Below, in pieces: positions 1 through 64,000 of a DNA stretch of 64,000 nucleotides; the stretch's first letter is position 1, and the number at the start of each line of letters is the position of its first letter. Source of the stretch: an uncultured Candidatus Entotheonella sp. (GTDB taxonomy: Bacteria > Tectomicrobia > Entotheonellia > Entotheonellales > Entotheonellaceae); the NCBI GenBank assembly GCA_958295825.1, contig OY282375.1, forward strand, positions 665,489 through 729,488. The letters are read 5' to 3'. The position numbers and the translations under genes are program-made. The notes under the pieces were generated by a model. The model made no database searches. It saw only the letters and a program-made list of their open reading frames with translations, and was not told where the DNA came from.

Positions 1-1038
1 GCCGAGCACGGTATCCGGCAGCAGGTGCCCGATGATGTGCCGCGCCGCCACCGCGCACGGGCGCGGCGCGTTGAGGATGCAGCCCTCCGGGGCCGAGAAG
101 GTGATCGGCAGCAGCGAGCCGTAGTTGTTCGGAATGTCCGGCGCCACCGCGCACTTGACCCCGAAGCAGGTGTACGCCTTGGTGTAGTTGAGCACCACGT
201 TGATGCCGTGACTGCTCACCGGCGAGGTGCCGGCGTAGTCCACGTGGATGCCGCCGTTGCCCACCGTCAAGGCGGCGCGCAGCGTCACCGGCTCGTCGTA
301 GCCGTCCATGGTCAACTCGTTGCAATAGGTTCCCGGCTTGATGGCGCGGATGCGCTCGATGGTCGCCTGGCGCGAGTTCTCGAAAATGAACTCCGCCAGA
401 TCGTCGAGCTGCTCGATGTCGAACTCCGCCATCATGCTCTGCAGGCGATGGGCGCCGGTGTCGTTGGCAGCGGCGAAAGAGAAGATGTCGCCGACCACCT
501 GCTGCGGCTCGCGCACGTTGGCGCGGATGAGGTCGAGCAGGGTGGCGTTCGGTGCGCCGCGCCGAAACAGGTGCAGGATGGGAATGGTGACGCCTTCCTC
601 GAACACTTGGCGGGCGTCCGGCCCGAAGCCGCGCCCGCCGATGTCCACCACGTGGCAGGTGTTGGCGAACAGCCCGACCAGCCGGTCGCGGTAGAAAGTC
701 GGCGTCACCACCGTGATGTCGTGCAGGTGGCCGGAGGTGAACCACGGGTCGTTGGTGATGAACACGTCGCCGGGTTCCATGGTGTCCACCGGGTGCTTGG
801 CGATGAAATGCCCCACGCCCTCGGCCATGGAGTTGATGTGCCCCGGCGTGCCGGTGACGGCCTGCGCCAGCATGCGGCCCTGGCGGTCGAACACCCCGGC
901 GGCGAGGTCGCCGGCTTCCCGCACGCTGGTGGAAAAAGCGGTGCGCACCAGCGTCTGCGCCTGCTCTTCGACGACCGAGATCAGGCGGTTCCACATGATG
1001 TGCTGGTGGATGGTCGATAGCGAGGCGGTGTTGCTCAT
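1..1038 (-). CDS. hyuB: Hydantoinase B/oxoprolinase family protein (HyuB), 3' end runs off the window
   Basis: Minus-strand translation from the ATG at 1038 gives MSNTASLSTIHQHIMWNRLISVVEEQAQTLVRTAFSTSVREAGDLAAGVFD..., typical of the HyuB N-terminus. AAGGAA RBS 8 nt upstream. Not in the ORF track because it is open at the window edge. The + ORF 25-1020 is its antisense artefact. Confidence 0.75.
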   Translation of the reverse strand, partial: MSNTASLSTIHQHIMWNRLISVVEEQAQTLVRTAFSTSVREAGDLAAGVFDRQGRMLAQAVTGTPGHINSMAEGVGHFIAKHPVDTMEPGDVFITNDPWFTSGHLHDITVVTPTFYRDRLVGLFANTCHVVDIGGRGFGPDARQVFEEGVTIPILHLFRRGAPNATLLDLIRANVREPQQVVGDIFSFAAANDTGAHRLQSMMAEFDIEQLDDLAEFIFENSRQATIERIRAIKPGTYCNELTMDGYDEPVTLRAALTVGNGGIHVDYAGTSPVSSHGINVVLNYTKAYTCFGVKCAVAPDIPNNYGSLLPITFSAPEGCILNAPRPCAVAARHIIGHLLPDTVLG

Positions 1039-1052
1039 GGTTTGGTTCCTTA

Positions 1053-1373
1053 TCAACTGCCAGCCTTTACCAGGGTGCACGGCTCAAGCCGGGCCAGGCA
1101 TTCCAACACATCGGGCATCAAGGGCCGAAGCGCCCCGTAGGTGTTGTTCCGTGCGCTCAGCACCACAATAGCCAGCGGCAAGGCACTGAGCTTCTGCTGA
1201 TACTCGATATTCTGAGCAGCGGTGAGAAAGGCGTCGAACCTTCCGGCAGCAACTTGCAGAAGCTCGCCATTTTCCAAACCGGACCAACCGCACTGTGCCA
1301 CCGCGACGACCGCGTGCCCGGTGAAGTCACCTCTCAATCTGCGCGGCAACGACTCATCAAGCAGGATGCGCAT
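1053..1373 (-). CDS. DUF5615 (PIN-like) family protein, putative toxin of a DUF433/DUF5615 pair
   Basis: Within minus ORF 1053-1469. From the internal ATG: MRILLDESLPRRLRGDFTGHAVVAVAQCGWSGLENGELLQVAAGRFDAFLTAAQNI..., a DUF5615-like pattern. The start overlaps the upstream DUF433 stop in an ATGCGCAT...TGA arrangement. Confidence 0.5.
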   Translation of the reverse strand: MRILLDESLPRRLRGDFTGHAVVAVAQCGWSGLENGELLQVAAGRFDAFLTAAQNIEYQQKLSALPLAIVVLSARNNTYGALRPLMPDVLECLARLEPCTLVKAGS

Positions 1374-1575
1374 TCGCGCACAAGGCTCCTTGCGCCATCT
1401 CCAGAGTTGCGGTCGCCTTGGCGCGGTCCACTGAGGGAAAGTCGAGCAGGAACTGATCGAGGGTCTCACCCGTTTCCAGGTAATCGAACAGGTTTTTCAC
1501 GGGCACCCGGGTGCCGGCGAACACCGGTGCGCCGCCTTGGATTCGCGGGTCCTTACGGATAACGTCGTTTTTCAG
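1357..1575 (-). CDS. DUF433 domain protein, putative antitoxin partner
   Basis: Minus-strand translation LKNDVIRKDPRIQGGAPVFAGTRVPVKNLFDYLETGETLDQFLLDFPSVDRAKATATLEMAQGAL carries the DUF433 signature (IRKDP..GG.PVFAGTRVPV). No ATG is present, so a CTG/alternative start is assumed. The 5' end is uncertain. Confidence 0.45.
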   Translation of the reverse strand: MKNDVIRKDPRIQGGAPVFAGTRVPVKNLFDYLETGETLDQFLLDFPSVDRAKATATLEMAQGALCANAHPA

Positions 1576-1667
1576 CTTCCCTCTTCGCGCTCGCGGATTT
1601 CCCGAGGTTTATACTCCGGGGAGCTCCAACAAGAAACCATACACGAAAAATGGCGTGGGCAGGCCCA

Positions 1668-3785
1668 TTAATGCCTGTCCACAGCGTCTTGGGGCGCAAG
1701 ATGTTCAAGCACGAGGTAGTTGAGCGGGTGCACCTGGGCGCGAAACCGGCTGCTGACGACGGTGGCGGTGTCGTCTTCGACGATGACGGCTGGCCCGGTA
1801 AGCTGCGCCCCCGGCGGCAGGTCGCGGCGTTGATAAACCGGCGCGGTGAGCGGTTCTCCAGTCACCGTGTCGACGATGCGGCGCTGACCGCCGGACGGCG
1901 GGACAGCGACGGCCTGGGCCGGCTCGACGACGGGGGCGGGCGCTTCGTCGGCGGTGCTGACCAGCAGGACCCAGGTGAGAATTTCCACTTCGAGGTACGG
2001 GATGCTACGTTCGTAGAGGCGGCGGTACTCGCCCTCGAACGCCGCCAGCAGGACGGCCGGCGCGTTGGGCTCCAGGCGCGGGGTGTGAATGCGCACCGGC
2101 AACTCGACGCCCACCTCGTGGCCCTGGCCGACGTAGCGCATGAACGCCGTGCGGGTCTCGCTCAGCGGCCGGCCGGCGGCGCCGGCTTCGACTACGGCGA
2201 GCGCCTCGGCGCGCATGGCGTCCAGCAGGGCGTTGGCGGCGCCGACGTCGAGCGACGTCACGCGCTGGTAAAAGCTGCGGGTCACCTCGTACGACACCGG
2301 CGCCCGCAGAAAGCCGATGGCGGAGCCCACACCGGCCTCGGGCGGGATGACGACACGCCGCACGTTCAGCTTTTCCGCCAGCCGCGCGGCGTGTAGCGGG
2401 GCGGCGCCGCCAAAGGCGATGAGGGTGCGGTTTTCCACAATCCGGCCGCTTTCGATGGCGTGCACGCGCGAAGCGTTGGCCATGTTCTCGTCCACTATTT
2501 CGGACACCCCGAGGGCGGCCCCGCCGGCGTCGAGGTCCAACCGCTTGCCGACGCCGTGCAACAGGGCGTCAGCGGCTTTGTCGTGGTCCAGCACGATGCG
2601 CCCGCCGGCGAACTGCTGCGGGTCGATGCGCCCGAGAACAACGTCGGCATCGGTGACGGTCGGGTGCTCGCCGCCGCGGTCGTAGCAGGCCGGGCCGGGT
2701 TCCGAGCCGGCACTCTCCGGCCCCACGGCGACGCGCCCCAAGGCGTCCAGCGTGGCGATGGAGCCGCCGCCGGCGCCGATTTCGACCATCTGGATGACCG
2801 GAATGCGCAACGGGATGCCGCTGCCCTGCAGGAACCGGTAGACGCGCGCCACCTCGAAGCTGCGCGAGGTTTGCGGAGCGCCATCGTCGATCAGGCAGAT
2901 TTTGGCGGTGGTGCCGCCCATGTCGTAGGACAGCACGGCGTCCAGCCCGAGCTGGCGCGCGACGTGGCTGGCGAAGATGGCGCCGCCGGCCGGGCCGGAT
3001 TCGACCAGGCGGACGGGGAAGCGGACGGCGGTTTCGAGGGTCGTGATGCCGCCGCCGGACAGCATGAGATAGAGCGGGCAGCGCAGCCCGGCGTCGGCCA
3101 GTTGTTGTTGCAGGCCGCGCAGGTGGCGGCTCATCAGCGGCTGTACGTAGGCGTTGGCGCAGGCCGTCGAGATGCGCTCGTACTCGCGCATTTCGGGCGA
3201 CACCTCGCTGGACAGCGTGACTTCCAGGTCGGGTAGGGCGGCCAGCAGGATGTCGCGCGCCTGTTCTTCGTGGGCGGCGTTCATGTAGCTGTGCAGAAAG
3301 CCGATGGCGACGCTGCGCACGGCTTGCGAGCGCAGGCGGGGAATCAGGGCTGCGACGTCGGCCTCGGCCAGGGGCAGCAGCACCTCGCCGCGGGCGTTGA
3401 GGCGTTCGCGCACCGGCAGGCGCAGGCGGCGCGGCACCAGCGGGGTGGGCAGGTCGATGTCGAGGTCGTACTGCTCATAGCGGTTCTCGTTGCGCATCTC
3501 GATGACGTCACGGAAGCCCTCGGTGGTGACCAGCGCCGTTGCCGACCCCTTTTGCTCGATCAGCAAATTGGTGGCCAAGGTGGTGCCGTAAATCACCGTG
3601 GTGACGGCCTGCGGCTGCACGCCGGCGCGTTGCAGCACCTCGCGCACGCCCTGCAGCACGCCGTGTTCCGGCGCTTCGGGGGTGGTGAGCGTTTTGGCGG
3701 TGTGAAAGGCGCCGCCGATTTCCAGCGCCACGTCCGTGAACGTGCCGCCGATGTCCACCGCCAGCCTGATTTCTTCTGCCGCCAT
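1668..3785 (-). CDS. hyuA: Hydantoinase A / N-methylhydantoinase A / 5-oxoprolinase subunit
   Basis: 705-aa ORF. N-terminus MAAEEIRLAVDIGGTFTDVALE (the DxGGTFTD motif of the hydantoinase A family). Full-length family architecture. Confidence 0.9.
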   Translation of the reverse strand: MAAEEIRLAVDIGGTFTDVALEIGGAFHTAKTLTTPEAPEHGVLQGVREVLQRAGVQPQAVTTVIYGTTLATNLLIEQKGSATALVTTEGFRDVIEMRNENRYEQYDLDIDLPTPLVPRRLRLPVRERLNARGEVLLPLAEADVAALIPRLRSQAVRSVAIGFLHSYMNAAHEEQARDILLAALPDLEVTLSSEVSPEMREYERISTACANAYVQPLMSRHLRGLQQQLADAGLRCPLYLMLSGGGITTLETAVRFPVRLVESGPAGGAIFASHVARQLGLDAVLSYDMGGTTAKICLIDDGAPQTSRSFEVARVYRFLQGSGIPLRIPVIQMVEIGAGGGSIATLDALGRVAVGPESAGSEPGPACYDRGGEHPTVTDADVVLGRIDPQQFAGGRIVLDHDKAADALLHGVGKRLDLDAGGAALGVSEIVDENMANASRVHAIESGRIVENRTLIAFGGAAPLHAARLAEKLNVRRVVIPPEAGVGSAIGFLRAPVSYEVTRSFYQRVTSLDVGAANALLDAMRAEALAVVEAGAAGRPLSETRTAFMRYVGQGHEVGVELPVRIHTPRLEPNAPAVLLAAFEGEYRRLYERSIPYLEVEILTWVLLVSTADEAPAPVVEPAQAVAVPPSGGQRRIVDTVTGEPLTAPVYQRRDLPPGAQLTGPAVIVEDDTATVVSSRFRAQVHPLNYLVLEHLAPQDAVDRH

Positions 3786-3802
3786 AATTTGTACCTGTGG
3801 GA

Positions 3803-3997
3803 TCAGCCGATTTCGAGAAACAGCTTGCGGAGGACGGTAAACCGGTCGGCGGACTGGTTACGCAGCGCCCGTACGACAATGGCGCGCGCGGCGAACCACA
3901 GCAGCACCGAGCCGATGCCCAGCAACGTCAGCAGGGCGCCGACGCCGAAAAGCCATTTCAGAACGACGAATACGTCGTGTAAAGCCGCCAGAATCAT
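3803..3997 (-). CDS. Small membrane protein (2 predicted TM helices), hypothetical
   Basis: 64-aa ORF immediately upstream of hyuA with an ATG start and an AGAGGG RBS-like sequence. Hydrophobic segments LLTLLGIGSVLLWFAA. Could also be a chance ORF. Confidence 0.3.
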   Translation of the reverse strand: MILAALHDVFVVLKWLFGVGALLTLLGIGSVLLWFAARAIVVRALRNQSADRFTVLRKLFLEIG

Positions 3998-4025
3998 CGT
4001 CCCAACCCTCTAGCCGTAACGGCAA

Positions 4026-4574
4026 TCACCCGGCTGTGAAACGGTCCGTCTGCTGCAACAGGCGGTGAATGGCTGCCGCCTTGCGGCGCAGGTCGTCCGC
4101 CTCGCTTCTGCTTTGCGCCGACACGTCATACGTCAGGTCCGCAACGGCATGATAACGCTCGCGCCGTTCCGCCCACACCTGGGCAATTTCCGCTTCCGCG
4201 GACCCCTGTCCGGTGAGCGACGGCCGGTGGCTGTGGCGAGCAATACGAGCCGCCAGCACCGACAGGTCGCCGCAGACGAGCAGGACCACCACACTGCATT
4301 CTTTGAGGACCCGCTCGTTAGCCTCGTCGACCAGGGCGCCGCCGCCGACCGCGATGACGTGCTTGCGGAGCCGCGCGGCGGCCGCCACGACCTGGCGCTC
4401 CAGAGCGCGAAAATGCTCCCAGCCGTGCTGCGCCACGATGTCGTTGATGGACGTGCCGGCGCGGCGCACGATGTCCTTATCGGTGTCGCGGAAGCCGTAG
4501 CCCAGCAGGCGGGCGAGGACCCTGCCGAGGGCGCTTTTGCCGGTGCCGCGCAGGCCGGTCAGGACGACGTTCAC
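4026..4574 (-). CDS. aroK: Shikimate kinase
   Basis: N-terminal Walker A MNVVLTGLRGTGKSALGRVLA. Length of 182 aa and position downstream of aroA are typical. Confidence 0.85.
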   Translation of the reverse strand: MNVVLTGLRGTGKSALGRVLARLLGYGFRDTDKDIVRRAGTSINDIVAQHGWEHFRALERQVVAAAARLRKHVIAVGGGALVDEANERVLKECSVVVLLVCGDLSVLAARIARHSHRPSLTGQGSAEAEIAQVWAERRERYHAVADLTYDVSAQSRSEADDLRRKAAAIHRLLQQTDRFTAG

Positions 4575-4577
4575 GCC

Positions 4578-5867
4578 TCACACCTTCTCGACGGCGACGC
4601 CAAGGTGCTGCAGGTCATCCCAGAAGCCGGGGTAGGTCTTGGCGACGCAGCCCGGCTCGCGGATGCGGATACCCGGCAGGCGGGCGCCGGCCATGCCGAA
4701 GCACATGGCCATGCGGTGGTCGTCGTAGGTGTCGATTTCCGCGCCGTGCAGGGCCGCGGGGTTGCCGGCGATGCGCAGGCCGTCGGGCAATTCCGTCACC
4801 ACGGCGCCGATTTTGCGCAGTTCGGTGGCCAGGGCCCGAAGGCGGTCGGTTTCCTTGACGCGCAGGTTGGCGATGTTGCACAGGCGCGTTTCACCCGGGC
4901 AGAAGGCGGCGAGCACGGCGACCGTCATGGCGGCGTCGGGGAGGGCGTTGAGGTCGAGGTCGCCGAGCGGCCGTAGCTGCTGCGGCCCGGCAACGCGCCA
5001 CCCCTGGCGCCGCGACACGGTGCAGCCCATGCGCTCCAGCACTTGCAGGAAGCGCGTGTCGCCCTGTACCGAATCGGGCGGCACGTTGGTGACGCACATG
5101 GTTTGCCCGAGCAGGGCGGCGAGGCCCCAGAAATAGCTGGCCGCGGACGCATCGCCCTCGATGGCGTAGTCACGGGCCGCGTACGCCTGCCGGCCCGGAA
5201 TGCGAAACAGCCGGTAATCATCGTGCGCCACTTCGACGCCAAAGCGCGCCATGATGTCCAGGGTCAGGGCGACATAGGGCACCGACACCAGCGTGTCCTG
5301 CACCGCCAGCACCACGTCCTGCCGGGCGTACGGCGCCGCCATCAGCAGGGCCGACAGAAACTGGCTGCTGATGGCGCCCGAAACGGTGGCGTGGCCGCCT
5401 TGCAGGCGCGTGGCGCCGATGCGGACCGGCGGACAGCCGTTGCCGCGCACGCTGGCGACGTCGGCGCCAAGCTGGCCGAGGGCAGCGAGCAGGTCGGCGA
5501 TGGGGCGCTCCTGCATTCGCTCGTTGCCGGTAATCGTGACGGCGAATCCCGCCAGGGTCATCATGGCGGTCAGGAACCGGGTCGCGGTGCCGGAATTGCC
5601 GAGGCAGAGGGGGGCGCCGGGGTTGCTGAATCGCCCGCCCAAGCCGTGCACGGAGAAGGCGTCGCCGTCGTGCGCAACCTTGATCCCCAGACGTTCGAGG
5701 GCGGCGCGCGCAACACGTGTATCGTCGCTGATCAGGGCGCCGCGCAGGGTGCTCGCGCCGCGCGCCATGGCGGCGATGGTCAGAGCGCGGTTGGTATAGC
5801 TCTTGGAACCGGGAACGGCGTGTTCCGGCGCGATGCCGGGGGTTGGGATGACCTCGATGCGTTCCAT
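4578..5867 (-). CDS. aroA: 3-phosphoshikimate 1-carboxyvinyltransferase (EPSP synthase)
   Basis: 429 aa. KSYTNRALTIAAMARG and LGNSGTATRFLTA motifs typical of AroA. 4-nt gap to aroK. Confidence 0.9.
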   Translation of the reverse strand: MERIEVIPTPGIAPEHAVPGSKSYTNRALTIAAMARGASTLRGALISDDTRVARAALERLGIKVAHDGDAFSVHGLGGRFSNPGAPLCLGNSGTATRFLTAMMTLAGFAVTITGNERMQERPIADLLAALGQLGADVASVRGNGCPPVRIGATRLQGGHATVSGAISSQFLSALLMAAPYARQDVVLAVQDTLVSVPYVALTLDIMARFGVEVAHDDYRLFRIPGRQAYAARDYAIEGDASAASYFWGLAALLGQTMCVTNVPPDSVQGDTRFLQVLERMGCTVSRRQGWRVAGPQQLRPLGDLDLNALPDAAMTVAVLAAFCPGETRLCNIANLRVKETDRLRALATELRKIGAVVTELPDGLRIAGNPAALHGAEIDTYDDHRMAMCFGMAGARLPGIRIREPGCVAKTYPGFWDDLQHLGVAVEKV

Positions 5868-5968
5868 GCGCGGCTCGTTAGGATGACTCCGGGCGGGAAA
5901 CGATGCCGGAGCGGGGGAGGCAATTGTTCATCCTGCGCGCGGCAGGACGCTGGGATGCAGTAAGGGAA

Positions 5969-6045
5969 GGTACCCCCGAGACGATTCGAACGTCCGACAC
6001 ACGGCTCCGGAGGCCGTTGCTCTATCCATGCTGAGCTACGGGGGC
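5969..6045 (-). tRNA. tRNA-Arg (anticodon CCG)
   Basis: Minus-strand sequence GCCCCCG-TA-GCTC-AGCATGGATA-GAGC-A-ACGGC-CTCCGGA-GCCGT-GTGTC-GGACG-TTCGAAT-CGTCT-CGGGGGT-A-CC folds as a 77-nt cloverleaf. It has a 7-bp acceptor stem, a GTTCGAAT T-loop and an anticodon loop CT-CCG-GA. Confidence 0.8.
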
Positions 6046-6157
6046 ACGGCTGAACGAGGCCATACTATAACTGAGTTTGCAGGGACCGGACAACACCATT
6101 CTCTCAGCCTGGCAGCAGCGCAGACGTCAACGCCGCGGTCGTGCTATAGTTCGCCGC

Positions 6158-6766
6158 ATGCACGGCAATCCACAGAAAGACTCACGAGGCGTTTCGCCTT
6201 CCTTCAGCATAAAACAGAAGTTGCGTCCTGGCTGTTCGTGGTTTCGGCAGTGGCGCGGCTTGGCGCTTCTGGCTGTCATTGGGTTGACGGTTTGGGGCTG
6301 CGGTTACATGCTCATCGGTGCGCCGTCGGCCAGGCTCGACCAGCGGGTGGCCGTGGAGCCGTTCGCCAACGAAACGCGCGAACCCGGGGTGGAACATTAC
6401 GCCACCGCGGCGCTGCGCCAGGCGCTGATGCAGGGCCGCGGGTTCGTGCTGACCTCGGCAGCCGCGGCGCCGACGCGGGTACAGGGCCGCGTTCGCCGGT
6501 TGCGCGCCACGGCGCTGTCGTACGGCTCGAACGACAACGTGCTGGAGTACCGCCTTGAAGCCGACTTCCGCATCGTCGTGCTGAGCGGGGAGGAGCCGCA
6601 GCCGTTGCTGCAGCATGACATCCCGGCGCGGGCCGAGTATTTGGTGTCGCGCACCGGGGACGTGCGCGAGGAGGCCGTCGCGCGCGAGGCCGCCCTGGCC
6701 CTGCTGGCGCGGCAGTTTGCCGAGCGCTGCGCCGCCTGGCTGACCATCGCCTTGTTGGAAGAGTGA
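6158..6766 (+). CDS. lptE: LPS-assembly lipoprotein LptE-like
   Basis: Signal-peptide-like LALLAVIGLTVWGCGY with a Cys lipobox. Body ...ATALSYGSNDNVLEYRLEADFRIVV... resembles LptE. Stop overlaps holA start, the conserved lptE-holA arrangement. The true start may be a downstream TTG near 6221. Confidence 0.55.
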   Translation: MHGNPQKDSRGVSPSFSIKQKLRPGCSWFRQWRGLALLAVIGLTVWGCGYMLIGAPSARLDQRVAVEPFANETREPGVEHYATAALRQALMQGRGFVLTSAAAAPTRVQGRVRRLRATALSYGSNDNVLEYRLEADFRIVVLSGEEPQPLLQHDIPARAEYLVSRTGDVREEAVAREAALALLARQFAERCAAWLTIALLEE

Positions 6767-6770
6767 CCGC

Positions 6771-7778
6771 ATGCCGCGTCTTGCCATCGCCGAGCTCTGG
6801 CGTCGATTGGACCAGGGAACCATCGATCCGTTCTACCTCTTCTTTGGCCAGGAAGCCTACCTGATCCGCGAGTACACCGAGACCCTCACGGCCCGCATTC
6901 TCGGCGCCGCGCCACGCGACTTCAATTTCGACCGTTACGCCGTGACGGATCGCGACAGCCTCGCGGAGGCGCTGGGAACGGCCCGCACCCTGCCCGTCAT
7001 GGCGGTGCATCGCGTGGTGGTGGTGCAGGATTTACAGGCGTTGCGCAAGGCCGATTGGAAGCTGTTGGCAGGCTACGTGACGTCGCCTTCCGAGAGCACG
7101 GCGTTGATCGCCGGCAGCCGCGACAGCGAGCCGAAGAAGTTTCCCGATTTCGTGTGGAAGCACGCGGTGGCGGTGGCCTGCGCGCCGCTGGAGGGCGGCA
7201 ACCTGCGCGGCTGGGTGGCCAAGGCGATGTCGGCGGCGGGCTACCGCATGACCGACGAGGCGATTCGCGGCCTGTTGCAAGACCATGACCCCGACCTGCG
7301 AATTCTGGAGCGCGAGATCGAGAAGCTGTGCACCTACGTGGGCGAGCCGGGGGAGGTGAGCCTGGAGGACGTGCAGGCGGTGGGGCAGGCGTCGCGGCAG
7401 CATTCCCTTTTTGCGCTGTCCGACGCGCTCGGCGGCCGTCAGCCGGGGCCGGCGTTGCTGGAAATCGACCACCTGCTCAATCAGGGTGAGCCGCCGCTTG
7501 TCGTCATGAGCATGATCGTGCGGCACTTCCGCCTGCTGTGGAGCATCAAGCAACTCGGCGGCCAAGACCAGGACCGCTACCGTATCGCCAAGACGTTGCG
7601 CTTGCCGCCCAACGTGTGTCGCACTTTGATGGCGCAGAGCGGCGCCTTTTCCGCCGAGCGGCTGCAGGCATTGTACGGCGCGGCTTTGGAGGCGGATTTG
7701 ACGTTCAAGAGCACGAACAAACCCCCACGGGCCATTCTGGAGGGTTTGATTCTCCAGTTATGCGCGGGGGTTTACTAG
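6771..7778 (+). CDS. holA: DNA polymerase III delta subunit
   Basis: 335 aa. N-terminus ...DPFYLFFGQEAYLIREY... and length typical of HolA. Follows lptE. Confidence 0.85.
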   Translation: MPRLAIAELWRRLDQGTIDPFYLFFGQEAYLIREYTETLTARILGAAPRDFNFDRYAVTDRDSLAEALGTARTLPVMAVHRVVVVQDLQALRKADWKLLAGYVTSPSESTALIAGSRDSEPKKFPDFVWKHAVAVACAPLEGGNLRGWVAKAMSAAGYRMTDEAIRGLLQDHDPDLRILEREIEKLCTYVGEPGEVSLEDVQAVGQASRQHSLFALSDALGGRQPGPALLEIDHLLNQGEPPLVVMSMIVRHFRLLWSIKQLGGQDQDRYRIAKTLRLPPNVCRTLMAQSGAFSAERLQALYGAALEADLTFKSTNKPPRAILEGLILQLCAGVY

Positions 7779-8053
7779 GCGGACTGACTGGCGAGCGCCG
7801 CCACCTTGCGGGTGAGGCGGGAGATGCGCCGGGAAGCCTGGTTCCTGTGGATAATGCCCTTGGTGGTGGCTTTGCCCAAGGCGCGAACCGCAGCGGGAAG
7901 CTCGGCTTGAGCGGTGGGAACGTCGTTGTGCGCGACGGCCGAGGTGACGCGCCGGATGGCGGTGCGAAGGGCCGAGCGCAGCATGGTGTTACGCTCGTTG
8001 CGCTTTTTGTTCTGGCGGTTGCGTTTCAGTGCTGAGGGATGACGATTGGCCAT
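7775..8053 (-). CDS. rpsT: 30S ribosomal protein S20
   Basis: 92 aa, MANRHPSALKRNRQNKKRNERNTMLRSALRTAIRRV...KGIIHRNQASRRISRLTRKVAAL, the S20 pattern. Confidence 0.9.
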   Translation of the reverse strand: MANRHPSALKRNRQNKKRNERNTMLRSALRTAIRRVTSAVAHNDVPTAQAELPAAVRALGKATTKGIIHRNQASRRISRLTRKVAALASQSA

Positions 8054-8178
8054 AAATGAAGTCTCCTTTTGGTGGGCGGGCAGTATAGCAATTCGAGTTT
8101 CTGATTTCCAGTTTTTAGTTTCTGGTTTTTAGTGAACCCGCTTTTAGTGGAAAGAGGTTCAGGGATAAAGGGCGCATC

Positions 8179-11100
8179 ATGGAGCGGCGTGGCAACAGGG
8201 GTGGGCGACATATCGAGACCTACGCGCATACCGACAAGGAGCGTGTGAACAACCCGCCCGTCGGCTTGGTTACACCGGACACCGACCGCGACGCGGGCCG
8301 CAGGACCTACGCTCACGACCCGCACCTGGACCCACAGTTGTCCTGGGCCGGCAAGGCGGAGCATACCTCGTTCGAGGTGCCGACCGTGTCGCTGCACGTG
8401 CACGAACGCATCGACCCGCGTACGATCGTCGAAACAGCGCGCAAGCGCAACGGTGCGGAACCGCAGATGTCCTTGTTCGCCGCGCCGGAGGAAAACCCGC
8501 CGCTCCGTCAGGCTATCGAATTCTACCGGCACCGTCACAACTGGACCAACCGCCTGATTGCCGGCGACAGCCTGCTGGTGATGAACAGCCTGATCGAGAA
8601 GGAGGGCCTTGGCGGGCAGGTGCAGACGGTCTATCTCGATCCGCCCTACGGCATCCGTTATGGCTCCAACTTCCAGCCCTTCGTGAACCGGCGCGAGGTC
8701 ACCGACGGCAGGGACGAGGACCTGACCGGCGAGCCGGAGCAGATTCGCGCCTTCCGGGACACCTGGGAGCTTGGCATTCATTCCTACCTCGCGTATCTCC
8801 GGGACCGCTTGTTACTGGCGCGTGAGCTTTTGCATGAGAGCGGCAGCTGTTTCGTGCAAATCGGCGATGAGAACGTCCACCGCGTCGGCGTGGTCATGGA
8901 CGAGATCTTCGGTGCGGATAATCGGATGACGACGATTTCGTATGCGACAACCGGAGGGAGTTCCGCGAACACGTTGCCGCAGGTGGCGAACTATCTGCTC
9001 TGGTACGTAAAGGACAAGGGGCGCGCCAAGTACCGTCAGTTGTACGAGGAATTGACGCGGAAGGAAATTGTCGAGCAGATGAATTGGGATGCCATGGTTG
9101 AATTGGAGGATGGCAGTTGTAGATCGCTGTTGGCCACTGAGAAAGCTGATCCAGACAGAAACTTGCCATCGGGTGCCCGGCTGTTCCAACGCGCCATGCT
9201 GACATCACAACACGAGTCGCGCACCGGACGGTCTGAACCATACAAAGTCAGCGGAAGAACGTATATCTGTCCACGGAATCGGCAGTGGCAAGTGAGCAAA
9301 GAGGGCCTTGATCGTTTGACAGAAATTGGTCGCTTGGATTTCAGCGGACAGCACGCCAGACTGGCCTGGAAACATTACGAGGAGGAGATTCCGGGGAGGC
9401 GGTTAAACAATGTCTGGGCGGATCTGGCTCGCCCGGTCGACAAGCTTTATGTGGTTCAGACAGCGATTAAACTCCTGCAGCGAGCCATCCTGATGACCAC
9501 CGACCCCGGCGACTTGGTGTTCGATCCCACCTGCGGCTCCGGCACCACCGCCCACGTTGCCGAGCAGTGGGGCCGCCGCTGGATCACCTGCGACACCTCG
9601 CGGGTAGCCATCGCCATTGCCCGGCAGCGGCTGATGACCGCCAATTACGATTATTACGAGCTGGCCCATCCCGACGAGGGCGTCGGCGCCGGGTTCCGCT
9701 ACCGCAGCGTCGCCACCGTGTCGGCGCGAACCTTGGCCTACGACGAGCCGCCCAACGAGACCTTGCTCTACGACCAGCCGCATCGCGATCGCCGGAAGGC
9801 CCGCGTCACCGGTCCGTTCACCGTGGAGGCGGTGCCGGCTCCCGTCGTCAAGGCCGTGGATGAGATCATGGATGCTCATCCCGACCCCGGCGCAAGCCCC
9901 GCCGCCGACCTTTCCATCGCTCGCTCCGGCGAGACCCTGCGGCAAAGCGACTGGCGCGACGAATTGCTCAAGACCGGCATTCGCGGCAAGGCCGGACAGC
10001 GCATCTCGTTCGCGCGGCTGGAACCGTTGCCGGGAACCCGCTGGCTGCACGCCGAGGGCGAGACGCGCCCGGACACCGCCGGCGCCGACCACGTCCACGA
10101 CCCCGCAACCGCCTACACGTCCACGCCCCTTGTCGCCTCGTTCGGGCCGGACCACGCACCCCTGGAGCAGCGGCAGGTCGCCCGCGCCATCGAGGAGGCG
10201 CAAAGCCTCGTCCCCAAACCGAAGATGATTGTCTTCGCGGCGTTCCAGTTCGACCCCGAGGCGGCCAAAGACATCGACGAGACCCACTGGCCCGGCGTCA
10301 CGCTGCTCAAGGCGCAGATGAACGCCGACTTGCTGACCGAGGACCTGAAGAAGAAGCGGGCGAGCAACGAGAGCTTCTGGCTGATCGGCCAGCCGGACGT
10401 GGAAGTTTCGAGTTTTCAGTTTTTGGTTTTTGGTGAGGGGCAGCGGAGGATTGGCGGCTATGGAGCGTTCAGGAAGCTATCGGGACTTGAGCGTTTGGAA
10501 GAGATCAATCGGCTTGATTGGCAGGCTCTATGCCTCTACGCGCTCCTGTCCCAGGGAAGAGACGTATGGCGTTACCTCGCAGATACGCAGGGCTGGGATT
10601 TCGATAGCGGCCAATCTCGCGGAAGGCCAAGCCAGCAACACGAGCGGGGAGTTCCGGCAGTTTCTTGGAATAGCCCAAGGCTCGTTGGCGGCATTGGAAA
10701 CGCTGCTGACGATCTCGCAGAATTTGGGATATCCGACCTCGCCGGATGCCGCAGGGTTATTGAGCGACTGCGAGGCGATCGGCGGGTTGTCGGCGGGCTT
10801 GCAGAAGTCGCTGAAGCCCTGGATTTTCCCATCCATCCCCACGCTCGAACCTATCAACTCACAACTCAAAACCTGCACAGCCTCGCGGTGCGCGGCTTTG
10901 ACTACTACAACACCAAGACCGGCAACGTCGAATCCGGCGGCGCGGACCGCATCGCCCTGTGGATGCTCGACCCGGATTACGACGGGCGCAGCCTGTTTCC
11001 GCGCCAGGTGTTCTTCCCCATGGCCGGCGGCAATGACGGCTGGGCGAGATTGGCCCGTAATCTCAGAGCCGAAATCGACCAGGGCCGGATGGAAGCCTAC

Positions 11101-11208
11101 CGCGGCACGGTGTCGCTGCCGTTCGAGGCGGGAGAGCATGGACGGGCGGCGGTGAAGATTGTGGACGACCGGGGGATCGAGAGTTTGAAGATCGTGGAGT
11201 TGGGGTGA
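8179..11208 (+). CDS. mod: Type III restriction-modification Mod (N6-adenine DNA methyltransferase) subunit carrying an in-frame about 150-codon insertion
   Basis: DPPY motif (VYLDPPYGIRYGSNFQPF) followed by AdoMet motif I (LVFDPTCGSGTTAHVAEQ), the beta-class order. Mod C-terminal signature ...GFDYYNTKTGNVESGGADRIALWMLDPDYDGRSLF...AAVKIVDDRGIESLKIVEL. The codons between ...LIGQPDVEV (about 10405) and LTTQNLHSLAVRGFDYY (about 10860) are not Mod-like. Confidence 0.85.
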   Translation: MERRGNRGGRHIETYAHTDKERVNNPPVGLVTPDTDRDAGRRTYAHDPHLDPQLSWAGKAEHTSFEVPTVSLHVHERIDPRTIVETARKRNGAEPQMSLFAAPEENPPLRQAIEFYRHRHNWTNRLIAGDSLLVMNSLIEKEGLGGQVQTVYLDPPYGIRYGSNFQPFVNRREVTDGRDEDLTGEPEQIRAFRDTWELGIHSYLAYLRDRLLLARELLHESGSCFVQIGDENVHRVGVVMDEIFGADNRMTTISYATTGGSSANTLPQVANYLLWYVKDKGRAKYRQLYEELTRKEIVEQMNWDAMVELEDGSCRSLLATEKADPDRNLPSGARLFQRAMLTSQHESRTGRSEPYKVSGRTYICPRNRQWQVSKEGLDRLTEIGRLDFSGQHARLAWKHYEEEIPGRRLNNVWADLARPVDKLYVVQTAIKLLQRAILMTTDPGDLVFDPTCGSGTTAHVAEQWGRRWITCDTSRVAIAIARQRLMTANYDYYELAHPDEGVGAGFRYRSVATVSARTLAYDEPPNETLLYDQPHRDRRKARVTGPFTVEAVPAPVVKAVDEIMDAHPDPGASPAADLSIARSGETLRQSDWRDELLKTGIRGKAGQRISFARLEPLPGTRWLHAEGETRPDTAGADHVHDPATAYTSTPLVASFGPDHAPLEQRQVARAIEEAQSLVPKPKMIVFAAFQFDPEAAKDIDETHWPGVTLLKAQMNADLLTEDLKKKRASNESFWLIGQPDVEVSSFQFLVFGEGQRRIGGYGAFRKLSGLERLEEINRLDWQALCLYALLSQGRDVWRYLADTQGWDFDSGQSRGRPSQQHERGVPAVSWNSPRLVGGIGNAADDLAEFGISDLAGCRRVIERLRGDRRVVGGLAEVAEALDFPIHPHARTYQLTTQNLHSLAVRGFDYYNTKTGNVESGGADRIALWMLDPDYDGRSLFPRQVFFPMAGGNDGWARLARNLRAEIDQGRMEAYRGTVSLPFEAGEHGRAAVKIVDDRGIESLKIVELG
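10460..11155 (+). CDS. Four-helix-bundle protein (TIGR02436-like, '23S rRNA intervening-sequence protein' family) ORF embedded in mod in the +1 frame
   Basis: MERSGSYRDLSVWKRSIGLIGRLYASTRSCPREETYGVTSQIRRAGISIAANLAEGQASNTSGEFRQFLGIAQGSLAALETLLTISQNLGYP...LQKSLK matches the 4HB family over the first ~118 codons (to about 10810). GGAGGA RBS sits 8 nt upstream. The frame then stays open to 11155, so the 3' end is uncertain. Confidence 0.55.
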   Translation: MERSGSYRDLSVWKRSIGLIGRLYASTRSCPREETYGVTSQIRRAGISIAANLAEGQASNTSGEFRQFLGIAQGSLAALETLLTISQNLGYPTSPDAAGLLSDCEAIGGLSAGLQKSLKPWIFPSIPTLEPINSQLKTCTASRCAALTTTTPRPATSNPAARTASPCGCSTRITTGAACFRARCSSPWPAAMTAGRDWPVISEPKSTRAGWKPTAARCRCRSRRESMDGRR

Positions 11209-11259
11209 TGGAGAGACAGAAGCAGGGCGGGGAAAATCATTGAAAAGATCGAGAGCGTG

Positions 11260-12066
11260 ATGGCGCCAACGAAAAAAGGCAAAGCGCTTGAACGGTTGCG
11301 GAAGGCGCTGGACGAAATCGCTGAATTGAAACAATTATCGTCGGATTCTCCGCAATTCAAGACATGGCGGAGAAATGCAGGGGTTGCCATCAGAGAAACG
11401 TTTGGTAGTGCTTCAGATCATATCAGGGAGTTTAGAGGATCACAGTTTGCTGTTTCTGGTCGATCTGATTCCGAAATTAGAAAGGCCTATATACGAGATT
11501 TGGAATCGGATGCGGCGATGCTTCAATCCATGATTGATGAGGTTAATGAGTATTGGAAAGACGAGAGCGAGATGCCAGGATCTTCCGATAGTCACGGAAA
11601 CGAACAGGTAAACACGAAAGAAGTCTTCATCGTTCATGGCAGGGACGAAGGTGCCCGCGAAAAGGTGGCGAGGTTTCTGGAAAGGTTGGGACTCGATCCC
11701 GTGGTGCTGCACGAACAGCCGAATGAGGGCCGCACGATTATTGAAAAGTTTGAGGGTTATGCGCACGTCCGGTTTGCTGTGGTTCTGTTGACGCCAGACG
11801 ACAGAGGCGGACTTCAGGACGATGAGGGCAGTTTCAAGCCCCGCGCAAGGCAAAACGTCATTTTCGAGTTCGGGTACTTCATCGGAAAGCTCGGTCGGGA
11901 ACGCGTCTGCGCCTTGGTGAAGGGGGAGGTGGAAAGACCGTCAGATTACGATGGCGTTATTTACATTACACTTGATGATTCGGACGGGTGGAAAATGAGA
12001 CTTATCCTGGAGCTGAAGAACGCCGGATACGATGTCGACGCGAACCGGGCATTTACTACACCATGA
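11260..12066 (+). CDS. Two-domain protein: uncharacterised N-terminal domain plus C-terminal TIR-like (COG4271/pfam10137-type) domain
   Basis: C-terminal ...KEVFIVHGRDEGAREKVARFLERLGLDPVVLHEQPNEGRTIIEKFEGYAHVRFAVVLLTPDD... fits the TIR-like nucleotide-binding domain. The N-terminal ~110 aa are homologous to the N-terminus of the protein at 32978-34261. Located between mod and res. Confidence 0.7.
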   Translation: MAPTKKGKALERLRKALDEIAELKQLSSDSPQFKTWRRNAGVAIRETFGSASDHIREFRGSQFAVSGRSDSEIRKAYIRDLESDAAMLQSMIDEVNEYWKDESEMPGSSDSHGNEQVNTKEVFIVHGRDEGAREKVARFLERLGLDPVVLHEQPNEGRTIIEKFEGYAHVRFAVVLLTPDDRGGLQDDEGSFKPRARQNVIFEFGYFIGKLGRERVCALVKGEVERPSDYDGVIYITLDDSDGWKMRLILELKNAGYDVDANRAFTTP

Positions 12067-12080
12067 ACGCAGCCCAGGCA

Positions 12081-12164
12081 CATGCGGTTCGATCTCGACG
12101 ACATGGAACTCGAATTGAAGGAAATTTTTGGGCGCAAGGTCGATCTGGTCAGTCGGCGGGGATG
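12081..12164 (+). pseudogene. C-terminal remnant of a minimal nucleotidyltransferase (MNT/MntA-type antitoxin) gene
   Basis: Translates MRFDLDDMELELKEIFGRKVDLVSRRG*, the conserved MNT C-terminus (...LEELLGRKVDLV). Only 27 codons remain. Confidence 0.45.
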
Positions 12165-12247
12165 AGGCGAGTCCCAACGATCTGCGCAGGAACGGCCTCC
12201 TGAAGTCCGCCCGGGTGATCTATGGACCGTGACGCCCCGCACGTCGT

Positions 12248-15193
12248 ATGGACGACGGCGCACGGGCAAATTCCGGAATGGCTGGCGCCGCCAACGTCCG
12301 ACGAACCCCTGGAGAGCGAATAGTGGCCCGCACGACAATCGATCAATTGATCGTCAATTCTCCCTACGAAGAGCCGGCGGAACACTGGTAGTACGACCGG
12401 GTTACACGCTCGTTCGACCGTGCAGAAGGCCGGCGGCCGGCAGGCTATGTCGTCGCTTCCCAGGCTTCCAGGGCGTTTGACGACCCCGGCGCGTTTGTCG
12501 AAATCCCCTTGGTCAATCAGATCCGGCCGCGCGTCAAGGCGTGGCGTGAGGCGGGATATCCGGGCGTCACCGGCATGACCAAGCGGCTGCTTACGCACTG
12601 GACCGACCCGGAGGAGTTTGACAGCCGGCGTTTCTTCTTCTGCCAGGTCGAAGCGGCGGAGACGCTTATCTGGTTCACCGAAGGGCCGGCGGTCGAAAAG
12701 GTCGGCGTGGAGATTCCCTCCGATGGCGGCGCGTTCAGACGGCTGTGCGCAAAAATGGCGACAGGCTCAGGCAAAACCGTCGTCATGGCGATGGTGGCGG
12801 CGTGGCACGTCCTGAACAAGGTGACGTCGCCCCAGGACACCCGGTTCGCCAGGCACATTCTGGTTGTCGCGCCGGGGTTGACGGTCAGGAACCGCCTGGC
12901 GGTGTTGGAGCCGTCCCACCCGGAGAACTATTACGACGCCTTCCGCATTGTGCCGCCGGCTCTGCTCGATAAGCTGCGACGGGGCAAGGTCGCAATCCGC
13001 AACTGGCACGCGCTCAACTGGGAGGGTGAGGACAAAATCGCCGCCCGGCGCGGCGTGGACAAGCGCGGCGCCAAAAGCGACGAGGCCTATGTCCGCGACG
13101 TGCTCGGAGACATGGCGCGAGCGCGGAACATCCTGGTCATCAACGACGAAGCGCATCATGCCTGGCGCGTTCCTGCCGGACCCAAGCTGAAGGGCGTGGC
13201 CAAGGCCGACGTCGACGAGGCCACGAAATGGATTGGCGGGCTCGACCGCATCCACGGGGCACGGGGCATTCTCGCCTGTTATGACTTCTCGGCAACCCCA
13301 TTCGCGCCGTCAGGCAAGCAGAGTTCCGAAGAGGCGCTGTTCGGCTGGATCGTGAGCGACTTCGGCTTGAACGACGCTATCGAATCGGGTTTGGTCAAGA
13401 CGCCGCGCGTGGTGATCCGGGACGACGCAGTGCCCGATGCCAAGAGCTACAGATCCCGCCTCTATCACATCTACAACGATGCGGAGGTCAAGGACGACCT
13501 GAACCGCCGCGCCAAGACGGAAGAACCGCTGCCCGATCTGGTCCTGAACGGCTATTACCTGCTTGGCTATGATTGGCGCGAGACGGCGAAAGACTGGCGT
13601 GAGAAGGGATTCCAGACCTCGCCGGTCATGATTACCGTTGCCAACCGCACGGAGACGGCAGCTCGCATCAAGTACGCGTTTGATCACAAGAGGGTCCGCA
13701 TCGAGGAGCTATGCGACCCGGAGCGAACCCTGCACATCGATTCGAAGGTGCTTGAAGCGGCCGAGGCTGCAGCGGAGCCCATTTCGGACATTGACGCGGG
13801 AGAACGCGCGGGAGGTGGAGACGATGGCCCTTCGACGCAGCTCACCAAAAAACAGCAGGCCGAGTGGTTGCGACGGCGGGTGGACAGTGTGGGCCGGGTC
13901 GGCAAGGAGGGTGAGCGAATACTGAACGTGATTTCCGTCGGCATGCTGTCCGAAGGATGGGACGCGAAAACCGTGACCCACATCATGGGGCTGCGCGCGT
14001 TTACCAGCCAGCTTCTCTGTGAGCAGGTGGTCGGGCGCGGCTTGCGCCGGACCGCTTATGAGGTGGACCCGGATAACGGCCTGTTCCAGCCGGAATACGT
14101 CAATATCTTCGGTGTGCCCTTTGCCTTTTTACCTCATGAGGGTGGAACGGACGGCCCACCGCCGCCGCCGGAACCAAAGACGGCTATCGAGCCGGTAGCG
14201 GACAAGGCGGGTTTCGAAATCTCCTGGCCGAACGTGGTCCGCATCGACCACGGCTTCCGTCCGCACCTGTCCCTGGATTGGCAGGCGCTGCCTCCCCTGG
14301 CACTGGATGCCAGCCAGACGGCTCAACTGGCGGAGCTTGCTCCGATCGTCGAAGGCAAGCCCGACGTGTCGAGGATCGAGGCCATCGATTTGCAAGAACT
14401 GGCGGCGGAGTTCCGCACGCAGCGCATCGTCTTTGAGACCGCGCGGGACGTGTACGATCTGATGCAACCGAATTGGCCGGGCGGCAAGGCGTTGCTGCTG
14501 GCTCAGCTGGTACGGTTGATCGAGCAATTCGTCCGTTCGGACCGCATCAGGATGACCCCGGCTCTGTTCCGGCACGACGATCTCAAGCGCCGCCTCGTCA
14601 TCACGTTGAACATGACCAAGGTCGTGCAGCATGTCTGGGAGGCAATTCGCTTCGAGAACACCGAAAGACCGGAGCCGGTGTTTGACCGGGACCGTCCTGT
14701 CCGTTCTACGGGTGACATGGCGACGTGGTACACGGGCAAGCCCTGCGAGCGCGCGGCGCGCAGCCACGTCAACTTCTGCGTCTACGACAGCACGTGGGAG
14801 GCGTCGGAAGCCTTCGTGTTCGACCGTGCCGACGAGGTAGCCGCCTGGGTAAAAAACGATCACCTTGGCTTCGAGGTGTTCTACGTTCACCGAGGCGTGG
14901 TGCGGAAGTATCGCCCGGACTTCCTGATCCGGCTCGGCTCGGGCGACATGATGGTTCTGGAGACCAAGGGCCGTGACAGCGATCAGGACCAAACCAAGCG
15001 TCGGTTCCTCGACGAATGGGTGCGTGCCGTCAATGCTCATGGTGGCTTCGGTCGCTGGTCTTGGGACGTGTCGAAAAATCCCGGTGATGTCCGGGACATT
15101 CTCGCAAGGCATCTACGTGCTGCGGGCAACGTCGCGGCGATGGAAACACCCAGGGTTCGGGGCGACGCGTCGAACCGGGTTTCTGGCCGGTAA
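12248..15193 (+). CDS. res: Type III restriction enzyme Res subunit (SF2 helicase plus C-terminal PD-(D/E)xK nuclease), frame interrupted by an in-frame TAG at 12389-12391
   Basis: Helicase motifs ATGSGKT, VINDEAHHAW, SEGWDAKTV and QVVGRGLRR. C-terminal nuclease region FEVFYVHRGVVRKYRPDFLIRL...VLETKGRD. The N-terminal Res-like stretch ...TIDQLIVNSPYEEPAEHW*YDRVTRSFD reads from the ATG at 12248 through a TAG in the same frame as the 12509-15193 ORF. Confidence 0.8.
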
Positions 15194-15365
15194 GATCTCC
15201 GTGCCGGAGGACTTCGACCGCATGGCCTCCGCCGGAATCGCAGCCTTGTTCGAAACGGACGAGTGAGCTTCCTTCTCAAGACACCCCGGTAAAGCGCTGA
15301 TCTGCCGCTGCCACGGTGTCCCGCGTCCATCATGGCCTCGGTATATATCTACGGAGTTAGCATCA

Positions 15366-17339
15366 ATGGTTACCCATATTGGCGTTGATACCGGCGGAAC
15401 GTTCAGCGATTTCATCCGCATCGAGAATGGCGCGCCGGTCATTCATAAAGTCTTGTCGACCCCGGGCAACCCGGCGCAGGCGGTGTTGGAGGGGCTGGCG
15501 CACCTGTGTCCCGATCTCGTCGGGGCGGAGGTGGTGCACGGCTCTACCGTGGCGACCAATGCGCTGCTGGAGCGCAAGGGCGCTCGCACGGCGCTGGTGG
15601 CCACGCGGGGGTTCGAGGACGTGTTGGAGATTGGGCGTCAGACGCGCCCGCACCTGTATGACCCGTTCGTGGAGAAGCTGCCGCCGCTGGTGCCGGCGCG
15701 CATGCGGTTCGGCGTTGCCGAACGGCTGGCCTACGACGGCGAGGTGCTGGAACCCCTGGCGGCGGCGGAAATCGAGCGGGTTATCGAGCGCGTGCGGCGT
15801 TCCGGGGCGCAGTCGCTGGCCGTCTGCCTGCTGCACGCCTACGCCAACCCGGTGCACGAGGCGGCCATCACGCAGGCGGCGCAGCGCCTCGGCATCCCGG
15901 TGTCGGCGTCGCATCAGGTGCTGCCGGAGTTTCGCGAATACGAGCGCTGCAGCACCACGGTGGTGAACGCCTATCTGCGCCCGGTGATGCAGCGTTACCT
16001 GCAGAGCCTGTCGGCGGCGCTGCAGGGCGCCAAGCTGCGGGTGATGCGCTCCAACGGCGGCGTGATGTCGGCGGCGCGGGCGCACCAGGAAGCGGTGCAC
16101 ACGGTGCTGTCCGGCCCGGCGGGCGGCGTTGTGGGGGCGTTTCGCAGCGCCCGCGAGGTCGGCTATGCCCGCGTCATCACGTTCGACATGGGCGGCACGT
16201 CCACGGACGTGTCGCTGTGCGAGGAACAGCCGCGCACGACCACGGAGACGATTGTAGCCGGCTGTCCGGTCAAGGTGCCGGTGCTGGACATCCACACGGT
16301 AGGGGCGGGCGGCGGCTCGCTGGCGACCATCGATCCGGGCGGCGCGCTACAGGTTGGCCCGCAGAGCGCGGGCGCTGATCCGGGTCCGGTGTGTTACGGC
16401 AAGGGCGCGGGGCTGACCGTCACCGACGCCAACCTGTACCTGGGGCGCCTGCACCCGGACGGATTCCTGGGCGGCAACATGCGGCTCGACGTGCCGCGCA
16501 CGCGGGCGGCGGTGGCGGACTTCGCGGGGCGCAGCGGCCTGAGCCCGGAGGTGCTGTGCCAGGGCATCCTGGAGGTGGTGAACGCCAATATGGAAGGCGC
16601 CATCCGCGTCATTTCGGTGGAACGCGGCCACGACCCGCGTGAGTTTGCCCTGGTGTCGTTCGGCGGCGCCGGCGGCATGCACGCGGCCGATCTGGCGCGG
16701 CGGTTGTCCATCCCCACGGTGCTGGCGCCGGCGCATCCCGGCATTCTGTCGGCCTACGGCATGCTGGTGTCCGACTACGTGCAGGAATACGCCCAGACCC
16801 TGTTGCTCCCGGTGGCGGAACTGACGAGCGAGCGAGCGGCGGCGGCGTTCCGGGAGTTGGAGGCGCGCGGCCGGGAGACGATGCGCGAGGAAGGCGTGGC
16901 GCCGCAGGCCATCGAGATCAGCCGTTTCGTTGACATGTGCTACGTGGGCCAGTCGTTCGAGCTGGTGGTGCCGTGGAGTGACCATTGCAGCGAGGAGTTT
17001 CACCGCCGGCACGAAAGTCGCTACGGCTATGCCGACAGCACGCGGGCGACGCAGGTCGTCAACGTGCGCATCCGGGTGGTGGGGCCGGCCGGGGTGGCGC
17101 AGCGCCCGCTGCGGCGGGCGGACGGCAACGGCGGCGGTGACGCGCACGTCGACACGGCGCCCATGTGGGGCGAGAAGGGCTGGCTGCAAACGCCGGTTTA
17201 CGACCGCCAGCGCCTGCAGCCCGGTCAGCACTTGCCCGGCCCGGCGCTGATTACCGAATACAGCGCGACCACCGTGGTGCCGGACGATTTCACGGCGCGC
17301 ATCGACGATTACTACAATCTGGTACTGCAGCGGCGCTGA
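15366..17339 (+). CDS. hyuA: Hydantoinase A / 5-oxoprolinase subunit, second paralog
   Basis: 657 aa, MVTHIGVDTGGTFSDFIRIE... The family is conserved throughout. Confidence 0.9.
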   Translation: MVTHIGVDTGGTFSDFIRIENGAPVIHKVLSTPGNPAQAVLEGLAHLCPDLVGAEVVHGSTVATNALLERKGARTALVATRGFEDVLEIGRQTRPHLYDPFVEKLPPLVPARMRFGVAERLAYDGEVLEPLAAAEIERVIERVRRSGAQSLAVCLLHAYANPVHEAAITQAAQRLGIPVSASHQVLPEFREYERCSTTVVNAYLRPVMQRYLQSLSAALQGAKLRVMRSNGGVMSAARAHQEAVHTVLSGPAGGVVGAFRSAREVGYARVITFDMGGTSTDVSLCEEQPRTTTETIVAGCPVKVPVLDIHTVGAGGGSLATIDPGGALQVGPQSAGADPGPVCYGKGAGLTVTDANLYLGRLHPDGFLGGNMRLDVPRTRAAVADFAGRSGLSPEVLCQGILEVVNANMEGAIRVISVERGHDPREFALVSFGGAGGMHAADLARRLSIPTVLAPAHPGILSAYGMLVSDYVQEYAQTLLLPVAELTSERAAAAFRELEARGRETMREEGVAPQAIEISRFVDMCYVGQSFELVVPWSDHCSEEFHRRHESRYGYADSTRATQVVNVRIRVVGPAGVAQRPLRRADGNGGGDAHVDTAPMWGEKGWLQTPVYDRQRLQPGQHLPGPALITEYSATTVVPDDFTARIDDYYNLVLQRR

Positions 17340-17361
17340 CGCAGCCCGTATGGAGGCACGC

Positions 17362-18936
17362 ATGGCTTACGATCCGATTCGCCTGGAAGTTTTCAAGAAC
17401 CTGCTGAGCGGCATTGCCGAGGAGATGGGGGTGACGCTGTGCCGCACGGCGTTTTCGCCCAACATCAAGGAGCGCAAGGATTTCTCGTGCGCGCTGTTCG
17501 ACGGCGAGGGGCGCATGATCGCGCAGGCCGAGCACATCCCGGTGCACCTGGGGGCCATGCCGATGTCCGTGCTGCACGCCATCGAGCACGTGGACATGGC
17601 GCCCGGCGACGGCGTGCTGGTGAACGACCCGTACGGCGGCGGCACCCATCTGCCGGACATCACGCTGGTGACGCCCATTTTTGTCGGCAGCGACCGGCGG
17701 CCGTCGTTCTTTGCCGCCAATCGCGCCCACCACGCCGACGTGGGGGGCATGACGCCCGGTTCGATGCCGCTGTCAACCGAGGTGTTTCAGGAGGGCATTC
17801 GCATTCCGCCGGTCAAGATCATGGAGGACGGGCGCGTGCAACAGGACCTGCTGCGGCTGATCCTGGCCAACGTGCGCACGCCGCGCGAGCGCGAGGGCGA
17901 CCTGACGGCCCAGATCGCCGCCAACCGGACCGGCGAGCGGCGCCTGCAGGAGGTCATCGACAAGTACGGGCGGCCCGAGGTCGTCCATTACTGCGACGAA
18001 TTGCTGAACTACTCGGAACGCCTGACGCGGCACGTGATCGAGGCGATTCCCGAGGGCGACTACCGTTTTGAAGACGTGATGGATGATGACGGTATCGGTT
18101 CGGAAGCGGTGCGCATTCGGGTGACCGTGCGGGTGAGCGACACGCAGGCGGAGGTCGATTTCAGCGGCACCGACGCCCAGGTGCGTGGCAGCGTGAACGC
18201 CAACTGGGCGGTCACCATGTCGGCGGTGTATTACTGCATTCGCACCCTGGCGGAGCAGCAGTTTCCTTTCAACCACGGCTGCATGGTGCCCATACGGATC
18301 GTGGCCGACGAGGGCTCCGTGGTCCACTGCGCCTTTCCCAGCGCCGTGGCCGGCGGTAACGTCGAGACCTCGCAGCGCATCGTCGACGTGGTGCTCGGGG
18401 CGCTGTCGCAAGCGATGCCGGCGCGCGTCGCCGCGGCGTGCAGCGGCACCATGAACAACATCACCATCGGGGGATACGACGCCCGCAAGGGGGGGCCGTA
18501 TACCTATTACGAAACGATTGCCGGCGGCACCGGCGGGCGTCCCGGTCTGCCCGGCATGCACGCCACGCACGCGCACATGACCAACACGCTGAACACGCCG
18601 GTGGAGGCGCTGGAGCACGCCTTTCCGTTCCGCATCACGCGCTATGCCATCCGCCGCAACTCGGGCGGCAAGGGGCAGTTCGCGGGCGGCGACGGGATTG
18701 TCCGGGAGGTGGAGTTTCTCGATGCGGCGCAGGTGACCCTGCTGTCGGACCGGCGCAAGAGCCGTCCCTACGGGCTGGCAGGCGGCGAGCCGGGCAAGAG
18801 CGGCGAGACGGTTCTGCGGCACGACGACAGGCGGAAGAAGTTGCCGTCGAAGTTCAGCCTGCGGGCGCAGCCGGGGGATCGTCTGACGATTGCCACGCCC
18901 GGTGGCGGGGGTTACGGCGCGAAGGAAACGACCTGA
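17362..18936 (+). CDS. hyuB: Hydantoinase B / 5-oxoprolinase subunit, second paralog
   Basis: MAYDPIRLEVFKNLLSGIAEEMGVTLCRTAFSPNIKE... GGAGG RBS 5 nt upstream of the ATG at 17362. The track ORF starts 12 nt earlier. Confidence 0.85.
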   Translation: MAYDPIRLEVFKNLLSGIAEEMGVTLCRTAFSPNIKERKDFSCALFDGEGRMIAQAEHIPVHLGAMPMSVLHAIEHVDMAPGDGVLVNDPYGGGTHLPDITLVTPIFVGSDRRPSFFAANRAHHADVGGMTPGSMPLSTEVFQEGIRIPPVKIMEDGRVQQDLLRLILANVRTPREREGDLTAQIAANRTGERRLQEVIDKYGRPEVVHYCDELLNYSERLTRHVIEAIPEGDYRFEDVMDDDGIGSEAVRIRVTVRVSDTQAEVDFSGTDAQVRGSVNANWAVTMSAVYYCIRTLAEQQFPFNHGCMVPIRIVADEGSVVHCAFPSAVAGGNVETSQRIVDVVLGALSQAMPARVAAACSGTMNNITIGGYDARKGGPYTYYETIAGGTGGRPGLPGMHATHAHMTNTLNTPVEALEHAFPFRITRYAIRRNSGGKGQFAGGDGIVREVEFLDAAQVTLLSDRRKSRPYGLAGGEPGKSGETVLRHDDRRKKLPSKFSLRAQPGDRLTIATPGGGGYGAKETT

Positions 18937-19865
18937 ATCGGCAGCGGCATGAAACACAGGATGAAGATGACAAGGGCGAGGCAGGCGACGGCCCGGCTGG
19001 GGAGGTCGAGCGTCGCGCAGGGGTCGATAACCGCCGGGTGGCGGCGGCTGACGAATAAGCCGATCAGGGCCCAGATCCACCAGCCTTCCCACATCAGAAG
19101 GCCCATGCCCAGGAGCCCGGCGACGAGCGCCCAGGTGACGTAGCGGGCGCGCGCCCCTATCAGGGCATAGACAATGTGCCCGCCGTCGAGTTGGCCCATG
19201 GGGAGTAGGTTGAACATCGTCACCAGGATGCCGAACCAGGCGGCCATGCCGACACTGTTGAGGCTCAGCGTGGTCTCCGGCGGCAGCGGGCCAACCACGG
19301 CCTGGCTGATCACCTGCAGCAACAGCGGTTCTCCCAGCCTGAACCCGAATCCCACCTGCGAATTCGCCACCACCTCGGAAGTCGCGTAGCCGTAGAGCAT
19401 GGCGGGCAGCGCCACGCAAAAGCCGGCGATGGGCCCGGCGGCGGCGACGTAGAGCAAGGCGCGCCGATTGAGCGGCGGCGATTTCATGCGGATGAAGGCG
19501 CCGAAGGTGCCCACCGGCGGGATCGGCGAGGGGATGAAGTACGGCAAGGTCACGTCCATGCCGTAATAGCGCGCCGTCAGGTAATGACCCATTTCATGGC
19601 ACAGCAGGATGGCCATGAGCGTGCTGGCGTAGGGCAGGCCGCGGTGGAAGAGGTCGGGCCGCGCCAGCGGGTTGAGGCCCTCCCAGACCATGCCCGCCGC
19701 GACGGTCGTGACCAGGGTGGCGAGAAACAGCAACGCGTGCAGGACGCGGGACCGGCGGACGGGCGCCGTTGTGGCCATCGTGGGGACGCCCGTCCAGTCG
19801 GGCGCCGGAGCGTTCCAGGGCGAGCCGAGAGGTCGCGGCCATTGGGGGGAGTCAAAAGGGCGCAT
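18912..19865 (-). CDS. Site-2 protease (M50 family) membrane metalloprotease
   Basis: HEMGH zinc motif (LLCHEMGHYLTARY), LDGGH motif and multiple TM segments. The start may be the internal M at 19778. Confidence 0.7.
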   Translation of the reverse strand: MRPFDSPQWPRPLGSPWNAPAPDWTGVPTMATTAPVRRSRVLHALLFLATLVTTVAAGMVWEGLNPLARPDLFHRGLPYASTLMAILLCHEMGHYLTARYYGMDVTLPYFIPSPIPPVGTFGAFIRMKSPPLNRRALLYVAAAGPIAGFCVALPAMLYGYATSEVVANSQVGFGFRLGEPLLLQVISQAVVGPLPPETTLSLNSVGMAAWFGILVTMFNLLPMGQLDGGHIVYALIGARARYVTWALVAGLLGMGLLMWEGWWIWALIGLFVSRRHPAVIDPCATLDLPSRAVACLALVIFILCFMPLPIQVVSFAP

Positions 19866-19898
19866 GCGGGTACCTTCCGCGGGCGAGCCGTCCGGCGC

Positions 19899-20849
19899 TT
19901 ACGACGCCAGGACGGGTGCGTTACGGCGCTCGAAACAGGGCATGATCTCTTGCGCGTAGAAGGCCAGTTGGCGAATGAGCTGGTCGGGCGGGCAGGCCGG
20001 CCACAGGGCGTACTTGGTCAGGCCGTGTTCGCAATACCGTTGCAGGATGTCACGGCATTCGTCGGGCGTTCCCACGGCGCTGCGTTCGAGCATCATGTCC
20101 GGCGGCCGGCGCGGGTTGCCGGCAAAAAAGGCGGCAAAGTCACGCCGCGCCTTGTCGCCGTCCGGGTCGACGTGGCAGAAGACAATGCTGCCGGACTCGA
20201 TGCTCTCGGGCTGGCGTCCGTATGCCGGCGCAAACGCGGCGATTTTTTCGATGCCCGCGGCGAATTCCTGCGGCGTGACGAAGGAGGCGAACCAGCCGTC
20301 GCCGACGCGCGCCACCCGTTTGAGCGCGGCGTCACTGCGCCCGCCGACCCAGATGTCGATTTTCTGTCGTGGACGCGGGGTGATCGTTACGTGCTCGAAC
20401 TGGTAATGCTTGCCGTGGTGGGTGACGTCAGATTCCCGCCACAAGCGGCGCAGGACGGCGATGCTTTCGTCGGTCATGCCGCCGCGCGACTTGAGCGGCA
20501 CCTTGAAAGCCTCGGCTTCCTGCTTGTCGGCGCCGAGCCCGGCGGCCATGATCATGCGTCCGTTCGACAGGTAGGCCAGCGTCGCCACCTCGCGGGCCAC
20601 CGCGATGGGGTGGCGGAGGGGCATCATCATGACACTGGGGCCGAATTTGAGGCGCCGGGTGCGCGCCGCGATCGCCGCCATCATGGGAACGATGGCCACC
20701 TCTTCGCGGTTTCCCATCATGTGGTCGCTGAGCCAGACGGAATCGACACCCCAAGCTTCGGCTTTGTCGATGTACTCGAACAGCGTTGCGGCGTCCGGCA
20801 TGCCCTGGTGCCACAGCCCCAAGCCAATGCCCATCTTGATGCTTGTCAT
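19899..20849 (-). CDS. LLM-class (luciferase-like) flavin/F420-dependent oxidoreductase
   Basis: 316 aa, ...VDSVWLSDHMMG...FGPSVMMMPLRHPIAVAREVATLAYLSNGR..., typical of the LLM family. Confidence 0.75.
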   Translation of the reverse strand: MTSIKMGIGLGLWHQGMPDAATLFEYIDKAEAWGVDSVWLSDHMMGNREEVAIVPMMAAIAARTRRLKFGPSVMMMPLRHPIAVAREVATLAYLSNGRMIMAAGLGADKQEAEAFKVPLKSRGGMTDESIAVLRRLWRESDVTHHGKHYQFEHVTITPRPRQKIDIWVGGRSDAALKRVARVGDGWFASFVTPQEFAAGIEKIAAFAPAYGRQPESIESGSIVFCHVDPDGDKARRDFAAFFAGNPRRPPDMMLERSAVGTPDECRDILQRYCEHGLTKYALWPACPPDQLIRQLAFYAQEIMPCFERRNAPVLAS

Positions 20850-20917
20850 GGTTTCCTCCTGAAAAGGCGGCCATTGTAGCGGGTTGGCCAGGGTGTCGCA
20901 AACAGCCGCCGGGCCGG

Positions 20918-21646
20918 TCAGGTTGCGGGTCGGGACAGTTCCCGGACGTGCGGCTCGCCGGCGATGAGCTCGCCCACCAGCACCAGGTCGGCGAGGCCCA
21001 CGAACAGGCCATTTTCGACAACGCCGGGAATGTTGTTCAAAGTCCGTTCGAGGCGCGCGGGGTCGTCAATGGCCTGGAACGTGACGTCCAGCAGCATGTT
21101 GCCCTGGTCGGTGATCAGAGGACCGATTTTCTTCGCGCCCATGCGCAGCTGCGGGTGGCCGCCCAAGCGCTCGATGGCGCGCGTTACGGGTACGACGGCC
21201 AGCGGCAGCAGCTCGACGGGCACGGCGAACGTGGAGCCGAGACGCGGCACCAGTTTCTTGTCATCGACGATGACGATGAACAGGTCGGCATGGGCGTCGA
21301 TGATTTTTTCCTGCGTATGGGCCGCGCCGCCGCCTTTGATCAGCGCCAGGTGCGGGTCCACCTCGTCGGCGCCGTCGATGGCGACGTGGATGCGGGGCGT
21401 GTCGTCCATGGTGGTGAGGGGAATGCCGTTGCGTCTTGCCAGGTTGGCGGCGTCGAAAGACGTGGCAACGCCGCGAACGTCCGTGAGGTCGCCGGTCCGC
21501 AAACGCTGCCCGAGGTGCTCGATGACGAACGCCGCGGTGGAGCCGCTGCCGAGCCCCACCACGCTGCCGGACGCCACGCGGGCCGCGGCGGCCTGTCCGA
21601 CGGCGCTTTTCAGCCGTTGTCGCGTGTCGGGGTTGCTGTCGTTCAT
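20918..21646 (-). CDS. rpiA: Ribose-5-phosphate isomerase A
   Basis: ...[17 protein letters not shown]...[27 protein letters not shown]... are RpiA motifs. The start is taken at the internal ATG (MNDSNPDT...), because the track ORF extends upstream into the intergenic region. Confidence 0.8.
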
Positions 21647-21737
21647 GGCTGTTTCCTCCGCATCATGGCGGTTTGCCTTTGCGTTCCGGCGCTTCTGGAA
21701 TATCCTATCCGCTACCTGTACCTGGAGACGAAAAACC

Positions 21738-22877
21738 ATGCACCCTTCCGACGACCCGCAACGCTCCTCCTACGAGTCCGTCAGGCGCTGGCGCCTGTGG
21801 GCCTTGGGATTCCTCCTTCTGGCGCTCGTCTGGTTGTTCGTGAGCCGCGTCGGCGTCGGCGTGTACGACCCCGACGCGGTGCCGCGGGCCATCACGCCGC
21901 GCGGCGAGTTGGCGCCGGACGAGCAGACCACGATCGATCTGTTCCGCAATGCCTCGCCGTCCGTCGTCTACATCACGACGGTGGCGCTGCGGACGGATCG
22001 TTACAGCCTCAACCTGTTCGAAATTCCGCAGGGTACCGGGTCGGGATTCGTGTGGGACGACGAGGGGCACGTCATCACGAATTTTCACGTCATTCAAGAC
22101 GCCAGCGCCGCCCGGGTAACCCTGGCGGATCACACCACGTGGGAGGCGCGGCTGGCCGGTGCGGCGCCCGACCAGGACCTGGCCATGCTGCACATCAACG
22201 CGCCGAGCCATCGCCTGCGGCCGATTGCGATCGGCGCCTCCAGCGGCCTGCAGGTCGGGCAGAAAGTGTTCGCCATCGGCAACCCGTTCGGATTGGATCA
22301 AACGCTGACGACGGGCGTCATCAGCGCCCTGGGACGGGAGATCACCTCGGTTACGGGACGGACGATCACGGGCGTCATTCAGACGGACGCGGCGATCAAT
22401 CCGGGCAATTCGGGTGGCCCGTTGCTGGACAGCGCCAGCCGGCTGATTGGTGTCAACACGGCGATTTACAGCCCGTCGGGCTCCAGCGCCGGCATCGGTT
22501 TCGCGGTGCCGGTGGATACCGTCAACCGGGTGGTGCCGCAGTTGTTGCGTCATGGCAGGGTGGTGCGTCCGGGCTTAGGCGCGCGCTTTGCCGATGACGA
22601 CACGGCGCGGCGGCTGGGCTTGTCCGGCGTTCTGGTACTCGACGTGATCGAGGCCGGCGCCGCGGCGGTCGCCGGACTGCGGGGCACCGGGCGCGACGCA
22701 CAAGGCAGGTTGATTCTGGGTGATGTCATTGTAAGCGTGGAGACGCGCCCGGTGTCATCCCTGAATGATCTCCACGACGCGCTGGCGGCCTTCGAGGTGG
22801 GCGCCGTCGTACAGGTGACCTTCATCCGCAACGCCCGGCGCCGCAGCATGCCGGTAGTCCTCCAGGCGTTGCCGTGA
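21738..22877 (+). CDS. htrA: HtrA/DegP-family serine protease (trypsin-like domain plus PDZ)
   Basis: [12 protein letters not shown]... with a TM segment. Catalytic motifs HVITNFHVI and GNSGGPL. C-terminal PDZ-like region. The long + ORF 20964-22877 is an open-frame extension. Confidence 0.85.
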
Positions 22878-22978
22878 AGCATAGGGATGCGGCCGGCCGC
22901 GCGTGCGCCGGCGGCGTTTCGTTTGCGCTGCGCTGGTCCGTAAGAGGAGATAGGCTCTTCAGTAGCTTGGGTAAGAAG

Positions 22979-23740
22979 TTAAATGCCCGTAGGCGTCTGG
23001 GAGAACAGCTTGATATCGAAAGCGGCAGGTTTATCTTCCCCGAACCGAATAACTGATTTTTCCCGGAATGATACCGGAATGTCCAACTGCCGCCAGCCTG
23101 TCGATTCTTCTTGGACGGCTTCAATCCGTGTCAGGACTTCTTCATCAACGTCATTCCTGATGTGGAAGAAGACATTGTTGGGTCGACTCTCACACTCAAT
23201 AAATCCGTACCCCTTTTCTTTATTAAAGTTGATGATCTTTCCCTGCAACAACTCCTCGCTGAGCGTCACGGCTCGCGAAGATTTGATGGTTTTTTCCATG
23301 TCTTGCAAGCGTCGGATATTCTCTTCGAGATCGAAGAACTCGAAAGAGAAGTTGCGGGTGAGCCGTAAACCAACAACGCGACGATACTTGTAAGCACGAT
23401 TGAACACCAGCGTCAAGAGTGCGGCATAGACCAGCGTGGCGGCGCCCTGTTCAATATCAGCCGTAGGGTCGGCTTCCAAATACACCGCTTTAGGAACGAT
23501 GATGTTTTTCTTCTGAACGTAGGCGAAGTCGCGCTGCTTTGCCACATCGTCTTTATTGGCCGTGATCTGTATGCCGATATGCTCCGGTAGCCGTGCCACG
23601 TCTCGAAAGCCGTTCACGATGAAGTCGAGCTTGTACTGGTGATCGTACGTTTGATCGTAGTAGATACGGCATCCCAACGCTTCAAGTTTGGTGCGTAGAC
23701 GTTCCTCAAAGTTGATCCCGTGAATGAAAGGACGATTCAT
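22979..23740 (-). CDS. Hypothetical protein with an internal cold-shock (CSD/S1-like) nucleic-acid-binding domain; AT-rich, probably horizontally acquired
   Basis: 253 aa. Cold-shock-like segment GKIINFNKEKGYGFIECESRPNNVFFHIRNDVDEEV. The N-terminal ~160 aa and C-terminal ~50 aa have no recognisable family. Local GC is well below that of the flanks. Confidence 0.55.
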   Translation of the reverse strand: MNRPFIHGINFEERLRTKLEALGCRIYYDQTYDHQYKLDFIVNGFRDVARLPEHIGIQITANKDDVAKQRDFAYVQKKNIIVPKAVYLEADPTADIEQGAATLVYAALLTLVFNRAYKYRRVVGLRLTRNFSFEFFDLEENIRRLQDMEKTIKSSRAVTLSEELLQGKIINFNKEKGYGFIECESRPNNVFFHIRNDVDEEVLTRIEAVQEESTGWRQLDIPVSFREKSVIRFGEDKPAAFDIKLFSQTPTGI

Positions 23741-24068
23741 TGAGATATCTCCTTCGTGTTACACACCAAAGAGGACAATATCTCGCGCCCGGGACCAGGG
23801 TCGGGCAAACGGAATTTTGCAATTGTCACAGAGCGGGTACTGGCTTCGGAGGGCTAGAATAACAGAACGCTTTTGGGGGCGCAAATGCGGCGCGAGCGCG
23901 CGCGGAAGGGGGTGTTCTCAGTCGTTTCCGGGTCCGTGGGAGTCAGGAATTCCGCTGCCTTGCGGCAAATTGACGGGGCCATGCGGGTTCTCTGCATTGG
24001 CTGTTCCGGCTTTCCTCAGAGCAGAGGAAAATCAGAGGCTTTTGACCTTCTCGAAGTGGAGGAGTGGT

Positions 24069-25181
24069 GTGAACCACAGCAGATCAGGATGGATGCTTGG
24101 CGCGGTATTGGGTTTGGTTCTTACGTTGGGTAGCGACGCGCGGTCGCAGGACATGCAATCGTTCGATCTGCCGGCGTGCGCCCGTGACGCCGCAACGGAC
24201 GTGGTGCTGAATGACCGGGTGCTGGATGCCATGATCGAGGCGGCGGCTGCCGCCGGGGTTCGACCGGACCGTCAACAAGAGAAATTCTTCATCGTGTTGC
24301 AGCATTACCTGGGCTCGAGTGGGAACCTCTTGTTCGTCTCTCGCACGTCGGGCGAGGGGCCTGTTTTATGGCGCGGCAATTGCGAGCCGGAGCCGAGCGC
24401 CGCCGCCCACGTGCAAGCCTACGTAAGCGGCCTGACGGCGCAGCAGCAGCGCGCCTTGGTGACCTATCGCAACCTGGTTGTGACGGCTGACGTGGAGCCT
24501 GCGGCGCCCGAGATGCCGTCAATCCCGTCAATGGCGGACATGGTCCGCATTCCGGCCGGCGCCTTTCAGCGCGGCGATGGCGCGACGGCGACGTTGGCGG
24601 CCTTCGCCATAGACGTGTACGAGGTGACCAATGCCGAATACCAGCGCTTCATCGCCGCCGGCGGGTACGCCGAGGCCGGCTACTGGCTGCCGGCAGGATG
24701 GGCTTGGCGCCAAAGCAAGGGACGTGAGCGGCCCAGCTATTGGGACAACGAGGATTTCAACACCGCCCGGCAGCCCGTGGTCGGGGTGACGTGGTACGAG
24801 GCCGATGCGTATTGCCGCTGGGCCGGCAAGTCGCTTCCCGAGGAGCCGCAGTGGGACAAAGCATGCCGGGGCATTGACGGCCGCGCCTTTCCGTGGGGCA
24901 GCGAGCCGCTGGCGGGGGAGGGAACCGGGCAGTCGTCCTTCACCCTGCCGGTCGCCGTGGGGGGCCTGCCTCAGACACCGAGTCCGTACGGCGTCTACGA
25001 CCTGGCCGGTAACGTTTTGGAGTGGAGCGGTACGGCGAACGAGCGGGGCGGCCGCGTGCTGTGCGGCGGCTCCGGCGCCAGCGATTCGCGTCACGTCGGG
25101 TGCGGCGTGCGCTCGGTCCTGCTGCCGGGTGTTGCGGCGAATTTCGTCGGGTTTCGCTGCCAGCAGGCGGCGGCTCAATAA
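24069..25181 (+). CDS. Formylglycine-generating enzyme (SUMF1/FGE-sulfatase domain) family protein, secreted
   Basis: ...DMVRIPAGAFQRGDG...YEVTNAEYQRFIAAGGY...RPSYWDN...QPVVGVTWYEADAYCRWAGKSLPEEPQWDKACRG...YDLAGNVLEWS... are FGE-family motifs. GTG start with a GGAGGA RBS and a signal-like MLGAVLGLVLTLGS. The track ORF 23724-25181 is over-extended. Confidence 0.7.
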   Translation: MNHSRSGWMLGAVLGLVLTLGSDARSQDMQSFDLPACARDAATDVVLNDRVLDAMIEAAAAAGVRPDRQQEKFFIVLQHYLGSSGNLLFVSRTSGEGPVLWRGNCEPEPSAAAHVQAYVSGLTAQQQRALVTYRNLVVTADVEPAAPEMPSIPSMADMVRIPAGAFQRGDGATATLAAFAIDVYEVTNAEYQRFIAAGGYAEAGYWLPAGWAWRQSKGRERPSYWDNEDFNTARQPVVGVTWYEADAYCRWAGKSLPEEPQWDKACRGIDGRAFPWGSEPLAGEGTGQSSFTLPVAVGGLPQTPSPYGVYDLAGNVLEWSGTANERGGRVLCGGSGASDSRHVGCGVRSVLLPGVAANFVGFRCQQAAAQ

Positions 25182-25241
25182 GCCTGCCCCATGTAGGCCG
25201 GGTTGAGGTGCCCCATACCGCCGTCCACGCTGATCACTTGG
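25133..25241. repeat. Direct repeat copy A (about 109 bp) covering the FGE gene 3' end and a copy of the SDR 3' end
   Basis: Near-identical to 26489-26600 (...gtcgggtttcgctgccagcaggcggcggctcaataagcctg(c/t)cccatgtaggccgggttgaggtgccccataccgccgtccacgctgatcacttgg). Confidence 0.8.
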
Positions 25242-25243
25242 CA

Positions 25244-25350
25244 GATGATGCCCTTCGGCCAACGGAGTTGTTCAAGATGCTCGATGCAGGCATCTTCGGT
25301 GGGAAATGCTTCCAGCAGAGCGTAAAGGCTATCATATTCTTTGGTGTTCA
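25244..25350 (-). pseudogene. N-terminal fragment of an IS1595-family transposase (zinc-ribbon region), fused in frame to the duplicated SDR C-terminus
   Basis: Minus-strand MNTKEYDSLYALLEAFPTEDACIEHLEQLRWPKGIIC... matches the IS1595 Zn-ribbon N-terminus. The ORF then continues into repeat copy A as QVISVDGGMGHLNPAYMGQAY*, identical to the SDR C-terminus. Confidence 0.45.
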
Positions 25351-25485
25351 TGGCGGTGTCTCCCTCTTACACAACCAATATAATGCCAACAATATAATGC
25401 CAATTGTCGTGTCAAGTATGTAATTCCCTTTCCGAACCCGCGCGGAGCGGGTATTCCATGACCGAATTCTCACTTGGAGGGGGCA

Positions 25486-26460
25486 ATGAAGCGATTCAAT
25501 CCCTGGCTGCCGATGCCGATTGTGATGACGATCGGCTTGGTATCGTCCCTGTTGGCTGGCTGCGGCGGAAGTACGGTATCTGAACCCGCGGTGATGGACG
25601 CCGCTCTGACGGCGGAAGAGGTCAAGCTCGGTACGATTGCGCGAGTGGAATCCGCCACCGCCGTACTTGCGAGCGATCAACACGTGTTCCGCTTTGATGG
25701 TGAATCGTCCCGCACCTTCACGAAGTGCGACGGGACGGTCTGTGGCGTCAGTCCGACTGCCGCGGGCATTGAAGGCGCCCTGCAGCGTGCTCGAAGCGAC
25801 CCTCGATTCGACTTCGGAAATCACCATTTCGCCCAGCGCCTGAAAGATTCTCTGGAACTCAAACCACAAGCTGGATCTGCCCTCGGTGTCTCACTCGTGG
25901 AAGGCTTCGGCCTGCGGACGGCCGGGGAACGAGCGTTCAGTGCGAAGTTCTACGGCGGTTGGCTCGACGAGGGAGCCTTCTTCGTCAACCGTGCGGTCCT
26001 AACGGTTAGAGACGAACGGGGTCAGCCCATCGGGCTTGGCACCGTCTTCGACGCCAGCGCCCTCGGCGTGGCGAACGACGTGGCGCCGGTGGTCACGCAG
26101 GGCATGTCCGGAACCTGGAAAGGCATGATGATCGGCACGGATGTCAGCGACAACGTGACCCGCGGTCAGTTCGTGCGAGGCGATGCGACGCTCAGCATCG
26201 ACGACTTCGTTAATCCGGACGTCGACGTCGCTTTCAGCAATCTCCACGAGCTGGAGACCGGCGCCAAGCTGGATGGCAGGAGCATCCCGGCATGGGAGGA
26301 CATTCCCCTTGCCGGCGGTACCTTCGGGGAAAAGCCGGTTGGGAGCACGGACTACGTCGAGGGCCAGTTCGTTGGCGAGAACCACGCCGGCGTCGTGGGC
26401 ATTTTCGAACGCAGCAACATCGTCGGCTCGTTCGGCGCGAACCGACAGCCCGGCGAGTAG
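25486..26460 (+). CDS. Surface lipoprotein with C-terminal TbpB/fHbp-like beta-barrel ('handle') domain
   Basis: Lipoprotein signal MKRFNPWLPMPIVMTIGLVSSLLAGCGG. C-terminus ...YVEGQFVGENHAGVVGIFERSNIVGSFGANRQ fits the transferrin-binding-protein-B-like 8-stranded barrel ending (G.FGA.RQ). Paralog of the C-terminal domain of 53949-55553. Confidence 0.6.
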   Translation: MKRFNPWLPMPIVMTIGLVSSLLAGCGGSTVSEPAVMDAALTAEEVKLGTIARVESATAVLASDQHVFRFDGESSRTFTKCDGTVCGVSPTAAGIEGALQRARSDPRFDFGNHHFAQRLKDSLELKPQAGSALGVSLVEGFGLRTAGERAFSAKFYGGWLDEGAFFVNRAVLTVRDERGQPIGLGTVFDASALGVANDVAPVVTQGMSGTWKGMMIGTDVSDNVTRGQFVRGDATLSIDDFVNPDVDVAFSNLHELETGAKLDGRSIPAWEDIPLAGGTFGEKPVGSTDYVEGQFVGENHAGVVGIFERSNIVGSFGANRQPGE

Positions 26461-26488
26461 ACGACTCTTGCTGGCCACTCGGCACCGT

Positions 26489-26600
26489 CGCGGCGTGAAC
26501 GTTCGTCGGGTTTCGCTGCCAGCAGGCGGCGGCTCAATAAGCCTGTCCCATGTAGGCCGGGTTGAGGTGCCCCATACCGCCGTCCACGCTGATCACTTGG
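26489..26600. repeat. Direct repeat copy B (about 112 bp) at the true SDR 3' end
   Basis: See copy A. The two copies flank the lipoprotein gene plus the IS1595 fragment. Confidence 0.8.
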
Positions 26601-27364
26601 CCGGTGACGAAATCCGACAGGTCCGTGGCGAGAAATTCAATCACCTTGGCGCAGTCCTCGGGTTGGCCGAGACGGCCCATGGGAATCTGCGTGACCAGTT
26701 CGTCCTGAATTTTTCCCAGTCCGCCCATCCAATTGACGGTTGCCACGTATCCGGGCGCGATAGCGTTGACGTTGATGCCGCATGACGCAAGTTCCAGGGC
26801 CAGCGCGCGGGTCAGTTGAATGACGCCGGCCTTCGCTACGGCGTACGGGGCGAGAACCGGCATCAATGGCCGCAGGCCGGCTACCGAGGCGACGTTGATG
26901 ATCTTGCCGCGGCGGCGCTGTTGCATGTGGCGACCGACGGCGCGGCAACACAAGAAGGCCGAGTGCAGGTTTTTCGCCATGACCGTGTCCCAGACCTCGG
27001 GTGGGCACTCGGTCACGCTCTGGCTGCCGCGTCCGCCGCCGGCGTTGTTGATCAGAACGTCGATGCGACCGAACGCGGCCAGGGCTTCGTCGACCATCCG
27101 CTCGACCGCGGCCTCGCAGGTGACGTCGGCGGCAATGCCGATGGCCTGCCGCCCCAGCTGGCGGATTTCTTCCACCACCGAGCTGGCCGTCAGGGGTTCG
27201 CTGACCTGTTCGGCGGAAGCCAGATCGACGTCATTGACGACGATGTCGGCGCCCAATTGCGCCAGCCGCAGCGCGTAGGCTCGTCCCAACCCGCGTCCCG
27301 CCCCGGTTATCAAGGCCGTTTGTCCCCGCAGACGCGGTGGGAAATACCCCGCATCGTTTTCCAT
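26534..27364 (-). CDS. SDR-family oxidoreductase
   Basis: MENDAGYFPPRLRGQTALITGAGRGLGRAYA... (TGxxxGxG). Catalytic YxxxK (YAVAKAG). GGAGTGG RBS before the ATG at 27364. The track ORF 26534-27724 is over-extended. Confidence 0.85.
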   Translation of the reverse strand: MENDAGYFPPRLRGQTALITGAGRGLGRAYALRLAQLGADIVVNDVDLASAEQVSEPLTASSVVEEIRQLGRQAIGIAADVTCEAAVERMVDEALAAFGRIDVLINNAGGGRGSQSVTECPPEVWDTVMAKNLHSAFLCCRAVGRHMQQRRRGKIINVASVAGLRPLMPVLAPYAVAKAGVIQLTRALALELASCGINVNAIAPGYVATVNWMGGLGKIQDELVTQIPMGRLGQPEDCAKVIEFLATDLSDFVTGQVISVDGGMGHLNPAYMGQAY

Positions 27365-27437
27365 TTCCACTCCTTTCCTCGTCTTCAACATGGCTCGCCG
27401 TTCTCGACGCCAGATGGCTGGCGCAGGGGTGCGGGAT

Positions 27438-28652
27438 TCAACCGCACCGGCGTGACCCCAGGCGTGCGAGGCGATGCTCGGCCTGGCCGTGCAGGTCGTC
27501 GACGTCGCGTTCTCGCAGCAAGGTGCAGTAGAGCTGGCGAGCGGTTTCGACCCGCCCGCGCTGCTCGTACAGGGTGGCCAGGTGGAACTTCGCCCACAGA
27601 CTTTCGTCCCGGGCTGTACGCGGGTCGTTATTGATGGCGCCGCGAAACGCCTCGAAAGCCAAGTCAGGCTGGTCGGTGTCGAGCAGGGCCCGGCCCCAGG
27701 TGTAATACAGGTCAAACCGATCATCCGTACCGGCGAGTGTTCCGGGTCGCTCCGCCAGGGTCGTCGCCAAGGCGCCCAGCGTGGTGGCGGCTTGCGCTTT
27801 ATCGCCGTGCTCGAACTGGCTGCGTCCGGTCAGCAGACTGAAGTAGCCGTTGTCGGGATAGGCCTGGCGCAACGACTGGCCGAGGGGGACAGCTTGGCGG
27901 TAGCGCTTCTCCTTGACGTACAGCCGGAGCAGGAACGCCCGCGCCAAATCCTGGCTGAACCGTCCGGCTTCGGCGGCGCGCCGGAAATGATGGACGGCGT
28001 CCTCGGCGCCTTGCAGCGCCGTGCCGCCCAGCAGGCGCTGCACCAGAGACGGAACGCTATCCCCGACGAAGTAAAGCATCCCCAGGCCCAGATGGGCATC
28101 GCTCATGGCCTCGTCGGACAGGAGTGATTTCTCCAGCCGTGAACGTCCTTGCGCGGCGAGTTGCAGGGGAGCCCATGGCGCTTCCTGCTGCGGTAGCAGG
28201 GCGTCAAAAACGGCGGCCAATCCCACCATCAATTGCAACCGGCCTTGGCGGGGCGACTTGGCGAGTTGCCGCTGCCCCTGGTGCAGAATTTGCGCGAAAA
28301 GCTTGCGTGCGGTGACGTGCGCCGGGGGGCGCTGGCGGGTTTGCCAATGCGTTTGCAGATAGGCTATGATGCCCCGCGTCAATTGCGTTTCAAGGGTCTC
28401 TCGGCCATTCGGTTCCGCACGGCCGACGGCGTCGTGAGCCTGAACAAAACGCAGGTGCAACGCCTCCTGCACGGCGTCTCTCATGGTGCTGAAAGGCAGC
28501 TCGGGGGCGGCCTCGTGGGAATCGGCGCGGCCCAGTTCCACCACGCCGGGCCGCAGACACGTGAACAGCGCAAGGATTGCCAGAAGGGTTCGACCGCGCC
28601 GTTTCACATTCGCCCCCACATGCCTCCGTGTCCGTACCCTAGCCTCGGTCAT
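27438..28652 (-). CDS. TPR-repeat protein, probably secreted
   Basis: 404 aa with repeated helical TPR-like units (...LGMLYFVGD..., ...AKFHLATLYEQRGRVETARQLY...). N-terminal basic plus hydrophobic segment. The start may be the internal GTG/V near KRRGRTLLAIL. Confidence 0.55.
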   Translation of the reverse strand: MTEARVRTRRHVGANVKRRGRTLLAILALFTCLRPGVVELGRADSHEAAPELPFSTMRDAVQEALHLRFVQAHDAVGRAEPNGRETLETQLTRGIIAYLQTHWQTRQRPPAHVTARKLFAQILHQGQRQLAKSPRQGRLQLMVGLAAVFDALLPQQEAPWAPLQLAAQGRSRLEKSLLSDEAMSDAHLGLGMLYFVGDSVPSLVQRLLGGTALQGAEDAVHHFRRAAEAGRFSQDLARAFLLRLYVKEKRYRQAVPLGQSLRQAYPDNGYFSLLTGRSQFEHGDKAQAATTLGALATTLAERPGTLAGTDDRFDLYYTWGRALLDTDQPDLAFEAFRGAINNDPRTARDESLWAKFHLATLYEQRGRVETARQLYCTLLRERDVDDLHGQAEHRLARLGSRRCG

Positions 28653-28749
28653 TCATTATAGACAGGTGAGGCCGACAGGGAAACCCAACGCCGCCGCCGC
28701 TATTGTTGGCTGTCTCTCGCGGGCGGCCATTTTCCGGGACGTTCCGACC

Positions 28750-28977
28750 ATGATGAAAACGTGCTCCCTGTGCCAGACGGAGATGCCCGAGCGCTACAAT
28801 TATTGCTACCAATGCGGCGAGCACGTTGGCGAGACGACGGCACTGCCGGTTGACGTCGACCCGCAGGTCGCCGAGACGCAGCGGCGCCAGGAATGGGTCA
28901 TCCAATACGGCTGTTTAACGCTCATCATTGTCTGGACAATCTTCGGATTGTGGTTTTTCTTCAACATGAACCGTTAA
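28750..28977 (+). CDS. Zinc-ribbon domain membrane protein
   Basis: MMKTCSLCQTEMPERYNYCYQCGEHVG (two CxxC pairs), followed by a C-terminal TM segment LTLIIVWTIFGLWFFF. Confidence 0.5.
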   Translation: MMKTCSLCQTEMPERYNYCYQCGEHVGETTALPVDVDPQVAETQRRQEWVIQYGCLTLIIVWTIFGLWFFFNMNR

Positions 28978-29010
28978 CGGGCGAACCCGTATCTGGGTCC
29001 CGGAGTCAGG

Positions 29011-29265
29011 GTGGTGCGACAAATACCGGACGAGGCGTGGAAGAAAATCCACACGGCTTTCAATGATGCGGAGTTGCATCTGATTACGGGCATCCTGGCC
29101 GGGGAGGGCCTGGCGTGGCGTATCAAGTCGCGGCGGGTGCCGCAGCTGCCGGTGTCGCACGGCACGCTGGGGGAAACGGAGATCTACGTGCCTGAGCCTG
29201 ATGCCCCGTTCGCCCAGCGTATCTTGCTGATTTATCGCAACGCGTCGGCGGCTGGCGACACGTGA
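29011..29265 (+). CDS. Small DUF2007-like protein, hypothetical
   Basis: 84-aa ORF with reasonable coding signal. Its stop overlaps the start of the next gene. Family assignment is weak. Confidence 0.4.
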   Translation: MVRQIPDEAWKKIHTAFNDAELHLITGILAGEGLAWRIKSRRVPQLPVSHGTLGETEIYVPEPDAPFAQRILLIYRNASAAGDT

Positions 29266-30425
29266 CGGAGGCTACCGTGCAGACTTATGACGTGATCGTT
29301 GTCGGTGTCGGGGGGATGGGCAGCGCGGCGGTGTATCACTTGGCGCAACGGGGCCAGCGGGTTCTGGGCCTCGAGCAGTACGACATCCCGCACCAGCAGG
29401 GATCGTCTCACGGCATCTCACGGATCATCCGCATGGCGTATTACGAGCACCCGTCCTACGTGCCGCTTCTGCACCGGGCTTACGAGCTGTGGTGGGCACT
29501 GGAGCGGACCGTCCAGGAGCGCCTGTTGCACGTCACCGGCGCCTTGAACATCGGCGCCGAAGCGGGCGACGTATTCACCGGGGCGCTGAAGTCAGCGCAG
29601 GAGCACAACCTGGCGCACGAAATTCTGGAGGCCGAGGCGGTTCGACGGCGATTCCCCGGCTACGGGGTGCAGGCGCCGCTGATGGCTCTTTACGAGCCCC
29701 AAGCCGGACTTCTGGCGGCTGAACGGTGCATTGTGGCGCACGTGACGGCGGCCCTGCGGCACGGCGCCGACGTACACGGCCACGAGACGGTTGAGGGCTG
29801 GGAGCCCAGCGGCGCCGGCGTGCGGGTGCGCACCCAGCGCGGCGTCTACCAGGCCGAGCGGCTGGTGTTGACGGCCGGCGCTTGGACCCACCGGCTGCTG
29901 ACGCCCTACCACGGCGTGCTGCAACCGGAGCGACAGGTGTTGATCTGGATGCAGCCGCGCGTGCCGAGCGCTTTTCAAATGGACGCGTTTCCGGTTTTCA
30001 TCCTGGATGTCGAGGCAGGGCATTTTTACGGCATGCCGACCTACGGCATTCCCGGCTTCAAAATTGGCCGTTTTCACCACCTGGAACAGCTTGTGGACGA
30101 CCCTGCCAGCATGGACCGGGGTTTTCACCCTGAGGACGAAGCCTTGCTGCGCGGCCTTGTACGGCGCTATTTTCCGGACGGCGAAGGCCCCATTTTGTCC
30201 ACCGCCACCTGCATGTTCACCAACTCTCCCGACGGGCATTTCGTCATCGACGTTCACCCCGAAGACCCACGCGTGGTGTTCGCCGGGGGCTTTTCAGGAC
30301 ACGGCTTCAAATTCTGCCCCGTCATCGGCGAAATCCTGGCCGACCTGGCTGCGGACGGCGCTACTCGGCACGATATTTCCCTGTTCAGCGCCGCGCGTCT
30401 GGCCCCTTCCGACCTCGAGAAATAG
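29262..30425 (+). CDS. solA: FAD-dependent N-methyl-L-tryptophan/sarcosine oxidase family (SolA/MTOX-like)
   Basis: N-terminal Rossmann YDVIVVGVGGMGSAAVYHLAQRG. C-terminal HGFKFCPVIGEILADLA typical of monomeric sarcosine oxidase/MTOX. Confidence 0.75.
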   Translation: MTEATVQTYDVIVVGVGGMGSAAVYHLAQRGQRVLGLEQYDIPHQQGSSHGISRIIRMAYYEHPSYVPLLHRAYELWWALERTVQERLLHVTGALNIGAEAGDVFTGALKSAQEHNLAHEILEAEAVRRRFPGYGVQAPLMALYEPQAGLLAAERCIVAHVTAALRHGADVHGHETVEGWEPSGAGVRVRTQRGVYQAERLVLTAGAWTHRLLTPYHGVLQPERQVLIWMQPRVPSAFQMDAFPVFILDVEAGHFYGMPTYGIPGFKIGRFHHLEQLVDDPASMDRGFHPEDEALLRGLVRRYFPDGEGPILSTATCMFTNSPDGHFVIDVHPEDPRVVFAGGFSGHGFKFCPVIGEILADLAADGATRHDISLFSAARLAPSDLEK

Positions 30426-31220
30426 ATGAGTTTGTCAGACTTGGAGCAGCTGTTCGGCCTGCGCGGCAAGGTGGCGCTGGTCACCGGCGCCTCCAGCGGC
30501 CTAGGCAAGGAATTTGCCAGAGGTCTGGCCATGGCCGGCGCCGACGTCGCCGTCGTGGCAAGACGATTGGAACGCTTGCAGGCGGTGGCCGCCGAGTTGG
30601 AGGCCTTCGGCGTCCGTGCGCATCCCGTGCCGGCAGACCTCCGGCATGCGGAGCAGATCGAGGCGGCCGTCCGCGACGTCCATGACGCGCTGGGCCCTAT
30701 TGACATCCTGGTCAACAACGCCGGGGTCGCGCCCGTGGGCCGTGCGGAACGCCATGACCTGGAGAAATGGCGGCAGGCGCTGGACGTCAATCTCACGGCG
30801 GTATTCTTGGGCTGCCAGCACGTCGGGCGCCGGATGATCGAGCGCGGCCAGGGCGGGCGCATCATCAATGTCTCCTCGGTGCTCGGGGAAGGAGCCAACT
30901 CGGTGCACCGGACCGTCGGTTACGCCGCCACCAAGGGCGCCGTCACCAATCTGACCCGGCAACTGGCGGTCGAATGGGCGCCCCACGGCATCACGGTAAA
31001 CGCCCTGGCGCCGTCCTGGTTTCCGACCGCAATGATCACCGATCCCCGCCTGGGCCGGGTGCACGACGCGCAGCGGGCGCGCATGGAGCAATTCACGCCC
31101 CTGGGGCGCCTGGGCAGGGAAGGGGAGTTGCTGGGCGCCATTATCTACCTCGCCTCGCCCGCCGCGTCCTACGTAACCGGAACCGTGCTGCACGTTGATG
31201 GCGGCTGGCGGGCCTGGTAG
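30426..31220 (+). CDS. SDR-family oxidoreductase (gluconate 5-dehydrogenase/3-oxoacyl-ACP reductase-like)
   Basis: KVALVTGASSGLGKEFA, NNAG, and S...YAATKGAV catalytic tetrad context. Confidence 0.85.
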   Translation: MSLSDLEQLFGLRGKVALVTGASSGLGKEFARGLAMAGADVAVVARRLERLQAVAAELEAFGVRAHPVPADLRHAEQIEAAVRDVHDALGPIDILVNNAGVAPVGRAERHDLEKWRQALDVNLTAVFLGCQHVGRRMIERGQGGRIINVSSVLGEGANSVHRTVGYAATKGAVTNLTRQLAVEWAPHGITVNALAPSWFPTAMITDPRLGRVHDAQRARMEQFTPLGRLGREGELLGAIIYLASPAASYVTGTVLHVDGGWRAW

Positions 31221-31335
31221 CGGGCTTTGCACAAAAAGTCGGAATCCTGCACAAAAAGCCGGTCGCTGACCGACCGGAAGCAAGGTGTTCAGGTCGGCTG
31301 AAATTTTTACATTTTTGTCGTGCTGCAGGTTGAAC
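31221..31335. repeat. Dispersed repeat copy with GCACAAAAAG motifs
   Basis: About 93% identical (apart from a 20-nt internal duplication) to the reverse complement of 55801-55890. Shares the GGCTTTGCACAAAAAGTC motif with 37262-37312. Confidence 0.7.
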
Positions 31336-31378
31336 GCAGACTTGCTTGGTGAGGGTCAAAAGCGGTTTCAGCACCATG

Positions 31379-31421
31379 CAAAAAGGGCGGGCGCTTGCGC
31401 TGGGCGCCCGCCCTTTTTGCG
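31379..31421. terminator. Rho-independent terminator, bidirectional perfect hairpin
   Basis: caaaaagggcgggcgc-ttgcgctg-ggcgcccgccctttttg: GC stem flanked by A-run and T-run. Confidence 0.7.
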
Positions 31422-31510
31422 TTCGGGGACAGCGGATCGCCAAAAGGTTATTCTATAAGGGTCGTATCCGGGATTGGGGAAAGGCTGGGTCGTCCTGAAG
31501 GAGAAGAAAG

Positions 31511-32491
31511 ATGGATTTCGTGGGTTTCTTCAGCTCGCTGCTGAACGCCGGGAACCTCGTGCTGCTCGTCGCCGTCGTCCTTGGCTTCGCGACCTTGAAG
31601 CGGGGCGTGTACGTGGTGCCGCAGTCGAGAAACTACGTGGTCGAGCGCTTCGGGCGGTTCTCGCGCGTCCTGAAGCCGGGGCTGAACGCGGTGGTGCCGT
31701 ATTTCGACCGCGTGGCGCACCGGGTTTCGGTGCTGGAGCGGCAGGCGGCGCCGTCGGGCGTCAGCGTGTTCTCGAAAGACAACGTCGAGGTGGAGATCGT
31801 GACCGTGGTGTACTGGCGCGTCATGGACCCGGAGCTGTCGGTTTACCGCATCGAGGACGTCGGCGGCGCGATCCGGGTGGCGACGGGGTCGATCGTGCGC
31901 AACATCGGGGCGGGCCTGGAGCTGGACAAGCTTCAGGGCAGCCGCGAGGAGATCAATCTCAAGATGCAGAGTTCCTTGGGCGAGACGGCGCAGGCGTGGG
32001 GCGTTGAGATTACGCGCACCGAGATTGTGGATATTGTCTTGGACAGCAAGACGAAGGAGGCGCAGCGGCAGCAGGTGGAGGCGGAGCGGGCTCGGCGGGC
32101 GGCGGTGACGTCCGCGGAGGGCAAGGCGTCGGCCGTGAAGCTGGAGTCGGACGCGGTGCTGTACCGCTCGGAGAAGGAGGCCGAGGCGGTGGTGCTGGCG
32201 GCGCAGGCTAGGGCTCGGGAGATCGAGCTGGTGGCGGCGGCGCAGGCGCGCGAGATCGAGCTGGTCGGGGTCTCTATGCGCGACTTCGGGGAGGCCGCCG
32301 CTCTCTTTGAGCTGGGCAAGCGGCAGGTTCTGGCGCTGGAGGGGCTGGCTTCTAGCCCCGGGTCGAAGGTGCTGGTGCTGCCGACGGACGTGACGACGAT
32401 GCTGGGCAGCCTGGCGGCGGTGGCGGAGGGGCTTCGCCTGGGCGATTTTACGGGCGCTCGGGCCAAGGTTAAAGAGGAGGACGCGTCGTGA
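31511..32491 (+). CDS. SPFH/band-7 (stomatin/prohibitin-like) membrane protein
   Basis: N-terminal TM, then ...YVVPQSRNYVVERFGRFSRVLKPGLNAVVPYFD... SPFH core. C-terminal Ala/Glu-rich coiled coil. Confidence 0.85.
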   Translation: MDFVGFFSSLLNAGNLVLLVAVVLGFATLKRGVYVVPQSRNYVVERFGRFSRVLKPGLNAVVPYFDRVAHRVSVLERQAAPSGVSVFSKDNVEVEIVTVVYWRVMDPELSVYRIEDVGGAIRVATGSIVRNIGAGLELDKLQGSREEINLKMQSSLGETAQAWGVEITRTEIVDIVLDSKTKEAQRQQVEAERARRAAVTSAEGKASAVKLESDAVLYRSEKEAEAVVLAAQARAREIELVAAAQAREIELVGVSMRDFGEAAALFELGKRQVLALEGLASSPGSKVLVLPTDVTTMLGSLAAVAEGLRLGDFTGARAKVKEEDAS

Positions 32492-32895
32492 GCGATTACT
32501 TGGTGCAGGGCTGGCTGCTGAACCCGCTGCTGTGGGTAGCGGTTGCGGGGCTGGTGCTGCTGCTCGATCTGTTCGTGGTCAGCGGCGTCAGCTTGGCGAT
32601 TGGCGTAGCGGGGGTGGCGGCGGGGGCGGCGATGTTCGCGTTCGCGCCGCTTTTCGAGGACCCGCAGGCGCGGGAGGTCGGGCGGCTGATGCTGGCGGTC
32701 GCGCTGGCTTGGAGCTTGTTTTCGCTGCTGTCGGTCGTCTTGTTCCGCTTTTGGCTGCGACGGGGCGGGGACGCTAAGGACCCGAACGATTACGCGCGCG
32801 GGACGGGGGTCGAGGCGGGCGACGTGAAGACGGCGGAAGTCGAGACGCCGGGTTACGAAGATGTGCTGAAGGGCTACCGGCGGCGGTTGGAGTGA
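32488..32895 (+). CDS. NfeD-like membrane protein (SPFH partner)
   Basis: GTG start overlapping the SPFH stop. Multiple TM helices and a C-terminal soluble segment. Classic SPFH-NfeD pairing. Confidence 0.65.
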   Translation: MSDYLVQGWLLNPLLWVAVAGLVLLLDLFVVSGVSLAIGVAGVAAGAAMFAFAPLFEDPQAREVGRLMLAVALAWSLFSLLSVVLFRFWLRRGGDAKDPNDYARGTGVEAGDVKTAEVETPGYEDVLKGYRRRLE

Positions 32896-32977
32896 GGTTG
32901 TTGGGCAGGAATTTGGCAGTTTTGTTGTTGCTTGGGAGTGGAATAGGGATAAAGGAAAGGATGGAGGAGAGCAATTG

Positions 32978-34261
32978 ATGAGGAAAGATAAGGCGCTTGG
33001 GCGATTGCAGAAAATTTTGGATGAAGTTGATGGATTGAAGCAATTTTCTTCGTCGAGTTCTCCGCAATTTGAGAGATGGTGGAGAAACGCGGAGCTTGCT
33101 ATCGAGAAAGTATTTGGCAGTGACTCGAGTCATATCAAACGTTTTAAGAATGCAAGGGATGCTAGAGTAAATGTTGGAGTGCTTCTTTTTGTTAATTTCG
33201 GTCCGGTTGGTCCTGATGGGGTTAAGAAGGATTACATACAAGATTTAGAGTTCTATGCGGCTATGATTCAGTCTATGATTGATGAAGTCGGTGAGTATTG
33301 GGAGGATGGGAAAGAGGTATTGTCATCTTCTAGTTCTTCTAGCAGTCTTGGAAATGAGCAAATAATGACTGGCGATTTGAAGAAGAAAAAGGTCTTTCTG
33401 AGCCACAAGAGCGATGATAAGGAACTCGTGATCGACTTTAAGGAAACCTTGAAAATTCTAGGTTACGACCCATGGTTGGATGAAGATGCGATGTCTGCCG
33501 GTACGAGACTTGAACAAGGACTTCTTGAAGGCATGCAGGATTCCTGCGGCGTTGTTTTTTTTGTTACTTCGTCTTTCAAGGATGAGGGTTTTTTGAGCAC
33601 CGAAATTGACTATGCGATTCAAGAGGAGCGAAAGAAGGGTAATAAATTCAAAATTGTTACCTTGCAATTTGTTGATGCTGATGGCAACAGGAGTGAAATT
33701 CCGGGATTACTCAAGCGTTATGTTTGGAAAAAGCCGAAAACAAGGCTTGAAGCACTACGAGAGATTGTTCATGCGTTGCCTGTTGCTTCTTTGGGTATTG
33801 GCTGGCGGGGTGAAATTGGAGGAGTCGTTGTTAGGTCTGAGGGGGATGAAGGTGTTCTTGTTGGGTCTGAAAGGAGATTGGTAGTTGCAAGACTTTCTGA
33901 GGAAGCAAAGACTTTGCTGAAGACGGCAGTGGATAATAAAAAACAGATTGGGTATTTTTCTTATGGCAGTGGTGGTGTTGGTGAGCTTATTACTATGGGA
34001 GGAGAGGAGTTTTTGTCGTCTGATAAGGAGACGCTTGAAACAATGGCTAAGTGGAGAGGAGGTTTGAAGGATTTAGAAAGAGAAGGGTATGTCAAAAAGG
34101 AAGTTGAAGGAGAAGGAGATCAAGGTTTATATACGGTTACGCGAGAGGGTTATGAGGCAGCAGAATATTTGGAGATGGAAATTCAGGCGATACCAGAAAA
34201 AGTAAGAGTGTCGGTTGTTGGGAAAGAGGGTGATGAGGTTAGAAGCAGTTTCATAACTTAA
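32978..34261 (+). CDS. TIR-domain protein with the same uncharacterised N-terminal domain as the 11260 protein, plus a C-terminal extension; AT-rich
   Basis: N-terminus MRKDKALGRLQKILDEVDGLKQFSSSSSPQFERWWRNAELAIEKVFGSDSSHIKRF... is about 50% identical to the 11260 N-terminus. TIR motif KKVFLSHKSDDKELVIDFKETLKILGYDPWLDEDAMSAGTRLEQGLLEGMQDSCGVVFFVTSSFKDEGFLSTEIDYAIQE. The stop codon lies inside the IS left inverted repeat. Confidence 0.75.
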   Translation: MRKDKALGRLQKILDEVDGLKQFSSSSSPQFERWWRNAELAIEKVFGSDSSHIKRFKNARDARVNVGVLLFVNFGPVGPDGVKKDYIQDLEFYAAMIQSMIDEVGEYWEDGKEVLSSSSSSSSLGNEQIMTGDLKKKKVFLSHKSDDKELVIDFKETLKILGYDPWLDEDAMSAGTRLEQGLLEGMQDSCGVVFFVTSSFKDEGFLSTEIDYAIQEERKKGNKFKIVTLQFVDADGNRSEIPGLLKRYVWKKPKTRLEALREIVHALPVASLGIGWRGEIGGVVVRSEGDEGVLVGSERRLVVARLSEEAKTLLKTAVDNKKQIGYFSYGSGGVGELITMGGEEFLSSDKETLETMAKWRGGLKDLEREGYVKKEVEGEGDQGLYTVTREGYEAAEYLEMEIQAIPEKVRVSVVGKEGDEVRSSFIT

Positions 34262-34294
34262 TTTGCCATGAGGCCTCCTTTTGGTATGTAATCA

Positions 34295-34768
34295 ATGGCT
34301 GAAAGGAGGCCTGATATGAACCGCCATCAGAGTGAACTAAGCGATGAGCAGTGGGAAAAAATCGCTCCCTTCCTGCCCAAACCCCAAGCCTCGCCTTGGG
34401 GTGGACCCAAACCAATCCCCAATCGCCCTTGCTTCGAGGGCATCTTGTGGGTCCTTCGCAGCGGCGCCCGCTGGAAAGACCTGCCAGCGTCCTATCCTTC
34501 TCCCAGCACCTGTTGGCGTCGTCTGTGCCTCTGGGAGGAGCAAGAGGTGTGGCTTAAGGCATGGCGCGCCTTTCTGGCGCAACTTGACCGCCAAGGACAG
34601 CTTGATTGGGCCGAAACCTTTGCTGACGGCAGCTTTGCCCCGGCCAAAAAAGGGGGCCTTGCGTCGGCCCTACCAAGAAGGGCAAAGGTACGAAGTGGAG
34701 GGGGGTGGCAGACGGCCAAGGTGTTCCTCTGGGAAACCTCCTGGAATCGGCGTCCGCAGCGGAAGTGA
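34295..34768 (+). CDS. IS427-like transposase OrfA (DUF4096 N-terminal domain)
   Basis: MAERRPDMNRHQSELSDEQWEKIAPFLP...GGPKPIPNRPCFEGILWVLRSGARWKDLP... Confidence 0.8.
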   Translation: MAERRPDMNRHQSELSDEQWEKIAPFLPKPQASPWGGPKPIPNRPCFEGILWVLRSGARWKDLPASYPSPSTCWRRLCLWEEQEVWLKAWRAFLAQLDRQGQLDWAETFADGSFAPAKKGGLASALPRRAKVRSGGGWQTAKVFLWETSWNRRPQRK

Positions 34769-35100
34769 CCTTGATCGAGCGGGCCTTGACACAGGTGTCG
34801 GTGCCGCGTCGTGGCCGCGGTCGGCCTCGCCAAAAGCCCGCGCGCCTCATTGATGACAAGGCGGCGGACGCAGACGCCCTTCGCCAGCGTCTGCGGTCTC
34901 GGGGCATTGATTTGATTTGCCCGCATCGCAGAAACCGTAAACGAGCCTCCTTGCAGGATGGTCGCAAGCTGCGCCGTTACAAACGTCGTTGGAAAGTTGA
35001 GCGAAGATTTCCTGGGTGGGCAATTTTCGTCGCTTGGTGGTGCGCTGGGATCGCTATATTGAGGTCTACCGCGGCTTCTTTCATATCGCGTGCATGCTGA
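34645..35100 (+). CDS. IS427-like transposase OrfB (DDE C-terminal part), expressed as an OrfAB fusion by -1 frameshift or transcriptional slippage at AAAAAAG
   Basis: The -1 frame from the A-run reads ...KRGPCVGPTKKGKGTKWRGVADGQGVPLGNLLESASAAEVTLIERAL...LIDDKAADADALRQRLRSRGIDLICPHRRNRK...KRRWKVERRFPGW..., typical of IS427 OrfB. Confidence 0.7.
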   Translation, partial: QKRGPCVGPTKKGKGTKWRGVADGQGVPLGNLLESASAAEVTLIERALTQVSVPRRGRGRPRQKPARLIDDKAADADALRQRLRSRGIDLICPHRRNRKRASLQDGRKLRRYKRRWKVERRFPGWAIFVAWWCAGIAILRSTAASFISRAC

Positions 35101-35201
35101 TAACGCTGAATAAGCTTCTCAATGGCTTCTAACTCATTTGCTTGTGACTACCATCAGGTAGTTATGAAACAGCCTCTAGCCAGGATACCATGATAGTACA
35201 A

Positions 35202-35402
35202 CTAGAACCGAAATTGCTCTAGAGGCAGCCGTTCAACGGGCGTGAGATTTACCGCATAAGTTGTTACCAAGGAAGCGAGGGCATACACCAACACAATGAA
35301 AAGAGCGATGATCCCAAGCGGGTTACGCGCCAACTGCCTGGCTATCTCTCCAAAACTCTGAACTGGGCTACTCATTATTTGTTGCCCATGCGTCGCAAAC
35401 AT
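35202..35402 (-). CDS. Small hydrophobic protein, hypothetical
   Basis: 66 aa with one or two TM helices (IIALFIVLVYALASLVTTYAV), sitting between the IS right end and the PanT-like gene. Possibly a chance ORF. Confidence 0.2.
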   Translation of the reverse strand: MFATHGQQIMSSPVQSFGEIARQLARNPLGIIALFIVLVYALASLVTTYAVNLTPVERLPLEQFRF

Positions 35403-35529
35403 GGAATCTAATCTATTCGGAAAAGCCGATCATACTGAGCACTTACGTTTACCCTAACCTCAGCGCTGCCACACAAAATCAGCGACAGCTTTCCCAATTC
35501 GCGTTCCCTGGGCTCACTCCAGATCATTT

Positions 35530-35841
35530 TTATTTCTTGGTCTCAGAGATGTTGAAGATTGATCGCACTACGACCAAGAACAAACCTACCACCGTAGCGG
35601 TAGTGCCTCCGATGAGCGCAATGAGGACAGAATCAGATAAAGCGAAGGAAAACAATGTGAAGTTGGGAATGGATATTCCCTGTGCGAGAATGCAGGCACC
35701 GATTCCGAGAAGCCACACGACAATCAGCCAATATACACGATTGCTGTATTTTTTTCGGTCGTTCAGCAAGTCCTCCAGGGCTTGGGTGCGGAGTTTCTCC
35801 TGAGCGAGATGCTGTTCTTTTAGGAGGAGTTGTTCCTCCAT
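35530..35841 (-). CDS. Small 2-TM membrane protein, putative toxin partner (PanT-like) of the adjacent DUF4065 protein
   Basis: MEEQLLLKEQHLAQEKLRTQALEDLLNDRKKYSNRVYWLIVVWLLGIGACILAQ...LIALIGGTTATVVGLFLVVV: N-terminal coiled coil plus two TM helices. Begins 60 nt after the DUF4065 gene stop on the same strand. Confidence 0.5.
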   Translation of the reverse strand: MEEQLLLKEQHLAQEKLRTQALEDLLNDRKKYSNRVYWLIVVWLLGIGACILAQGISIPNFTLFSFALSDSVLIALIGGTTATVVGLFLVVVRSIFNISETKK

Positions 35842-35901
35842 GGGGGTGCCTTCGTCACCTTGGGGAGGCCTAGTCTCTGAAAGACTTGACGGTATCTTCA
35901 A

Positions 35902-36417
35902 CTATTCCGCTGCCAGCTTGGAGAAATGCTCTTTGAGCAGATCTATCCCAATGTCAGTACCAAAAAGCAATTCATTAGAATTATCTGCCATGACTTTAGA
36001 CCACGGACTGTCCGCCTCGTGTGTTTTCATGGATAACTGCCCAGCCGTCCATTGCCCATACACTCCCCAAATTGCGTCGAGCAGTTTCTGTGTGTCTTTG
36101 TCTTCTTCGGGCACCTTCGGTGTTACCAATTCCAGTCTGCCTGATGCGGCGCTGCCGCGGTATTCTATGGTCGTTATGAGGTCTGTTATGGGGTCAGTAC
36201 CCCAAGATTTTAGGTCCTGGTACAGCGAAGGAATGACGGGACCATAATACCAAGCTTCCACCTGCTCGTTTATGAGCGGCTTCTGGGTAATTCCGAGGTG
36301 CCATCCATGGGCAAAGTAGACCAGCTTCTGCACCTTCATGTGGGTGATAGGTCTTTCCCGTCCGGCACGTTCCAGGAAATAGTTAGCTATGGCACAGGCT
36401 CTGTAGGGAGTAGCCAT
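35902..36417 (-). CDS. DUF4065 (Panacea domain) protein, SocA/PanA-type antitoxin-like
   Basis: MATPYRACAIANYFLERAGRERPITHMKVQKLVYFAHGWHLGITQKPLINEQVEAWYYGPVIPSLYQ..., the conserved N-terminal core of DUF4065/Panacea. Confidence 0.7.
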   Translation of the reverse strand: MATPYRACAIANYFLERAGRERPITHMKVQKLVYFAHGWHLGITQKPLINEQVEAWYYGPVIPSLYQDLKSWGTDPITDLITTIEYRGSAASGRLELVTPKVPEEDKDTQKLLDAIWGVYGQWTAGQLSMKTHEADSPWSKVMADNSNELLFGTDIGIDLLKEHFSKLAAE

Positions 36418-36610
36418 GGTTCGCCTCCATTTGGTGTGTGCGATAGTAACAGCTTGGTTTCTTCCATGCCCAGAGTGTATTCACTTATCATCTGTTTATG
36501 CGGAAGTAAATCCCACAGCATTCTCTTTTATCCCACGATATGACGTAATTTTCCAGCTTTCCATAGTTTGTTTTCCTGCAAATTGAGTGCTTGCCCCGGC
36601 GTTGATACCG

Positions 36611-37273
36611 TCAAGGAGTGCTGTCAGACACAGTCAACGAATTCTGGCACAATTGTAAAATCAACGAATTCTGGCCAAACGGCCAGATATTTTTAATTTG
36701 CATAATAGGACTCACGTCCGTTCCCACGAGTCCTGATTCCATCGCGGTTCTGTGCAATTCGCCGGTGCTTTCCAGGCTGCCTCCCGCCTGTTCGTGGAAG
36801 ACAAGAATGCGTCGGTATCCCGCTCGGAGCAGCGTTCCCGTTCCGCAGGTAAGGTCCGCGAGCCGCCTTTCGGCGTTTTTGGCGAAGAGGTCCGCCGACT
36901 TCCAATCGTCGGGATGATCGTTCCAGCGTATGGTCAGCCCGGCAAGGAGTTCCGCTGTCCATGGATTGGTGTAAAAGGCGGCGGCCTCCTTGCGGTCTTC
37001 GCTGAGCTTGGGGAATAACTCGGCGCCGATGTTGATTTGTTCGCCGAGTCTCGCCTCCTCGATTTTCAATACGGCTTCGGCGAGAAGTTTCAAGGTGAAA
37101 GCGGTGTCGCCAGGGGTGATGATTACCGTTCGTTCAAGGACTTCGACTGCGGGTTCGAAGGTTGAGCGCCAGTTCCATTCGAGGATTTGTTTCCATACCT
37201 TGATGGTGTCGGTTGGAGAAGGCGCGAGGCCAATTGGGGGGATGTCGTTGACGCCTTGCTGCATCTTGCACAA
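36611..37273 (-). pseudogene. Truncated N-terminal fragment of an N6-adenine DNA methyltransferase (type I HsdM / type IIG / PglX-like)
   Basis: ...AAFYTNPWTAELLAGLT...ADLTCGTGTLLRAGY (FYTP-like and motif I-like). Homology is lost after about 36780 and the ORF ends at about 220 aa. A full enzyme would be three to five times longer. Confidence 0.45.
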
Positions 37274-37312
37274 AAAGTCTTCGAAAAAGGGGACTTTTTG
37301 TGCAAAGCCCTG
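37262..37312. repeat. Hairpin copy of the GCACAAAAAGTC motif
   Basis: ttGCACAAAAAGTC-ttcgaaaaagg-GGACTTTTTGTGCaaagcc: a 12-bp perfect inverted repeat sharing its sequence with 31225-31260 and 55868-55888. Confidence 0.6.
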
Positions 37313-37628
37313 GTAGCGGAAGAAAAATCACTGCCTTAGTGCCTTGACTTCTGAGAGGCTACGTTTGTTGCCGGGCGGTTTCGTTCGATGCGAAGCCAGG
37401 TGGGGGCTTGCCCTGTGGAAAACACCTGTGGTAGAGTGCCCGTCACCGTTCAGAATCACTTCAAAAGGCAACGACTGCTCATGACGGATATTTCCACGAC
37501 GAGTTACCGGTTTTCTTCCACCTCCCTGTGCACCCATGAGACTGGCGGCACGTGTTGTCGCGGTACGGTCTGCTGCGTGCGCCAGCCACGGGGGTGTGGA
37601 TGAAGTAAGCTGTTTTGCCCGTCGTCAG

Positions 37629-37670
37629 AAAACGCCCGCTCCCTTGCCGCAGGCGAGGGGGCGTTTTTTT
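37629..37670 (+). terminator. Rho-independent terminator
   Basis: aaaacgcccgctccc-ttgccgcagg-cgagggggcg-ttttttt, 57 nt upstream of the cysH start. Confidence 0.6.
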
Positions 37671-37727
37671 GTCTTGTCGCCGGTTAAGTCTTGAGCCTCG
37701 GCATTGCATAGATGGAGGAGTTAAAGA

Positions 37728-38510
37728 ATGGGTTTAAAACGCATCCGCTTTGACAAAAGTGAAGTTGACGCCGTGGCCGTCAGATTCGCCGACGCCGACC
37801 CGCAGGAGGTGATCGCGTGGGCTTTGGCGGGATTCGGCGACGCTGCCATGGTGGTCACCGGCTTGCAGGCGGAAGGCATGATCATTTTGGACATGGCCTG
37901 CCGCCTCCGTCCCTCGGTTCGCGCCCTCACGGTGGACACGGGCCGCCTTCCGCAAGAGACCTATGCCTTTATCGACCGCGTCCGCGACCACTACCCGGCG
38001 ATGCGGCTGCAAACTCTCTTTCCCGACCACCGCGACATCGAAGCATTCACCCGGGAAAACGGCGTCAACTCCTTTTACAACTCGGTGGACCTGAGGATGC
38101 AGTGCTGTAATCTGCGCAAGGTGCGTCCCTTGGCGCGCGAGTTGGAAAGGACGGATGCCTGGTTTGCGGGACTCCGGCGCGACCAAAGCCCCTCGCGAGC
38201 TCACATCAGAAAGATTGAATTGGATTACACGCACGGCGGCATCGTGAAGCTCAACCCGCTCGCCGATTGGACCAAGGAAGACGTGTGGGCGTATATCCGC
38301 GAGCATGACGTGCCTTACCATCCGTTGTACGAGCAAGGCTATCCGAGTATTGGTTGTGGACCCTGCACGCGCGCCGCGTTTCCCGGTGAGGATGAGCGGG
38401 CCGGTCGCTGGTGGTGGGAAACACGTGCAGCGAAGGAATGCGGCATCCACTTCTCCCCCGTTACGGGCCGCACCAAACGAAACGGCGCCTTCGTTGCAGC
38501 CATGTCTTAG
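37728..38510 (+). CDS. cysH: Phosphoadenosine phosphosulfate (PAPS/APS) reductase
   Basis: 260 aa. PAPS-reductase fold (...AMVVTGLQAEGMIILDMA...) and the C-terminal thioredoxin-dependent signature KECGIH. Confidence 0.8.
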   Translation: MGLKRIRFDKSEVDAVAVRFADADPQEVIAWALAGFGDAAMVVTGLQAEGMIILDMACRLRPSVRALTVDTGRLPQETYAFIDRVRDHYPAMRLQTLFPDHRDIEAFTRENGVNSFYNSVDLRMQCCNLRKVRPLARELERTDAWFAGLRRDQSPSRAHIRKIELDYTHGGIVKLNPLADWTKEDVWAYIREHDVPYHPLYEQGYPSIGCGPCTRAAFPGEDERAGRWWWETRAAKECGIHFSPVTGRTKRNGAFVAAMS

Positions 38511-38853
38511 CGTCTGTTGACATTCACGCGATCGACACGAAGGGGGTGTTTGAGAGTGATTCCGCCTTTGTTCTGGCCGGTTTCAGAAGTCGCCTTGCGG
38601 CCTCATCGTCACGCTTCCCATGCCTGGGAGCGCGGGCTTCCAGCCCGCTAAGGCGGAACCCGGCGGGCAAGATGCCCGCGCTCCCAGGAGAGGCATCGCG
38701 ATTTACAACCGCTCTCCAAAGACCGGTAGGGTGCTGATTTCTGGCATCCCCATGGGCTCCCGCGCCAAGCCGGCGACTCATACGACCGTAGGGTCGCTCT
38801 CGTGAATGTCAACAGGGTCCTGGAGTCTGTTCCATCGTGTGACGGGCGCCTCG

Positions 38854-38883
38854 TTGACAGCCTCAAGGCTCGGCGCTTATAAT
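38854..38883 (+). promoter_or_regulatory. Near-consensus sigma70 promoter (TTGACA-N18-TATAAT)
   Basis: cgTTGACAgcctcaaggctcggcgctTATAATac, about 100 nt upstream of the dksA/traR-like gene. Confidence 0.5.
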
Positions 38884-38987
38884 ACTGCCCTTTTTTCCGC
38901 GAGGGGCGGTTGCCAGAATGCGTTCTTGCTGGTCTCTCCTGGATCACGTTTTCCGGTGCAAGTCATTATCAGAGGGTGGCAACGTCA

Positions 38988-39364
38988 TGACAGAAGCATA
39001 CGAAAAGATACGGACGGATTTACAACGGCGGCGTCAGGGCATCCTCTCCAAAATATCCGGCGAACAACACCTGCAGGCGATAGATGATGAGGCCACCCAC
39101 GGAGATTCCCTCGATATTGCCAGCAATGCCCGCGACCGCGAAATTACGTTCATGCTGAAAAGCCGCGAGCTGGATGAGTTGCGCGCCATTGAGGATGCCC
39201 TCGAGCGCATGACTCACGACGATTACGGGATTTGCGCGAACTGCGAAGACGCGATCGAAACCAAGCGCCTTGAAGCGATTCCGTGGACACGTTTCTGCCG
39301 CGGCTGCCAGGAAGAAATGGAAAGCCGCAAAGCCGGTGGGCGTCTGAATTACGACGTGTCGTAA
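38988..39364 (+). CDS. DksA/TraR-family C4-type zinc-finger protein
   Basis: MTEAYEKIRTDLQRRRQGILSKI... coiled-coil region plus CANCEDAIETKRLEAIPWTRFCRGCQ four-Cys finger. Confidence 0.75.
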
Positions 39365-39382
39365 CCTCTCTGAGTCTCCCTC

Positions 39383-41890
39383 ATGGCAAGCGACGCCGAG
39401 CTCGCTCGATCCTCCGCTTCTGATTCCACGCCCCTGTCCACGTCAGCCCCTTGCATCGCCAAGGTCGTCGTCGAACTTCCCATCGAAGACCCGCTTGACT
39501 ACCGCGTTCCGCCAGCTCTTGAGGAGCATTGTGCGGTGGGGCAACGGGTGATGGTGCCGGTCGGGCGCCGGGAACTTCTCGGCTACATCGTCGGGTTTGC
39601 CGCCCGCAGCACCGTAGCCGGTCTCAAACCGTTGAATGAGGTGCTGGACGAGACACCGGTGGTCCCGGCCGACCTGCTGCGGTTGACGAAGTGGGTTGCC
39701 GACTACTACCTGTGTTCGTGGGGTCAGGTCCTGAAGGCCGCCATGCCCGAGGGCTTCCGCGAACGCTCGGCCACCGTTTACGACCTGACCCCCGAGGCCC
39801 GGCAAGCGCCGGCGACATGGCCGGCGGGCAGGGCAGGGGAGGTGCTTCGTTGTCTGGAACGCCAAGGCGTCTTGCGCCGGCAAGACCTCGCCAAAGCCGT
39901 TGGCGCCGGCAACCTCGCGGCCTTGCTGCGGCGTCTGCAGAATCAAGGACTCGTCAGCCAGACCCGCCAGCGCCATGCTCCCAAGGTGCGGGAACGCACG
40001 ACAACCATGCTGCGCCTGCTTCCCGCGGCTGACGCCGCCCGAGCTCTGGTGGAACAGATTCGCCCCCGCGCTCCGAACCAGGCGCGGGTCCTGGCCTTCC
40101 TGCTGGAACAGCCGGCGTGCGAACTGAAGACGCTGCGTCGTCAGCTTGCGGGCGCCCCGGCTGCCGTCAAGCGCCTGCAGCAGCAGGGGGTCGTGGAGGC
40201 ATACGAGGTCGAGGACCTGCGCCGGGTCGTCCCGTCGCCGCCCGACCAGCCGCCCGCGCTGCCTGTCCTGAATGATGCCCAACGGCGTGCCCTGGAGCAG
40301 ATCGAGGTCAAGCTGGCGGCGCCGGACGGAATACCGATTCTGTTGCACGGCATTACCGGCAGCGGCAAGACCGAGGTTTACATGCGCGCGATTGCCGGCG
40401 TGCTCCGCCAAGGCAAATCGGCGCTTGTCCTGGTGCCTGAAATTGCTCTGACCGACCAACTCGTGCAGCGCTTTGCGGCCCGTTTTCCTTCCCGGCTCGG
40501 CGTTCTGCACAGCGGCCTTTCCGGCGGGGAACGCTTCGACGAATGGCGTCGTCTGGCGCGCGGCGAAGCCCAGATCGCCATCGGAACCCGCTCGGCGGTT
40601 TTCGCCCCGCTGCGGCATCTCGGCCTTATTGTCGTTGACGAAGAGCACGACACCTCCTACAAGCAGGAGGAAGCGCCGCGCTACAACGCCCGCGACGTCG
40701 CCATCGTTCGCGCTCGGCAGAGCGGGGCGGTGGTGGTCCTGGGCAGCGCGACCCCGGCGGTGGAATCGTTCCACAATGCCCAAACGGGCAAGTACCTGCT
40801 CCTGTCGCTGCCGCATCGTATCGACGACAAGCCGCTGCCGGCTATCACGCTGGTGGACCAGCGGGAGCACACGGCGCCGAACGAACGCATCGTCTCCGAC
40901 CCACTGCGGGAAGCCATCGCCGCCTGCCTGGAGCGCCGTGAACAATGCCTCATTCTGATTAACCGGCGCGGTTTTGCCGCCTACCTGCAATGCCGTGATT
41001 GCGGCACCGTTCCCTACTGCGAACATTGCAGCGTGGCGCTGACGTATCACCGCGGCACCCATAGACTGCGGTGCCATTACTGCGGCTTCAACCAAACGGT
41101 GCCGACATTCTGCACGGGGTGCGAAAGCGCCGCGCTGCGGCCCCACGGGCTCGGCACCCAGCAGGTCGAAGCGGTGCTGAGCGCGCTGTTTCCCGAGGCG
41201 CGCCTGGCCCGCATGGACCGCGACACCACGCGCGCCAAGGCGGCGCATCAGCGCATTCTGCGTGCCCTGGGCAACGGCGACATCGACATCCTGGTTGGTA
41301 CCCAGATGATTGCCAAAGGCCACGATTACCCCAACATCACCCTGGTCGGGGTGGTGTCCGCCGACGCCAGCCTGTCGATGCCCGACTTCCGGGCCCCCGA
41401 ACGCCTGTTGCAACTGCTGACCCAGGTCGCCGGGCGGGCCGGGCGAGGCGAACGCCCCGGACGCGTGCTCATACAGACCTACCGCCCGGAGCATGACAGC
41501 GTGACTTTCACCTACGAGCATGACTTCACCGGCTTCTTCCGACACGAGACCGCCCGGCGGCGGGACGTAATGTACCCGCCGTTTTCCCGCTTGGCGCGCT
41601 TGATTGTCGAGAGCCCCAAGGCCGAGCAGGCGGAGGCGACCAGCCAGCGCATCGGCCAGGAGTTGCAACGTCAGATTGCGCCGCGCTCTGACGTCACCGT
41701 CCTGGGGCCGGCCGAGACGCCCATCGCCAAGTTGCACGACCGCTACCGCTGGCACCTCCTCGTGAAGAGCGTGTCGAGCAAGGCGTTGCACCAATGCCTC
41801 ATCGCCGGATTGGCGGAAGCCCGCCGGCGCCAGGCTTTCCCGCGGTTGACGCGCGTCAGCGTGGATATTGATCCGGTCAGTTTTCTGTGA
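39383..41890 (+). CDS. priA: Primosomal protein N' (PriA replication-restart helicase)
   Basis: 835 aa. Helicase motifs HGITGSGKTEVY, VVDEEHD, GSATPA. Cys-rich zinc-binding region CRDCGTVPYCEHCSVALTYHRGTHRLRCHYCG. C-terminal domain. Confidence 0.9.
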   Translation: MASDAELARSSASDSTPLSTSAPCIAKVVVELPIEDPLDYRVPPALEEHCAVGQRVMVPVGRRELLGYIVGFAARSTVAGLKPLNEVLDETPVVPADLLRLTKWVADYYLCSWGQVLKAAMPEGFRERSATVYDLTPEARQAPATWPAGRAGEVLRCLERQGVLRRQDLAKAVGAGNLAALLRRLQNQGLVSQTRQRHAPKVRERTTTMLRLLPAADAARALVEQIRPRAPNQARVLAFLLEQPACELKTLRRQLAGAPAAVKRLQQQGVVEAYEVEDLRRVVPSPPDQPPALPVLNDAQRRALEQIEVKLAAPDGIPILLHGITGSGKTEVYMRAIAGVLRQGKSALVLVPEIALTDQLVQRFAARFPSRLGVLHSGLSGGERFDEWRRLARGEAQIAIGTRSAVFAPLRHLGLIVVDEEHDTSYKQEEAPRYNARDVAIVRARQSGAVVVLGSATPAVESFHNAQTGKYLLLSLPHRIDDKPLPAITLVDQREHTAPNERIVSDPLREAIAACLERREQCLILINRRGFAAYLQCRDCGTVPYCEHCSVALTYHRGTHRLRCHYCGFNQTVPTFCTGCESAALRPHGLGTQQVEAVLSALFPEARLARMDRDTTRAKAAHQRILRALGNGDIDILVGTQMIAKGHDYPNITLVGVVSADASLSMPDFRAPERLLQLLTQVAGRAGRGERPGRVLIQTYRPEHDSVTFTYEHDFTGFFRHETARRRDVMYPPFSRLARLIVESPKAEQAEATSQRIGQELQRQIAPRSDVTVLGPAETPIAKLHDRYRWHLLVKSVSSKALHQCLIAGLAEARRRQAFPRLTRVSVDIDPVSFL

Positions 41891-42122
41891 CGGGGAGGTA
41901 TCTGGACGGGTGATGACTCGCGAGGAAGGGGTGGCATAAACAAGGTTTTGAACGAATTGCGAGCGGACTTTCGGTTGGGGTTTCGACACCCTGAACAGAT
42001 GTCTTCAGTTTCTGATCGTCGTTGCTGTCAGCCCTCTGACGATTGATTGACTGGGTGGGGTCGGGTCGCGGTGGTGCTGAAACTGGTCTGGCGTCGGAAT
42101 AGGGCAGCCGGAAAGGGGAACA

Positions 42123-42341
42123 ATGGCTGAAGAATTTGTCCGCAAGGAGCACTTCGACGAGTCCGCCGTTCGTATAGATGAGCGTTTTCTTGGCATTGAA
42201 AAGCGGATGGAACAGGGTTTTGCCCACGCGGAAAAGGCACGGGAACAGAGTTTTGTTCATCTCAACCAGCGGCTCGATAGCATTGAACGCCGCCCACCGC
42301 ACCCGCACTTCCGCGACGCTACCAATCCGAGCGACTCTTGA
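42123..42341 (+). CDS. Small hypothetical protein
   Basis: 72-aa ORF with a GGAAAGGGGAACA-ATG RBS. Charged and helical, no recognisable family. Confidence 0.3.
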   Translation: MAEEFVRKEHFDESAVRIDERFLGIEKRMEQGFAHAEKAREQSFVHLNQRLDSIERRPPHPHFRDATNPSDS

Positions 42342-42350
42342 GGGAATCCC

Positions 42351-44355
42351 CATGCGAGCCCTGGAAATGCGCGCCGTAGCCCGGTGCATCGTCCGTTTCA
42401 GCCGTGACCGCAAGGCGTGTCTGTACTACACCGCCTGCGTCGTCTTGCTTGTCGCCGCGGCGGGGCTGCGCTTCCATGATCTGTCCGAGCACCAGCTACG
42501 GTTCGACGAAGCGGTAACGGCCAACAATTCGAGAGGCACACTCTCGGAAGTCGTCTCAGGCACTCGTTGCTGCAACTCCAATCCGATCCTGTACCCCTTG
42601 GTCCTGTACGCGGTGCAGAAAGTCGAGAGCACGATCTTCAGCGTCCGAATTGTGCCGGCGACGGCCAGCGTTCTGACCATCGCCTTGATGCTCTTCTTTC
42701 TGCCGCGCCTCGGCGTCGCTCGGGGCGCCGCGTTTCTGGCGGCCCTGCTCGCCACGCTTTCCGTTGAGGCAATCCGGCACGCCCAGGATGTGCGGGAATA
42801 TTCCATTGACGCGCTGGTGGCCCTGTTCATGGTGGCGGGGCTGCTACGGTATCTGCGAGACGGAAGGACCGCCCTGCTCTGCGTCTCTCTGTTCCTCGCG
42901 CCGCTTCTCCAGTACGGCTTGGTCCTGTTCGGCGCCGCCGTCATTGGCGCCGCCCTCGTCGCTCCACGCGTCTCCGGACAGGGAAGGTGGAGTGCCTATC
43001 CTGGCCGGATTGGTGGCTGGCTGAAAAGGCGCCTGGACTTGGCCGCGCCCTGTGGGTTCTTCCTGGCCGGAGGTGCCTTGAGTTACTTGGCGACCTTGCG
43101 CCATCAATGGCAGGAAGGGGGGTTCGCCTCGGGTAGTTATTTATCGGGGTATTACTATCAGGAAAAATTCGATGCGTACTCGATTTTCGAGTTTTCGATT
43201 GACGGTATTTGGAGCTTGTTGAAGTATCATTTGCCGGAGGTTGTTGCGATAGCGGCGCTTCCCGCATTCGCGATCCTCCTGATCGCGGCGTTCCTCCGGC
43301 AATTTCAATACGGCGCCATCGCAGTTTCATTCTCGTTTTGCATTGCGGTTTCCGTCGGTGCTGCCGTGCTGGGCATATATCCGCTTGGGGATATTAGGCA
43401 AAGCATCTATCTGGGTCCGATTATTTTCCTGGCGGTCGGTTTGGCGTTTCATTCAGGAGCTGACGCGCTGGCGTCGACCGCACGGCAAGCATGGCTGGGG
43501 CCCCTATTGATCGTGTTATCCGCAAGCGCAGTAGTGCTTTCCGGAGTAGATGCCATACGGCAGATAGATTTGTACCGGCCCCATGACAAAGGCGAGGAGA
43601 TTGTTTCCGTACTACAGGAGCGCACACAAGAAGATGATGTTTTATGCTATCACAGAGACAATCGAGAACTTATAGAATTCCATCTAAAACCGGATCGAGG
43701 AAGGTTAGTATTTGATGGATTAGTTTTTGACGGAAAGGTAGGTCGTGGGTATGGAGAAGAACTATGTTTACAAGAAATGATCGACGAGATCACTCCGTGG
43801 ATTGGAAGAAGCAGACTCTGGTTGGTCTCCAAATACCCTCTGCCCTTTCTGGGAATGCTGCAGACGATGGCCGCGCACGTTCTGGTTGAGCACGTCGTTT
43901 CTGATGGAACACCCAATCTCTATCTGATTGAAGATGCGAAATCCTTGATTCAAATCGCCACCGCCACTGATATGTTTCGAGACATAAAGCCAATCCTACC
44001 TCGCGAGCCGTCAATCCGCTCCACCTTCGACATCTATCTCCGCGGGAACACACTGGTCTATTTCAAGGAACCGTGCGGCGCAGAGTACATGCAGGCAACC
44101 TTCTTCCTGCACTACCAGCCCGTTCACGGGGACGACCTGCCGGCTGATCGCCAACAATATGGCTTCGATGGCGTCCACTTCAACATCTTCGGCTCCAACA
44201 TCTTCAACATCCAAGAGATGCCAGTCGAGCAATGCGTCGCTTCGCAAGAGTTGCCCGACTACGCCATCGCCCTCATCCGCACCGGCCAGTTCTCGTCTAA
44301 TGAGGACGGCTCCTACACAAACATCTGGGAAGGCGAGATCCGCTTCGATGAGTAG
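42351..44355 (+). CDS. GT-C-fold glycosyltransferase (ArnT/PMT family 39-like) membrane protein with a large C-terminal soluble domain
   Basis: N-terminal ~430 aa carry more than 10 TM helices with an ArnT/PMT-like loop arrangement. The ~230-aa C-terminal domain is unassigned. The start is taken at the ATG at 42351 (MRALEMRAVARC...). Confidence 0.6.
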
Positions 44356-44563
44356 CCGGGCGACGGCCGGCGCCTCCCGGCCCCACGTCGCGGTGATCGG
44401 CGGCGGCTTCTGCGGGCTCGCCGCGGCCTACGAACTGGGCCGGCGCGGTGTCCGCGCCACGGTGCTGGAACGCGACGCCGAAATCGGCGGCCTCGCCGGC
44501 AGCTTCATCGCCGGCGGCACGCGGCTCGAACGGTTACCAAAGTATATAATTCCCTTCCCGTAG
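44348..44563 (+). pseudogene. N-terminal fragment of a FAD-dependent oxidoreductase (phytoene-desaturase/amine-oxidase-like)
   Basis: MSSRATAGASRPHVAVIGGGFCGLAAAYELGRRGVRATVLERDAEIGGLAGSF... is a Rossmann dinucleotide-binding motif. The ORF stops after 71 codons and the sequence becomes unrelated. Confidence 0.5.
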
Positions 44564-44653
44564 GGCGAGTGGTCATCTGTACAGGTCCATAGGACTTCCC
44601 AACGCATTCTGTAAGCTTGATTCCTTCGGCAGTTTGTCGTATTTCCCATTAGG

Positions 44654-44766
44654 AAGCGCCGCGTTACAACGCCCGCGACGTTGCCATCGTTCGCGCCCGG
44701 CAGAGCCGGGCGGTGGTGGTCCTGGGCAGCGCGGTCCCAGCAGTGGAATCGTTCCACAATGCCCAA
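44654..44766 (+). repeat. Displaced about 113-bp duplicate of an internal priA segment
   Basis: About 93% identical to 40670-40783 (priA codons ...[38 protein letters not shown]). Confidence 0.75.
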
Positions 44767-45063
44767 CTGATTGATGCCGAACGGCGTACTGGATAGCGCA
44801 TGGCAGCAGCCCCACATCGCCGGCGCAAACACCCGCTCGCCATCGTCGGGGGCAGGCAAGATCGCGCGATTGTGCGCCAAGCACACAGCGCCCCTCAACG
44901 TCGTGTCTGTCCTGACTCGTCGTAATACCCTCTGTCACGCCTCTCCCGCCGGATGATTCTGGATACGGTTTTCATAATCGCAACGTGGTACATTCCTGGG
45001 AGTTGGTAATGGTTAATCTATGATGCAAGCCTGAATGACAGTGCAGGCCAACCAAGTCAGGCT

Positions 45064-45285
45064 GTGTTTGTGGGGGCAACCTTGAAAGTCTATGGTGTTG
45101 TTCTGAATGAGATGAAGGCAAAAAATTCGGAAGTTGTAAAACGTATTTCCCAAACATATCCAACCCCTCATCTCGCTACCAAGGAAGACATTCAGAAGAC
45201 AAAGGTCTGGATTTTGAGTAGCGTGATAGGTGGAATAATCGTTGCCGCAGGGCTGACCATCGCCATTATGAAACTCTTCATGTAA
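45064..45285 (+). CDS. Small protein with C-terminal TM helix, hypothetical (AT-rich)
   Basis: 73 aa, ...KVWILSSVIGGIIVAAGLTIAIMKLFM. Located in the scar zone upstream of the MmeI-like gene. Confidence 0.3.
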   Translation: MFVGATLKVYGVVLNEMKAKNSEVVKRISQTYPTPHLATKEDIQKTKVWILSSVIGGIIVAAGLTIAIMKLFM

Positions 45286-45391
45286 GTCGCCAACTCTCTC
45301 GAAACTTCAGCTTCTTTACCCCCATGCTCCCTGCAAACAGCGTCATTTGGTTGGCCGTGTGCCTGCTACGGAATCACGGAAGGCCAGAGCC

Positions 45392-48300
45392 ATGACCCTC
45401 GACGCACTCCGAACCTACTGCAATCAGATAACCCGAATCCACGCCACCGGACAGGCCACCGAGCATAGTTATCGTCCGGCTTTCGCGTCCCTGGTCGAAG
45501 CACTGGGCGGCGGCCAGGTCCGGGCGCTCAACGAGCCGTCGCACGTCGCCTGCGGCGCCCCGGACTTCATCGTTGAGCGCCACGGCGTGCCCACGGGTCA
45601 TATCGAATGCAAGAACGTCAGCGTCCACCTGGACGACGTTGAAAACAATGCGCAACTCCGCCGCTACCGCGACGGCCTGCCCAATCTGATCCTTACCAAC
45701 TATCTGGAATTTCGCTGGTATACGGCAGGCCAGCGACGCAAGATCGCCTGCCTCGGACGCTTTGACGGCCAAAACAAAATGGCCTTCGACAGGGTGGGCG
45801 CCGAACAGGTCAGCGCCTTGTTCGACGGCTTCTTTGCCGCCGACCTGCCGATGATCGACAACCCGCGCGAGCTGGCCGAGCGTATCGCCGCCAAGGCGCG
45901 GCTGCTGCGTGACGGCGTGGAGCGTATTTTCGCGCAGGAAAACCCATCCGGGCCGTTGCATGACCTGTTGACGGCCTATCGGCAGGTTCTGATTCAAAAC
46001 CTCAAGCCCACCGATTTCGCCGACCTGCAGGCGCAGACCGCTACCTACGGCCTGTTCGCGGCACGCTGCCAGCACGAGCCGTCGAGGCCATTCACCCGAA
46101 AAGAAGCGATCTTCGCAAAGACAACGCCATTCCTGCGCGACGTCTTTGGCCGCATCGCCGGCCCGGACATCGACCCGCGCATTGCCTGGATCGTGGATGA
46201 TCTGGCGCGCCTCCTGGACCGGGCGGACATGGCGGCGATCCTGACCGATTTCGGCCGGCGCACCCGGCAGGAAGACCCGGTGGTTCATTTCTACGAAGAC
46301 TTCCTGGCCGCCTACGACCCGAAATTGCGCGAAGTGCGCGGCGTCTACTACACGCCCGAGCCGGTCGTCTCCTACATCGTGCGCAGCGTGGATCACCTGC
46401 TACGCGACCGCTTCGGCCTTGCCGACGGCCTCGCCGACACGGCAACGGTTACAGTCGAAAGACCGGACGGCGAACAGGAGACCAGCCCGCGCGTGCTGAT
46501 TCTCGACCCTGCGGCAGGCACCGGCACGTTCCTGCGCGAGGCGATTGCCACAATCCGCGCCACCATCGAGAACAAGGGACTCGGCGGCGTCTGGCCGGGC
46601 TACGTGCGGGACCATCTGTTGCCGCGCCTGTTCGGATTCGAGTTGCTGATGGCGCCCTACGCCATTTGCCATCTGAAGCTGGCGCTGGAGATTGGCGGCG
46701 CGGAGGCGGACTTCACCATGCCGGCGGGCGAGCGGCTGCGGGTTTTTCTCACCAACACGCTGGAGGAACCGCACGAGCGGAGCGGCGCGCTGTTCGCCCA
46801 CGAGATCGTTCGTGAAGCGGCCGGCGCCGATGACGTGAAGCGCAAGAAGCCGGTGATGGTAGTGCTCGGCAACCCGCCGTATTCCGGTCATTCCGCCAAC
46901 AAGGGCGCGTGGATCGCGGAACTGATCGATGACTACAAACGCGGCTTCCCCGAGTTGCAAAAACCGGCGCAGGCAAAATGGCTGAGCGACGACTACGTCA
47001 AATTCACCCGCTTCGCCCAATGGCGGATCGAGCGCAGCGGCGAAGGCGTGCTCGGCTTCGTCACCAATCACGGCTGGCTGGACAACCCGACCTTTCGCGG
47101 CATGCGCCACAGCCTGATGGAAACCTTCGACGAGATTCACGTGCTCGATCTGCACGGCAACGCCAAGAAGAAAGAACGCGCGCCGGACGGGGGCAGGGAC
47201 GACAACGTGTTCGACATTCAGCAAGGCGTCGCCATCGGCTTGTTCGTCAAGCGGTCGGATACCGCCGCCAGACCGGCGCGGGTGTTTCACGCCGACGTGT
47301 GGGGGGAGCGCGAGGCGGGACCCGACGGGGGCAAATACGGCTGGCTCGCCGCCAATGGCGTTGAAACAACGGAGTGGACGGAGCTTGCGCCCAAACCGCC
47401 GCTCTACCTGTTCATCCAGCGTGACGAAGAATTGCTCGGGGAGTACGAGGCGGGGTGGTCCATTCCGGCGATTTTCTCGCCGAACGGCGACCCGGCGCCG
47501 GGGATCGTCACGACGCACGATCAATTTGCGATTTCATGGACCCCGGAAGAAGCCGCGGCCAAAGTGGAGCGTCTGCTTGCCACGACCTCGGAGGACGAGG
47601 CGCGCAGCCAATGGCGTCTATGTTCGCAGAACCAATGGGAGTACGGTCGCGCCAAGCGCGAACTCGCGGACGGCTCGTGGCGCGAACGGATTGAACCGAT
47701 TCTCTATCGCCCGTTCGATGTCAGAACGACCGTGTTCGACGGCAACGTCGCCGTTCACCGGCGCGAGCGTGTCATGCGCCACATGTTGAATGGGAAGAAT
47801 CTGGCGCTGATAATTCCCAAGCAGCATAGGGATGAATTCGGTACTTTAGCGGCGCAATTCATCAGCGCCCATAAAGCCGTTGCGGCCTACGATATCAATT
47901 ATCATTTCCCCCTCTACGTCTATCCATCTACATATCGCCGAGAACCCAATATCGACCAGGACTTCATCAAGACCCTCTCCGCCGCTACCGGTCTCGCCTT
48001 CGTCCCGGACGGCACGGGCGATCTCGAAACCACGTTCGGGCCGGAAGCCGTCTTCCACTACGTCTACGCCATCCTCCACAGTCCCGAATACCGCCGCCGG
48101 TACACCGATTTCCTGAAGTCGGACTTCCCGCGCATCCCGCTGACCAAGGACTGCGAGCTGTTCACGAAACTCGCCACCCTCGGCAAGCAACTCGCCGCCT
48201 TGCATCTCATGGAAACAGAAGGGGAGAACTCACCGGCCTTTCCCGTCGCCGGTTCCAATCGCATGGAGAAGGCGCGGTATGCGCCACCGAACGATGGCCT

Positions 48301-48547
48301 GCCGGGCCGGGTGTGGATCAACCGCGACCAGTATTTCGAGGGCGTTACTCCAGCCACCTGGACCTTCGCCATCGGCGGCTACCGCCCGGCCGAGAAGTGG
48401 CTGAAAGACCGCAAGAACCGCGTCCTGTCGTTCGAGGACATCATTCACTACCGCAGAATCTGCGCGGCGCTCGCTGCAACGCCGGACATCATGGCCCGAA
48501 TCGACGAAACGATTATCGTGTGTGGCGGCTGGCCGCTGACCTGCTGA
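45392..48547 (+). CDS. MmeI-family single-chain restriction-modification enzyme, copy 1 (type IIL/IIG: N-terminal PD-ExK nuclease, gamma-class N6-adenine MTase, C-terminal TRD)
   Basis: N-terminal nuclease-like ...PDFIVERHGVPTGHIECKNV. MTase motifs GVYYTPEPVVSYIV, LDPAAGTGTFL and LGNPPYSG. C-terminal region ...FHYVYAILHSPEYRRRYTDFLKSDFPRIPL...GGYRPAEKWLKDRK... as in MmeI-family TRD/C-terminal modules. GGAAGG RBS before the ATG at 45392. Confidence 0.8.
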   Translation: MTLDALRTYCNQITRIHATGQATEHSYRPAFASLVEALGGGQVRALNEPSHVACGAPDFIVERHGVPTGHIECKNVSVHLDDVENNAQLRRYRDGLPNLILTNYLEFRWYTAGQRRKIACLGRFDGQNKMAFDRVGAEQVSALFDGFFAADLPMIDNPRELAERIAAKARLLRDGVERIFAQENPSGPLHDLLTAYRQVLIQNLKPTDFADLQAQTATYGLFAARCQHEPSRPFTRKEAIFAKTTPFLRDVFGRIAGPDIDPRIAWIVDDLARLLDRADMAAILTDFGRRTRQEDPVVHFYEDFLAAYDPKLREVRGVYYTPEPVVSYIVRSVDHLLRDRFGLADGLADTATVTVERPDGEQETSPRVLILDPAAGTGTFLREAIATIRATIENKGLGGVWPGYVRDHLLPRLFGFELLMAPYAICHLKLALEIGGAEADFTMPAGERLRVFLTNTLEEPHERSGALFAHEIVREAAGADDVKRKKPVMVVLGNPPYSGHSANKGAWIAELIDDYKRGFPELQKPAQAKWLSDDYVKFTRFAQWRIERSGEGVLGFVTNHGWLDNPTFRGMRHSLMETFDEIHVLDLHGNAKKKERAPDGGRDDNVFDIQQGVAIGLFVKRSDTAARPARVFHADVWGEREAGPDGGKYGWLAANGVETTEWTELAPKPPLYLFIQRDEELLGEYEAGWSIPAIFSPNGDPAPGIVTTHDQFAISWTPEEAAAKVERLLATTSEDEARSQWRLCSQNQWEYGRAKRELADGSWRERIEPILYRPFDVRTTVFDGNVAVHRRERVMRHMLNGKNLALIIPKQHRDEFGTLAAQFISAHKAVAAYDINYHFPLYVYPSTYRREPNIDQDFIKTLSAATGLAFVPDGTGDLETTFGPEAVFHYVYAILHSPEYRRRYTDFLKSDFPRIPLTKDCELFTKLATLGKQLAALHLMETEGENSPAFPVAGSNRMEKARYAPPNDGLPGRVWINRDQYFEGVTPATWTFAIGGYRPAEKWLKDRKNRVLSFEDIIHYRRICAALAATPDIMARIDETIIVCGGWPLTC

Positions 48548-48961
48548 CAGGAAAGGTACATGCAGACAATACCCAAACCCGATAATAACAGTTGATTCAA
48601 TTACAAGGCACAACAACTCGGTGACACCTACTGGTTATGCGTCGTTTGGGACCCTCTGGACCGACCCGACCCCGTTCCCCTGATGGTCCGGAACCCGGCC
48701 CAGGCATCTTGACTACGCGAAGAAAGAAGTCGTAGCCGCTCGCTACTATGACCTGCCGGCCGATGCCATCGAGCAGGCCGCCCGCGACCAACAGGGGTTG
48801 AGGTAAACCGAAGAAGCCAGACTTGCGCAGACCAACACCACAACATCTGTTGACATAATCTTCAGGTTTTCTTATTTTCGTGCGATAAAGAACACTGTTA
48901 TTACCCTGTCGGAAAATATCGCGAGGCCGAGTATGCGACTGCAAATACCGGGGACTCCCTT

Positions 48962-49147
48962 ATGAAGAACGTCACGATCACCCTGCCGGAGAACCTTATC
49001 GGCTGGCTAAGGAACTAGGCAACGGAGAACAAACGCAGCGTGTCCAAGTGGGTGGCCGAGTTGCTCGAAAAGATACGGCGCCAAGAAGATGAGTACGAGA
49101 CCGCAATGCAACGTGCCCTATCGATCGCGCCTCGCAAAATGGAATAG
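48962..49147 (+). pseudogene. Ribbon-helix-helix (CopG/antitoxin-like) gene interrupted by an in-frame TAG at 49016-49018
   Basis: MKNVTITLPENLIGWLRN*ATENKRSVSKWVAELLEKIRRQEDEYETAMQRAL... is a typical RHH antitoxin pattern (MKNVTI.LPE.L...L...A.....S.S..V.ELL) with a stop at codon 19. Confidence 0.45.
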
Positions 49148-49193
49148 ATCGACAGCCCTAAGCCATCTCACGAAGAGAGGAAAAGCACAACAA

Positions 49194-49883
49194 ATGAAAG
49201 CGTCAACCGAATGGATAAACATTGCTTACCAAGCTAAATTCGACGTCCCCTTGTTTGACTTGGCAACACGATCACCTGAATTTCAACAACACATATACAA
49301 GGCAATCCGGTCAGACTATCCATATGCGTTAAGCTTGGCGGACATGCACCTTTTCACAAGCGGAATTCAAGCGGAAACCGAGTTACAAATCAAGATGTTC
49401 CACGGCAACGTTTCAGTCAACTTAACTCGTGAACGTTTAGCGATAGACTTCTCCGACATAAACTGGAAGACGGACCTCAACACATGCAAGACATGTATTG
49501 ACCTGGTATGGAAAAGCCTTTTTCAGACTTGGACCGATATGAATATGAGTTTGCTCACAGATTTAATCAGTACCTCGCTTTCCCTGCGTGCTGATGGCGC
49601 GGCACGTCATCTTGAGGAGGTTGTACCGACTAATGAATTCTACGTTGATCCGACTCAGCTCGATGCCACCGAAAGACATCCGGCCGTTGTCATCGAGCTC
49701 GGCAATTCGAAAAATGGGTGGCGAGCAATGGCCAATGCAACCGCGCAAACTCAGGACAATTTGTTCGTATTTTGCCAGACTCGATACAATGCTTCCAGCA
49801 TACCGCTTACCGATCGCGTCGCCAAACAGCTTGATCTGGTTAATTTGATCCTTCATGGAATCAAGGTGGAACTGGAACTATGA
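49194..49883 (+). CDS. Hypothetical protein (229 aa), AT-rich, translationally coupled (ATGA) to the downstream DUF2384 antitoxin-like gene
   Basis: MKASTEWINIAYQAKFDVPLFDLATRSPEFQQHIYKAIRSDYPYALSLADMHLF... GAAGAGAGGAAAAG RBS. No recognisable family. Confidence 0.5.
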   Translation: MKASTEWINIAYQAKFDVPLFDLATRSPEFQQHIYKAIRSDYPYALSLADMHLFTSGIQAETELQIKMFHGNVSVNLTRERLAIDFSDINWKTDLNTCKTCIDLVWKSLFQTWTDMNMSLLTDLISTSLSLRADGAARHLEEVVPTNEFYVDPTQLDATERHPAVVIELGNSKNGWRAMANATAQTQDNLFVFCQTRYNASSIPLTDRVAKQLDLVNLILHGIKVELEL

Positions 49884-50485
49884 CCACTGCATCTCAAGGA
49901 ATAAATGCCGGACTCGAACATCGCAATCGGAATCCTGGCTTGGATTCCAAAGTTTACAACACTCCACAACCGCCAGATTACATGCTTTACACGTTTCGGG
50001 ACTGGTTTTGGGATCAGCCTCGATCCGGCGACAACTTGGCGGCAACTCACTCATCTCGCACTCCGCTCAGACAGAAGAAATCCGCCTCGTCTTTTCCTCC
50101 CACATCGGTTATGCACCCTTTGCACGAAAAAAGGTTAATAAGCGGTCCCATCCAATTCATTTTAAAGCTGCTCGACTACTGGCATTTGAACAGAGACGAC
50201 GCAGTCTCCCTCCTCGGATTTAATTCCACAGACAGCAATTCTGTAAAGGACATTTTAAACGGCATGACATCTCTCGACAGAGACGTGCGTGACCGAATCG
50301 CTCACCTTTTTCACATCTGGACAACTCTGTCATCGCTATTCCAGGACAGGGACGTCGAAAACGACTGGCTGCGCGAACCTCACGCACTACTTGACGAGCA
50401 GTCGCCCCTGAATCTCCTGATGGACGGCGACATGGAAAACCTGCTGTTGGTAAAGGAATACGTCGATGCCGCAGCTGGGCACTAA
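49880..50485 (+). CDS. ParS/MbcA/Xre-type antitoxin-like protein with C-terminal DUF2384 (RES-toxin-binding) domain
   Basis: C-terminal ...RDVRDRIAHLFHIWTTLSSLFQDRDVENDWLREPHALLDEQSPLNLLMDGDMENLLLVKEYVDAAA fits DUF2384. The N-terminal ~90 aa are atypical, with no obvious HTH. Confidence 0.6.
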   Translation: MTTASQGINAGLEHRNRNPGLDSKVYNTPQPPDYMLYTFRDWFWDQPRSGDNLAATHSSRTPLRQKKSASSFPPTSVMHPLHEKRLISGPIQFILKLLDYWHLNRDDAVSLLGFNSTDSNSVKDILNGMTSLDRDVRDRIAHLFHIWTTLSSLFQDRDVENDWLREPHALLDEQSPLNLLMDGDMENLLLVKEYVDAAAGH

Positions 50486-51095
50486 CCAGCTCGACGCCAT
50501 ACCGACTCAGCAATCCGAATACCAAGTCTTTCGGTTAGCCAGCATCGCTGACCACGTCGATTCTCTCAATAAACTTGGGCTTGATGCCCAAAGCAACCGG
50601 GAAATGAGAGAACTACTCCAGAATACAGGCTATTGGCAGTCTCCGAACGAACTATTCCTGATTCCATTTCGACAAAGGCAACGTTGGGCAACACGTTTTT
50701 CGGACCGATCGTTTCCAGTACTTTACTGCTCGCTTGAACCTGACACGGCCAAGACGGAAGTTCAACACTGGTTCGCGAAATTCAGCGGCCGGCCCAGCTG
50801 TCAGCGTTCCGCTTATTACCGGCAGCTATCCTGCTCGTTCGCAGGCACCACAAAGGATCTCCGACCGAAGCTGGCGGCTTGGCCGGACTTGATACATCCC
50901 GATGACTACGCTTTCTGTAACCAGCTCGGCGCTGAAGCGATTCAACTGAAGTTGGACGGTTTGCTGACACCTTCAGCGAGACGACCCAACGGCACCAATT
51001 TGCCGATTTTCAGGAGCCAAGCTATCGCTAGCGCCAAGGTTGACAAAGACGATCTGATCACAATTACGGCCGGTCCCGTTGATGTTGCCGAATGA
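50466..51095 (+). CDS. RES-domain toxin (ParT/MbcT-like NAD+-targeting)
   Basis: ...RFSDRSFPVLYCSLEPDTAKTEV... (R and E of the RES motif) and ...LLTPSARRPNGTNLPIF (the S motif). Overlaps the antitoxin stop by 20 nt. Confidence 0.7.
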   Translation: MPQLGTNQLDAIPTQQSEYQVFRLASIADHVDSLNKLGLDAQSNREMRELLQNTGYWQSPNELFLIPFRQRQRWATRFSDRSFPVLYCSLEPDTAKTEVQHWFAKFSGRPSCQRSAYYRQLSCSFAGTTKDLRPKLAAWPDLIHPDDYAFCNQLGAEAIQLKLDGLLTPSARRPNGTNLPIFRSQAIASAKVDKDDLITITAGPVDVAE

Positions 51096-51133
51096 GCAGA
51101 TTGAAGAATTTGAATTTGAAATGGTAATACACA

Positions 51134-51616
51134 ATGATGCTGCCCCCCCCTGACCGTCGCTTGATCGAAGACTACCTGCCACTGGACGAACTCAACGCCA
51201 TCGCCGGGAAGGAGAAGAAGCATCCCAAGCACCCGGTGGCGCTCGTTCACTATTGGCCGGCGTGCCGACCGACGACCGCTTCTCGGGCCGCTATCTATGC
51301 CGAGTTGGTTCCCGCGCCGAACTCCGATGGCGAACGCACCGAATCCACATCGTTCGTCACCAATCTCGCCGCGTTCAAGCCCGATCCCAATATCCTCAGC
51401 AAGGTAAGAGAGCGAATCAGGACCCAACACGGCAGGCGAGCGCCCAATGACGTCGCCAAAACGATCAGCAAGTATTTACTCGACGTCGAAAACCCTCTTT
51501 CAAAACGCCTTATCCACGCTTTAACCAACCAAATTCAACCTTCAGATGCCGTAGGCGGCAAAAAAAGGAGATCGACCCATGGGCTATTGCATAGACCGCG
51601 TCAACAGGAGACCTAG
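51134..51616 (+). pseudogene. N-terminal fragment of a DUF1156/COG1743 adenine-specific DNA methylase (component of DUF1156-DUF499 defence loci)
   Basis: MMLPPPDRRLIEDYLPLDELNAIAGKEKKHPKHPVALVHYWPACRP... matches the DUF1156 N-terminus (IEDYLP...E.S...reK........lH.WWARRP). Only 160 codons remain and the rest is unrelated. Confidence 0.45.
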
Positions 51617-52123
51617 ACGCTCACTCCACTGACGCCGTTTATGTCTTCTTCGTAGAGCGTGCGTTCCTCCTCGCCTGACCTGCCGGCTTCTCACTACTTT
51701 TCGCATTCGATCCACTCCTCGACCGACTTCCGCGTTACGAAATCAGCTATACCAACCGGATGCGTTTGTCGCATCAATTTGATTCTTCAAACTGGTGGGA
51801 TTGGTCATACGCGCGGCGGTTCATGCGAACAATTGCCAATCGTTCTAATTGAGTCTGCACCCAATGCTGCCACCTGCCACGTCCTACAGGGTAATGCGTT
51901 CGCCCTGGTTCCCACGATAGGCCAAGCCCAACAGCGCCCGGTAGTGAGCAGCGCGCTTCAAGCCCCACCATGCCAGCCGTGGCGATACGATGGGGCCGCC
52001 CACCGCGCCCGGTGGTAGGTCAACAATCAGGCGTAATTCGTCGTCTTCATCCTCGGGAACTTGTGCCATGGTGACAACCTGCCGCCAGCCGCTCTTGCGG
52101 TAGTGATCTAGTTTGAAAAGGGA

Positions 52124-52477
52124 ATGGAAAAACACCCAGTACAAGTCAAGGAAAAATGCTACATTGAAATTGTACAGGTGGGCATCTTGACGCTCTATGT
52201 CGAGCGCCAGGACCTCAACATGCGGATGGGAATGCGCCGCTTCACTCGCCTCACGAACGCTTTCAGCAAGAAGATGGCCAACCACATGGCGATGGTGGCT
52301 CTGTACACGGCGTTCCATAACTTCTGCCGCCTTCACACCTCGTTGCGCATGACACCAGCAATGGCGGCTGGTTTGAGCATGGAACTTCACGATACGGAGT
52401 GGACCGCTGGACTGATCGACGCCCGAACTCAGAAGCCGAATCGTCCCAAAACTTACCGCAAGCGAATTTCAAACTAG
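52124..52477 (+). pseudogene. C-terminal fragment of a DDE transposase (family uncertain, possibly IS1595-like)
   Basis: ...MRMGMRRFTRLTNAFSKKMANHMAMVALYTAFHNFCRLHTSLRMTPAMAAGL..., a conserved transposase C-terminal block. The stop codon is overlapped by the IS427-like copy 2 left end. Confidence 0.4.
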
Positions 52478-53179
52478 AAGCAGTTTCATAACTTAATTTG
52501 CCATGAGGCTTCCTTTTGGTATGCAATCAATGGCTGAAAGGAGGCCTGACATGAACCGCCATCAGAGTGAACTAAGCGATGAGCAGTGGGAAAAAATCGC
52601 TCCCTTCCTGCCCAAACCCCAAGCCTCGCCTTGGGGTGGACCCAAACCAATCCCCAATCGCCCTTGCTTCGAGGGCATCTTGTGGGTCCTTCGCAGCGGC
52701 GCCCGCTGCAAAGACCTGCCAGCGTCCTATCCTTCCCCCAGCACCTGTTGGCGTCGTCTGTGCCTCTGGGAGGAACAAGAGGTGTGGCTTAAGGCATGGC
52801 GCGCCTTTCTGGCGCAACTTGACCGCCAAGGACAGCTTGATTGGGCCGAAACCTTTGCTGACGGCAGCTTTGCCCCGGCCAAAAAAGGGGGCCTTGCGTC
52901 GGCCCTACCAAGAAGGGCAAAGGTACGAAGTGGATGGTGGTGGCAGACGGCCAAGGTGTTCCTCTGGGAAACCTCCTGGAATCGGCGTCCGCAGCGGAAG
53001 TGACCTTGATCGAGCGGGCCTTGACACAAGTGTCGGTGCCGCGTCGTGGCCGCGGTCGGCCTCGCCAAAAGCCCGCGCGCCTCATATCGCGTGCATGCTG
53101 ATAACGCTGAATAAGCTTCTCAATGGCTTCTAACTCATTTGCTTGTAACTATCATCAGGTAGTTATGAAACAGCCTCTA
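52475..53179 (+). mobile_element. IS427-like (IS5 family) copy 2 with an about 230-bp internal deletion
   Basis: Same terminal inverted repeats and the same orfA (52530-53003) as copy 1. The sequence jumps from the equivalent of about 34850 to about 35080 of copy 1, removing most of orfB. Flanked by TA. Confidence 0.8.
52530..53003 (+). CDS. IS427-like transposase OrfA, copy 2
   Basis: MAERRPDMNRHQSELSDEQWEKIAPFLPKPQ... is near-identical to 34295-34768. The slippery AAAAAAG run is retained. Confidence 0.75.
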   Translation: MAERRPDMNRHQSELSDEQWEKIAPFLPKPQASPWGGPKPIPNRPCFEGILWVLRSGARCKDLPASYPSPSTCWRRLCLWEEQEVWLKAWRAFLAQLDRQGQLDWAETFADGSFAPAKKGGLASALPRRAKVRSGWWWQTAKVFLWETSWNRRPQRK

Positions 53180-53463
53180 AGCATGACCCCCTTGACGCGA
53201 ATAATACCCAGCGACTTGCTGATTCACTCAAGCAGCAGATCAGACCTGTAAATGCAGTACTTATAATTTCAGGCATGTACGTGCATTACAGGGATTGGAT
53301 TCAGTATGAAATTGAAGTAGCTCGGAGTTACAACAAACCGATCATCGGGATTGAACCCTGGGGTTCTCAGCGTGTTCCTACTGAAGTTCAGTCGGCCGCA
53401 ATAGCAATGGTGGGGTGGCGCACAAATTCAATTGTCACCGCGGTCAGGAGATACGCCATATGA
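53180..53463 (+). pseudogene. TIR-like (DUF1863/MTH538-type, ThsB-like) gene, 5' end truncated by the IS427-like insertion
   Basis: Open frame from the IS end: ...LDANNTQRLADSLKQQIRPVNAVLIISGMYVHYRDWIQYEIEVARSYNKPIIGIEPWGSQRVPTEVQSAAIAMVGW... matches the C-terminal half of DUF1863 TIR-like domains (...S.W...EI..A....KPII.V......P..L....). Confidence 0.5.
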
Positions 53464-53942
53464 AACCTGAAGAATACGGCGAAAAGTACCGGGATCATCT
53501 CCTGGAGCAGTACAAGCTCTTCGTCGAGATGGCGGACAGGGTGAGCCAGCGCAGAGACCAGTCAAACAGATTTTACGTAACCCTCGTATCCGCTATCGCC
53601 GGGCTTCTGATGGTGCTGGCAAGATTTGGTACGTCTGTCAACGGTATCTGGCCTGTCGTGTTTCTGATAAGCGGATTGCTCGGGGCGACCCTATCGTTCA
53701 TCTGGTTTCTCAACATCAAGTCCTACCGGACGCTAAATACGGCAAAGTTCGAGATCATCAACGATTTGGAGCGGCGATTGCCTTATCAGGGATACTCAAA
53801 GGAATGGGAACTGTTGCGTCCCGCAATCGGCTCTCCCAAATACCTTCAGCTCACAAGAATCGAACAGCTTGTACCCGCGGTCATCATTCTGCTTTTTCTT
53901 GGGATAGCAGGTTACGGCGCGTGTTTGCTGGTACGCGGTTAA
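53460..53942 (+). CDS. 2-TM membrane protein, SLATT-like candidate effector coupled (ATGA overlap) to the TIR-like gene
   Basis: MKPEEYGEKYRDHLLEQYKLFVEMADRVSQRRDQSNRFYVTLVSAIAGLLMVL...WPVVFLISGLLGATLSFIWFL...: N-terminal helix, two TM helices and a C-terminal helical tail, as in SLATT-domain partners of TIR/SMODS genes. Confidence 0.45.
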   Translation: MKPEEYGEKYRDHLLEQYKLFVEMADRVSQRRDQSNRFYVTLVSAIAGLLMVLARFGTSVNGIWPVVFLISGLLGATLSFIWFLNIKSYRTLNTAKFEIINDLERRLPYQGYSKEWELLRPAIGSPKYLQLTRIEQLVPAVIILLFLGIAGYGACLLVRG

Positions 53943-53948
53943 TTAACC

Positions 53949-55553
53949 TTGTCAACTTGGGGAGAACCAATGCCCTACAAACGGATGGACGCCATGTCCC
54001 GCCAACAGATAACCGACATGCAGAGGGCTTATCGTGCCGAAAAGGGGATTTCTCTCCCCGCCGTTGACAAGGCCGCAACCATTCTTCGCACGCTCCGTTT
54101 CATTGTGCTTTTCTTCTTCCCCTTCATCCTTCTCGCCGGCTGCAGCGGCGGCGGGAAGGCGGAATTTCCATTTCCGGCCGTTGAGCATTTTAATGGCGGG
54201 GAGAATGGGGATGCCGCGGTGTCTGGAACGGGGTTGGATCATCGTGATTATGCCAAGTCCGGGCACAGGAGCCCGAATTACGACTGGCACCAGTCATTTT
54301 CCCATCTTCATTTTTGGCGCGATACGGTGCATCTTGGCGGCGATCTCGAGCCGAGGGAGAACTTGCGGCTTATTTTCGAGCCTCGTCATAACGGAGGGGG
54401 ATTTACGATCTCGATGGGCGCGTCGAGGGACGGCGTGGGCGTGGACCGCCTTGATAATTACAGGAATGATCTGGAGACGAAGAACGGCACGGTCTCTTCT
54501 TATCTGTCTGACGATGGATTTCATTCGTTCCGGGTTCAGCCGAGCATTCGGTTCGGGCGAGGGTTCGAGAATTCCGATTCGGAATTGTATTGGGTCCTGG
54601 TGGAAAGCGTGCGGCTGCTGAACGACGCGTTGCCGCCGGAGTTTCAGATCAAGTGGGGAGACGATTTCCTGAGCGGGTCGCTCGTTTACGAGGGGGACAT
54701 CGTGGTGGCGGCTCGCCCGCCTTCTGTTGTTAGGAATGTCTGTTCGGAAAACGCGGTGGCTTGCGCGATCAGCAACATTTCTGTCGGCGGCCATACCCGG
54801 GATGCCACTCTTTTTTTTCCTGATGATTTCGACGCTTCGGATTTGGTGTTTGCTCGCACCGTGGTTGTTCATGAGCTGTTGCACGCGCTCGGCATTCAGG
54901 GGCACGTGGATAGCATCGAGTTTCCCGATTCCATCATGGGAGCGTCGGGGGATTTCTTTCCCAACCCGGGGTTCGTCATGGGTCGCATCGACCGGGAGGT
55001 TCTGCAGATTCTGTATATGTCCAAGGATACGGCGAGGTATAACGACTGGAGCGAGTGGTCGGATACGACCTTGCATCTCGTCGGGCGGTCGGAAGACGAT
55101 TTCGTTCATTTCGGCGTGGCGTTGTTCAACGGGCTTCCCCAGCCGTGGGCGAGGGGCAGGTATCCCGATACGTCGCTGGCGGGCAATAGGCTGTTGACGG
55201 GCCGCGCTTCCTGGGAGGGCTCGCTGCTCGGCTTTTCCGGGCCGTCGCCGATCATGGGCGACGTCAGGCTCGATGTAACGATGAGTCGGCTGTCCGGCCT
55301 TCAGGACTTGAGGTTCCGGGATATTTTCTTTCTTAATCGGTACGACAGCGACGGGCCTGATCGCTGGTTTCCGGCGAGGAACCTTAACTATAGGGTTGCT
55401 ATTACTGAGGGGGGGAACAGCTTTTCGCATTGGGATGATGCCGAGTCCGACGAGGGCATCATCTCCGGCGTTTTTCTCGGCCCTAGGCACGAGGGCATGG
55501 CGGGAACCATCAAGCGGACAGACCTTGTCGGCGCGTTTGGCGGAACACGATGA
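53949..55553 (+). CDS. Surface lipoprotein: metzincin-like zinc metalloprotease domain (HExxHxxGxxH) fused to a TbpB/fHbp-like C-terminal beta-barrel
   Basis: Lipobox FILLAGCSGGG. VVVHELLHALGIQGHVDS matches HExxHxxGxxH. C-terminus ...GIISGVFLGPRHEGMAGTIKRTDLVGAFGGTR parallels the 25486-26460 C-terminus. The true start is probably downstream of 53949. Confidence 0.6.
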   Translation: MSTWGEPMPYKRMDAMSRQQITDMQRAYRAEKGISLPAVDKAATILRTLRFIVLFFFPFILLAGCSGGGKAEFPFPAVEHFNGGENGDAAVSGTGLDHRDYAKSGHRSPNYDWHQSFSHLHFWRDTVHLGGDLEPRENLRLIFEPRHNGGGFTISMGASRDGVGVDRLDNYRNDLETKNGTVSSYLSDDGFHSFRVQPSIRFGRGFENSDSELYWVLVESVRLLNDALPPEFQIKWGDDFLSGSLVYEGDIVVAARPPSVVRNVCSENAVACAISNISVGGHTRDATLFFPDDFDASDLVFARTVVVHELLHALGIQGHVDSIEFPDSIMGASGDFFPNPGFVMGRIDREVLQILYMSKDTARYNDWSEWSDTTLHLVGRSEDDFVHFGVALFNGLPQPWARGRYPDTSLAGNRLLTGRASWEGSLLGFSGPSPIMGDVRLDVTMSRLSGLQDLRFRDIFFLNRYDSDGPDRWFPARNLNYRVAITEGGNSFSHWDDAESDEGIISGVFLGPRHEGMAGTIKRTDLVGAFGGTR

Positions 55554-55800
55554 GCAGAAAGGGAAGGGGTTTGATTTGGTTGCGGGTTGGTGATTGACGG
55601 TGTTTGTTGTCGTCGGTTTTCTACTGTCGTCGGTCGGCTTCGCGGAGGTGAAGCCGACTGGGGTTGGTACGAGACGCGCTTTGTCGATTCCCTCGGCGTG
55701 CTGGTAGGGCTCAATGTGAACATGGTGGAGGCCGCCACGCCGAAACCCGATTTTCCCGTGCCGAGGGTTTTCTATGTCGGTCTGGGTTTTCCCTCCGGCG

Positions 55801-55890
55801 AATAGTCCTGCAGCACGACAAAAATGTAAAAATTTCAGCCCGCCTGAGCACCTTGCTTCCGGTCGATCAGCGACCGACTTTTTGTGCAAA
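55801..55890. repeat. Dispersed repeat copy, inverted relative to 31221-31335
   Basis: tcctgcagcacgacaaaaatgtaaaaatttcagcccgcctgagcaccttgcttccggtcgatcagcgaccgactttttgtgcaaagccg. Directly abuts the IS5-family element. Confidence 0.7.
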
Positions 55891-55899
55891 GCCGATGAA

Positions 55900-57100
55900 G
55901 ACATAAGGGCATCTCTAATAATACACATCTCCCACTTGGTTTAGAATTACTGAACCACGTTAACCAACAAGATGGGAGGAGTTGAGCATGGGTCAGATGG
56001 GCTTTTTCGATGTCGAGAATCGCTACGCCGCTTTGGACGCCAGGAATGACCCCCTGGTGAAGATCAATGCCGTTGTGCCGTGGGAAGCATTCCGCAGCCG
56101 CCTGGAGAGCGTCTGGCGTAAGCCGCCCGACGAGCGCAAGTCGAACGCGGGGCGCCAACCTTGGGACGCCATCGTCATGTTCAAAGCCATCCTTCTGTGC
56201 GCCCTCTACAACCTGTCGGATGACCAAGGCGAGTACCAGATGCGCGACCGCCTGTCCTTCGTGCGCTTCCTGGGCTTGGCCCTTGAAGACAAGGTGCCGG
56301 ACGCCAAGACCGTGTGGCTCTACCGTGAGCAGTTGTCACAGGCTGGCCTCATGGAGGCCTTGTTCGAGGATGTCGACGCTTACCTGAAAAGCCAAGGCTA
56401 CCGAGCGATGGGCGGCCAGATCATTGATGCTTCGATTGTGGCGGTTCCCATTCAACGCAATCGTCGTGACGAAAACGAGCACGTCAAGCGCGGTGAGCTA
56501 CCCGAGGCCTGGACTGACAAGCCGGCCAAGCGTCGGCAAAAGGACAGGGATGCGCGTTGGACAAAGAAGCACGGCAAGAGCCACTACGGCTACAAGAACC
56601 ACGTCACCGTTGACCGTCGGCACAAGCTGATCCGGCGTTATCGGGTGACGACGGCGGCGGTCCACGACAGCCAGGTCCTTGAGGAGTTGTTGACGTCGGA
56701 CAACACGGCACGCGGCGTCTGGGCGGATAGCGCCTACCGGTCGAAAGACATTGAAGCAAAGGTGAAAGCCAAGGGCCTGACAAGTCGGATACACCGCAAG
56801 GCTTCTCGTAACCGTCCGTTGCATGCTTGGGAGAAAGCGGGCAACCGGCGTCGTTGCCGGTTTCGAGCACGGGTAGAGCATGTCTTCGGCGCGCAGCAAA
56901 ACGACATGGGCGGGACGCTGGTTCGCAGTATCGGACTTGTACGAGCGAGGGCGCGGATAGGTCTCAAGAACCTCGCTTACAACATGCGGCGTCTGGTTCA
57001 ATTGCAACGTCTGGCGAGGGTAGGTTAAGCGCCAAGGGTGCGGAAGGGTACGCCGGAGTCCCCATTGACAGGCGAATCCCCCCTGAACAGCCGAGTTCAT
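55900..57100 (+). mobile_element. IS5-family insertion sequence (single DDE transposase); ends not delimited
   Basis: Contains the transposase gene at 55988-57028. Terminal inverted repeats could not be identified by eye, so the boundaries are approximate. Confidence 0.55.
55988..57028 (+). CDS. IS5-family DDE transposase (DDE_Tnp_1)
   Basis: ...RQPWDAIVMFKAILLCALYNLSDDQGEYQMRDRLSFVRFLGL...GQIIDASIV...WTKKHGKSHYGYKNHVTVDRRHKLIRRYRVTTAAVHDSQ...ADSAYRS..., with an IS5-type D, D, E spacing. GGGAGGAG RBS. Confidence 0.85.
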   Translation: MGQMGFFDVENRYAALDARNDPLVKINAVVPWEAFRSRLESVWRKPPDERKSNAGRQPWDAIVMFKAILLCALYNLSDDQGEYQMRDRLSFVRFLGLALEDKVPDAKTVWLYREQLSQAGLMEALFEDVDAYLKSQGYRAMGGQIIDASIVAVPIQRNRRDENEHVKRGELPEAWTDKPAKRRQKDRDARWTKKHGKSHYGYKNHVTVDRRHKLIRRYRVTTAAVHDSQVLEELLTSDNTARGVWADSAYRSKDIEAKVKAKGLTSRIHRKASRNRPLHAWEKAGNRRRCRFRARVEHVFGAQQNDMGGTLVRSIGLVRARARIGLKNLAYNMRRLVQLQRLARVG

Positions 57101-57224
57101 TTTCCGCCACGTGCCAGCGAATTGCCAACCCTGTCATCTTTGACCGTTCGCGGGCATTTTTCGAGGTGCCCATAAGTAAGCGTTCAGCAACATCACACAG
57201 CCGCCAGGGGCGTCATGCCAACGC

Positions 57225-57452
57225 CTACGACGACCGCTTACCCTGCCACAAACAAGAAAAGGGGGCGGTCCTTGTTAAAGGCGCCCCCTTGACTCCGGCC
57301 CTGCTCCAGCGCACGAAGCGGTTGTAGAGGGTCTTGTAGGGTCCGTAACAAGCGGGCGCGTCGCGCCACCTTAACCCATAGCGGATGACGTGGATGATAC
57401 CGCTGATGACCTTTCGGTCATCGACGCGCGGGACGCCGCTGGAGTGGTTCAT
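57225..57452 (-). pseudogene. N-terminal (DUF4096) fragment of another IS5-family transposase
   Basis: ...DDRKVISGIIHVIRYGLRWRDAPACYGPYKTLYNRFVRWSRAGV... is the conserved DUF4096 block. Only 75 codons remain. Confidence 0.5.
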
Positions 57453-57720
57453 CGACCGTTACCGAATCACCCGCGACAAGGAAAGCGGCATCGTCAACGA
57501 CCCCAACGGCTGGTTCGACGACCCGCGTGACCTGATCGCGGCGGTCCGCCGGGTCATGCACATCAGCGTGGAGACCGTCCACGTCGTGAAGCACTTGCCG
57601 GAGCCATTTCTGGAACAAACAACACCCTAAACACCTGAATCATCGGCCGCAACGTCGTCATCATCACCAGCAGCCGAGACATCAAACAGTGTCTATTCAA
57701 AAGTTTGGAGGCGAAATCAT

Positions 57721-59346
57721 ATGCCTAATCGTTTCGTATTGGAATTTCCAACGACTGATACAGATAGAAATGCCGAATACACTCTCGAAACAGGAGAAAT
57801 TCTCTTTATCCTAGGAGCAAATGGCTCCGGAAAATCGAGTCTCATTTCCAAGCTATTCAATGATCACAGTCAAGATGCCAAGCGTATCTCCGCAAACCGC
57901 CAGATTTGGTTTCAATCCAATAGAATTGACTTGACCCCGTATGGAAGAAAAGACCTCGAAAACGCCACAAAAAAGTACGATCAGCAGATATACTCCCGGT
58001 ACCAACAACGCCAAGCTGCCGAACGGACAATTGCCGCAATCTATGACTTGATCGACGCAGAAACCATGATGAATAAAGAAATCGTCGATTTGATGCGACG
58101 CAAAGAGATCAAAGCGGCTGAAAACAGAGCAGAATCTCCTTCACCGATTCAATCCATAAATGAACTCCTGCAACTCTCGAACCTTCCGATCAAAATCAGC
58201 GTAGAAGAACGTCAGAAGATTATGGCCAGCCGAAATGACAGTGCTACCTACAGCATTGCCGAACTTTCGGAAGGAGAGCGTAACGCGCTCCTCATCGCGG
58301 CCGAAATTCTTACCGCCGAACCAGGTACTCTGATTTTAATTGACGAACCAGAGCGGCATTTGCACAGGTCGATTATCTCCCCACTGCTCTCCTCACTGTT
58401 TGAGAAACGAAAAGACTGTTCTTTTATTATTTCAACACATGAAGTGATGCTGCCTGTAAATAATCCGACGGCGCAAACATTGTTAGTGCGATCCTGTAAA
58501 TATGAGGATTCCCAAGCCAAATCCTGGACGGGTGACTTTTTGTGTCCAAAAGCCCAAATTGATGACGAACTGAAGCGCGACATTCTTGGCGCACGCAAGA
58601 AAATCATTTTTGTCGAAGGCACCGAAGGTAGGAGTCTTGACTCGCCCCTCTACAGCCTGTTGTTCCCTCAAGTGTCAGTCATCGCCAAGTCAGGCTGTCG
58701 CGAAGTTGAACAAACCGTGCGGAGCTTGAGGGAAGCCTCGGAAATGCACTGGCTACGCGTTTGGGGCATTGTCGATAATGACCGACGTTCGCAAGAAGAC
58801 ATCAAACGCCTCCAAAGCCTTGGCGTGCACGCTCTTTCCTATTACTCAGTCGAGTCGATCTATTTTCATCCTGAGATGATCCGACGTGTGGCCAATCGTA
58901 AAAGTAAGGAACTCACTGAAGAAGACCCCACTGAACTGTACGACCAAGCTGTCAAGAAGGCGCTTCGCGCAATTGAAAAGCAGAAAACCCATCTGATCCT
59001 CAAGGCTGTTGAGAAATTGGCTCGACAAGAAATCTCTGCTCAATTCCCAACGAAAAAAGATGTCCAAAATATGCAGCCAGTGAATATCAAGGTAGATTTG
59101 GAAAGATTACGAGCCGCCGAAGAGGAAAATTTCGATGCTTTAGTTCAAGCTCGTAACCTTGAAAAGCTGCTTCAGCGGTATCCAGTCCGAGAGAGCGGGG
59201 CTTTAGGGGAAATTGCAAAAGAGATTGGACTTCCAAAAAAATATGAGTCGGCTGTTCAGAAGCTGCTTCGGGAAGATGCTGATGCTCTGGAATACTTCCG
59301 TGGCTTATTCAGTGAATTGCTCACCGAAATCAATTCTGAAAGTTAA
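57721..59346 (+). CDS. OLD-family / PARIS-like (AriA-AriB fused) ABC ATPase plus TOPRIM (DUF4435-like) nuclease
   Basis: Walker A ILGANGSGKSSLISKLF, ABC signature IAELSEGERNALLIAAEIL, Walker B GTLILIDEPERHLH, H-loop SFIISTHEV. TOPRIM/DUF4435-like RKKIIFVEGTEGRSLDSPLYSLLFPQ and the DxD motif in WGIVDNDRRS. AT-rich. Confidence 0.65.
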   Translation: MPNRFVLEFPTTDTDRNAEYTLETGEILFILGANGSGKSSLISKLFNDHSQDAKRISANRQIWFQSNRIDLTPYGRKDLENATKKYDQQIYSRYQQRQAAERTIAAIYDLIDAETMMNKEIVDLMRRKEIKAAENRAESPSPIQSINELLQLSNLPIKISVEERQKIMASRNDSATYSIAELSEGERNALLIAAEILTAEPGTLILIDEPERHLHRSIISPLLSSLFEKRKDCSFIISTHEVMLPVNNPTAQTLLVRSCKYEDSQAKSWTGDFLCPKAQIDDELKRDILGARKKIIFVEGTEGRSLDSPLYSLLFPQVSVIAKSGCREVEQTVRSLREASEMHWLRVWGIVDNDRRSQEDIKRLQSLGVHALSYYSVESIYFHPEMIRRVANRKSKELTEEDPTELYDQAVKKALRAIEKQKTHLILKAVEKLARQEISAQFPTKKDVQNMQPVNIKVDLERLRAAEEENFDALVQARNLEKLLQRYPVRESGALGEIAKEIGLPKKYESAVQKLLREDADALEYFRGLFSELLTEINSES

Positions 59347-59544
59347 AGAAACACAAAAAACATGATCTTGACACACCACAACCAGACGCCAATAAAGCGT
59401 CAAACGATGAGCAATGGCTTTCAGAACACCTTGAATCACATCCGGTCCATCACTACTTCGGAAGCCAGGAAAGACCGGATCTTCGAACGCCTGATGAAGA
59501 TGTACTTCGTTCAAGACCCGCTTTACCAAGGTCATTTCTCCCAT

Positions 59545-62500
59545 GTTCCGAACCTACTGCAATCAGATAACCCGAATCCAAGCCACCGGACAGGCCACCG
59601 AGCATAGTTATCGTCCGGCTTTCGCGTCCCTGGTCGAAGCACTGGGCGGCGGCCAGGTTCGGGCGCTCAACGAGCCGTCGCACGTCGCCTGCGGCGCCCC
59701 CGACTTCATCGTTGAGCGCCACGGCGCGCCCACGGGTCATGTCGAATGCAAGAACGTCAGCGTCCATCTGGACGACGTCGAAAACAATGCGCAACTCCGC
59801 CGCTACCGCGACGGCCTGCCCAATCTGATCCTCACCAACTATCTGGAATTTCGCTGGTATACGGCAGGCCAGCGACGCGAGACCGCCTGCCTCGGACGCT
59901 TTGACGGCCAAAGCAAAATGGCCTTCGACAGGGTAGGCGCCGAACAAGTCGGCGCCTTGTTCGACGGCTTCTTTGCCGCCGACCTGCCGATGATCGACAA
60001 CCCGCGCGAGCTCGCCGAGCGTATCGCCGCCAAGGCGCGGCTGCTGCGTGACAGCGTGGAGCGCATTTTCGCGCAGGAAAACCCATCCGGGCCGCTGCAT
60101 GACCTGTTGACGGCCTACCGGCAAGTTCTGATTCAAAACCTCAAGCCCGCCGATTTCGCCGACCTGCAGGCGCAGACCGCTACCTACGGCCTGTTCGCGG
60201 CACGCTGCCAACACGAGCCGTCGAGGCCGTTCACCCGAAAAGAAGCGATCTTCGCAAAGACAACGCCATTCCTGCGCGACGTCTTTGGCCGCATCGCCGG
60301 CCCCGACATCGACCCGCGCATCGCCTGGATCGTGGACGATCTGGCGCGCCTCCTGGACCGGGCGGACATGGCGGCGATCCTGACCGATTTCGGCCGGCGC
60401 ACCCGGCAGGAAGACCCGGTGGTTCATTTCTACGAAGACTTCCTGGCCGCCTACGACCCGAAACTGCGCGAAGTGCGCGGCGTCTACTACACGCCCGAGC
60501 CGGTCGTCTCCTACATCGTGCGCAGCGTGGACCACCTGCTACGCGACCGCTTCGGCCTTGCCGACGGCCTCGCCGACACGGCAACGGTTACAGTCGAGAG
60601 ACCAGACGGCGAACAGGAGACAGGCCCGCGCGTGCTGATTCTCGACCCTGCGGCAGGCACCGGCACGTTCCTGCGCGAGGCGATTGCCACAATCCGCGCC
60701 ACCATCGAGAACAAGGGGCTCGGCGGCGTCTGGCCAGACTACGTGCGGGACCATTTGCTGCCGCGCCTGTTCGGGTTCGAGTTGCTGATGGCGCCCTACG
60801 CCATTTGCCATCTGAAGCTGGCGCTGGAGATTGGCGGCGCGGAGGCGGATTTCACCATGCCGGCGGGCGAGCGGCTGCGGGTTTTTCTCACCAACACGCT
60901 GGAGGAACCGCACGAGCGGAGCGGCGCGCTGTTCGCCCACGAGATCGTACGTGAAGCGGCCGGCGCCGATGACGTGAAGCGCAAGAAGCCGGTGATGGTG
61001 GTGCTCGGCAACCCGCCGTATTCCGGTCATTCCGCCAACAAGGGCGCGTGGATCGCGGGGCTGCTTCGTGGACGGGATGGAGAAGAGAAAACAGGCAGCT
61101 ATTTCGAGGTAGATGGGCAACCGCTTGGTGAGATGAATCCAAAATGGTTGAACGACGACTACGTCAAATTCACCCGCTTCGCCCAATGGCGGATCGAGCG
61201 CAGCGGCGAAGGCGTGCTCGGCTTCGTCACCAATCACGGCTGGCTGGACAACCCGACCTTTCGCGGCATGCGCCACAGCCTGATGGAAACCTTCGACGAG
61301 ATTCACGTGCTCGATCTGCACGGCAACGCCAAGAAGAAAGAACGCGCGCCGGACGGGGGCAGGGACGACAACGTGTTCGACATTCAGCAAGGCGTCGCCA
61401 TCGGCTTGTTCGTCAAGCGGTCGGATACCGCCGCCAGACCGGCGCGGGTGTTTCACGCCGACGTGTGGGGTGAGCGCGAGGCGGGACCCGACGGGGGCAA
61501 ATACGGCTGGCTCGCCGCCAACGACATTGCAGGCACGCGCTGGACGGAACTTTTCCCGAAGCCGCCTTTTTATTTGTTCGTGCCCCGGAACGAAGCGCTT
61601 GCAGAAGAATACGAGAGCGGCTGGAAACTGACGGACGTGTTCCCCGTCCATTCGGTTGGTATCGTCACCGCCCGCGATGAGTTGGCAATCCAGTGGACTG
61701 CCGACGACATGCGGAAGACAGCTGCGGACTTCGTTGCGCGTGGAGTCGAGGAAGCACGAAACATCTACGGACTTGGGGAGGATGTTCGAGACTGGAAGGT
61801 GTCATGGGCACAGGAGGACGTGCGTTTGCATCCCGATTCCGGCAAGTACGTCAAACCTGTCCTGTATCGTCCTTTCGATACCCGGTTCACGTACTACACG
61901 GGTAAATCACGTGGTTTCATCTGTATGCCTCGCCCCAAAGTCATGCGCCACATGTTGAATGGGAAGAATCTGGCACTGATAATTCCCAAGCAGCATAAGG
62001 ATGAATTCGGTACTTTAGCGGCGCAATTCATCAGCGCCCACAAAGCCGTTGCGGCCTACGATATCAATTATCATTTCCCCCTCTACACGTATCCCGAGAG
62101 CAGGGAAGGTCTCATTCCCGACACTCGAGAACCCAATATCGACCAGGACTTCATCAAGCCCCTCTCCGCCGCTACCGGTCTCGCCTTCGTCCCGGACGGC
62201 ACGGGCGATCTCGAAACCACGTTCGGGCCGGAAGCCGCCTTCCATTACGTCTACGCCATCCTCCACAGTCCCGAATACCGCCGCCGGTACGCCGGTTTCC
62301 TGAAGTCGGACTTCCCGCGCATCCCGCTGACCAACGACCGCGAGCTGTTCACGAAACTCGCCGCCCTCGGCAAGCAACTGGCCGCCTTGCATCTCATGGA
62401 AACAGAAGGGGAGAACTCACCGGCCTTTCCCGTCGCCGGTTCCAATCGCATGGAGAAGGCACGGTATGCGCCGCCGAACGACGGTCTGCCGGGCCGGGTG

Positions 62501-62734
62501 TGGATCAACCGCGACCAGTATTTCGAGGGCGTTACTCCGGCCACCTGGACCTTCGCCATCGGCGGCTACCGCCCGGCCGAGAAGTGGCTGAAAGACCGCA
62601 AGGGCCGCGTCCTGTCGTTCGAGGACATCATTCACTACCGCAGCATCTGCGCGGCGCTCGCTGCAACGCCGGATCTCATGGCCCGAATCGACGAAACGAT
62701 TATCGTGTATGGCGGCTGGCCGCTGACCTGCTGA
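59545..62734 (+). CDS. MmeI-family single-chain restriction-modification enzyme, copy 2 (5' junction differs; TRD diverged from copy 1)
   Basis: Near-identical to copy 1 from ...RTYCNQITRI through the MTase domain, including PDFIVERHG...HVECKNV, LDPAAGTGTFL and LGNPPYSG. Blocks about 61060-61140 and about 61520-62100 differ (...DIAGTRWTELFPKPPFYLFVPRNEALAEEYESGWKLTDVFPVHSVGIVTARDELAIQWTADDMRK...). The similarity to copy 1 starts at 59545, with a fortuitous ATG at 59543. Confidence 0.75.
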
Positions 62735-62751
62735 CAGGAAAGGTACAAATC

Positions 62752-64000
62752 CGTGTTGGTTCCCGATCAAAGCCGCACCAACCGAGACCAAGTTCCCGAT
62801 CAAAGTCACATTAACCGAGTCCGCGATGCTCTCTGGCAGCGTTTCGGCGGCGGTGCGTCCGTCATGGTCGGAAGCGGCTTCAGCAAGCATGCCCTGAAAA
62901 CCCGGCCGGATGCGGAAGACCCACCGCTATGGCGTGACGTCATAGAAGGGATGTCATGCAAACTGTATCCGAAAGGAACCAACGGAATACCAGCAACGGA
63001 CGGTCATTTGAGGATCGCCCAAGAGTATGAAACCGCGTTCGGACGGAGTGACCTGCACCACTTCATCCGACAAACGGTCCGGGACGACGACTTCAATCCT
63101 GGGGACGTGCATGCCCGGCTATTGCGACTTCCTTGGCGTGACGTTTTCACCACGAACTGGGACACCCTCTTGGAGCGGGTGCGTACTTCCGTGCCTGAGC
63201 GAGCTTACAGCGTCCTCCGCACAATGGACGAAATTCCGTTGGCAAGCCGACCACGAATCATCAAATTGCACGGTTCTCTGCCCGCCCAGTTTCCGCTTAT
63301 TTGCACGGAGGAGGACTACCGAACGTATCCGACGAAATTCGCTCCATTCATCAACACGGTGCAGCAGGCCATGATGGAAACGGTTTTCTGCCTGATCGGA
63401 TTCTCCGGCGATGATCCAAACTTCCTGCAATGGTCGGGATGGGTTCGCGACAACCTCGGCGGCGCGGCCCCGAAAATATATCTGGCCGGATGGCTGGATT
63501 TGTCCCCCCACCGTCGGCGCATGCTGGAGGGTCGTAACGTGGTTCCTGTGGATCTTGCGCATCATCCCAAGGCCGGTACGTGGCCGGAGCATCTGCGTCA
63601 TGATTACGCAACGGAGTGGATTCTTCATACGCTGGAGCTAGGGTGTCCCTACGATGTCACAAATTGGCCGTTGCCAAATGTTCAAGCACCTCTGAAATTG
63701 CCAACGCATCTTGAACCGGTCGAAGTCGTCACCTTCGACACGCCCCAAGAAGAGTCTTGGCCTGTTTCCTCATCGAATGAGCCCGAGAACAATGAAAAAT
63801 CCGTTCGGAAAGTTCTTGAGGTCTGGACCCACAACCGAAAAGTTTATCCGGGTTGGTTGGCTGTTCCTGCAAATTCACGATTTTCCATAAACATAAATCG
63901 GAACACTGAAAAATGGGAAAAGAAAATTCTGAACGTGCTTCCCGAGTTTTCTCCGGTAGACCGGCTCAACGCCATTCACGAGTTGGTGTGGCGCCGGGAA
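62752..64000 (+). CDS. SIR2-like (SIR2_2/DSR-type) NAD+-dependent domain protein, 5' part of a large defence-associated sirtuin; 3' end beyond the window
   Basis: Open frame from the GTG at 62752 to the window end: ...RFGGGASVMVGSGFSKHAL..., ...DVFTTNWDTLLERV..., ...PRIIKLHGSLP... are hallmark SIR2_2 motifs (GxGxS, TTNYD, iKLHGS). Absent from the ORF track because it has no stop in the window. Confidence 0.7.

Follow-up and report, generated by a model that had tools for sequence, protein, structure and literature searches.

An S23p-type intervening-sequence cassette within a Type III-like mod gene, with a putative nested four-helix-bundle gene in the +1 frame

Introduction

How can one stretch of DNA inside a methyltransferase gene stay open in two frames, one continuing the host protein and the other encoding a complete four-helix-bundle (4HB) protein, and which of the two does selection hold? 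The question is raised by a Type III-like mod gene in a 64,000-nucleotide stretch (the window) of an uncultured Candidatus Entotheonella sp. Proteins of the S23p family are encoded by intervening sequences (IVS) in the 23S rRNA of Coxiella burnetii, and also of Leptospira, Brucella and Xanthomonas (PMC4990558). The Coxiella IVS, in helix 45, is 428 nt long; its terminal inverted repeats form a stem of 28 bp, and it contains tandem heptamer repeats and an ORF for S23p, which is regarded as unexpressed (PMC4990558). The origin and function of S23p-bearing IVS have been debated since the early 1990s, and the hypotheses have been reviewed (PMC4990558). What the abundant genes annotated as 'four helix bundle protein' do is likewise a long-standing question. 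We found no description of a 4HB gene or an IVS inside mod or any other protein gene, in a search limited to open-access papers, which is weak evidence of absence.

Results

The Mod product matches PF01555 at residues 148-481 (E = 4.9e-28), and its best PADLOC defence model is MTase_III (E = 5.7e-148). An N6/N4 methyltransferase domain together with a Type III Mod as the top defence model meets the definition of a Type III Mod, and the cognate res gene is found in the same operon, with a TIR-like gene between the two (Table 1). Rfam returned a single match over the window, a tRNA, and no rRNA. No inverted partner was found for the solo heptamer array that precedes mod. Many other spurious long ORFs occur in the region.

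Table 1. Features of the mod locus. Positions are those of the window.
Feature	Position	Strand	Basis
Solo heptamer array, 5'-arm-like, in the rpsT-mod intergenic region	8090-8135	+	
Type III-like mod ORF, 1009 aa, frame 0 through the cassette	8179-11208	+	ORF list, PF01555, PADLOC
Whole intervening cassette (arms, ribosome-binding site, 4HB gene)	10404-10884	+	alignment with insert-less homologues
5' inverted-repeat arm; heptamer units AGTTTCG AGTTTTC AGTTTTT GGTTTTT; Mod frame ..VSSFQFLVF..	10404-10430	+	alignment columns 18-44
GGAGGA Shine-Dalgarno, 9 nt 5' of the 4HB ATG	10445-10450	+	sequence
4HB (S23p/TIGR02436/PF05635) coding domain, 120 codons, +1 relative to Mod	10460-10819	+	HMM matches
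Lost 4HB stop codon, TGG against TGA in L001, L003, L006 and L008	10820-10822	+	alignment
Read-on tail of the 4HB ORF, 110 extra out-of-frame Mod codons and TGA at 11153-11155	10823-11155	+	
3' inverted-repeat arm ..CCTATCA ACTCACA ACTCAAA AC, complementary to the 5' arm; Mod frame ..YQLTTQN..	10847-10873	+	alignment columns 461-487
Mod C-terminal segment 3' of the cassette	10885-11208	+	strong purifying selection in cassette-bearing loci
CAP12/Pycsar TIR-like gene (PDC-S35), in the mod/res interval	11257-12066	+	PF10137, 4.7e-40; PADLOC PDC-S35, 9.2e-88
Type III res, 894 aa	12509-15193	+	PF04851; PADLOC REase_III

The window copy separates the Mod anchors ...NESFWLIGQP (ending at 10395) and GFDYYN (starting at 10894) by 498 nt. 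In insert-less homologues the same interval is 51-96 nt, mostly 63 (41 loci parsed), which gives a net insertion of about 435 nt or 145 codons. The Mod frame crosses it without a stop, so the sequence-only reading was right to describe an in-frame insertion of about 450 nt. The cassette as a whole measures about 460-500 nt. According to an AF2 model of the Mod C-terminal region, it takes the place of the tip of a surface beta-hairpin loop, between two long strands. At the same loop L066, L069 and L076 have an in-frame, palindromic insertion of 33 nt net that contains no ORF, and ORF-less heptamer hairpins occur nearby at L011 (3817-3883) and L031 (5923-6006).

The +1 frame encodes a full-length member of the S23p family. 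TIGR02436 matches over positions 1-109 of its 109 (E = 1.3e-26, 93 bits, cut-off 24), as does PF05635 at 96.6 bits (E = 1.2e-27, cut-off 33.8), both above their curated cut-offs; NF008911 matches with E = 2.9e-33, and PDB entry 2GSC (XCC0516), a solved four-helix-bundle structure, with E = 5.4e-19. The Mod-frame insert peptide includes LSGLERLEEINR, and the 4HB peptide includes SYRDLSVWK. A purine motif resembling GGAG or GGAGG stands about 8-13 nt 5' of the ATG in most cassettes. The 4HB ORF has 120-122 aa in most homologous loci, ending 32-71 nt before the end of the cassette in most, against 231 aa in the window, well beyond the 115-130 aa or so of a separate family ORF that closes soon after helix 4. 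The cause is the lost stop codon, a substitution that reads as Asn to Asp in the Mod frame and leaves the 4HB frame open up to 11155. The read-on tail is lineage-specific and probably non-functional. The complete 4HB protein with its GGAGGA and ATG at 10460, and the frame open to 11155, both reported from the letters alone, are thus borne out. Of the proposal of an internally promoted nested gene, the nested gene is supported by the codon pattern described below; a promoter and terminator scan turned up nothing upstream of the 4HB gene, and no sigma-70-like site in particular. The arms, the wide phyletic spread and the lost stop behind the long 4HB ORF had gone unremarked in that reading.

The cassette recurs. 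An embedded 4HB cassette occupies the same Mod loop in 33 species-representative genomes (L001-L032 and L065) from well over ten phyla. Distant Mods, of 28-34% identity, likewise have it in the homologous loop. Candidate sources among the carriers are Candidatus Brocadia sapporoensis for L024 and other Brocadia enrichments for L007, L018 and L023. It was present in about two dozen of the 120 homologues listed, 18 of them 990-1010 aa long; most retrieved Mod homologues lack it. One frame or the other has been broken at some carriers, 4HB in L002, L005, L018 and L020 and Mod in L006, L008, L018, L030, L032 and L065.

Codon-position variability indicates which frame is constrained. In the Mod-only flanks, positions 1, 2 and 3 vary at about 0.19, 0.14 and 0.51, and the Mod segment after the cassette behaves in the same manner (0.19, 0.135 and 0.505) in the 27 cassette-bearing loci that could be parsed by motif. 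Within 10460-10819 the Mod positions vary at 0.49, 0.27 and 0.24, meaning that wobble follows the 4HB frame. Synonymous sites of 4HB vary at 0.49, about as freely as normal ones at 0.51. This pattern shows that 4HB is under purifying selection within the insert.

The Mod frame, too, is kept open. When synonymous codons were shuffled with the 4HB peptide retained, 3.9 Mod-frame stops were predicted for the window copy (P of zero = 0.008) and 1.4-7.3 for the 27 loci, of which 26 have none. In the reverse test the 4HB frame was intact in 23 of 27. In the Brocadia loci, whose GC content is 40-42%, the third frame is interrupted by 18-24 stops and the Mod frame by none. Free-standing copies (described below) provide a control: L083, L090, L091, L092 and L097 have 1-3 stops in the frame that corresponds to Mod, and only L093, which looks recently derived from a Mod copy, has none. 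The idea that a stop-free -1 frame is inherent to the cassette is largely rejected by these copies. The comparisons show that stops have been purged from the Mod frame of embedded cassettes; beyond stop avoidance, no selection on the Mod-frame peptide could be discerned at this level. Two-way shuffles, the codon-position pattern and the free-standing control together meet the definition of a same-strand dual-coding pair.

These results leave practically no room for chance or artefact. GC-rich DNA often has long open alternative frames, and the insert is 57% GC in a region with many spurious long ORFs; the fusion might also be imagined as an error of assembly or a false frameshift. The same arrangement is found in AT-richer genomes such as Brocadia and in 33 independent assemblies, some labelled single-chromosome, and the HMM matches are very strong. 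Recurrence across assemblies, the parsing of loci and the shuffle tests refute this explanation.

If both frames are retained, the insert might by now serve Mod itself, perhaps as a helical module carried on a beta-ribbon stalk, with the 4HB frame a relic of its origin. Such an exapted domain would alter, for example, target recognition, oligomerisation or the contact with Res. In favour of this, 26 of 27 loci keep the Mod frame open, the motifs KLSG..L.EI..L and RLR recur in it across clades, and AF2, given the Mod C-terminal context, predicts a long beta-hairpin with helices at pLDDT 74-90 (84-90 for part of the insert, in one run). The recurrence of the motifs follows from the conservation of 4HB. 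Within the insert, the variability of Mod codons peaks at position 1 and is lowest at position 3, and the freedom of 4HB synonymous sites matches that of normal ones. The insert modelled alone reaches a pLDDT of only 45, which means that the in-context value is not robust, and no fold is claimed. No Pfam domain was found in the Mod-frame insert (the 1009-aa Mod gave PF01555 alone), a Foldseek search of the Mod C-terminal model against the PDB found nothing significant (best match MspJI, E = 5e-3, TM 0.16), and most retrieved Mod homologues do without the insert. On the strength of such models some adaptation of the Mod-frame peptide is not excluded, and we give the exapted domain little credence.

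Across loci the arms of the cassette form duplexes of between -26 and -53 kcal/mol, with a mean z of -4.5 relative to shuffled arms, as expected of the terminal inverted repeats of an S23p-type IVS, which can form a long stem. In the window copy the pairing is weak, at -35.8 kcal/mol (z = -1.5). Arm sequences are wholly different between clades (GTTTTGA-type against AGTGGAT-type), with complementarity kept: 68% of cells pair, compared with 35-46% when the arms are slid. The covariation score is 0.179 against 0.086, a value reached in none of 500 shuffles, and six pairs switch from GC to UA. The signal derives mainly from two or three clades and hence from few independent events. The minimum free energy structure of the whole insert closes it, yet does not outdo shuffled sequences (z = -0.87). 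RNAalifold, applied to the arms by themselves, yielded only a weak consensus, and no Rfam family matched in the insert even at E <= 1. An outer helix extending into the Mod flanks (columns 4-15 with 490-502) was considered and discarded, being mostly unpaired across loci.

Arms of this kind could be cut by RNase III in the mod mRNA, as happens in 23S rRNA, with read-through translation secondary. Cleavage would free a 4HB transcript, split or destabilise the mod mRNA and tune the levels of Mod and the downstream Res. The compensatory changes that keep the arms complementary, an architecture the same as that of the RNase III-excised Coxiella IVS, and free-standing copies inside operons, for example oppB/oppC, are what such a process would lead one to expect. 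Constant excision without ligation, however, leaves no reason for the purging of Mod-frame stops or for the conservation of Mod downstream; ribosomes in the Mod frame would melt the stem; and neither the Rfam search nor the whole-insert fold lends support. RNase III excision cannot be the whole story for the Mod cassette. We consider RNA-level processing improbable as the primary account; it can coexist, as a partial and regulatory process, with a cassette that Mod reads through.

Since 7 is not a multiple of 3, slippage in the heptamer arrays could also switch Mod off and on, as repeats do in phasevarion mod genes. Relative to L001 the 3' arm of L006 has gained 14 nt (two units) and that of L008 has lost 7 nt (one unit), each shifting the Mod frame, and L030 has a frameshift in the leader. 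Heptamer copy number varies among strains with the Coxiella IVS (PMC4990558). These variants distinguish species representatives, not members of a population, and may be plain inactivating mutations. The arrays comprise only 3-5 imperfect units, poor substrates for slippage, and the conservation of 4HB would be left unexplained. Phase variation is very unlikely to account for the cassette.

Cassettes with the same arms also exist free-standing in intergenic DNA. One 5.9-Mb Caldilineaceae genome has two close copies (L090 and L091), one of which is next to a third PF05635 gene, and further copies are found in other assemblies (L083, L092, L093 and L097). Close free-standing relatives lie in opp operons, for example between oppB and oppC, and at other non-defence intergenic sites. 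A second host gene, for a DrmMI/Type IIG-like methyltransferase, carries the cassette in the same frame relation. When the Mod-frame peptide was used to look for other hosts, it recovered mostly fragments of this Mod family, P0131 being the sole clearly different host; long proteins matching in several stretches (P0137, P0142 and similar) were dismissed as hosts, only short repeated segments being matched. The 6-kb flanks of Mod loci were searched for further 4HB genes only. No 4HB gene lies within 6 kb of insert-less loci, and the view that restriction-modification systems of this family regularly have a 4HB partner was rejected on that ground.

The history of the cassette is apparently uncoupled from that of Mod. 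Evidence from the alignments can be summarised as (i) flank and cassette identities are poorly correlated (r = 0.38); (ii) L007 and L023 have a flank identity of 0.90 and a cassette identity of 0.69, L009 and L018 the reverse (0.70 and 0.96); (iii) the flank tree interleaves insert-bearing and insert-less alleles. No transposase or integrase was found associated with the cassette. The patchy distribution could also reflect an ancient insertion and homologous recombination between mod alleles, and the evidence for mobility is indirect. Within that limit, the suggestion of a mobile intervening element drawn from the window alone gains support from the arms, heptamers, IVS size, free-standing copies, second host and uncoupled history. 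Nothing positive speaks for its further suggestion, an inserted domain by which Mod is re-targeted or regulated: the Mod-frame peptide shows neither selection beyond stop avoidance nor a confident stand-alone fold. Nor is the insert peculiar to this gene. Alignment to Mod homologues, which was to expose a conserved Mod-family region, did find many orthologues that share the residues, yet as carriers of the cassette.

Discussion

We propose, with a probability of about 0.72, that the insert is an S23p-type IVS cassette that has settled in codons of a Mod loop, is read through by Mod, contains a nested 4HB gene and is a passenger; its expression and movement are inferred at most. It would be transcribed within the mod mRNA, as no promoter-like site precedes it. 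Mod would be translated straight through, gaining some 145 net residues whose identity is mostly set by the 4HB frame, and the arms would probably form the paired strands of a lengthened beta-ribbon. Translation of the 4HB protein would start separately, at the ribosome-binding site and ATG of the cassette, making 4HB a nested gene on the same strand. Translation of either frame is inferred from sequence conservation alone, without expression data. The cassette would persist because its reading is harmless to Mod. Its close relatives in opp operons and at other non-defence sites suggest a selfish or formerly mobile passenger and not a dedicated restriction-modification component. The weaker arm pairing and lost 4HB stop show the window copy to be in early decay, and that copy may no longer work as proposed.

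The likeness to 23S rRNA IVS extends to size (about 435-500 nt for the Mod cassette, 428 nt in Coxiella, both within the IVS range of about 0.4-0.75 kb), a terminal stem of about 28 bp, a single S23p/PF05635 ORF of about 120 aa, adjoining heptamers of variable copy number, replacement of a hairpin tip and decay of the ORF in some lineages. The host differs, being a protein-coding gene and not helix 25 or 45 of rRNA, and its frame runs through the cassette with stops purged. The 4HB gene of the Mod cassette has a good ribosome-binding site and is under purifying selection, whereas Coxiella S23p is regarded as unexpressed.

In-frame insertions in ORFs are made by the palindromic elements of Rickettsia (RPE) and by other MITEs (PMC10969869). 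The Mod cassette resembles RPE as a palindromic inverted-repeat element placed in frame in a protein gene, translated with its host and apparently compatible with the fold, and it has the terminal inverted repeats and dispersed copies of such elements. RPE are about 100-150 bp long and have no independent gene; the cassette is not non-autonomous in that sense, since its conserved gene in the other frame makes the region dual-coding. Inteins and homing endonucleases are also in-frame selfish insertions at one conserved host site, patchily distributed over the host gene tree. The cassette protein lies in another frame, Pfam detects neither a Hint splicing domain nor a homing endonuclease in the Mod frame, and nothing suggests protein splicing.

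Same-strand nested genes include comS in srfAB of Bacillus subtilis and B, K and E of phage phiX174, and these internal genes are thought to have arisen by overprinting an existing gene. Like them, 4HB is complete, has a ribosome-binding site to itself and lies inside a longer same-strand ORF, with both frames kept. In the Mod cassette it is the inner gene that is older and of a widespread family; the host frame came to overlie it once the insertion had occurred, and the unit is also found by itself elsewhere. The locus is a natural bacterial case of dual coding on one strand over a long stretch (120 codons), and it is known which frame overprinted the other.

Accessory proteins Avd and bAvd of DGRs are PF22296/PF05635 relatives (PMC10053308), and 4HB falls in the same superfamily; database relatives of 4HB match both PF22296 (bAvd) and PF05635. 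No reverse transcriptase was found among genes about 3 kb either side of free-standing cassettes.

A broader reading can be offered only tentatively. S23p/4HB cassettes may be a widespread mobile class that colonises any transcribed hairpin-like site, loops of defence proteins among them, and survives in protein genes as translated introns, their heptamer arms acting as a built-in switch of the host through frame-shifting slippage or RNase III cleavage. Host ribosomes would cross them in one frame, cleared of stops, and the protein of the element would come from another. If true, the long-unexplained 23S rRNA IVS and the in-frame insertions of restriction-modification and DISARM methyltransferases would be a single phenomenon.

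Presence of the cassette in protein-coding genes of many phyla, with clear selection on its ORF, provides comparative evidence that 4HB is made and matters, in contrast to the seemingly silent Coxiella copy. Mod with and without it offers a tractable system for the role of 4HB and the movement of the cassette. Gene callers report the long Mod ORF only, and nested 4HB genes are consequently missed in annotation. At L031 an unrelated second 4HB gene is present downstream of mod.

The cassette in the mod locus

The protein encoded by the interrupted mod gene has Type III Mod as its closest defence model (PADLOC MTase_III, 5.7e-148). In the window, 498 nt separate the conserved Mod motifs NESFWLIGQP (ending at 10395) and GFDYYN (starting at 10894), compared with 51-96 nt, mostly 63, in insert-less homologous loci, and there is no stop in the Mod frame across this stretch. 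The sequence-only reading had claimed an in-frame insertion that leaves Mod unbroken, and both points hold. Its complete four-helix-bundle (4HB) protein in the +1 frame is also borne out: the TIGR02436 match is full length (93 bits, 1-109/109), the matches to PF05635 (96.6 bits) and NF008911 (E = 2.9e-33) are strong, and the protein has a relative of solved structure in the S23p protein XCC0516 (2GSC, 5.4e-19). The GGAGGA and ATG assigned to the 4HB are present, and the +1 frame does stay open, until a stop at 11153-11155. The 4HB domain is intact; the ORF continues for 110 further codons (out-of-frame Mod) because its stop codon has been lost, with CCC TGG at 10820-10822 where relatives have CCC TGA. 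The same base change turns Asn into Asp in the Mod frame.

Features of the mod locus and of other cassette-bearing loci
Feature	Locus	Position	Strand	Basis or context
tRNA gene	window	5971-6045	-	sole Rfam gathering-threshold match in 64 kb; precedes the restriction-modification locus by ~2 kb
Solo heptamer array	window	8090-8135		resembles 5' arm; rpsT-mod intergenic, just upstream of mod
mod ORF, 1009 aa	window	8179-11208	+	ORF listing
N6/N4 methyltransferase domain	window	Mod aa 148-481		Pfam match, PF01555
5' arm	window	10404-10430
GGAGGA before 4HB ATG	window	10445-10450
4HB ATG	window	10460		+1 frame
3' arm	window	10847-10873
CAP12/Pycsar-type TIR-like gene	window	11257-12066		between mod and res; PF10137; PADLOC PDC-S35 9e-88
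Type III Res gene	window	12509-15193		3' of TIR-like gene
Free-standing cassette	L083			between Asp/Arg hydroxylase gene and cofD
Free-standing cassette	L090			after amino-acid permease gene
Free-standing cassettes	L091, L092, L097			between oppB and oppC
DrmMI/Type IIG-like host gene of a cassette	L081	131-1789		Logan SRR25242035 contig, only 1932 nt (1.9 kb)

Distribution among Mod homologues

Whether other Mod proteins carry the insert had been left to an alignment of homologues, and the outcome is divided. Among 120 homologues listed by a protein search, about two dozen (67-99% identity; 18 of them 990-1010 aa long) carry it at an identical site, and about 95, of 840-910 aa, have the short loop ER[IV]..GEDEGK[FY]R instead. 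Because the protein set consists of gene calls, biased to open frames, the survey was redone at the DNA level with one genome per species. The insert is present in 33 of the 80 best loci (L001-L032 and L065); an HMM built from embedded 4HBs detects a 4HB in each of these and, around the insert-less loci of the 80, none out to 6 kb. Source records of the carriers name Entotheonella/Tectimicrobiota, Nitrospirales, Binatia, Chthonomonas, Brocadia and other Planctomycetota, Thermodesulfobacteriota, Dehalococcoidia, Anaerolineae, Bacteroidota, Acidobacteriota, Bacillota, Alpha- and Gammaproteobacteria, Kiritimatiellia and Hydrogenedentes. When the Mod-frame peptide served as a profile-free query against 1.8 billion cluster representatives, distant Mod subfamilies (28-34% identity) also proved to have the insert, at the homologous loop. 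The insert is not confined to the window's genome.

Selection on the two frames

Variability was taken as the mean pairwise difference per column in 27 cassette-bearing loci. The Mod-only flanks have the usual pattern in which position 3 varies most (~0.19, ~0.14 and ~0.51 for Mod codon positions 1, 2 and 3); the values where the 4HB overlaps (10460-10819) are 0.49, 0.27 and 0.24. There, the first Mod codon position coincides with the third of the 4HB, so wobble tracks the 4HB frame, from which we infer that the 4HB is under purifying selection. Its synonymous sites vary about as freely as ordinary ones do (0.49 against 0.51), and the Mod-frame peptide of the insert is essentially dictated by the 4HB. 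In the arms, the inverted repeats that border the 4HB gene, the pattern reverts to the Mod frame, though relaxed. The 300 nt of Mod 3' of the cassette are conserved equally to the 300 nt 5' of it, and this conservation is our ground for inferring that translation of Mod must continue through the cassette.

When the 4HB peptide of each locus was fixed and its synonymous codons shuffled, 1.4-7.3 Mod-frame stops were predicted (P of zero per locus 0-0.19), and none is observed in 26 of the 27 loci. The Brocadia loci, at 40-42% GC, are among those with stop-free Mod frames, though they have 18-24 stops in the third frame. In the converse test the 4HB frame is uninterrupted in 23 of the 27, with 2.4-5.8 stops expected. 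Judged from these sequence comparisons, both frames are maintained, for different reasons. Chance or artefact was considered as an explanation and is excluded.

Cassettes outside any Mod ORF provide a control. The nearest separately called 4HB proteins (60-74% identical) belong to intergenic, free-standing cassettes with the same heptamer arms, whose 4HB spans contain stops in the -1 (host-type) frame: three each in L083 and L097, two each in L091 and L092, and one in L090. Another free-standing copy, L093, has none, and its near-identity to Mod-embedded cassettes and truncated arm make it look recently derived from an embedded copy. The stop-free Mod frame would then be a trait of embedded copies and not of the cassette family, in agreement with the shuffle test, on a small sample of about four independent free-standing lineages. 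Three further loci (L094-L096) are N-terminally truncated Mod remnants with the cassette still present; the mod-TIR-res order recurs there, with MNT/HepT toxin-antitoxin pairs. Caldilineaceae-type genomes hold several free-standing 4HB cassettes, the oppB/oppC one (in an ABC-transporter operon) being conserved in three assemblies. L090 has two 4HB genes (3001-3363 and 4558-4935) 1.2 kb apart, and the 5.9-Mb genome from which both L090 and L091 come also holds an insert-less Mod (L054).

We propose, with a probability of about 0.7, that a 4HB cassette of the intervening-sequence (IVS) type resides in a surface loop of Mod that tolerates it. On this proposal one transcript would cover mod and cassette, ribosomes making Mod would read across the cassette, and the 4HB, a nested gene in the +1 frame, would be made from a ribosome-binding site of its own; transcription with mod and all later steps are inferred from conservation, not observed. 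A promoter scan found no promoter-like site upstream of the 4HB. Because the same cassette also occurs in non-defence intergenic sites and rRNA, by analogy the 4HB is probably of use to the element itself (for maintenance, mobility or binding of nucleic acid, on the model of its relative Avd) and not to restriction-modification.

Cassette anatomy and likeness to rRNA intervening sequences

In most insert-bearing loci the 4HB ORF has 120-122 codons, its ATG lies 61-64 nt inside the insert start, usually with a GGAG-type purine motif upstream, and its stop lies 32-71 nt ahead of the insert end. Leader and tail are inverted repeats of 7-nt units: GTTTTGA-type left and TCAAAAC-type right in one clade (the window, L001-L005, L007, L009, L010, L018 and L029), AGTGGAT/AGTGAAT left and ATCCACT right in the other clades. 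The L029 insert (Planctomycetaceae; 6265-6915) is longer, at 651 nt, with duplicated 5' arm units; each side of its 4HB holds both arm orientations, and both frames are still open.

Arm duplex energies range from -26 to -53 kcal/mol (mean z = -4.5 against shuffled arms); the window arms (-35.8 kcal/mol, z = -1.5) pair more weakly than most. Covariation was assessed in a 27-sequence alignment of an 18-bp and a 7-bp helix (35 pairs, including outer flank pairs that were rejected). Pairing occurs in 68% of cells, against 35-46% with the partner slid by 1-3 columns, and the covariation score of 0.179 (0.086 shuffled) was reached by 0 of 500 shuffles. Six pairs switch wholesale between G-C and U-A; the switches trace to few clades and so represent few events, yet the arm as a whole changed on both sides together. 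This alignment gave no support to an outer helix postulated in the Mod flanks, and Rfam has no family in the insert.

The 23S rRNA IVS of Coxiella burnetii comprises 428 nt with a 28-bp terminal inverted-repeat stem, an S23p (4HB) ORF and, upstream of it, tandem heptameric repeats whose number differs among strains; RNase III excises it (PMC4990558). The parts of the Mod insert and their order match this, and we therefore interpret the insert as a cassette of the S23p IVS type that occupies a new kind of host site. Partial RNase III processing at the arm stem would be compatible with the nested-gene proposal; the arms pair as described, the whole-insert RNA fold is not better than shuffles, and we consider such processing unlikely. 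The S23p IVS is already known as an element type, as are same-strand nested genes (comS in srfAB, phiX174 genes). In-frame palindromic insertions, the RPEs, are known too (PMC10969869). As far as could be found, the combination is new: an IVS-type cassette with its own selected gene, out of frame in a read-through protein-coding host whose frame has been purged of stops, and conserved over many phyla. Searches of open-access full text brought up no description of such an embedded cassette.

Predicted structure and decay of individual copies

AF2 was run on Mod residues 560-1009 with 72 aligned sequences. In the model, two long antiparallel strands (model residues 181-192 and 335-352), which correspond to the translated arms, bracket the insert; helices follow, with a disordered central segment, and ordered parts reach pLDDT 74-90. 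Modelled alone (22 sequences), the insert has the same secondary structure at a pLDDT of only 45, and a Foldseek search of the C-terminal model against the PDB returned nothing significant. The predicted fold of the Mod-frame insert is undecided. That this peptide has been exapted is compatible with the nested-gene proposal and, with its sequence apparently set by the 4HB, seems somewhat less probable still than RNase III processing.

About 27 of 33 loci keep an intact Mod across the cassette. L022 has lost its 4HB stop much as the window has, L002, L005 and L018 have premature 4HB stops, and the L020 4HB is N-terminally truncated. In L032 a second insertion of ~245 nt (6446-6691) splits the 4HB (HMM positions 1-39 / 55-119) and breaks the Mod frame; L030 has a leader frameshift in Mod, and the Mod C-terminus is deleted in L065. 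Relative to L001, the 3' arm has gained 14 nt, or two heptamer units, in L006 (~6739-6752) and lost 7 nt, one unit, in L008 (~6758), each shifting the Mod frame. These changes could be inactivations or a slippage-based on/off switch. Phase switching by heptamer slippage is again compatible with a nested, read-through gene; we give it very little weight.

Mobility and related insertions

Alleles with and without the cassette are interleaved in a neighbour-joining tree of Mod flanks, and so are the two arm types; several carriers are nearer to an insert-less allele than to any other carrier (L005-L066, 0.90 identity; L013-L061, 0.88). Flank and cassette identity correlate poorly (r = 0.38): L007 and L023 are 0.90 identical in their flanks and 0.69 in their cassettes, L009 and L018 0.70 and 0.96. 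ORF-less heptamer hairpins lie in or beside mod genes in L011 (3817-3883) and L031 (5923-6006). The former is complete and lies upstream of mod, in a place equivalent to the window's solo array, whose units read GAGTTTC TGATTTC CAGTTTT TAGTTTC TGGTTTT TAG and for which the 64 kb of the window showed no inverted partner. The cassette also occurs in the N-terminal region of a DrmMI/Type IIG-like methyltransferase (P0131/L081), just after the GSHYTP motif, with AGTGGGC-type arms, an open host frame and an intact 4HB in the +1 frame; the host ORF stops ~35 codons past the cassette and its motif I is degenerate. We take these as signs of mobility or modular exchange; they do not distinguish true transposition from an ancient insertion with later recombination between mod alleles.

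The Mod family seems to collect nested insertions. Seven homologues (P0005, P0008, P0020, P0025, P0041, P0057 and P0143) have a DUF559/MTES_1575 endonuclease-like domain inserted in frame just before the equivalent of window Mod residue ~575, and P0005, P0008 and P0041 combine it with the 4HB cassette. The Mod loop itself looks like a hot spot, or else a permissive site, for hairpin elements: the otherwise insert-less L066 (6292-6387), L069 (6286-6381) and L076 (6286-6381) have an ORF-less palindromic hairpin there (ccctcacccc..ccctctccc...gggagaggg..gggtgaggg), a net gain of 33 nt, in frame and read as PSPQPSPTGRGSKGEG. In L031 the mod stop codon is directly followed by a second 4HB gene (7075-7433+), only distantly related (it scores 69 bits with the cassette HMM) and lacking heptamer arms.

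Follow-up and report, generated by a model that had tools for sequence, protein, structure and literature searches.

A probable decayed mod-PDC-S35(TIR)-mntA-hepT-res operon in a type III-like restriction-modification locus of an uncultured Candidatus Entotheonella sp.

Gene content of the locus

We analyzed a stretch of 64,000 nucleotides, referred to here as the window. All genes of the locus lie on the + strand, in the order mod, a TIR-like gene, the relics of mntA and hepT, and res. The features are as follows.

8179..11208, + strand: mod, type III-like DNA methyltransferase, 1009 aa (PF01555, PADLOC MTase_III, alignment with 13 relatives)
10460..10819, + strand: 4HB gene (23S rRNA IVS protein, 23S_rRNA_IVP, TIGR02436) nested in mod (Pfam, TIGR02436)
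11209..11259, + strand: spacer of 51 bp between the mod stop and the TIR start (DNA alignment, direct repeat D13)
11260..12066, + strand: intact PDC-S35 TIR-like gene, 268 aa from ATG 11260 (Pfam PF10137, PADLOC PDC-S35)
11350..11589, + strand: hypervariable N-domain segment, codons 31-110 (comparison of the window with the sister genome L001)
11866..11868, + strand: GAG codon, Glu of the NVIFEFG motif, predicted catalytic glutamate of a TIR NADase (alignment)
12063..12232, + strand: MntA (MNT nucleotidyltransferase antitoxin) pseudogene (alignment with intact relatives)
12222..12323, + strand: HepT (HEPN RNase toxin) pseudogene (alignment with intact homologues)
12323..15193, + strand: res, BPTD_3080-family restriction endonuclease (NF046055 on the L001 orthologue, PF04851, family N-terminus)
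12389..12391, + strand: in-frame TAG at res codon 23 (L001 has CAG)

Mod matches PF01555 (Pfam; E 5e-28) and the PADLOC type III MTase profile PDLC03632 (MTase_III; E 6e-148). Its motifs run in the order IV (DPPY), target-recognition domain (TRD), and I (FDPTCGSGTT), and the sequence reads VYLDPPYG and FDPTCGSGTT, as in the beta-class N6/N4 MTase of a type III restriction-modification (R-M) system. Res is an SF2 helicase with GSGKT and DEAH motifs and a C-terminal D...ETK nuclease motif (MATGSGKT, NDEAHH, and RPDF...VLETKG in the sequence). The window protein matches PF04851 in Pfam, and its L001 orthologue scores 1101 bits against NCBIfam NF046055. The position of mod upstream of res in one operon is likewise that of type III R-M systems. 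A literature search for BPTD_3080 found nothing.

The original prediction placed about 1 kb between mod and res, with res starting at 12248. The mod stop at 11208 stands, but ATG 12248 was rejected as the res start: it lies inside the HepT remnant, it is out of frame in L001, and the N-terminus found throughout the family, (M)ARTTIDQLI(V/I)NSPY, begins at GTG 12323. This GTG overlaps the HepT stop codon (TAGTG) and gives a mod-res interval of 1114 bp. An intact Res, as a functional restriction arm requires, is not encoded in the window, where codon 23 is a TAG, possibly through an assembly error. The protein collection does not contain the 894-aa product read from the following start, TTG 12509.

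The predicted 4HB cassette inside mod was borne out. The gene, read in the +1 frame relative to Mod, matches 23S_rRNA_IVP in Pfam (E 2e-28) and TIGR02436 (E 2e-27), and in the alignment it forms an insert of ~150 codons in the window's Mod that is missing from 12 other Mods. The same insertion site is also filled in L014 and L011. In the window, the 4HB stop codon has been lost, and the ORF extends over 10430-11155. This insert is the only separate insertion event among the cargo genes here.

The 51-bp spacer downstream of mod occurs in the window and L001 only; at the other loci, the mod stop overlaps the TIR start as TAATG or TGATG, an overlap that the spacer breaks in the window genome. In sequence, the spacer resembles a degraded second copy of the final ~17 codons of mod, a likeness also seen in direct repeat D13 (11175-11188 and 11247-11260). 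A promoter and terminator scan of 7700-15500 returned counts at chance level, with no signal above chance inside the operon.

A TIR-like gene with a hypervariable N-terminal domain

Both profile searches confirmed the two-domain, TIR-like gene that had been proposed at 11260-12066. PF10137 covers residues 123-240 (E 5e-40), and PADLOC PDC-S35 (PDLC05005) matches the full length of the protein (E 9e-88), aligning residues 8-265 with profile positions 4-262 of 264. ATG 11260 is the start conserved in the family, MA(P/Q)TKKGKALERL. An exact-sequence look-up with the TIR protein as annotated in the source genome (P0012, 182 aa) matched no contig. The protein consists of a helical N-terminal domain, a disordered linker, and a C-terminal TIR domain of the Cap12/PycTIR type; the structure model is of moderate quality (pLDDT 75). 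The gene sits in the GC trough of the locus, at 47-49% compared with 60-72% in the flanks.

We take the Glu of the NVIFEFG motif (codon 11866..11868) to be the catalytic residue. It is invariant in 26 homologues, and the motif aligns to NVVFEFG of the Cap12/TIR-STING chains 9lmq and 7un8. The TIR domain resembles Cap12/TIR-STING and PycTIR in both sequence and fold: the PF10137-type TIR domains of Cap12/TIR-STING (CBASS) and PycTIR (Pycsar) are its best fold matches (PDB 7un8, 9lmq, 8jsj), and a core RxNVxFExGxF.G with the conserved Glu can be aligned between them and PDC-S35. Unlike Cap12 and PycTIR, PDC-S35 has no STING, SAVED, or cNMP-binding domain and no cyclase gene nearby, and its putative sensor is a helical N-terminal domain of ~100 aa. 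Against NCBIfam Cap12, the protein scores 31-40 bits (cut-off, 450). Membership in CBASS or Pycsar was ruled out by the lack of a cyclase gene in the operon and of a cyclic-nucleotide sensor domain.

Over 20.8 kb, the window and L001 differ at ~300 positions, 88 of which fall in codons 31-110 of the N-terminal domain; dS and dN are 0.72 and 0.28 in this segment, compared with 0.04 and 0.02 in the TIR domain. The nearby Avd-like 4HB gene raised the idea of a diversity-generating retroelement as the source of this hypervariability, which we rejected. The window contains no near-identical template repeat for the N-domain, the sole match being a paralogue of 75-77% identity at 33 kb, and the high synonymous divergence fits allele replacement by recombination but not targeted mutagenesis. 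The N-domain of the TIR gene has been remodelled by recombination. At 32975-34261, the same N-domain is joined to another kind of TIR domain, as would be expected of a modular sensor. Neither Pfam nor Foldseek against the PDB detected an N-domain homologue with known function; long Foldseek matches of low TM-score to a flavodiiron protein and eIF2B were spurious.

Remnants of MntA and HepT

Downstream of the TIR gene, an MNT remnant of 27 codons had been predicted. The remnant is real, as an intact relative's MntA recovers it in a tblastn search of the whole window (E 2e-15), but it spans 12063-12232. Its DNA aligns with that of L002 across 177 nt at 86% identity (E 2e-58). Its 5' end retains the start codon, in an ATGA overlap with the TIR stop, and two further codons; an internal deletion of ~138 bp takes out the GSx10DxD catalytic motif, and the 3' half is kept with two 1-nt deletions. 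The HEPN partner remnant sought downstream was found as ORF 12222-12323, in which the first 9 codons of HepT are joined in frame to the last 24 and the Rx4H motif is deleted.

Nucleotide alignment maps both remnants onto intact mntA and hepT. In relatives, this type VII toxin-antitoxin (TA) pair consists of intact MNT (103 aa) and HepT (113 aa) genes with overlapping coding regions; intact HepT homologues occur in L006, L012, and others, and the L006 proteins keep GSVLRDDFGPDSDID (MntA) and RNRMIH (HepT). In the window, both genes are pseudogenes, and both catalytic motifs fall in the deleted segments. The deletions are common to the window and L001, indicating that the block is older than the split of these genomes.

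The five-gene block in relatives

Intact mod-TIR-mntA-hepT-res operons with stop/start overlaps of 1-4 nt are present in L002-L004, L005, and L006. The L005 and L006 operons share the chromosomal site of the window (lptE-holA-rpsT ... hydantoinase synteny), whereas those of L002-L004 occupy a different one. Of 80 PDC-S35 loci, 26 have Mod beside the TIR gene; these represent at least eight phyla and are chiefly from sponge or marine MAGs. In 24, Mod ends at the TIR start, and in 2 more it lies nearby. Res follows downstream in 22 of these 26 loci, and MntA and HepT lie between in 12. Inside the TIR-bearing clade, what lies between the TIR gene and res differs among loci: MntA-HepT, PD-T4-4, an RmrA-like peptidase together with DUF4411, or no gene at all.

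In the Res tree, every TIR-bearing R-M system falls into one clade, and TIR and Res distances are correlated (Pearson r = 0.82 over 18 loci). The TIR tree intermixes TIRs embedded in R-M with stand-alone ones, so that it is the Res tree, and not the TIR tree, that backs a single capture; both trees were built by neighbor joining from p-distances and carry no support values. The TIR gene may have been captured several times by a single R-M clade, or R-M may have been lost repeatedly around it, and relic Mod ends upstream of the TIR genes in L030, L061, and L016 favor repeated loss. We also tested whether all stand-alone TIRs are relics of the R-M composite, and rejected this, as Mod C-terminal relics were found only in these three loci and Res is retained in L067.

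From the conserved order in relatives and the single Res clade, we conclude that this locus was not targeted separately by the TIR gene and the TA pair. The window locus is a decaying copy of a block inherited whole.

The mod-res junction in the wider R-M family

As an outgroup, we used 71 mod-res pairs among 80 loci that were sampled by Mod alone; the sources differ, with genomes used for the TIR search and JGI metagenomes for the Mod search. In 33 of the 71 pairs, mod and res are directly adjacent (gap ≤30 bp, with stop and start overlapping as TAATG, TGATG, or TAGTG). In another 30, co-oriented cargo takes up more than 600 bp, and at least 10 kinds of it occur, including PD-T4-4-like ATPases, GmrSD, MntA-HepT, and PDC-S13, PDC-S22, and PDC-M24. 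None of the 80 loci (0/71 pairs) contains the TIR gene. The AT-rich mod-res spacers of 207-238 bp in L087, L088, and L091 gave one weak match to TIR or TA sequence, of 21 aa (E 0.005).

The cargo of the window lies on the same strand between subunit genes, homologous junctions without cargo exist, and the TIR gene also occurs outside this host system. The mod-res junction of BPTD_3080-family R-M systems is a general embedding slot for defense cargo, and in this wider family the earlier view of the R-M locus as a recurrent site for such cargo holds. A conserved mod-X-res order with X as a genuine R-M accessory subunit had been named as evidence against that view. The order is indeed conserved, but the TIR gene is not an accessory subunit, because it is missing from the 71 outgroup pairs and 54 of its 80 homologues are not beside mod.

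Discussion

Our data make it likely that the 1.1 kb between mod and res represents the degraded central part of a conserved five-gene operon, mod-PDC-S35(TIR)-mntA-hepT-res, with the origin and mechanism proposed below. With its type III-like host, the locus is a case of the known phenomenon of embedded defense genes, other examples being PrrC and the genes described by Payne et al. 2024 (bioRxiv 10.1101/2024.01.29.577857). In that study, the PADLOC "PDC" candidates were defined as genes located within the operons of BREX, DISARM, Hma, and type I R-M systems. As in their cases, co-oriented cargo lies between the genes of a multigene defense system that has insert-free homologues, and their catalogue includes the cargo found here (PDC-S35; MntA as PDC-S09) and in relatives (PDC-S13, S22, M24, PD-T4-4, and GmrSD, the last through a HEC-05 match). 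In contrast to that study, our host is a type III-like mod-res system (BPTD_3080 family), outside the paper's main text, and the cargo, instead of being a sporadic insert, forms a stable block of two modules that has been kept together with its host in different phyla. The text of their supplement does not mention PDC-S35 or PF10137, and our literature searches for PDC-S35 found no paper testing the family.

PrrC in the EcoprrI type Ic R-M system (PMC3710099) is similar in that the gene of a suicide effector is placed among those of the R-M subunits, so that defense is layered. PrrC is a HEPN RNase fused to an ABC ATPase, whereas the PDC-S35 effector is a TIR domain, a predicted NADase. The parallel raises the question of whether the TIR protein is a guard of the same type, kept latent by Mod and Res and freed as an NADase when anti-restriction factors hit the R-M system, with MntA-HepT as a further layer. 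PrrC and HEPN genes in R-M operons are precedents (PMC3710099; Payne et al. 2024), TIR-bearing R-M systems form one long-lived clade, and about 20 loci in various phyla have a mod stop codon that overlaps the start of the TIR gene. The TIR gene also stays directly 3' of mod where res lies upstream (L033, L064, and L079; the order is res-mod-TIR in three Rhodothermales loci). However, PrrC is almost confined to an R-M context and held latent by the R-M enzyme, whereas most PDC-S35 genes lie outside R-M: mod is not adjacent to 54 of 80 homologues, whose neighbors are heterogeneous and mostly housekeeping genes. No outgroup R-M pair needs a TIR gene (0/71). The two partners also outlive each other, with the TIR gene intact despite the res knockout in the window and the degraded or relic Mod and Res of L007, L030, L061, and L016, and R-M retained where IS elements broke the TIR gene (L064, L079). 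We therefore consider a PrrC-like guard unlikely, its coupling to R-M being hypothetical. Similarly, we give little credence to an operon working as integrated layered immunity, in which a TIR NADase tethered to Mod would be set off once the type III enzyme is disabled by anti-restriction proteins of a phage. Such an operon would be a TIR counterpart of PrrC/EcoprrI in a type III R-M system and would have spread by horizontal gene transfer through sponge microbiomes.

The original prediction took 4HB, TIR, and MNT as unrelated genes that had targeted this one R-M operon, in line with R-M loci as recombination hotspots; on this account, the insertions would be recent and independent. Several observations agree with it: occupancy of the junction varies across the R-M family, and of the TIR-res slot inside the TIR-bearing clade; PD-T4-4 lies between mod and TIR in L032 but between TIR and res in Caldilineaceae; the 4HB insert is a separate event limited to some lineages; and the TIR gene deviates in GC content. 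For TIR, MNT, and HepT at the window locus, however, independent insertion is largely refuted. Their order and overlaps recur in relatives from at least eight phyla and at two sites in the chromosome, TIR-bearing systems make up a single clade of the Res tree, the TA deletions shared with L001 predate the genome split, and no mobile-element hallmarks flank the TIR or TA genes. Taken as a whole, that account is quite improbable. A nucleotide-binding regulator or housekeeping protein merely sharing the operon is the least plausible reading of the TIR-like ORF and can practically be dismissed: PF10137 was first annotated just as a predicted nucleotide-binding protein, one source labels a homologue "nucleotide-binding protein," and PDC-S35 is a candidate defense family only, but the protein matches in full length a family defined by embedding in defense systems, its nearest solved relatives are CBASS and Pycsar NADase effectors with the Glu conserved, its N-domain is hypervariable and recombining, its distribution is patchy with horizontal transfer across phyla, and known defense genes occupy neighboring cargo slots.

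For the conserved-operon reading, we propose that a single-gene, autonomous TIR effector and a type VII TA pair lodged in the mod-res junction of a type III-like R-M system and that the composite then spread as one unit, by vertical and horizontal transfer, among sponge-associated and marine bacteria. In the window genome, internal deletions have disabled the TA pair, with loss of both active sites, and res has since gained its nonsense codon; the TIR gene is still intact. The genes would be cotranscribed from the mod promoter, with ancestral translational coupling. The TIR protein may act alone as an abortive-infection effector, its variable helical N-domain sensing a phage cue and thereby triggering TIR oligomerization and NAD+ hydrolysis, as a putative second defense layer behind restriction.

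These results add a type III-like mod-res family to type I R-M, BREX, DISARM, and Hma as hosts to which "guilt by embedding" applies; in this family, the insertion slot is sharply defined as an overlapping stop/start codon and about 40% of loci are filled, with at least ten cargo types. For annotation, the res start is corrected and three pseudogenes are flagged. The results also provide a handle on PDC-S35, predicted to be an NADase whose helical sensor domain is hypervariable, recombines, and is also found on a second TIR type in the same genome. The five-gene composite, present in at least eight phyla, forms a natural series, from intact operons through those in which the TA pair, res, or the TIR gene is dead to TIR genes with R-M relics only, in which embedded effectors that are merely cotransferred and coexpressed may be told from those functionally coupled to R-M.

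Architecture of the mod-res locus

The R-M locus is flanked by housekeeping genes (lptE, holA, and rpsT upstream; hydantoinase/oxoprolinase genes downstream). Four contents occupy the interval between mod and res: a spacer, the TIR gene, and the pseudogenes of a type VII toxin-antitoxin (TA) pair.

8179-11208, + strand: mod, 1009 aa, beta-class methyltransferase layout (PF01555)
11209-11259: 51-bp spacer, present only in the window and in the sister genome (L001)
11260-12066, + strand: TIR gene, intact
12063-12232, + strand: MntA pseudogene (tblastn E 2e-15 against the whole window; DNA identity 86% over 177 nt, E 2e-58)
12222-12323, + strand: HepT pseudogene (match to the hepT 3' end, E 2e-15)
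GTG at 12323, + strand: start of res (NCBIfam NF046055, "BPTD_3080 family restriction endonuclease")

In a profile search, Mod matched the PADLOC type III methyltransferase model PDLC03632 with an E value of 6e-148. The NF046055 score of 1101 bits was measured on the L001 orthologue of Res, and the Res sequence, read directly, contains Walker A, DEAH, and a C-terminal D...ETK motif. The original prediction correctly placed the TIR gene and an MNT fragment between mod and res; its res start, ATG 12248, is wrong, as this codon falls within the hepT relic and, in L001, is out of frame. The GTG at 12323 overlaps the hepT stop as TAGTG and gives the family-wide N terminus ARTTIDQLI(V/I)NSPY. Codon 23 of res is an in-frame TAG (12389-12391), which reads CAG in the 98%-identical sister genome. 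Unless this TAG is an assembly error, the restriction arm is probably dead in the window genome, probably leaving Mod and the TIR gene.

The spacer resembles a degenerate duplicate of the final ~17 mod codons and disrupts the ancestral overlap of the mod stop and the TIR start. In L001 it is in frame and lengthens the TIR ORF; in the window it is shifted out of frame by a 1-nt difference.

The target-recognition domain (TRD) of Mod (~8950-9500; residues ~290-440) is like that of a Halieaceae locus (L025) and unlike those of L005 and L006, two relatives with the locus at the same chromosomal site. Since it also coincides with a GC dip to 54-56%, TRD swapping, and hence altered specificity, is suggested.

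Decay of the TA pair and the ancestral operon

Both TA relics were resolved by nucleotide alignment to intact relatives and then confirmed by BLAST. The window mntA retains its ATG, overlapping the TIR stop as ATGA, and has lost ~138 bp, including the GSx10DxD motif, with two further 1-nt deletions in its 3' half. The window hepT consists of codons 1-9 joined to the last 24, and the Rx4H motif is absent. It is the HEPN partner remnant for which a search downstream of the MNT fragment had been proposed. L001 is 98.2% identical to the window across 20.8 kb, with the same synteny and an intact res. Because L001 has the same TA deletions, TA decay is older than the window/L001 split; because its res is intact, the res nonsense codon is, by this comparison, younger than TA decay.

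The TIR protein has >8000 full-length homologues, and genomic context was examined for the close ones (73-82% identity). L005 and L006 share the chromosomal site of the window; L002-L004 lie at another site and encode an 857-aa Mod without the four-helix-bundle (4HB) insert. Both groups have the order mod-TIR-mntA (103 aa)-hepT (113 aa)-res, with 1-11-nt overlaps at all junctions. This common order, together with the overlaps, indicates that the TIR gene and the TA pair were inherited jointly as a single block, and the proposal that the TIR and MNT genes had targeted the operon separately is not supported.

The mod-res junction across the R-M family

As an outgroup, the R-M family was sampled by Mod alone in JGI metagenomes (80 loci, Mod 51-73% identical). 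The mod-res gap was ≤30 bp, with a TAATG, TGATG, or TAGTG stop/start overlap, in 33 of 71 pairs, 31-150 bp in 3, and 151-600 bp in 5; in the other 30 it exceeded 600 bp and held mostly co-oriented cargo of at least 10 types.

Cargo at outgroup mod-res junctions
AAA_15/AAA_21 ATPases (AriA-, NsnB-, and Gabija-like matches), with or without a partner gene: 8 loci
MntA-HepT: 5 loci
DUF6978 + DUF1828 (PDC-M24)
Bro-N (PDC-S13)
KilA-N (PDC-S22)
GmrSD (HEC-05/PDC-M55C)
HNH protein; Schlafen/AlbA_2 protein; DUF488 + ASCH; several unknowns

Given this frequency and diversity, the junction is an insertion site for defence cargo family-wide, as originally predicted. The relatives were also compared for a conserved mod-X-res order: the order is conserved, and X, the TIR gene, was found in none of the 80 outgroup loci sampled by Mod, by which measure it is not a subunit of the R-M system. 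The original observation is confirmed in part, and its interpretation likewise has partial support: the junction stands as a defence slot, with the TIR gene and TA pair as one inherited block within it.

Distribution of the PDC-S35 gene

The TIR alignment was scanned against one genome per GTDB species; the best 80 loci, mostly from MAGs, were retained, and their neighbours were scored by tblastn with Mod, Res, MntA, and HepT. Their labels include Ca. Entotheonella (the closest), Nitrospirales, Binatia, Gamma- and Alphaproteobacteria, Chloroflexota (Caldilineaceae, Dehalococcoidia), Latescibacterota, Rhodothermales, and Spirochaetia, and several bin names indicate sponge samples. Mod ended at the TIR start in 24 of these 80 loci, was nearby in 2, and did not adjoin the TIR gene in 54. 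Where Mod was present (26 loci), Res lay downstream in 22 and upstream in 3 (res-mod-TIR order, Rhodothermales); MntA and HepT lay between the TIR gene and res in 12, MntA alone in 2, and a HepT relic alone in 1. The TIR-res slot holds a PD-T4-4-like ATPase with a partner gene in Caldilineaceae, an RmrA-like M78 peptidase with a DUF4411 PIN protein in Nitrospirales, and two small ORFs or nothing in other Mod-bearing loci. In one locus (L032), the PD-T4-4-like ATPase and its partner lie between mod and the TIR gene, not between the TIR gene and res.

MntA-HepT pairs are stacked in some relatives: L013 holds two to three in the TIR-res slot (10857-16800), and L011 carries an additional pair upstream of mod (5981-6620). 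In L022, a ThsB-like TIR gene and a SLATT gene follow HepT on the opposite strand (11549-12420).

The TIR gene is broken in two Rhodothermales loci, L064 (10654-12021) and L079 (10738-12256), by IS1595-family and rve-type (IS481-like) transposase genes, and mod is broken by other inserts at differing positions in L004 (5700-6900), L019 (7634-8430), and L012 (8076-8677). The 54 Mod-less loci have mixed neighbours, often housekeeping genes; short Mod C-terminal relics occur in three and Res in one.

For the composite as a whole, the nearest relatives are MAGs from many phyla; those closest carry the label Ca. Entotheonella. Identities of 60-90% for Mod and Res across these phyla imply horizontal spread of the five-gene block in the sponge-associated community.

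In a neighbour-joining tree of 69 Res proteins, all TIR-bearing systems fall in one clade, whose sole other member is L087, with a non-coding spacer of 207 bp. TIR distances correlate with Res distances (Pearson 0.82 over 18 loci). In the TIR tree, however, embedded and stand-alone TIRs are intermixed. Set beside the Mod relics, this interspersion fits a single old capture, after which the R-M system eroded repeatedly around a surviving TIR gene. Recurrent exchange is also conceivable, the current trees being neighbour-joining.

The TIR protein

The TIR protein matches PADLOC PDC-S35 over its full length (E 9e-88) and carries PF10137, "CAP12/Pycsar effector TIR domain," at residues 123-240 (E 5e-40). 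In an AlphaFold model (26-sequence alignment, pLDDT 75), residues 6-24, 32-49, 54-60, and 71-99 form the helices of an N-terminal domain, which a disordered linker (105-117) joins to an alpha/beta domain at 121-265. By structure and by sequence alike, the best matches to the latter domain are the TIR domains of TIR-STING/Cap12 (9lmq, 7un8), PycTIR (8jsj), and SARM1. RARQNVIFEFGYF aligns to RDNVVFEFGLF of Cap12; its Glu, the catalytic residue in TIR NADases, does not vary among 26 homologues. Domain and family profile searches found neither a cyclic-nucleotide sensor domain nor a cyclase gene with the TIR protein, which rules out a CBASS or Pycsar effector.

The N-domain evolves fast and is a hotspot of divergence between two near-identical genomes: the region 11250-11749 holds 88 of the ~300 window/L001 differences over 20.8 kb, and five close TIR alleles all differ in the N-domain, indels included. 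Between the window and L001, dS is 0.72 and dN 0.28 over codons 31-110 (11350-11589), compared with 0.04 and 0.02 in the TIR domain. Because synonymous divergence is also high, these values indicate that the segment was replaced through recombination, not point mutation alone. A paralogue with the same N-domain lies elsewhere in the window.

32975-34261, + strand: paralogue, 428 aa (N-domain 46% identity, E 1e-25), N-domain joined to a canonical TIR_2 (PF13676), with an extension of ~170 aa at the C terminus
34295-35100: frameshifted IS5-like transposase, same island
35530-36417, - strand: SocA/Panacea antitoxin gene and small membrane-protein gene, same island

In the variable segment, the window mod-res allele is nearer to this paralogue than the L001, L002, and L006 alleles are. 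As the paralogue joins the same N-domain to another TIR domain, the N-domain behaves as a portable module, presumably one for sensing.

The 4HB insert in mod

A 4HB gene (23S rRNA IVS protein, TIGR02436) is nested in mod in the window (10403-10870), L014 (9283-9624), and L011 (9295-9621). The insertion site is fixed, falling between residues 736 and 748 in the Mod of L002, which lacks the insert. It is filled in the window lineage and also in Nitrospira and Binatia loci, which are distant and whose 4HB proteins share only ~49% identity. The Mod frame is open (0 stops) across the whole insert in the window, L006, L014, and L011, with 4HB in the +1 frame, giving ~125 dual-coding codons. The window 4HB lacks its stop codon, and its ORF continues to 11155. 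An AT-rich motif, TTTCGAGTTTTCAGTTTTTGGTTTTTGGTGA, lies at the 5' edge (10406-10436) and occurs twice, overlapping, in the rpsT-mod spacer (8091-8135); the 3' edge (10851-10874) is like a loose inverted copy. These edges could mark where a small mobile or IVS-like element ends.

Proposed mechanism and comparison with known systems

Transcription of the operon probably begins in the rpsT-mod spacer: internal promoter or terminator signals within the operon did not rise above chance, and stop and start codons overlap at the ancestral junctions. The TIR protein is predicted to be an autonomous abortive-infection NADase. The variable N-domain would be its trigger, and the TIR protein would serve as a backup to restriction; MntA-HepT would formerly have been a further layer, now dead in the window genome. 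PrrC-like coupling of the TIR protein to the R-M enzyme is a minority hypothesis: the strict position of the TIR gene directly 3' of mod speaks for it, whereas the intactness of the gene beside decaying neighbours and its mostly R-M-free distribution argue for autonomy.

An embedded PrrC is known from the type Ic EcoprrI locus, and R-M operons also contain many HEPN families (PMC3710099). Payne et al. 2024 built the PDC catalogue, including PDC-S35 and PDC-S09, on genes found nested within BREX, DISARM, and type I R-M; the main text of that paper does not cover type III R-M as a host. The nesting of defence genes in a multi-gene defence system is the same here, and embedding itself is already known. 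In contrast, the host is a type III-like mod-res pair of the BPTD_3080 family whose slot is codon-sharp, and the cargo forms with it a conserved five-gene composite; these two features are new.

Follow-up and report, generated by a model that had tools for sequence, protein, structure and literature searches.

The 64,000-nucleotide stretch of Candidatus Entotheonella DNA analyzed here (the window) encodes two proteins, A and B, that begin alike and continue into different TIR domains. The question raised by this locus is whether their common N-terminal region (the N-domain) marks an undescribed family of anti-phage proteins, in which a modular domain is coupled to exchangeable effectors, as the original prediction made from the DNA sequence proposed. 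By its profile match, gene A adds a member to a family that is already catalogued as a defense candidate, and gene B is, by its domain composition, an effector-swapped variant that falls outside the existing models. Below we describe the two proteins, the N-domain and its spread, the effectors to which it is joined and the genomic context of its carriers, and then weigh the possible modes of action. The coordinates of both genes, their domains and their relevant neighbors are given in Table 1.

Table 1. Features of the gene A and gene B loci, in window coordinates
Feature	Position	Strand	Basis or description
Type III R-M Mod methyltransferase, directly upstream of A	8179..11208	+	PF01555
Gene A	11260..12066	+	ORF, ATG start; 268 aa
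A N-domain, aa 1-101	11260..11562	+	AF2 model, conserved columns, profile search
A linker, aa 102-121	11563..11622	+	acidic, Ser-rich, ends GNEQVNTKE; pLDDT ~60
A TIR-like domain, PF10137 Cap12/Pycsar-effector type	11623..12063	+	Pfam aa 122-239, E=4.6e-40
Frameshifted MNT (nucleotidyltransferase antitoxin) remnant	12070..12226	+	tblastn of related-cassette proteins vs window
Type III R-M Res helicase-nuclease, downstream of A	12323..15193	+	PF04851; homolog alignment
Gene B	32978..34261	+	ORF; 427 aa
B N-domain, aa 1-110	32978..33307	+	alignments; PDC-S35 HMM aa 1-163; phrog_29450 N-terminus
B linker, aa 111-138	33308..33391	+	SSSSSSSS then LGNEQIMT; sequence
B TIR_2 domain (PF13676), aa 139-249	33392..33724	+	Pfam E=1.1e-12
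B C-terminal extension, aa 250-427	33725..34258	+	weak winged-helix-like signal, aa 363-404
IS5-family transposase, two ORFs (DUF4096, then DDE_Tnp_1)	34295..35100	+	Pfam

Two proteins with a common N-terminus and different TIR domains

BLASTP comparison of A and B yields 46% identity across 166 aa (E=6e-28), a span that takes in the N-domain and the linker, and the N-domains alone are 53-54% identical in a MAFFT alignment. As judged from these alignments, the N-terminal likeness is well above chance level, in agreement with the predicted common domain of ~110 aa and ~50% identity. The two genes had also been described as paralogs; since their GC contents differ strongly and their identity is only ~50%, separate acquisition of two homologs is more likely than recent paralogy. 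The exact sequence of B is present in public collections, and a single close homolog of B (P0006, 395 aa) was found by the 932-cluster profile search described below and BLAST. For gene A, a possible GTG start is located at 11257, one codon 5' of the ATG. The dN/dS ratio of its N-domain against the nearest DNA relative is 0.5 over 108 codons, an uninformative value because this relative is itself a truncated copy.

In A, the four-helix N-domain is followed by a Ser-rich linker and a TIR-like domain of the PF10137 Cap12/Pycsar type, the order that had been proposed; the Pfam match scores 136.8 bits, above the gathering cut-off of 24.7. The aligned counterpart of the A motif NVIFEFG (aa 199-205) in the Cap12 structures 9lmq and 7un8 is NVVFEFG. 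The glutamate of the A motif, Glu203 (codon 11866-11868), is the putative catalytic residue, as in TIR-STING. Because of the PF10137 subtype and the conserved NV(V/I)FEFG motif, as in Cap12, A is expected to be an NADase, putatively acting via oligomerization; the PF10137-clade TIRs studied to date are filament-forming NADases (PMC13142454).

The layout of B comprises the N-domain, a Ser-rich linker, a TIR_2 domain (49 bits, gathering cut-off 28) and a tail of 178 aa, which bears out the anticipated TIR domain with a C-terminal extension. The putative catalytic residue of B is Glu209 (codon 33602-33604) within FLSTEID; the aligned segment of the AbTIR NADase is WTNYELD (E=1.9e-6). Only sub-threshold Pfam signals were obtained for the tail (DUF4364, PadR and HTH_34, E 0.007-0.1). 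By eye, in BLAST alignments, the pattern of this tail resembles the C-termini of P0006 and P0035.

The linker is 0-42 aa long among 67 homologs, and in both A and B a GNEQ(V/I) motif stands directly before the TIR domain. The retention of this motif suggests that an effector was swapped downstream of a conserved linker, giving B.

The N-domain: predicted fold, conservation and spread

The AF2 model of the N-domain, built on a 79-sequence alignment, reached a pLDDT of 88.5 and a pTM of 0.79; the model of full-length A from the single sequence was unusable (pLDDT 43.6). Four helices, three long and one short, are predicted in A (residues 5-23, 31-48, 53-59 and 70-98), and the N-domain is predicted with confidence to form an independent fold, a generic four-helix bundle. 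Aromatic or hydrophobic residues predominate among the conserved positions (A9, W36, F48, F58, L88 and W99), alongside the polar K6, R38, S90 and E94. The loop between helices 3 and 4 varies in length, and B carries an insertion of ~10 aa there.

That the N-domain can be assigned to no known family was upheld in Pfam, NCBIfam, PDB and BFVD. Isolated N-domains had no match in Pfam or NCBIfam, permissive thresholds included, their sequence profile had none in PDB, and Foldseek comparison of the model with PDB and BFVD returned nothing at E<=0.001; the structural check suggested with the original prediction thus recovered no characterized family. As a generic helical bundle that lacks informative structural neighbors, the fold indicates no ligand or trigger. 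Two specific candidates were rejected. Kinship with the four-helix protein PF05635 (23S_rRNA_IVP), which is encoded inside the adjacent Mod, was given an hhalign probability of 0.13%. Identity with the effector-associated domains (EAD1-11) or other Death-like adaptors was dismissed, as the N-domain had no match to EAD Pfam models at E<=10 and no NTPase was borne by an N-domain protein among the best 150 of the 932 cluster representatives defined below, all of which are of at most 443 aa.

The N-domain is widespread, and its spread is visible only by an exhaustive profile search. Word-indexed searches retrieved only 0-8 proteins, whether the query was one of the two N-domains or the 79-sequence profile, whereas the exhaustive search, which used five N-domains as query, gave 932 clusters (50% identity) at E<=1e-3, of which 374 remain at E<=1e-10. 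Among the best 150 of the 932 representatives the N-domain is almost always located at the extreme N-terminus, and three proteins (P0024, P0054 and P0078) carry it twice in tandem. Mean identity is 45% for the N-domain and 57% for the TIR domain, the N-domain being the lower in 88% of pairs, although a lower conservation is expected anyway for a non-catalytic domain.

Effectors joined to the N-domain

A Pfam scan of the best 150 of the 932 cluster representatives was used as a census of fusions. The N-domain is followed by a PF10137 TIR domain in 66 of these proteins, by a DpnII-MboI REase in five, by TIR_2 in four and by TIR in two; Hypoth_Ymh, the HEPN-type AbiJ_NTD4, EAD7 and Nuc_deoxyrib_tr follow it in one protein each. 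The rest of the 150 are short proteins or have C-termini to which Pfam assigns nothing. Additional fusions involve a PDC-S32 module (P0061), a PLD-like PDC-S05 module (P0137), a REase like the C-terminus of Aga_Helical-REase, and transmembrane segments (P0105 and P0143). Altogether at least six effector types are attached to the N-domain, and several of these are hit by other PADLOC candidate or defense models (PDC-S32, PDC-S05 and Aga_Helical-REase). The view of the N-domain as a modular unit preferentially associated with effector domains is thereby supported within the best 150 representatives by the TIR, REase, PLD-like and HEPN-type fusions.

Several members of the family are borne by phages or prophages, namely those of phrog_16442 and phrog_29450 and those in a filamentous prophage of E. 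coli and Klebsiella. Of 5426 complete E. coli genomes, 24 encode WP_001527023.1, a fusion of the N-domain with a REase; the protein is also encoded on a Klebsiella plasmid, in the accessory part of a filamentous prophage.

A catalogued family of defense candidates

The claim that the family is undescribed does not hold for A. Residues 7-264 of A match positions 4-262 of the 264 in the PADLOC profile PDLC05005 (PDC-S35; E=9.4e-88, 292 bits), that is, from end to end. A also matches PDLC05004 and is a full-length member of phrog_16442 (E=2.9e-58). The model PDLC05005 takes in the N-domain, which is also the N-terminus of phrog_29450. The match of B is partial, covering residues 1-163 on positions 1-144 of the 264 only (E=4.6e-8). 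PDC-S35, a single-gene system, is one of 145 "phage defence candidates" obtained by guilt-by-embedding, the starting point being genes that lie within Hma, BREX, DISARM and Type I R-M systems (Payne et al., bioRxiv 10.1101/2024.01.29.577857). Later work continues to treat them as candidates. Literature searches on PDC-S35, WP_001527023, and PF10137 together with defense found no study that names the family or addresses its function.

Genomic context of A and B

Gene A lies inside a type III R-M locus, as predicted, with Mod (PF01555) upstream and Res (PF04851) downstream. Part of this R-M locus has decayed: an in-frame stop at 12389-12391 interrupts Res, whose intact ORF starts only at the TTG at 12509. 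Between A and Res there is a frameshifted MNT remnant, and in related cassettes an MNT/HEPN pair occupies the place between the TIR gene and Res, NTP_transf_2 being found among the neighbors. The kilobase with A has a GC content of 53%, as compared to ~65% for the window.

Gene B is located after SPFH and small-membrane-protein genes and directly upstream of the IS5-family transposase. The kilobase that holds it has 43% GC vs ~65% for the window, which corroborates its placement in an AT-rich islet next to an IS.

A scan of species-representative genomes with a motif-restricted 24-sequence alignment provided 103 relatives, of which 80 loci were kept; the search motif SMI[DE]E[IV]xEY biases this sample. 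The N-domain is combined with a PF10137-like domain in 74 of the 80 loci, and the N-V-x-F-E-x-G motif is kept in 68 of these 74 homologs; a canonical TIR domain takes its place in one locus. Truncated copies account for five loci, and P0001-P0004 are also truncated or frameshifted, as would be expected if these genes are costly. Nearly all 80 loci come from MAGs of Dehalococcoidia/SAR202, Binatia, Latescibacterota, Entotheonella, Caldilineaceae, Nitrospirales, Gemmatimonadota and similar groups, which, judging from lineage and isolate names, are probably typical of marine-sponge consortia.

In this motif-biased sample, the neighbors include AAA_15/AAA_21 ATPases, SoFic, SIR2_2, PIN, HicB, components of MADS, and MNT/HEPN, together with many housekeeping genes (GATase, CoA-transferase, CTP synthase). 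A close truncated relative adjoins a transposase, HipAB and a Type I HsdM. No partner gene is conserved across the 80 loci, and besides Mod and Res no neighbor family occurs in more than eight of them. The expected setting in defense islands was therefore recovered in part: neighbors are often defense or toxin-antitoxin genes, and a Type III R-M system is present in 17 of the 80 loci, but many neighbors are housekeeping genes.

The order Mod-TIR-Res, found in these 17 species-level loci, extends over at least eight phyla with Mod and Res 60-89% identical to those of the window; the Mod upstream of a homologous TIR gene in other phyla is 60-82% identical to the window's Mod. The cassette consists of Mod, the TIR gene, an optional MNT/HEPN pair or AAA ATPase with a 182-aa partner, and Res. 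In nearly every case the TIR gene follows Mod with no gene in between and in the same orientation. In about 6-7 of 15 cassettes its start touches or runs into the stop codon of Mod, and on another contig a merged gene call (P0010) joins the Mod C-terminus with the TIR domain. The TIR copies of the cassette share 54-62% identity with A, which makes them no closer to A than copies found elsewhere, so that the embedded TIR gene has not diverged together with Mod and Res; either the occupant of the slot evolves more rapidly than the surrounding frame, or it is replaced. The presence of unrelated cargo (MNT/HEPN, or AAA ATPase with the 182-aa partner) in the same slot fits an insertion hotspot. R-M genes are reported to be laterally transferred and enriched among sponge symbionts (PMC8163846).

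Proposed mode of action and alternative explanations

We consider it somewhat probable that A and B are single-chain abortive-infection proteins in which the four-helix domain gates a TIR NADase that depends on oligomerization. The C-terminal TIR domain would be the effector, consuming NAD+ and, as with other bacterial TIRs, becoming active only once several TIR domains assemble, and the N-terminal four-helix bundle on its flexible linker would be the control module. Before infection the N-domain would hold the effector apart or inactive; upon an infection cue it would self-associate or release the effector. A would be a cargo of the horizontally mobile Type III Mod-X-Res cassette, and B an effector-swapped copy in the IS-flanked, low-GC islet. 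The analysis shows the order of the domains, the retention of the catalytic motifs, the reuse of the N-domain on different effectors and the placement of the genes in their loci; from these we infer the NADase activity, the anti-phage function and the role of the N-domain as trigger or oligomerizer. The sensor role named in the original prediction is, like the NADase activity, deduced from conserved motifs.

The support for this mechanism comes from the conserved catalytic Glu, the swapping of effectors, the tandem N-domains, the faster divergence of the N-domain and the frequent pseudogenization. TIR, REase, PLD-type and HEPN-type enzymes are generally held to act as dimers or oligomers, and for this reason an activation induced by proximity is favored. 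It is supported, too, by the full-length PDC-S35 match, by the embedding of A in a Type III R-M system, by the frequent defense or toxin-antitoxin neighbors, by the members borne by phages or prophages, by the confidently predicted independent fold of the N-domain and by the filament-forming NADases of the PF10137 clade. A broader version, in which the N-domain is a widespread trigger module that turns an infection signal into self-association and thereby switches on whatever oligomerization-dependent effector is attached, its carrier travelling through symbiont consortia of several phyla as the first cargo gene of a Type III R-M operon and the cassette being a combined restriction and abortive-infection unit whose R-M enzyme is possibly guarded, is put forward only tentatively and is on the whole doubtful.

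The position of A between Mod and Res could also be explained by a PrrC-like guard, in which the Mod/Res complex keeps the TIR protein latent, perhaps via the helical N-domain, and the latter becomes active once the enzyme has been disabled by a phage anti-restriction factor. Mod, A and Res would then constitute a single functional system instead of a host system with cargo. The repeated occurrence of the gene between Mod and Res that are 60-89% identical to those of the window (17 of 80 loci, at least eight phyla), its nearly constant place as the first gene after Mod on the same strand, the overlapping or abutting start in about 6-7 of 15 cassettes and the merged Mod-TIR call P0010 are consistent with such coupling, for which prrC within the EcoprrI hsd locus provides a precedent. 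On the other hand, 63 of the 80 loci, and B, are without such an R-M system, the cassette copies (54-62% identical to A) are no closer to it than outside copies, the same slot also carries unrelated cargo as an insertion hotspot would, and here A is intact whereas Res is interrupted early by a stop; we regard the guard as rather unlikely. A further alternative makes the N-domain a constitutive oligomerizer or scaffold, comparable to the coiled-coil N-termini of bacterial TIR proteins, and its carriers toxins or addiction modules that stabilize mobile cassettes, with no sensing of phage. The generic bundle indeed resembles interaction domains of the FAT or vinculin type, tandem N-domains exist, the settings are mobile, IS-associated or laterally transferred, and toxin-antitoxin genes are close by; however, no cognate antitoxin gene is conserved alongside in the 80 loci, and a TIR NADase that is always assembled would be toxic, as in the TirC example, so that some gating would be needed. 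This makes a purely constitutive scaffold quite improbable.

A role outside defense, in interference with host TIR signaling or in NAD or nucleotide metabolism, might be suspected from the concentration of nearly all 80 loci in lineages that are probably typical of marine-sponge consortia and from the proximity of the B TIR domain to AbTIR-type proteins. We consider it very unlikely, as the other effectors on the N-domain (REase, PLD-like, HEPN-type) are intracellular modules that target nucleic acids, relatives are embedded in R-M cassettes, and members occur in prophages of E. coli and Klebsiella; the taxonomic skew itself may stem from the search motif and from the transfer and enrichment of R-M genes in sponge symbionts (PMC8163846). 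Finally, the N-domain of A could be untranslated. The public record P0005 (NCBI/ENA) corresponds exactly to residues 87-268 of A, a product of 182 aa starting at Met87, and the complete 268-aa sequence was not found in the protein collection searched. That this shorter protein is the true product is scarcely credible: the 86 upstream codons are open, they match the 932-cluster profile and take part in the complete PDC-S35 match (aa 7-264), and the residues they encode belong to the confidently predicted fold, in which Met87 lies inside helix 4. The public record of A is mis-started at Met87 and leaves out the N-domain, which the wrong start conceals from annotation.

If the proteins are active, they constitute a compact single-gene TIR defense family whose control domain is common to at least five other effector classes, and one trigger worked out would account for hundreds of unannotated proteins. 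The Mod-TIR-Res operon, conserved at 60-89% identity across phyla, provides a natural test of whether embedded genes are cargo or guards of R-M. The native E. coli relative WP_001527023.1 makes the N-domain experimentally accessible. Many candidates of this kind exist, and among them we regard the family as well suited to experiments.

Comparison with known systems

A is similar to Cap12 (TIR-STING) and PycTIR in its PF10137 TIR subtype and in the NV(V/I)FEFG motif, and differs from them in lacking both a STING, SAVED or cyclic-nucleotide-binding domain and a cyclase gene in its vicinity. Activation can therefore not proceed via a cyclic nucleotide bound to such a domain. Membership of A in CBASS or Pycsar was rejected on the same grounds, no sensor domain or cyclase being present and the NCBIfam Cap12 scores being 31-40 bits vs the cut-off of 450. 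An identity of B with the Thoeris protein ThsB was likewise rejected: there is no ThsA neighbor, the ThsB matches have E>=1.5e-4, and the NCBIfam ThcB4 score is 25 bits vs 220. With no sensor domain, cyclase or ThsA neighbor, A and B belong to none of CBASS, Pycsar and Thoeris.

An analogy for the gene order at the A locus is provided by PrrC, an ABC-ATPase fused to an anticodon nuclease, whose gene is embedded in the EcoprrI hsd locus, a Type Ic system. In both cases a putative suicide effector is encoded between modification and restriction genes on the same strand. In contrast to this Type Ic ABC-ATPase-nuclease, most members of the N-domain family have no linkage to R-M. The logic proposed for A and B is similar to that of CapRel(SJ46), where a non-catalytic domain of a single chain both restrains the toxic enzyme and senses the phage, although the folds are unrelated and the order of domains differs. 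Among solved structures, the TIR_2 domain of B is nearest to AbTIR, with the catalytic Glu aligned, and proteins of the AbTIR/TcpB type also have a helical N-terminal region followed by TIR. Their N-termini showed no sequence relation to the N-domain, which, unlike them, is a compact, conserved and predicted four-helix bundle that is also found on non-TIR effectors.

A resembles the PADLOC family PDC-S35 in its full-length match and in being embedded inside another defense system. The founding frames of PDC-S35 are Hma, BREX, DISARM and Type I R-M, whereas the frame of A is Type III R-M; B differs further, since it matches via the N-domain only and combines it with another TIR and an extra C-terminal domain. 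The new elements of this work are the predicted fold of the N-domain, its breadth, its partner effectors, the multi-phylum Mod-TIR-Res operon and the start error of A.

Composition of the Type III restriction-modification cassette

The gap between the Mod and Res genes of the Type III cassette holds more than the embedded TIR gene. In the window it also carries a frameshifted remnant of an MNT (nucleotidyltransferase) antitoxin gene (see table); ~8 related cassettes have an intact MNT gene there, positioned after the TIR gene and before Res and frequently paired with a HEPN (DUF86) gene. Since at four loci (L008, L016, L058, L075) the gap also contains a two-gene unit comprised of an AAA_15/21 ATPase of ~480 aa, AriA/PD-T4-4_A-like according to PADLOC, and a 182-aa protein without annotation, the gap behaves as a multi-cargo defence slot.

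The Mod coding region contains a 462-nt insert with a nested ORF, which starts at 10430 in a frame different from that of Mod and encodes a '23S rRNA intervening sequence' four-helix-bundle protein (PF05635, E=3.6e-28). There is no stop in the Mod frame across the insert, and Mod reads through it. The 857-aa Mod of L068 is without the insert. L030, a locus from a Nitrospirales MAG, has the whole arrangement, at 82% identity over 1031 aa.

In contrast to Mod and the embedded TIR gene, which are intact, Res has an early in-frame stop at 12389-12391 (AEHW*YDR in the window, AEHWQYDR in homologues), within the region 12323-12520. The alignment with homologues begins at 12323 and the uninterrupted ORF only at TTG 12509, so that the Res of the window is either N-terminally shortened by ~62 aa or else inactive.

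Among the related loci obtained by the motif-anchored scan (L001-L080), Mod and Res retain 60-89% identity across at least eight phyla, which implies recent transfer of the cassette between phyla. Nearly all matches in this sample, which is biased by the search motif, come from MAGs of lineages that we take to be marine-sponge symbionts.

Variation in the TIR proteins

Two homologues on different large contigs (P0002 and P0003) end prematurely at the identical point of the TIR domain (…GRTIIAI…, versus …GRTIIEKFE in the embedded TIR protein of the window), which suggests a possible common insertion or recombination site. The C-terminal tail of the second TIR protein has a motif pattern, L..EA..LL…GKEF…W.G.L…(V/F)TxEG, in common with the C-terminus of homologue P0006; by eye, it is also resembled by the C-terminus of P0035, a homologue with a PF10137-type TIR. 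Judged from this pattern, the tail may be another unnamed accessory domain, possibly a winged helix.

Coordinates of additional features in the window and of the prophage-borne N-domain protein
Feature	Coordinates	Strand
Insert within Mod	10420-10881	
MNT antitoxin gene, frameshifted remnant	12070-12226	
C-terminal tail of second TIR protein	33725-34258	
SocA/Panacea-domain antitoxin (E=4e-21)	35905-36417	-
Adjoining 220-aa ORF	36614-37273	-
Two large N6_Mtase + Type_ISP_C proteins (Type ISP/IIG-like R-M); AAA_21 + DUF4435 ATPase (OLD/ABC-ATPase type)	45347-48547, 57721-59346, 59543-62734	
ORFs without family, right half of window	42178-44355, 49089-49883, 54297-55928	
N-domain + DpnII/MboI-type REase, WP_001527023.1 (phrog_29450), L084	NZ_CP132684.1 74288-75082	

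Other defence genes and a prophage-borne relative

The two methyltransferase proteins and the ATPase show the window's right half to be dense in defence genes. A SocA/Panacea-domain antitoxin gene and an adjoining ORF lie ~1.6 kb past the second TIR gene and the IS element; this ORF, for which no Pfam match was found, could be the toxin partner.

Outside the window, the N-domain is fused to a DpnII/MboI-type REase in WP_001527023.1, a protein that a filamentous prophage (Zot, pII, pIV-like) carries in its accessory region. Its neighbours on the two sides are a hypothetical protein of 140 aa and a DUF6953 protein. This prophage is present as a tandem duplicate on a Klebsiella plasmid, and the same protein is also found on 24 E. 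coli chromosomes.
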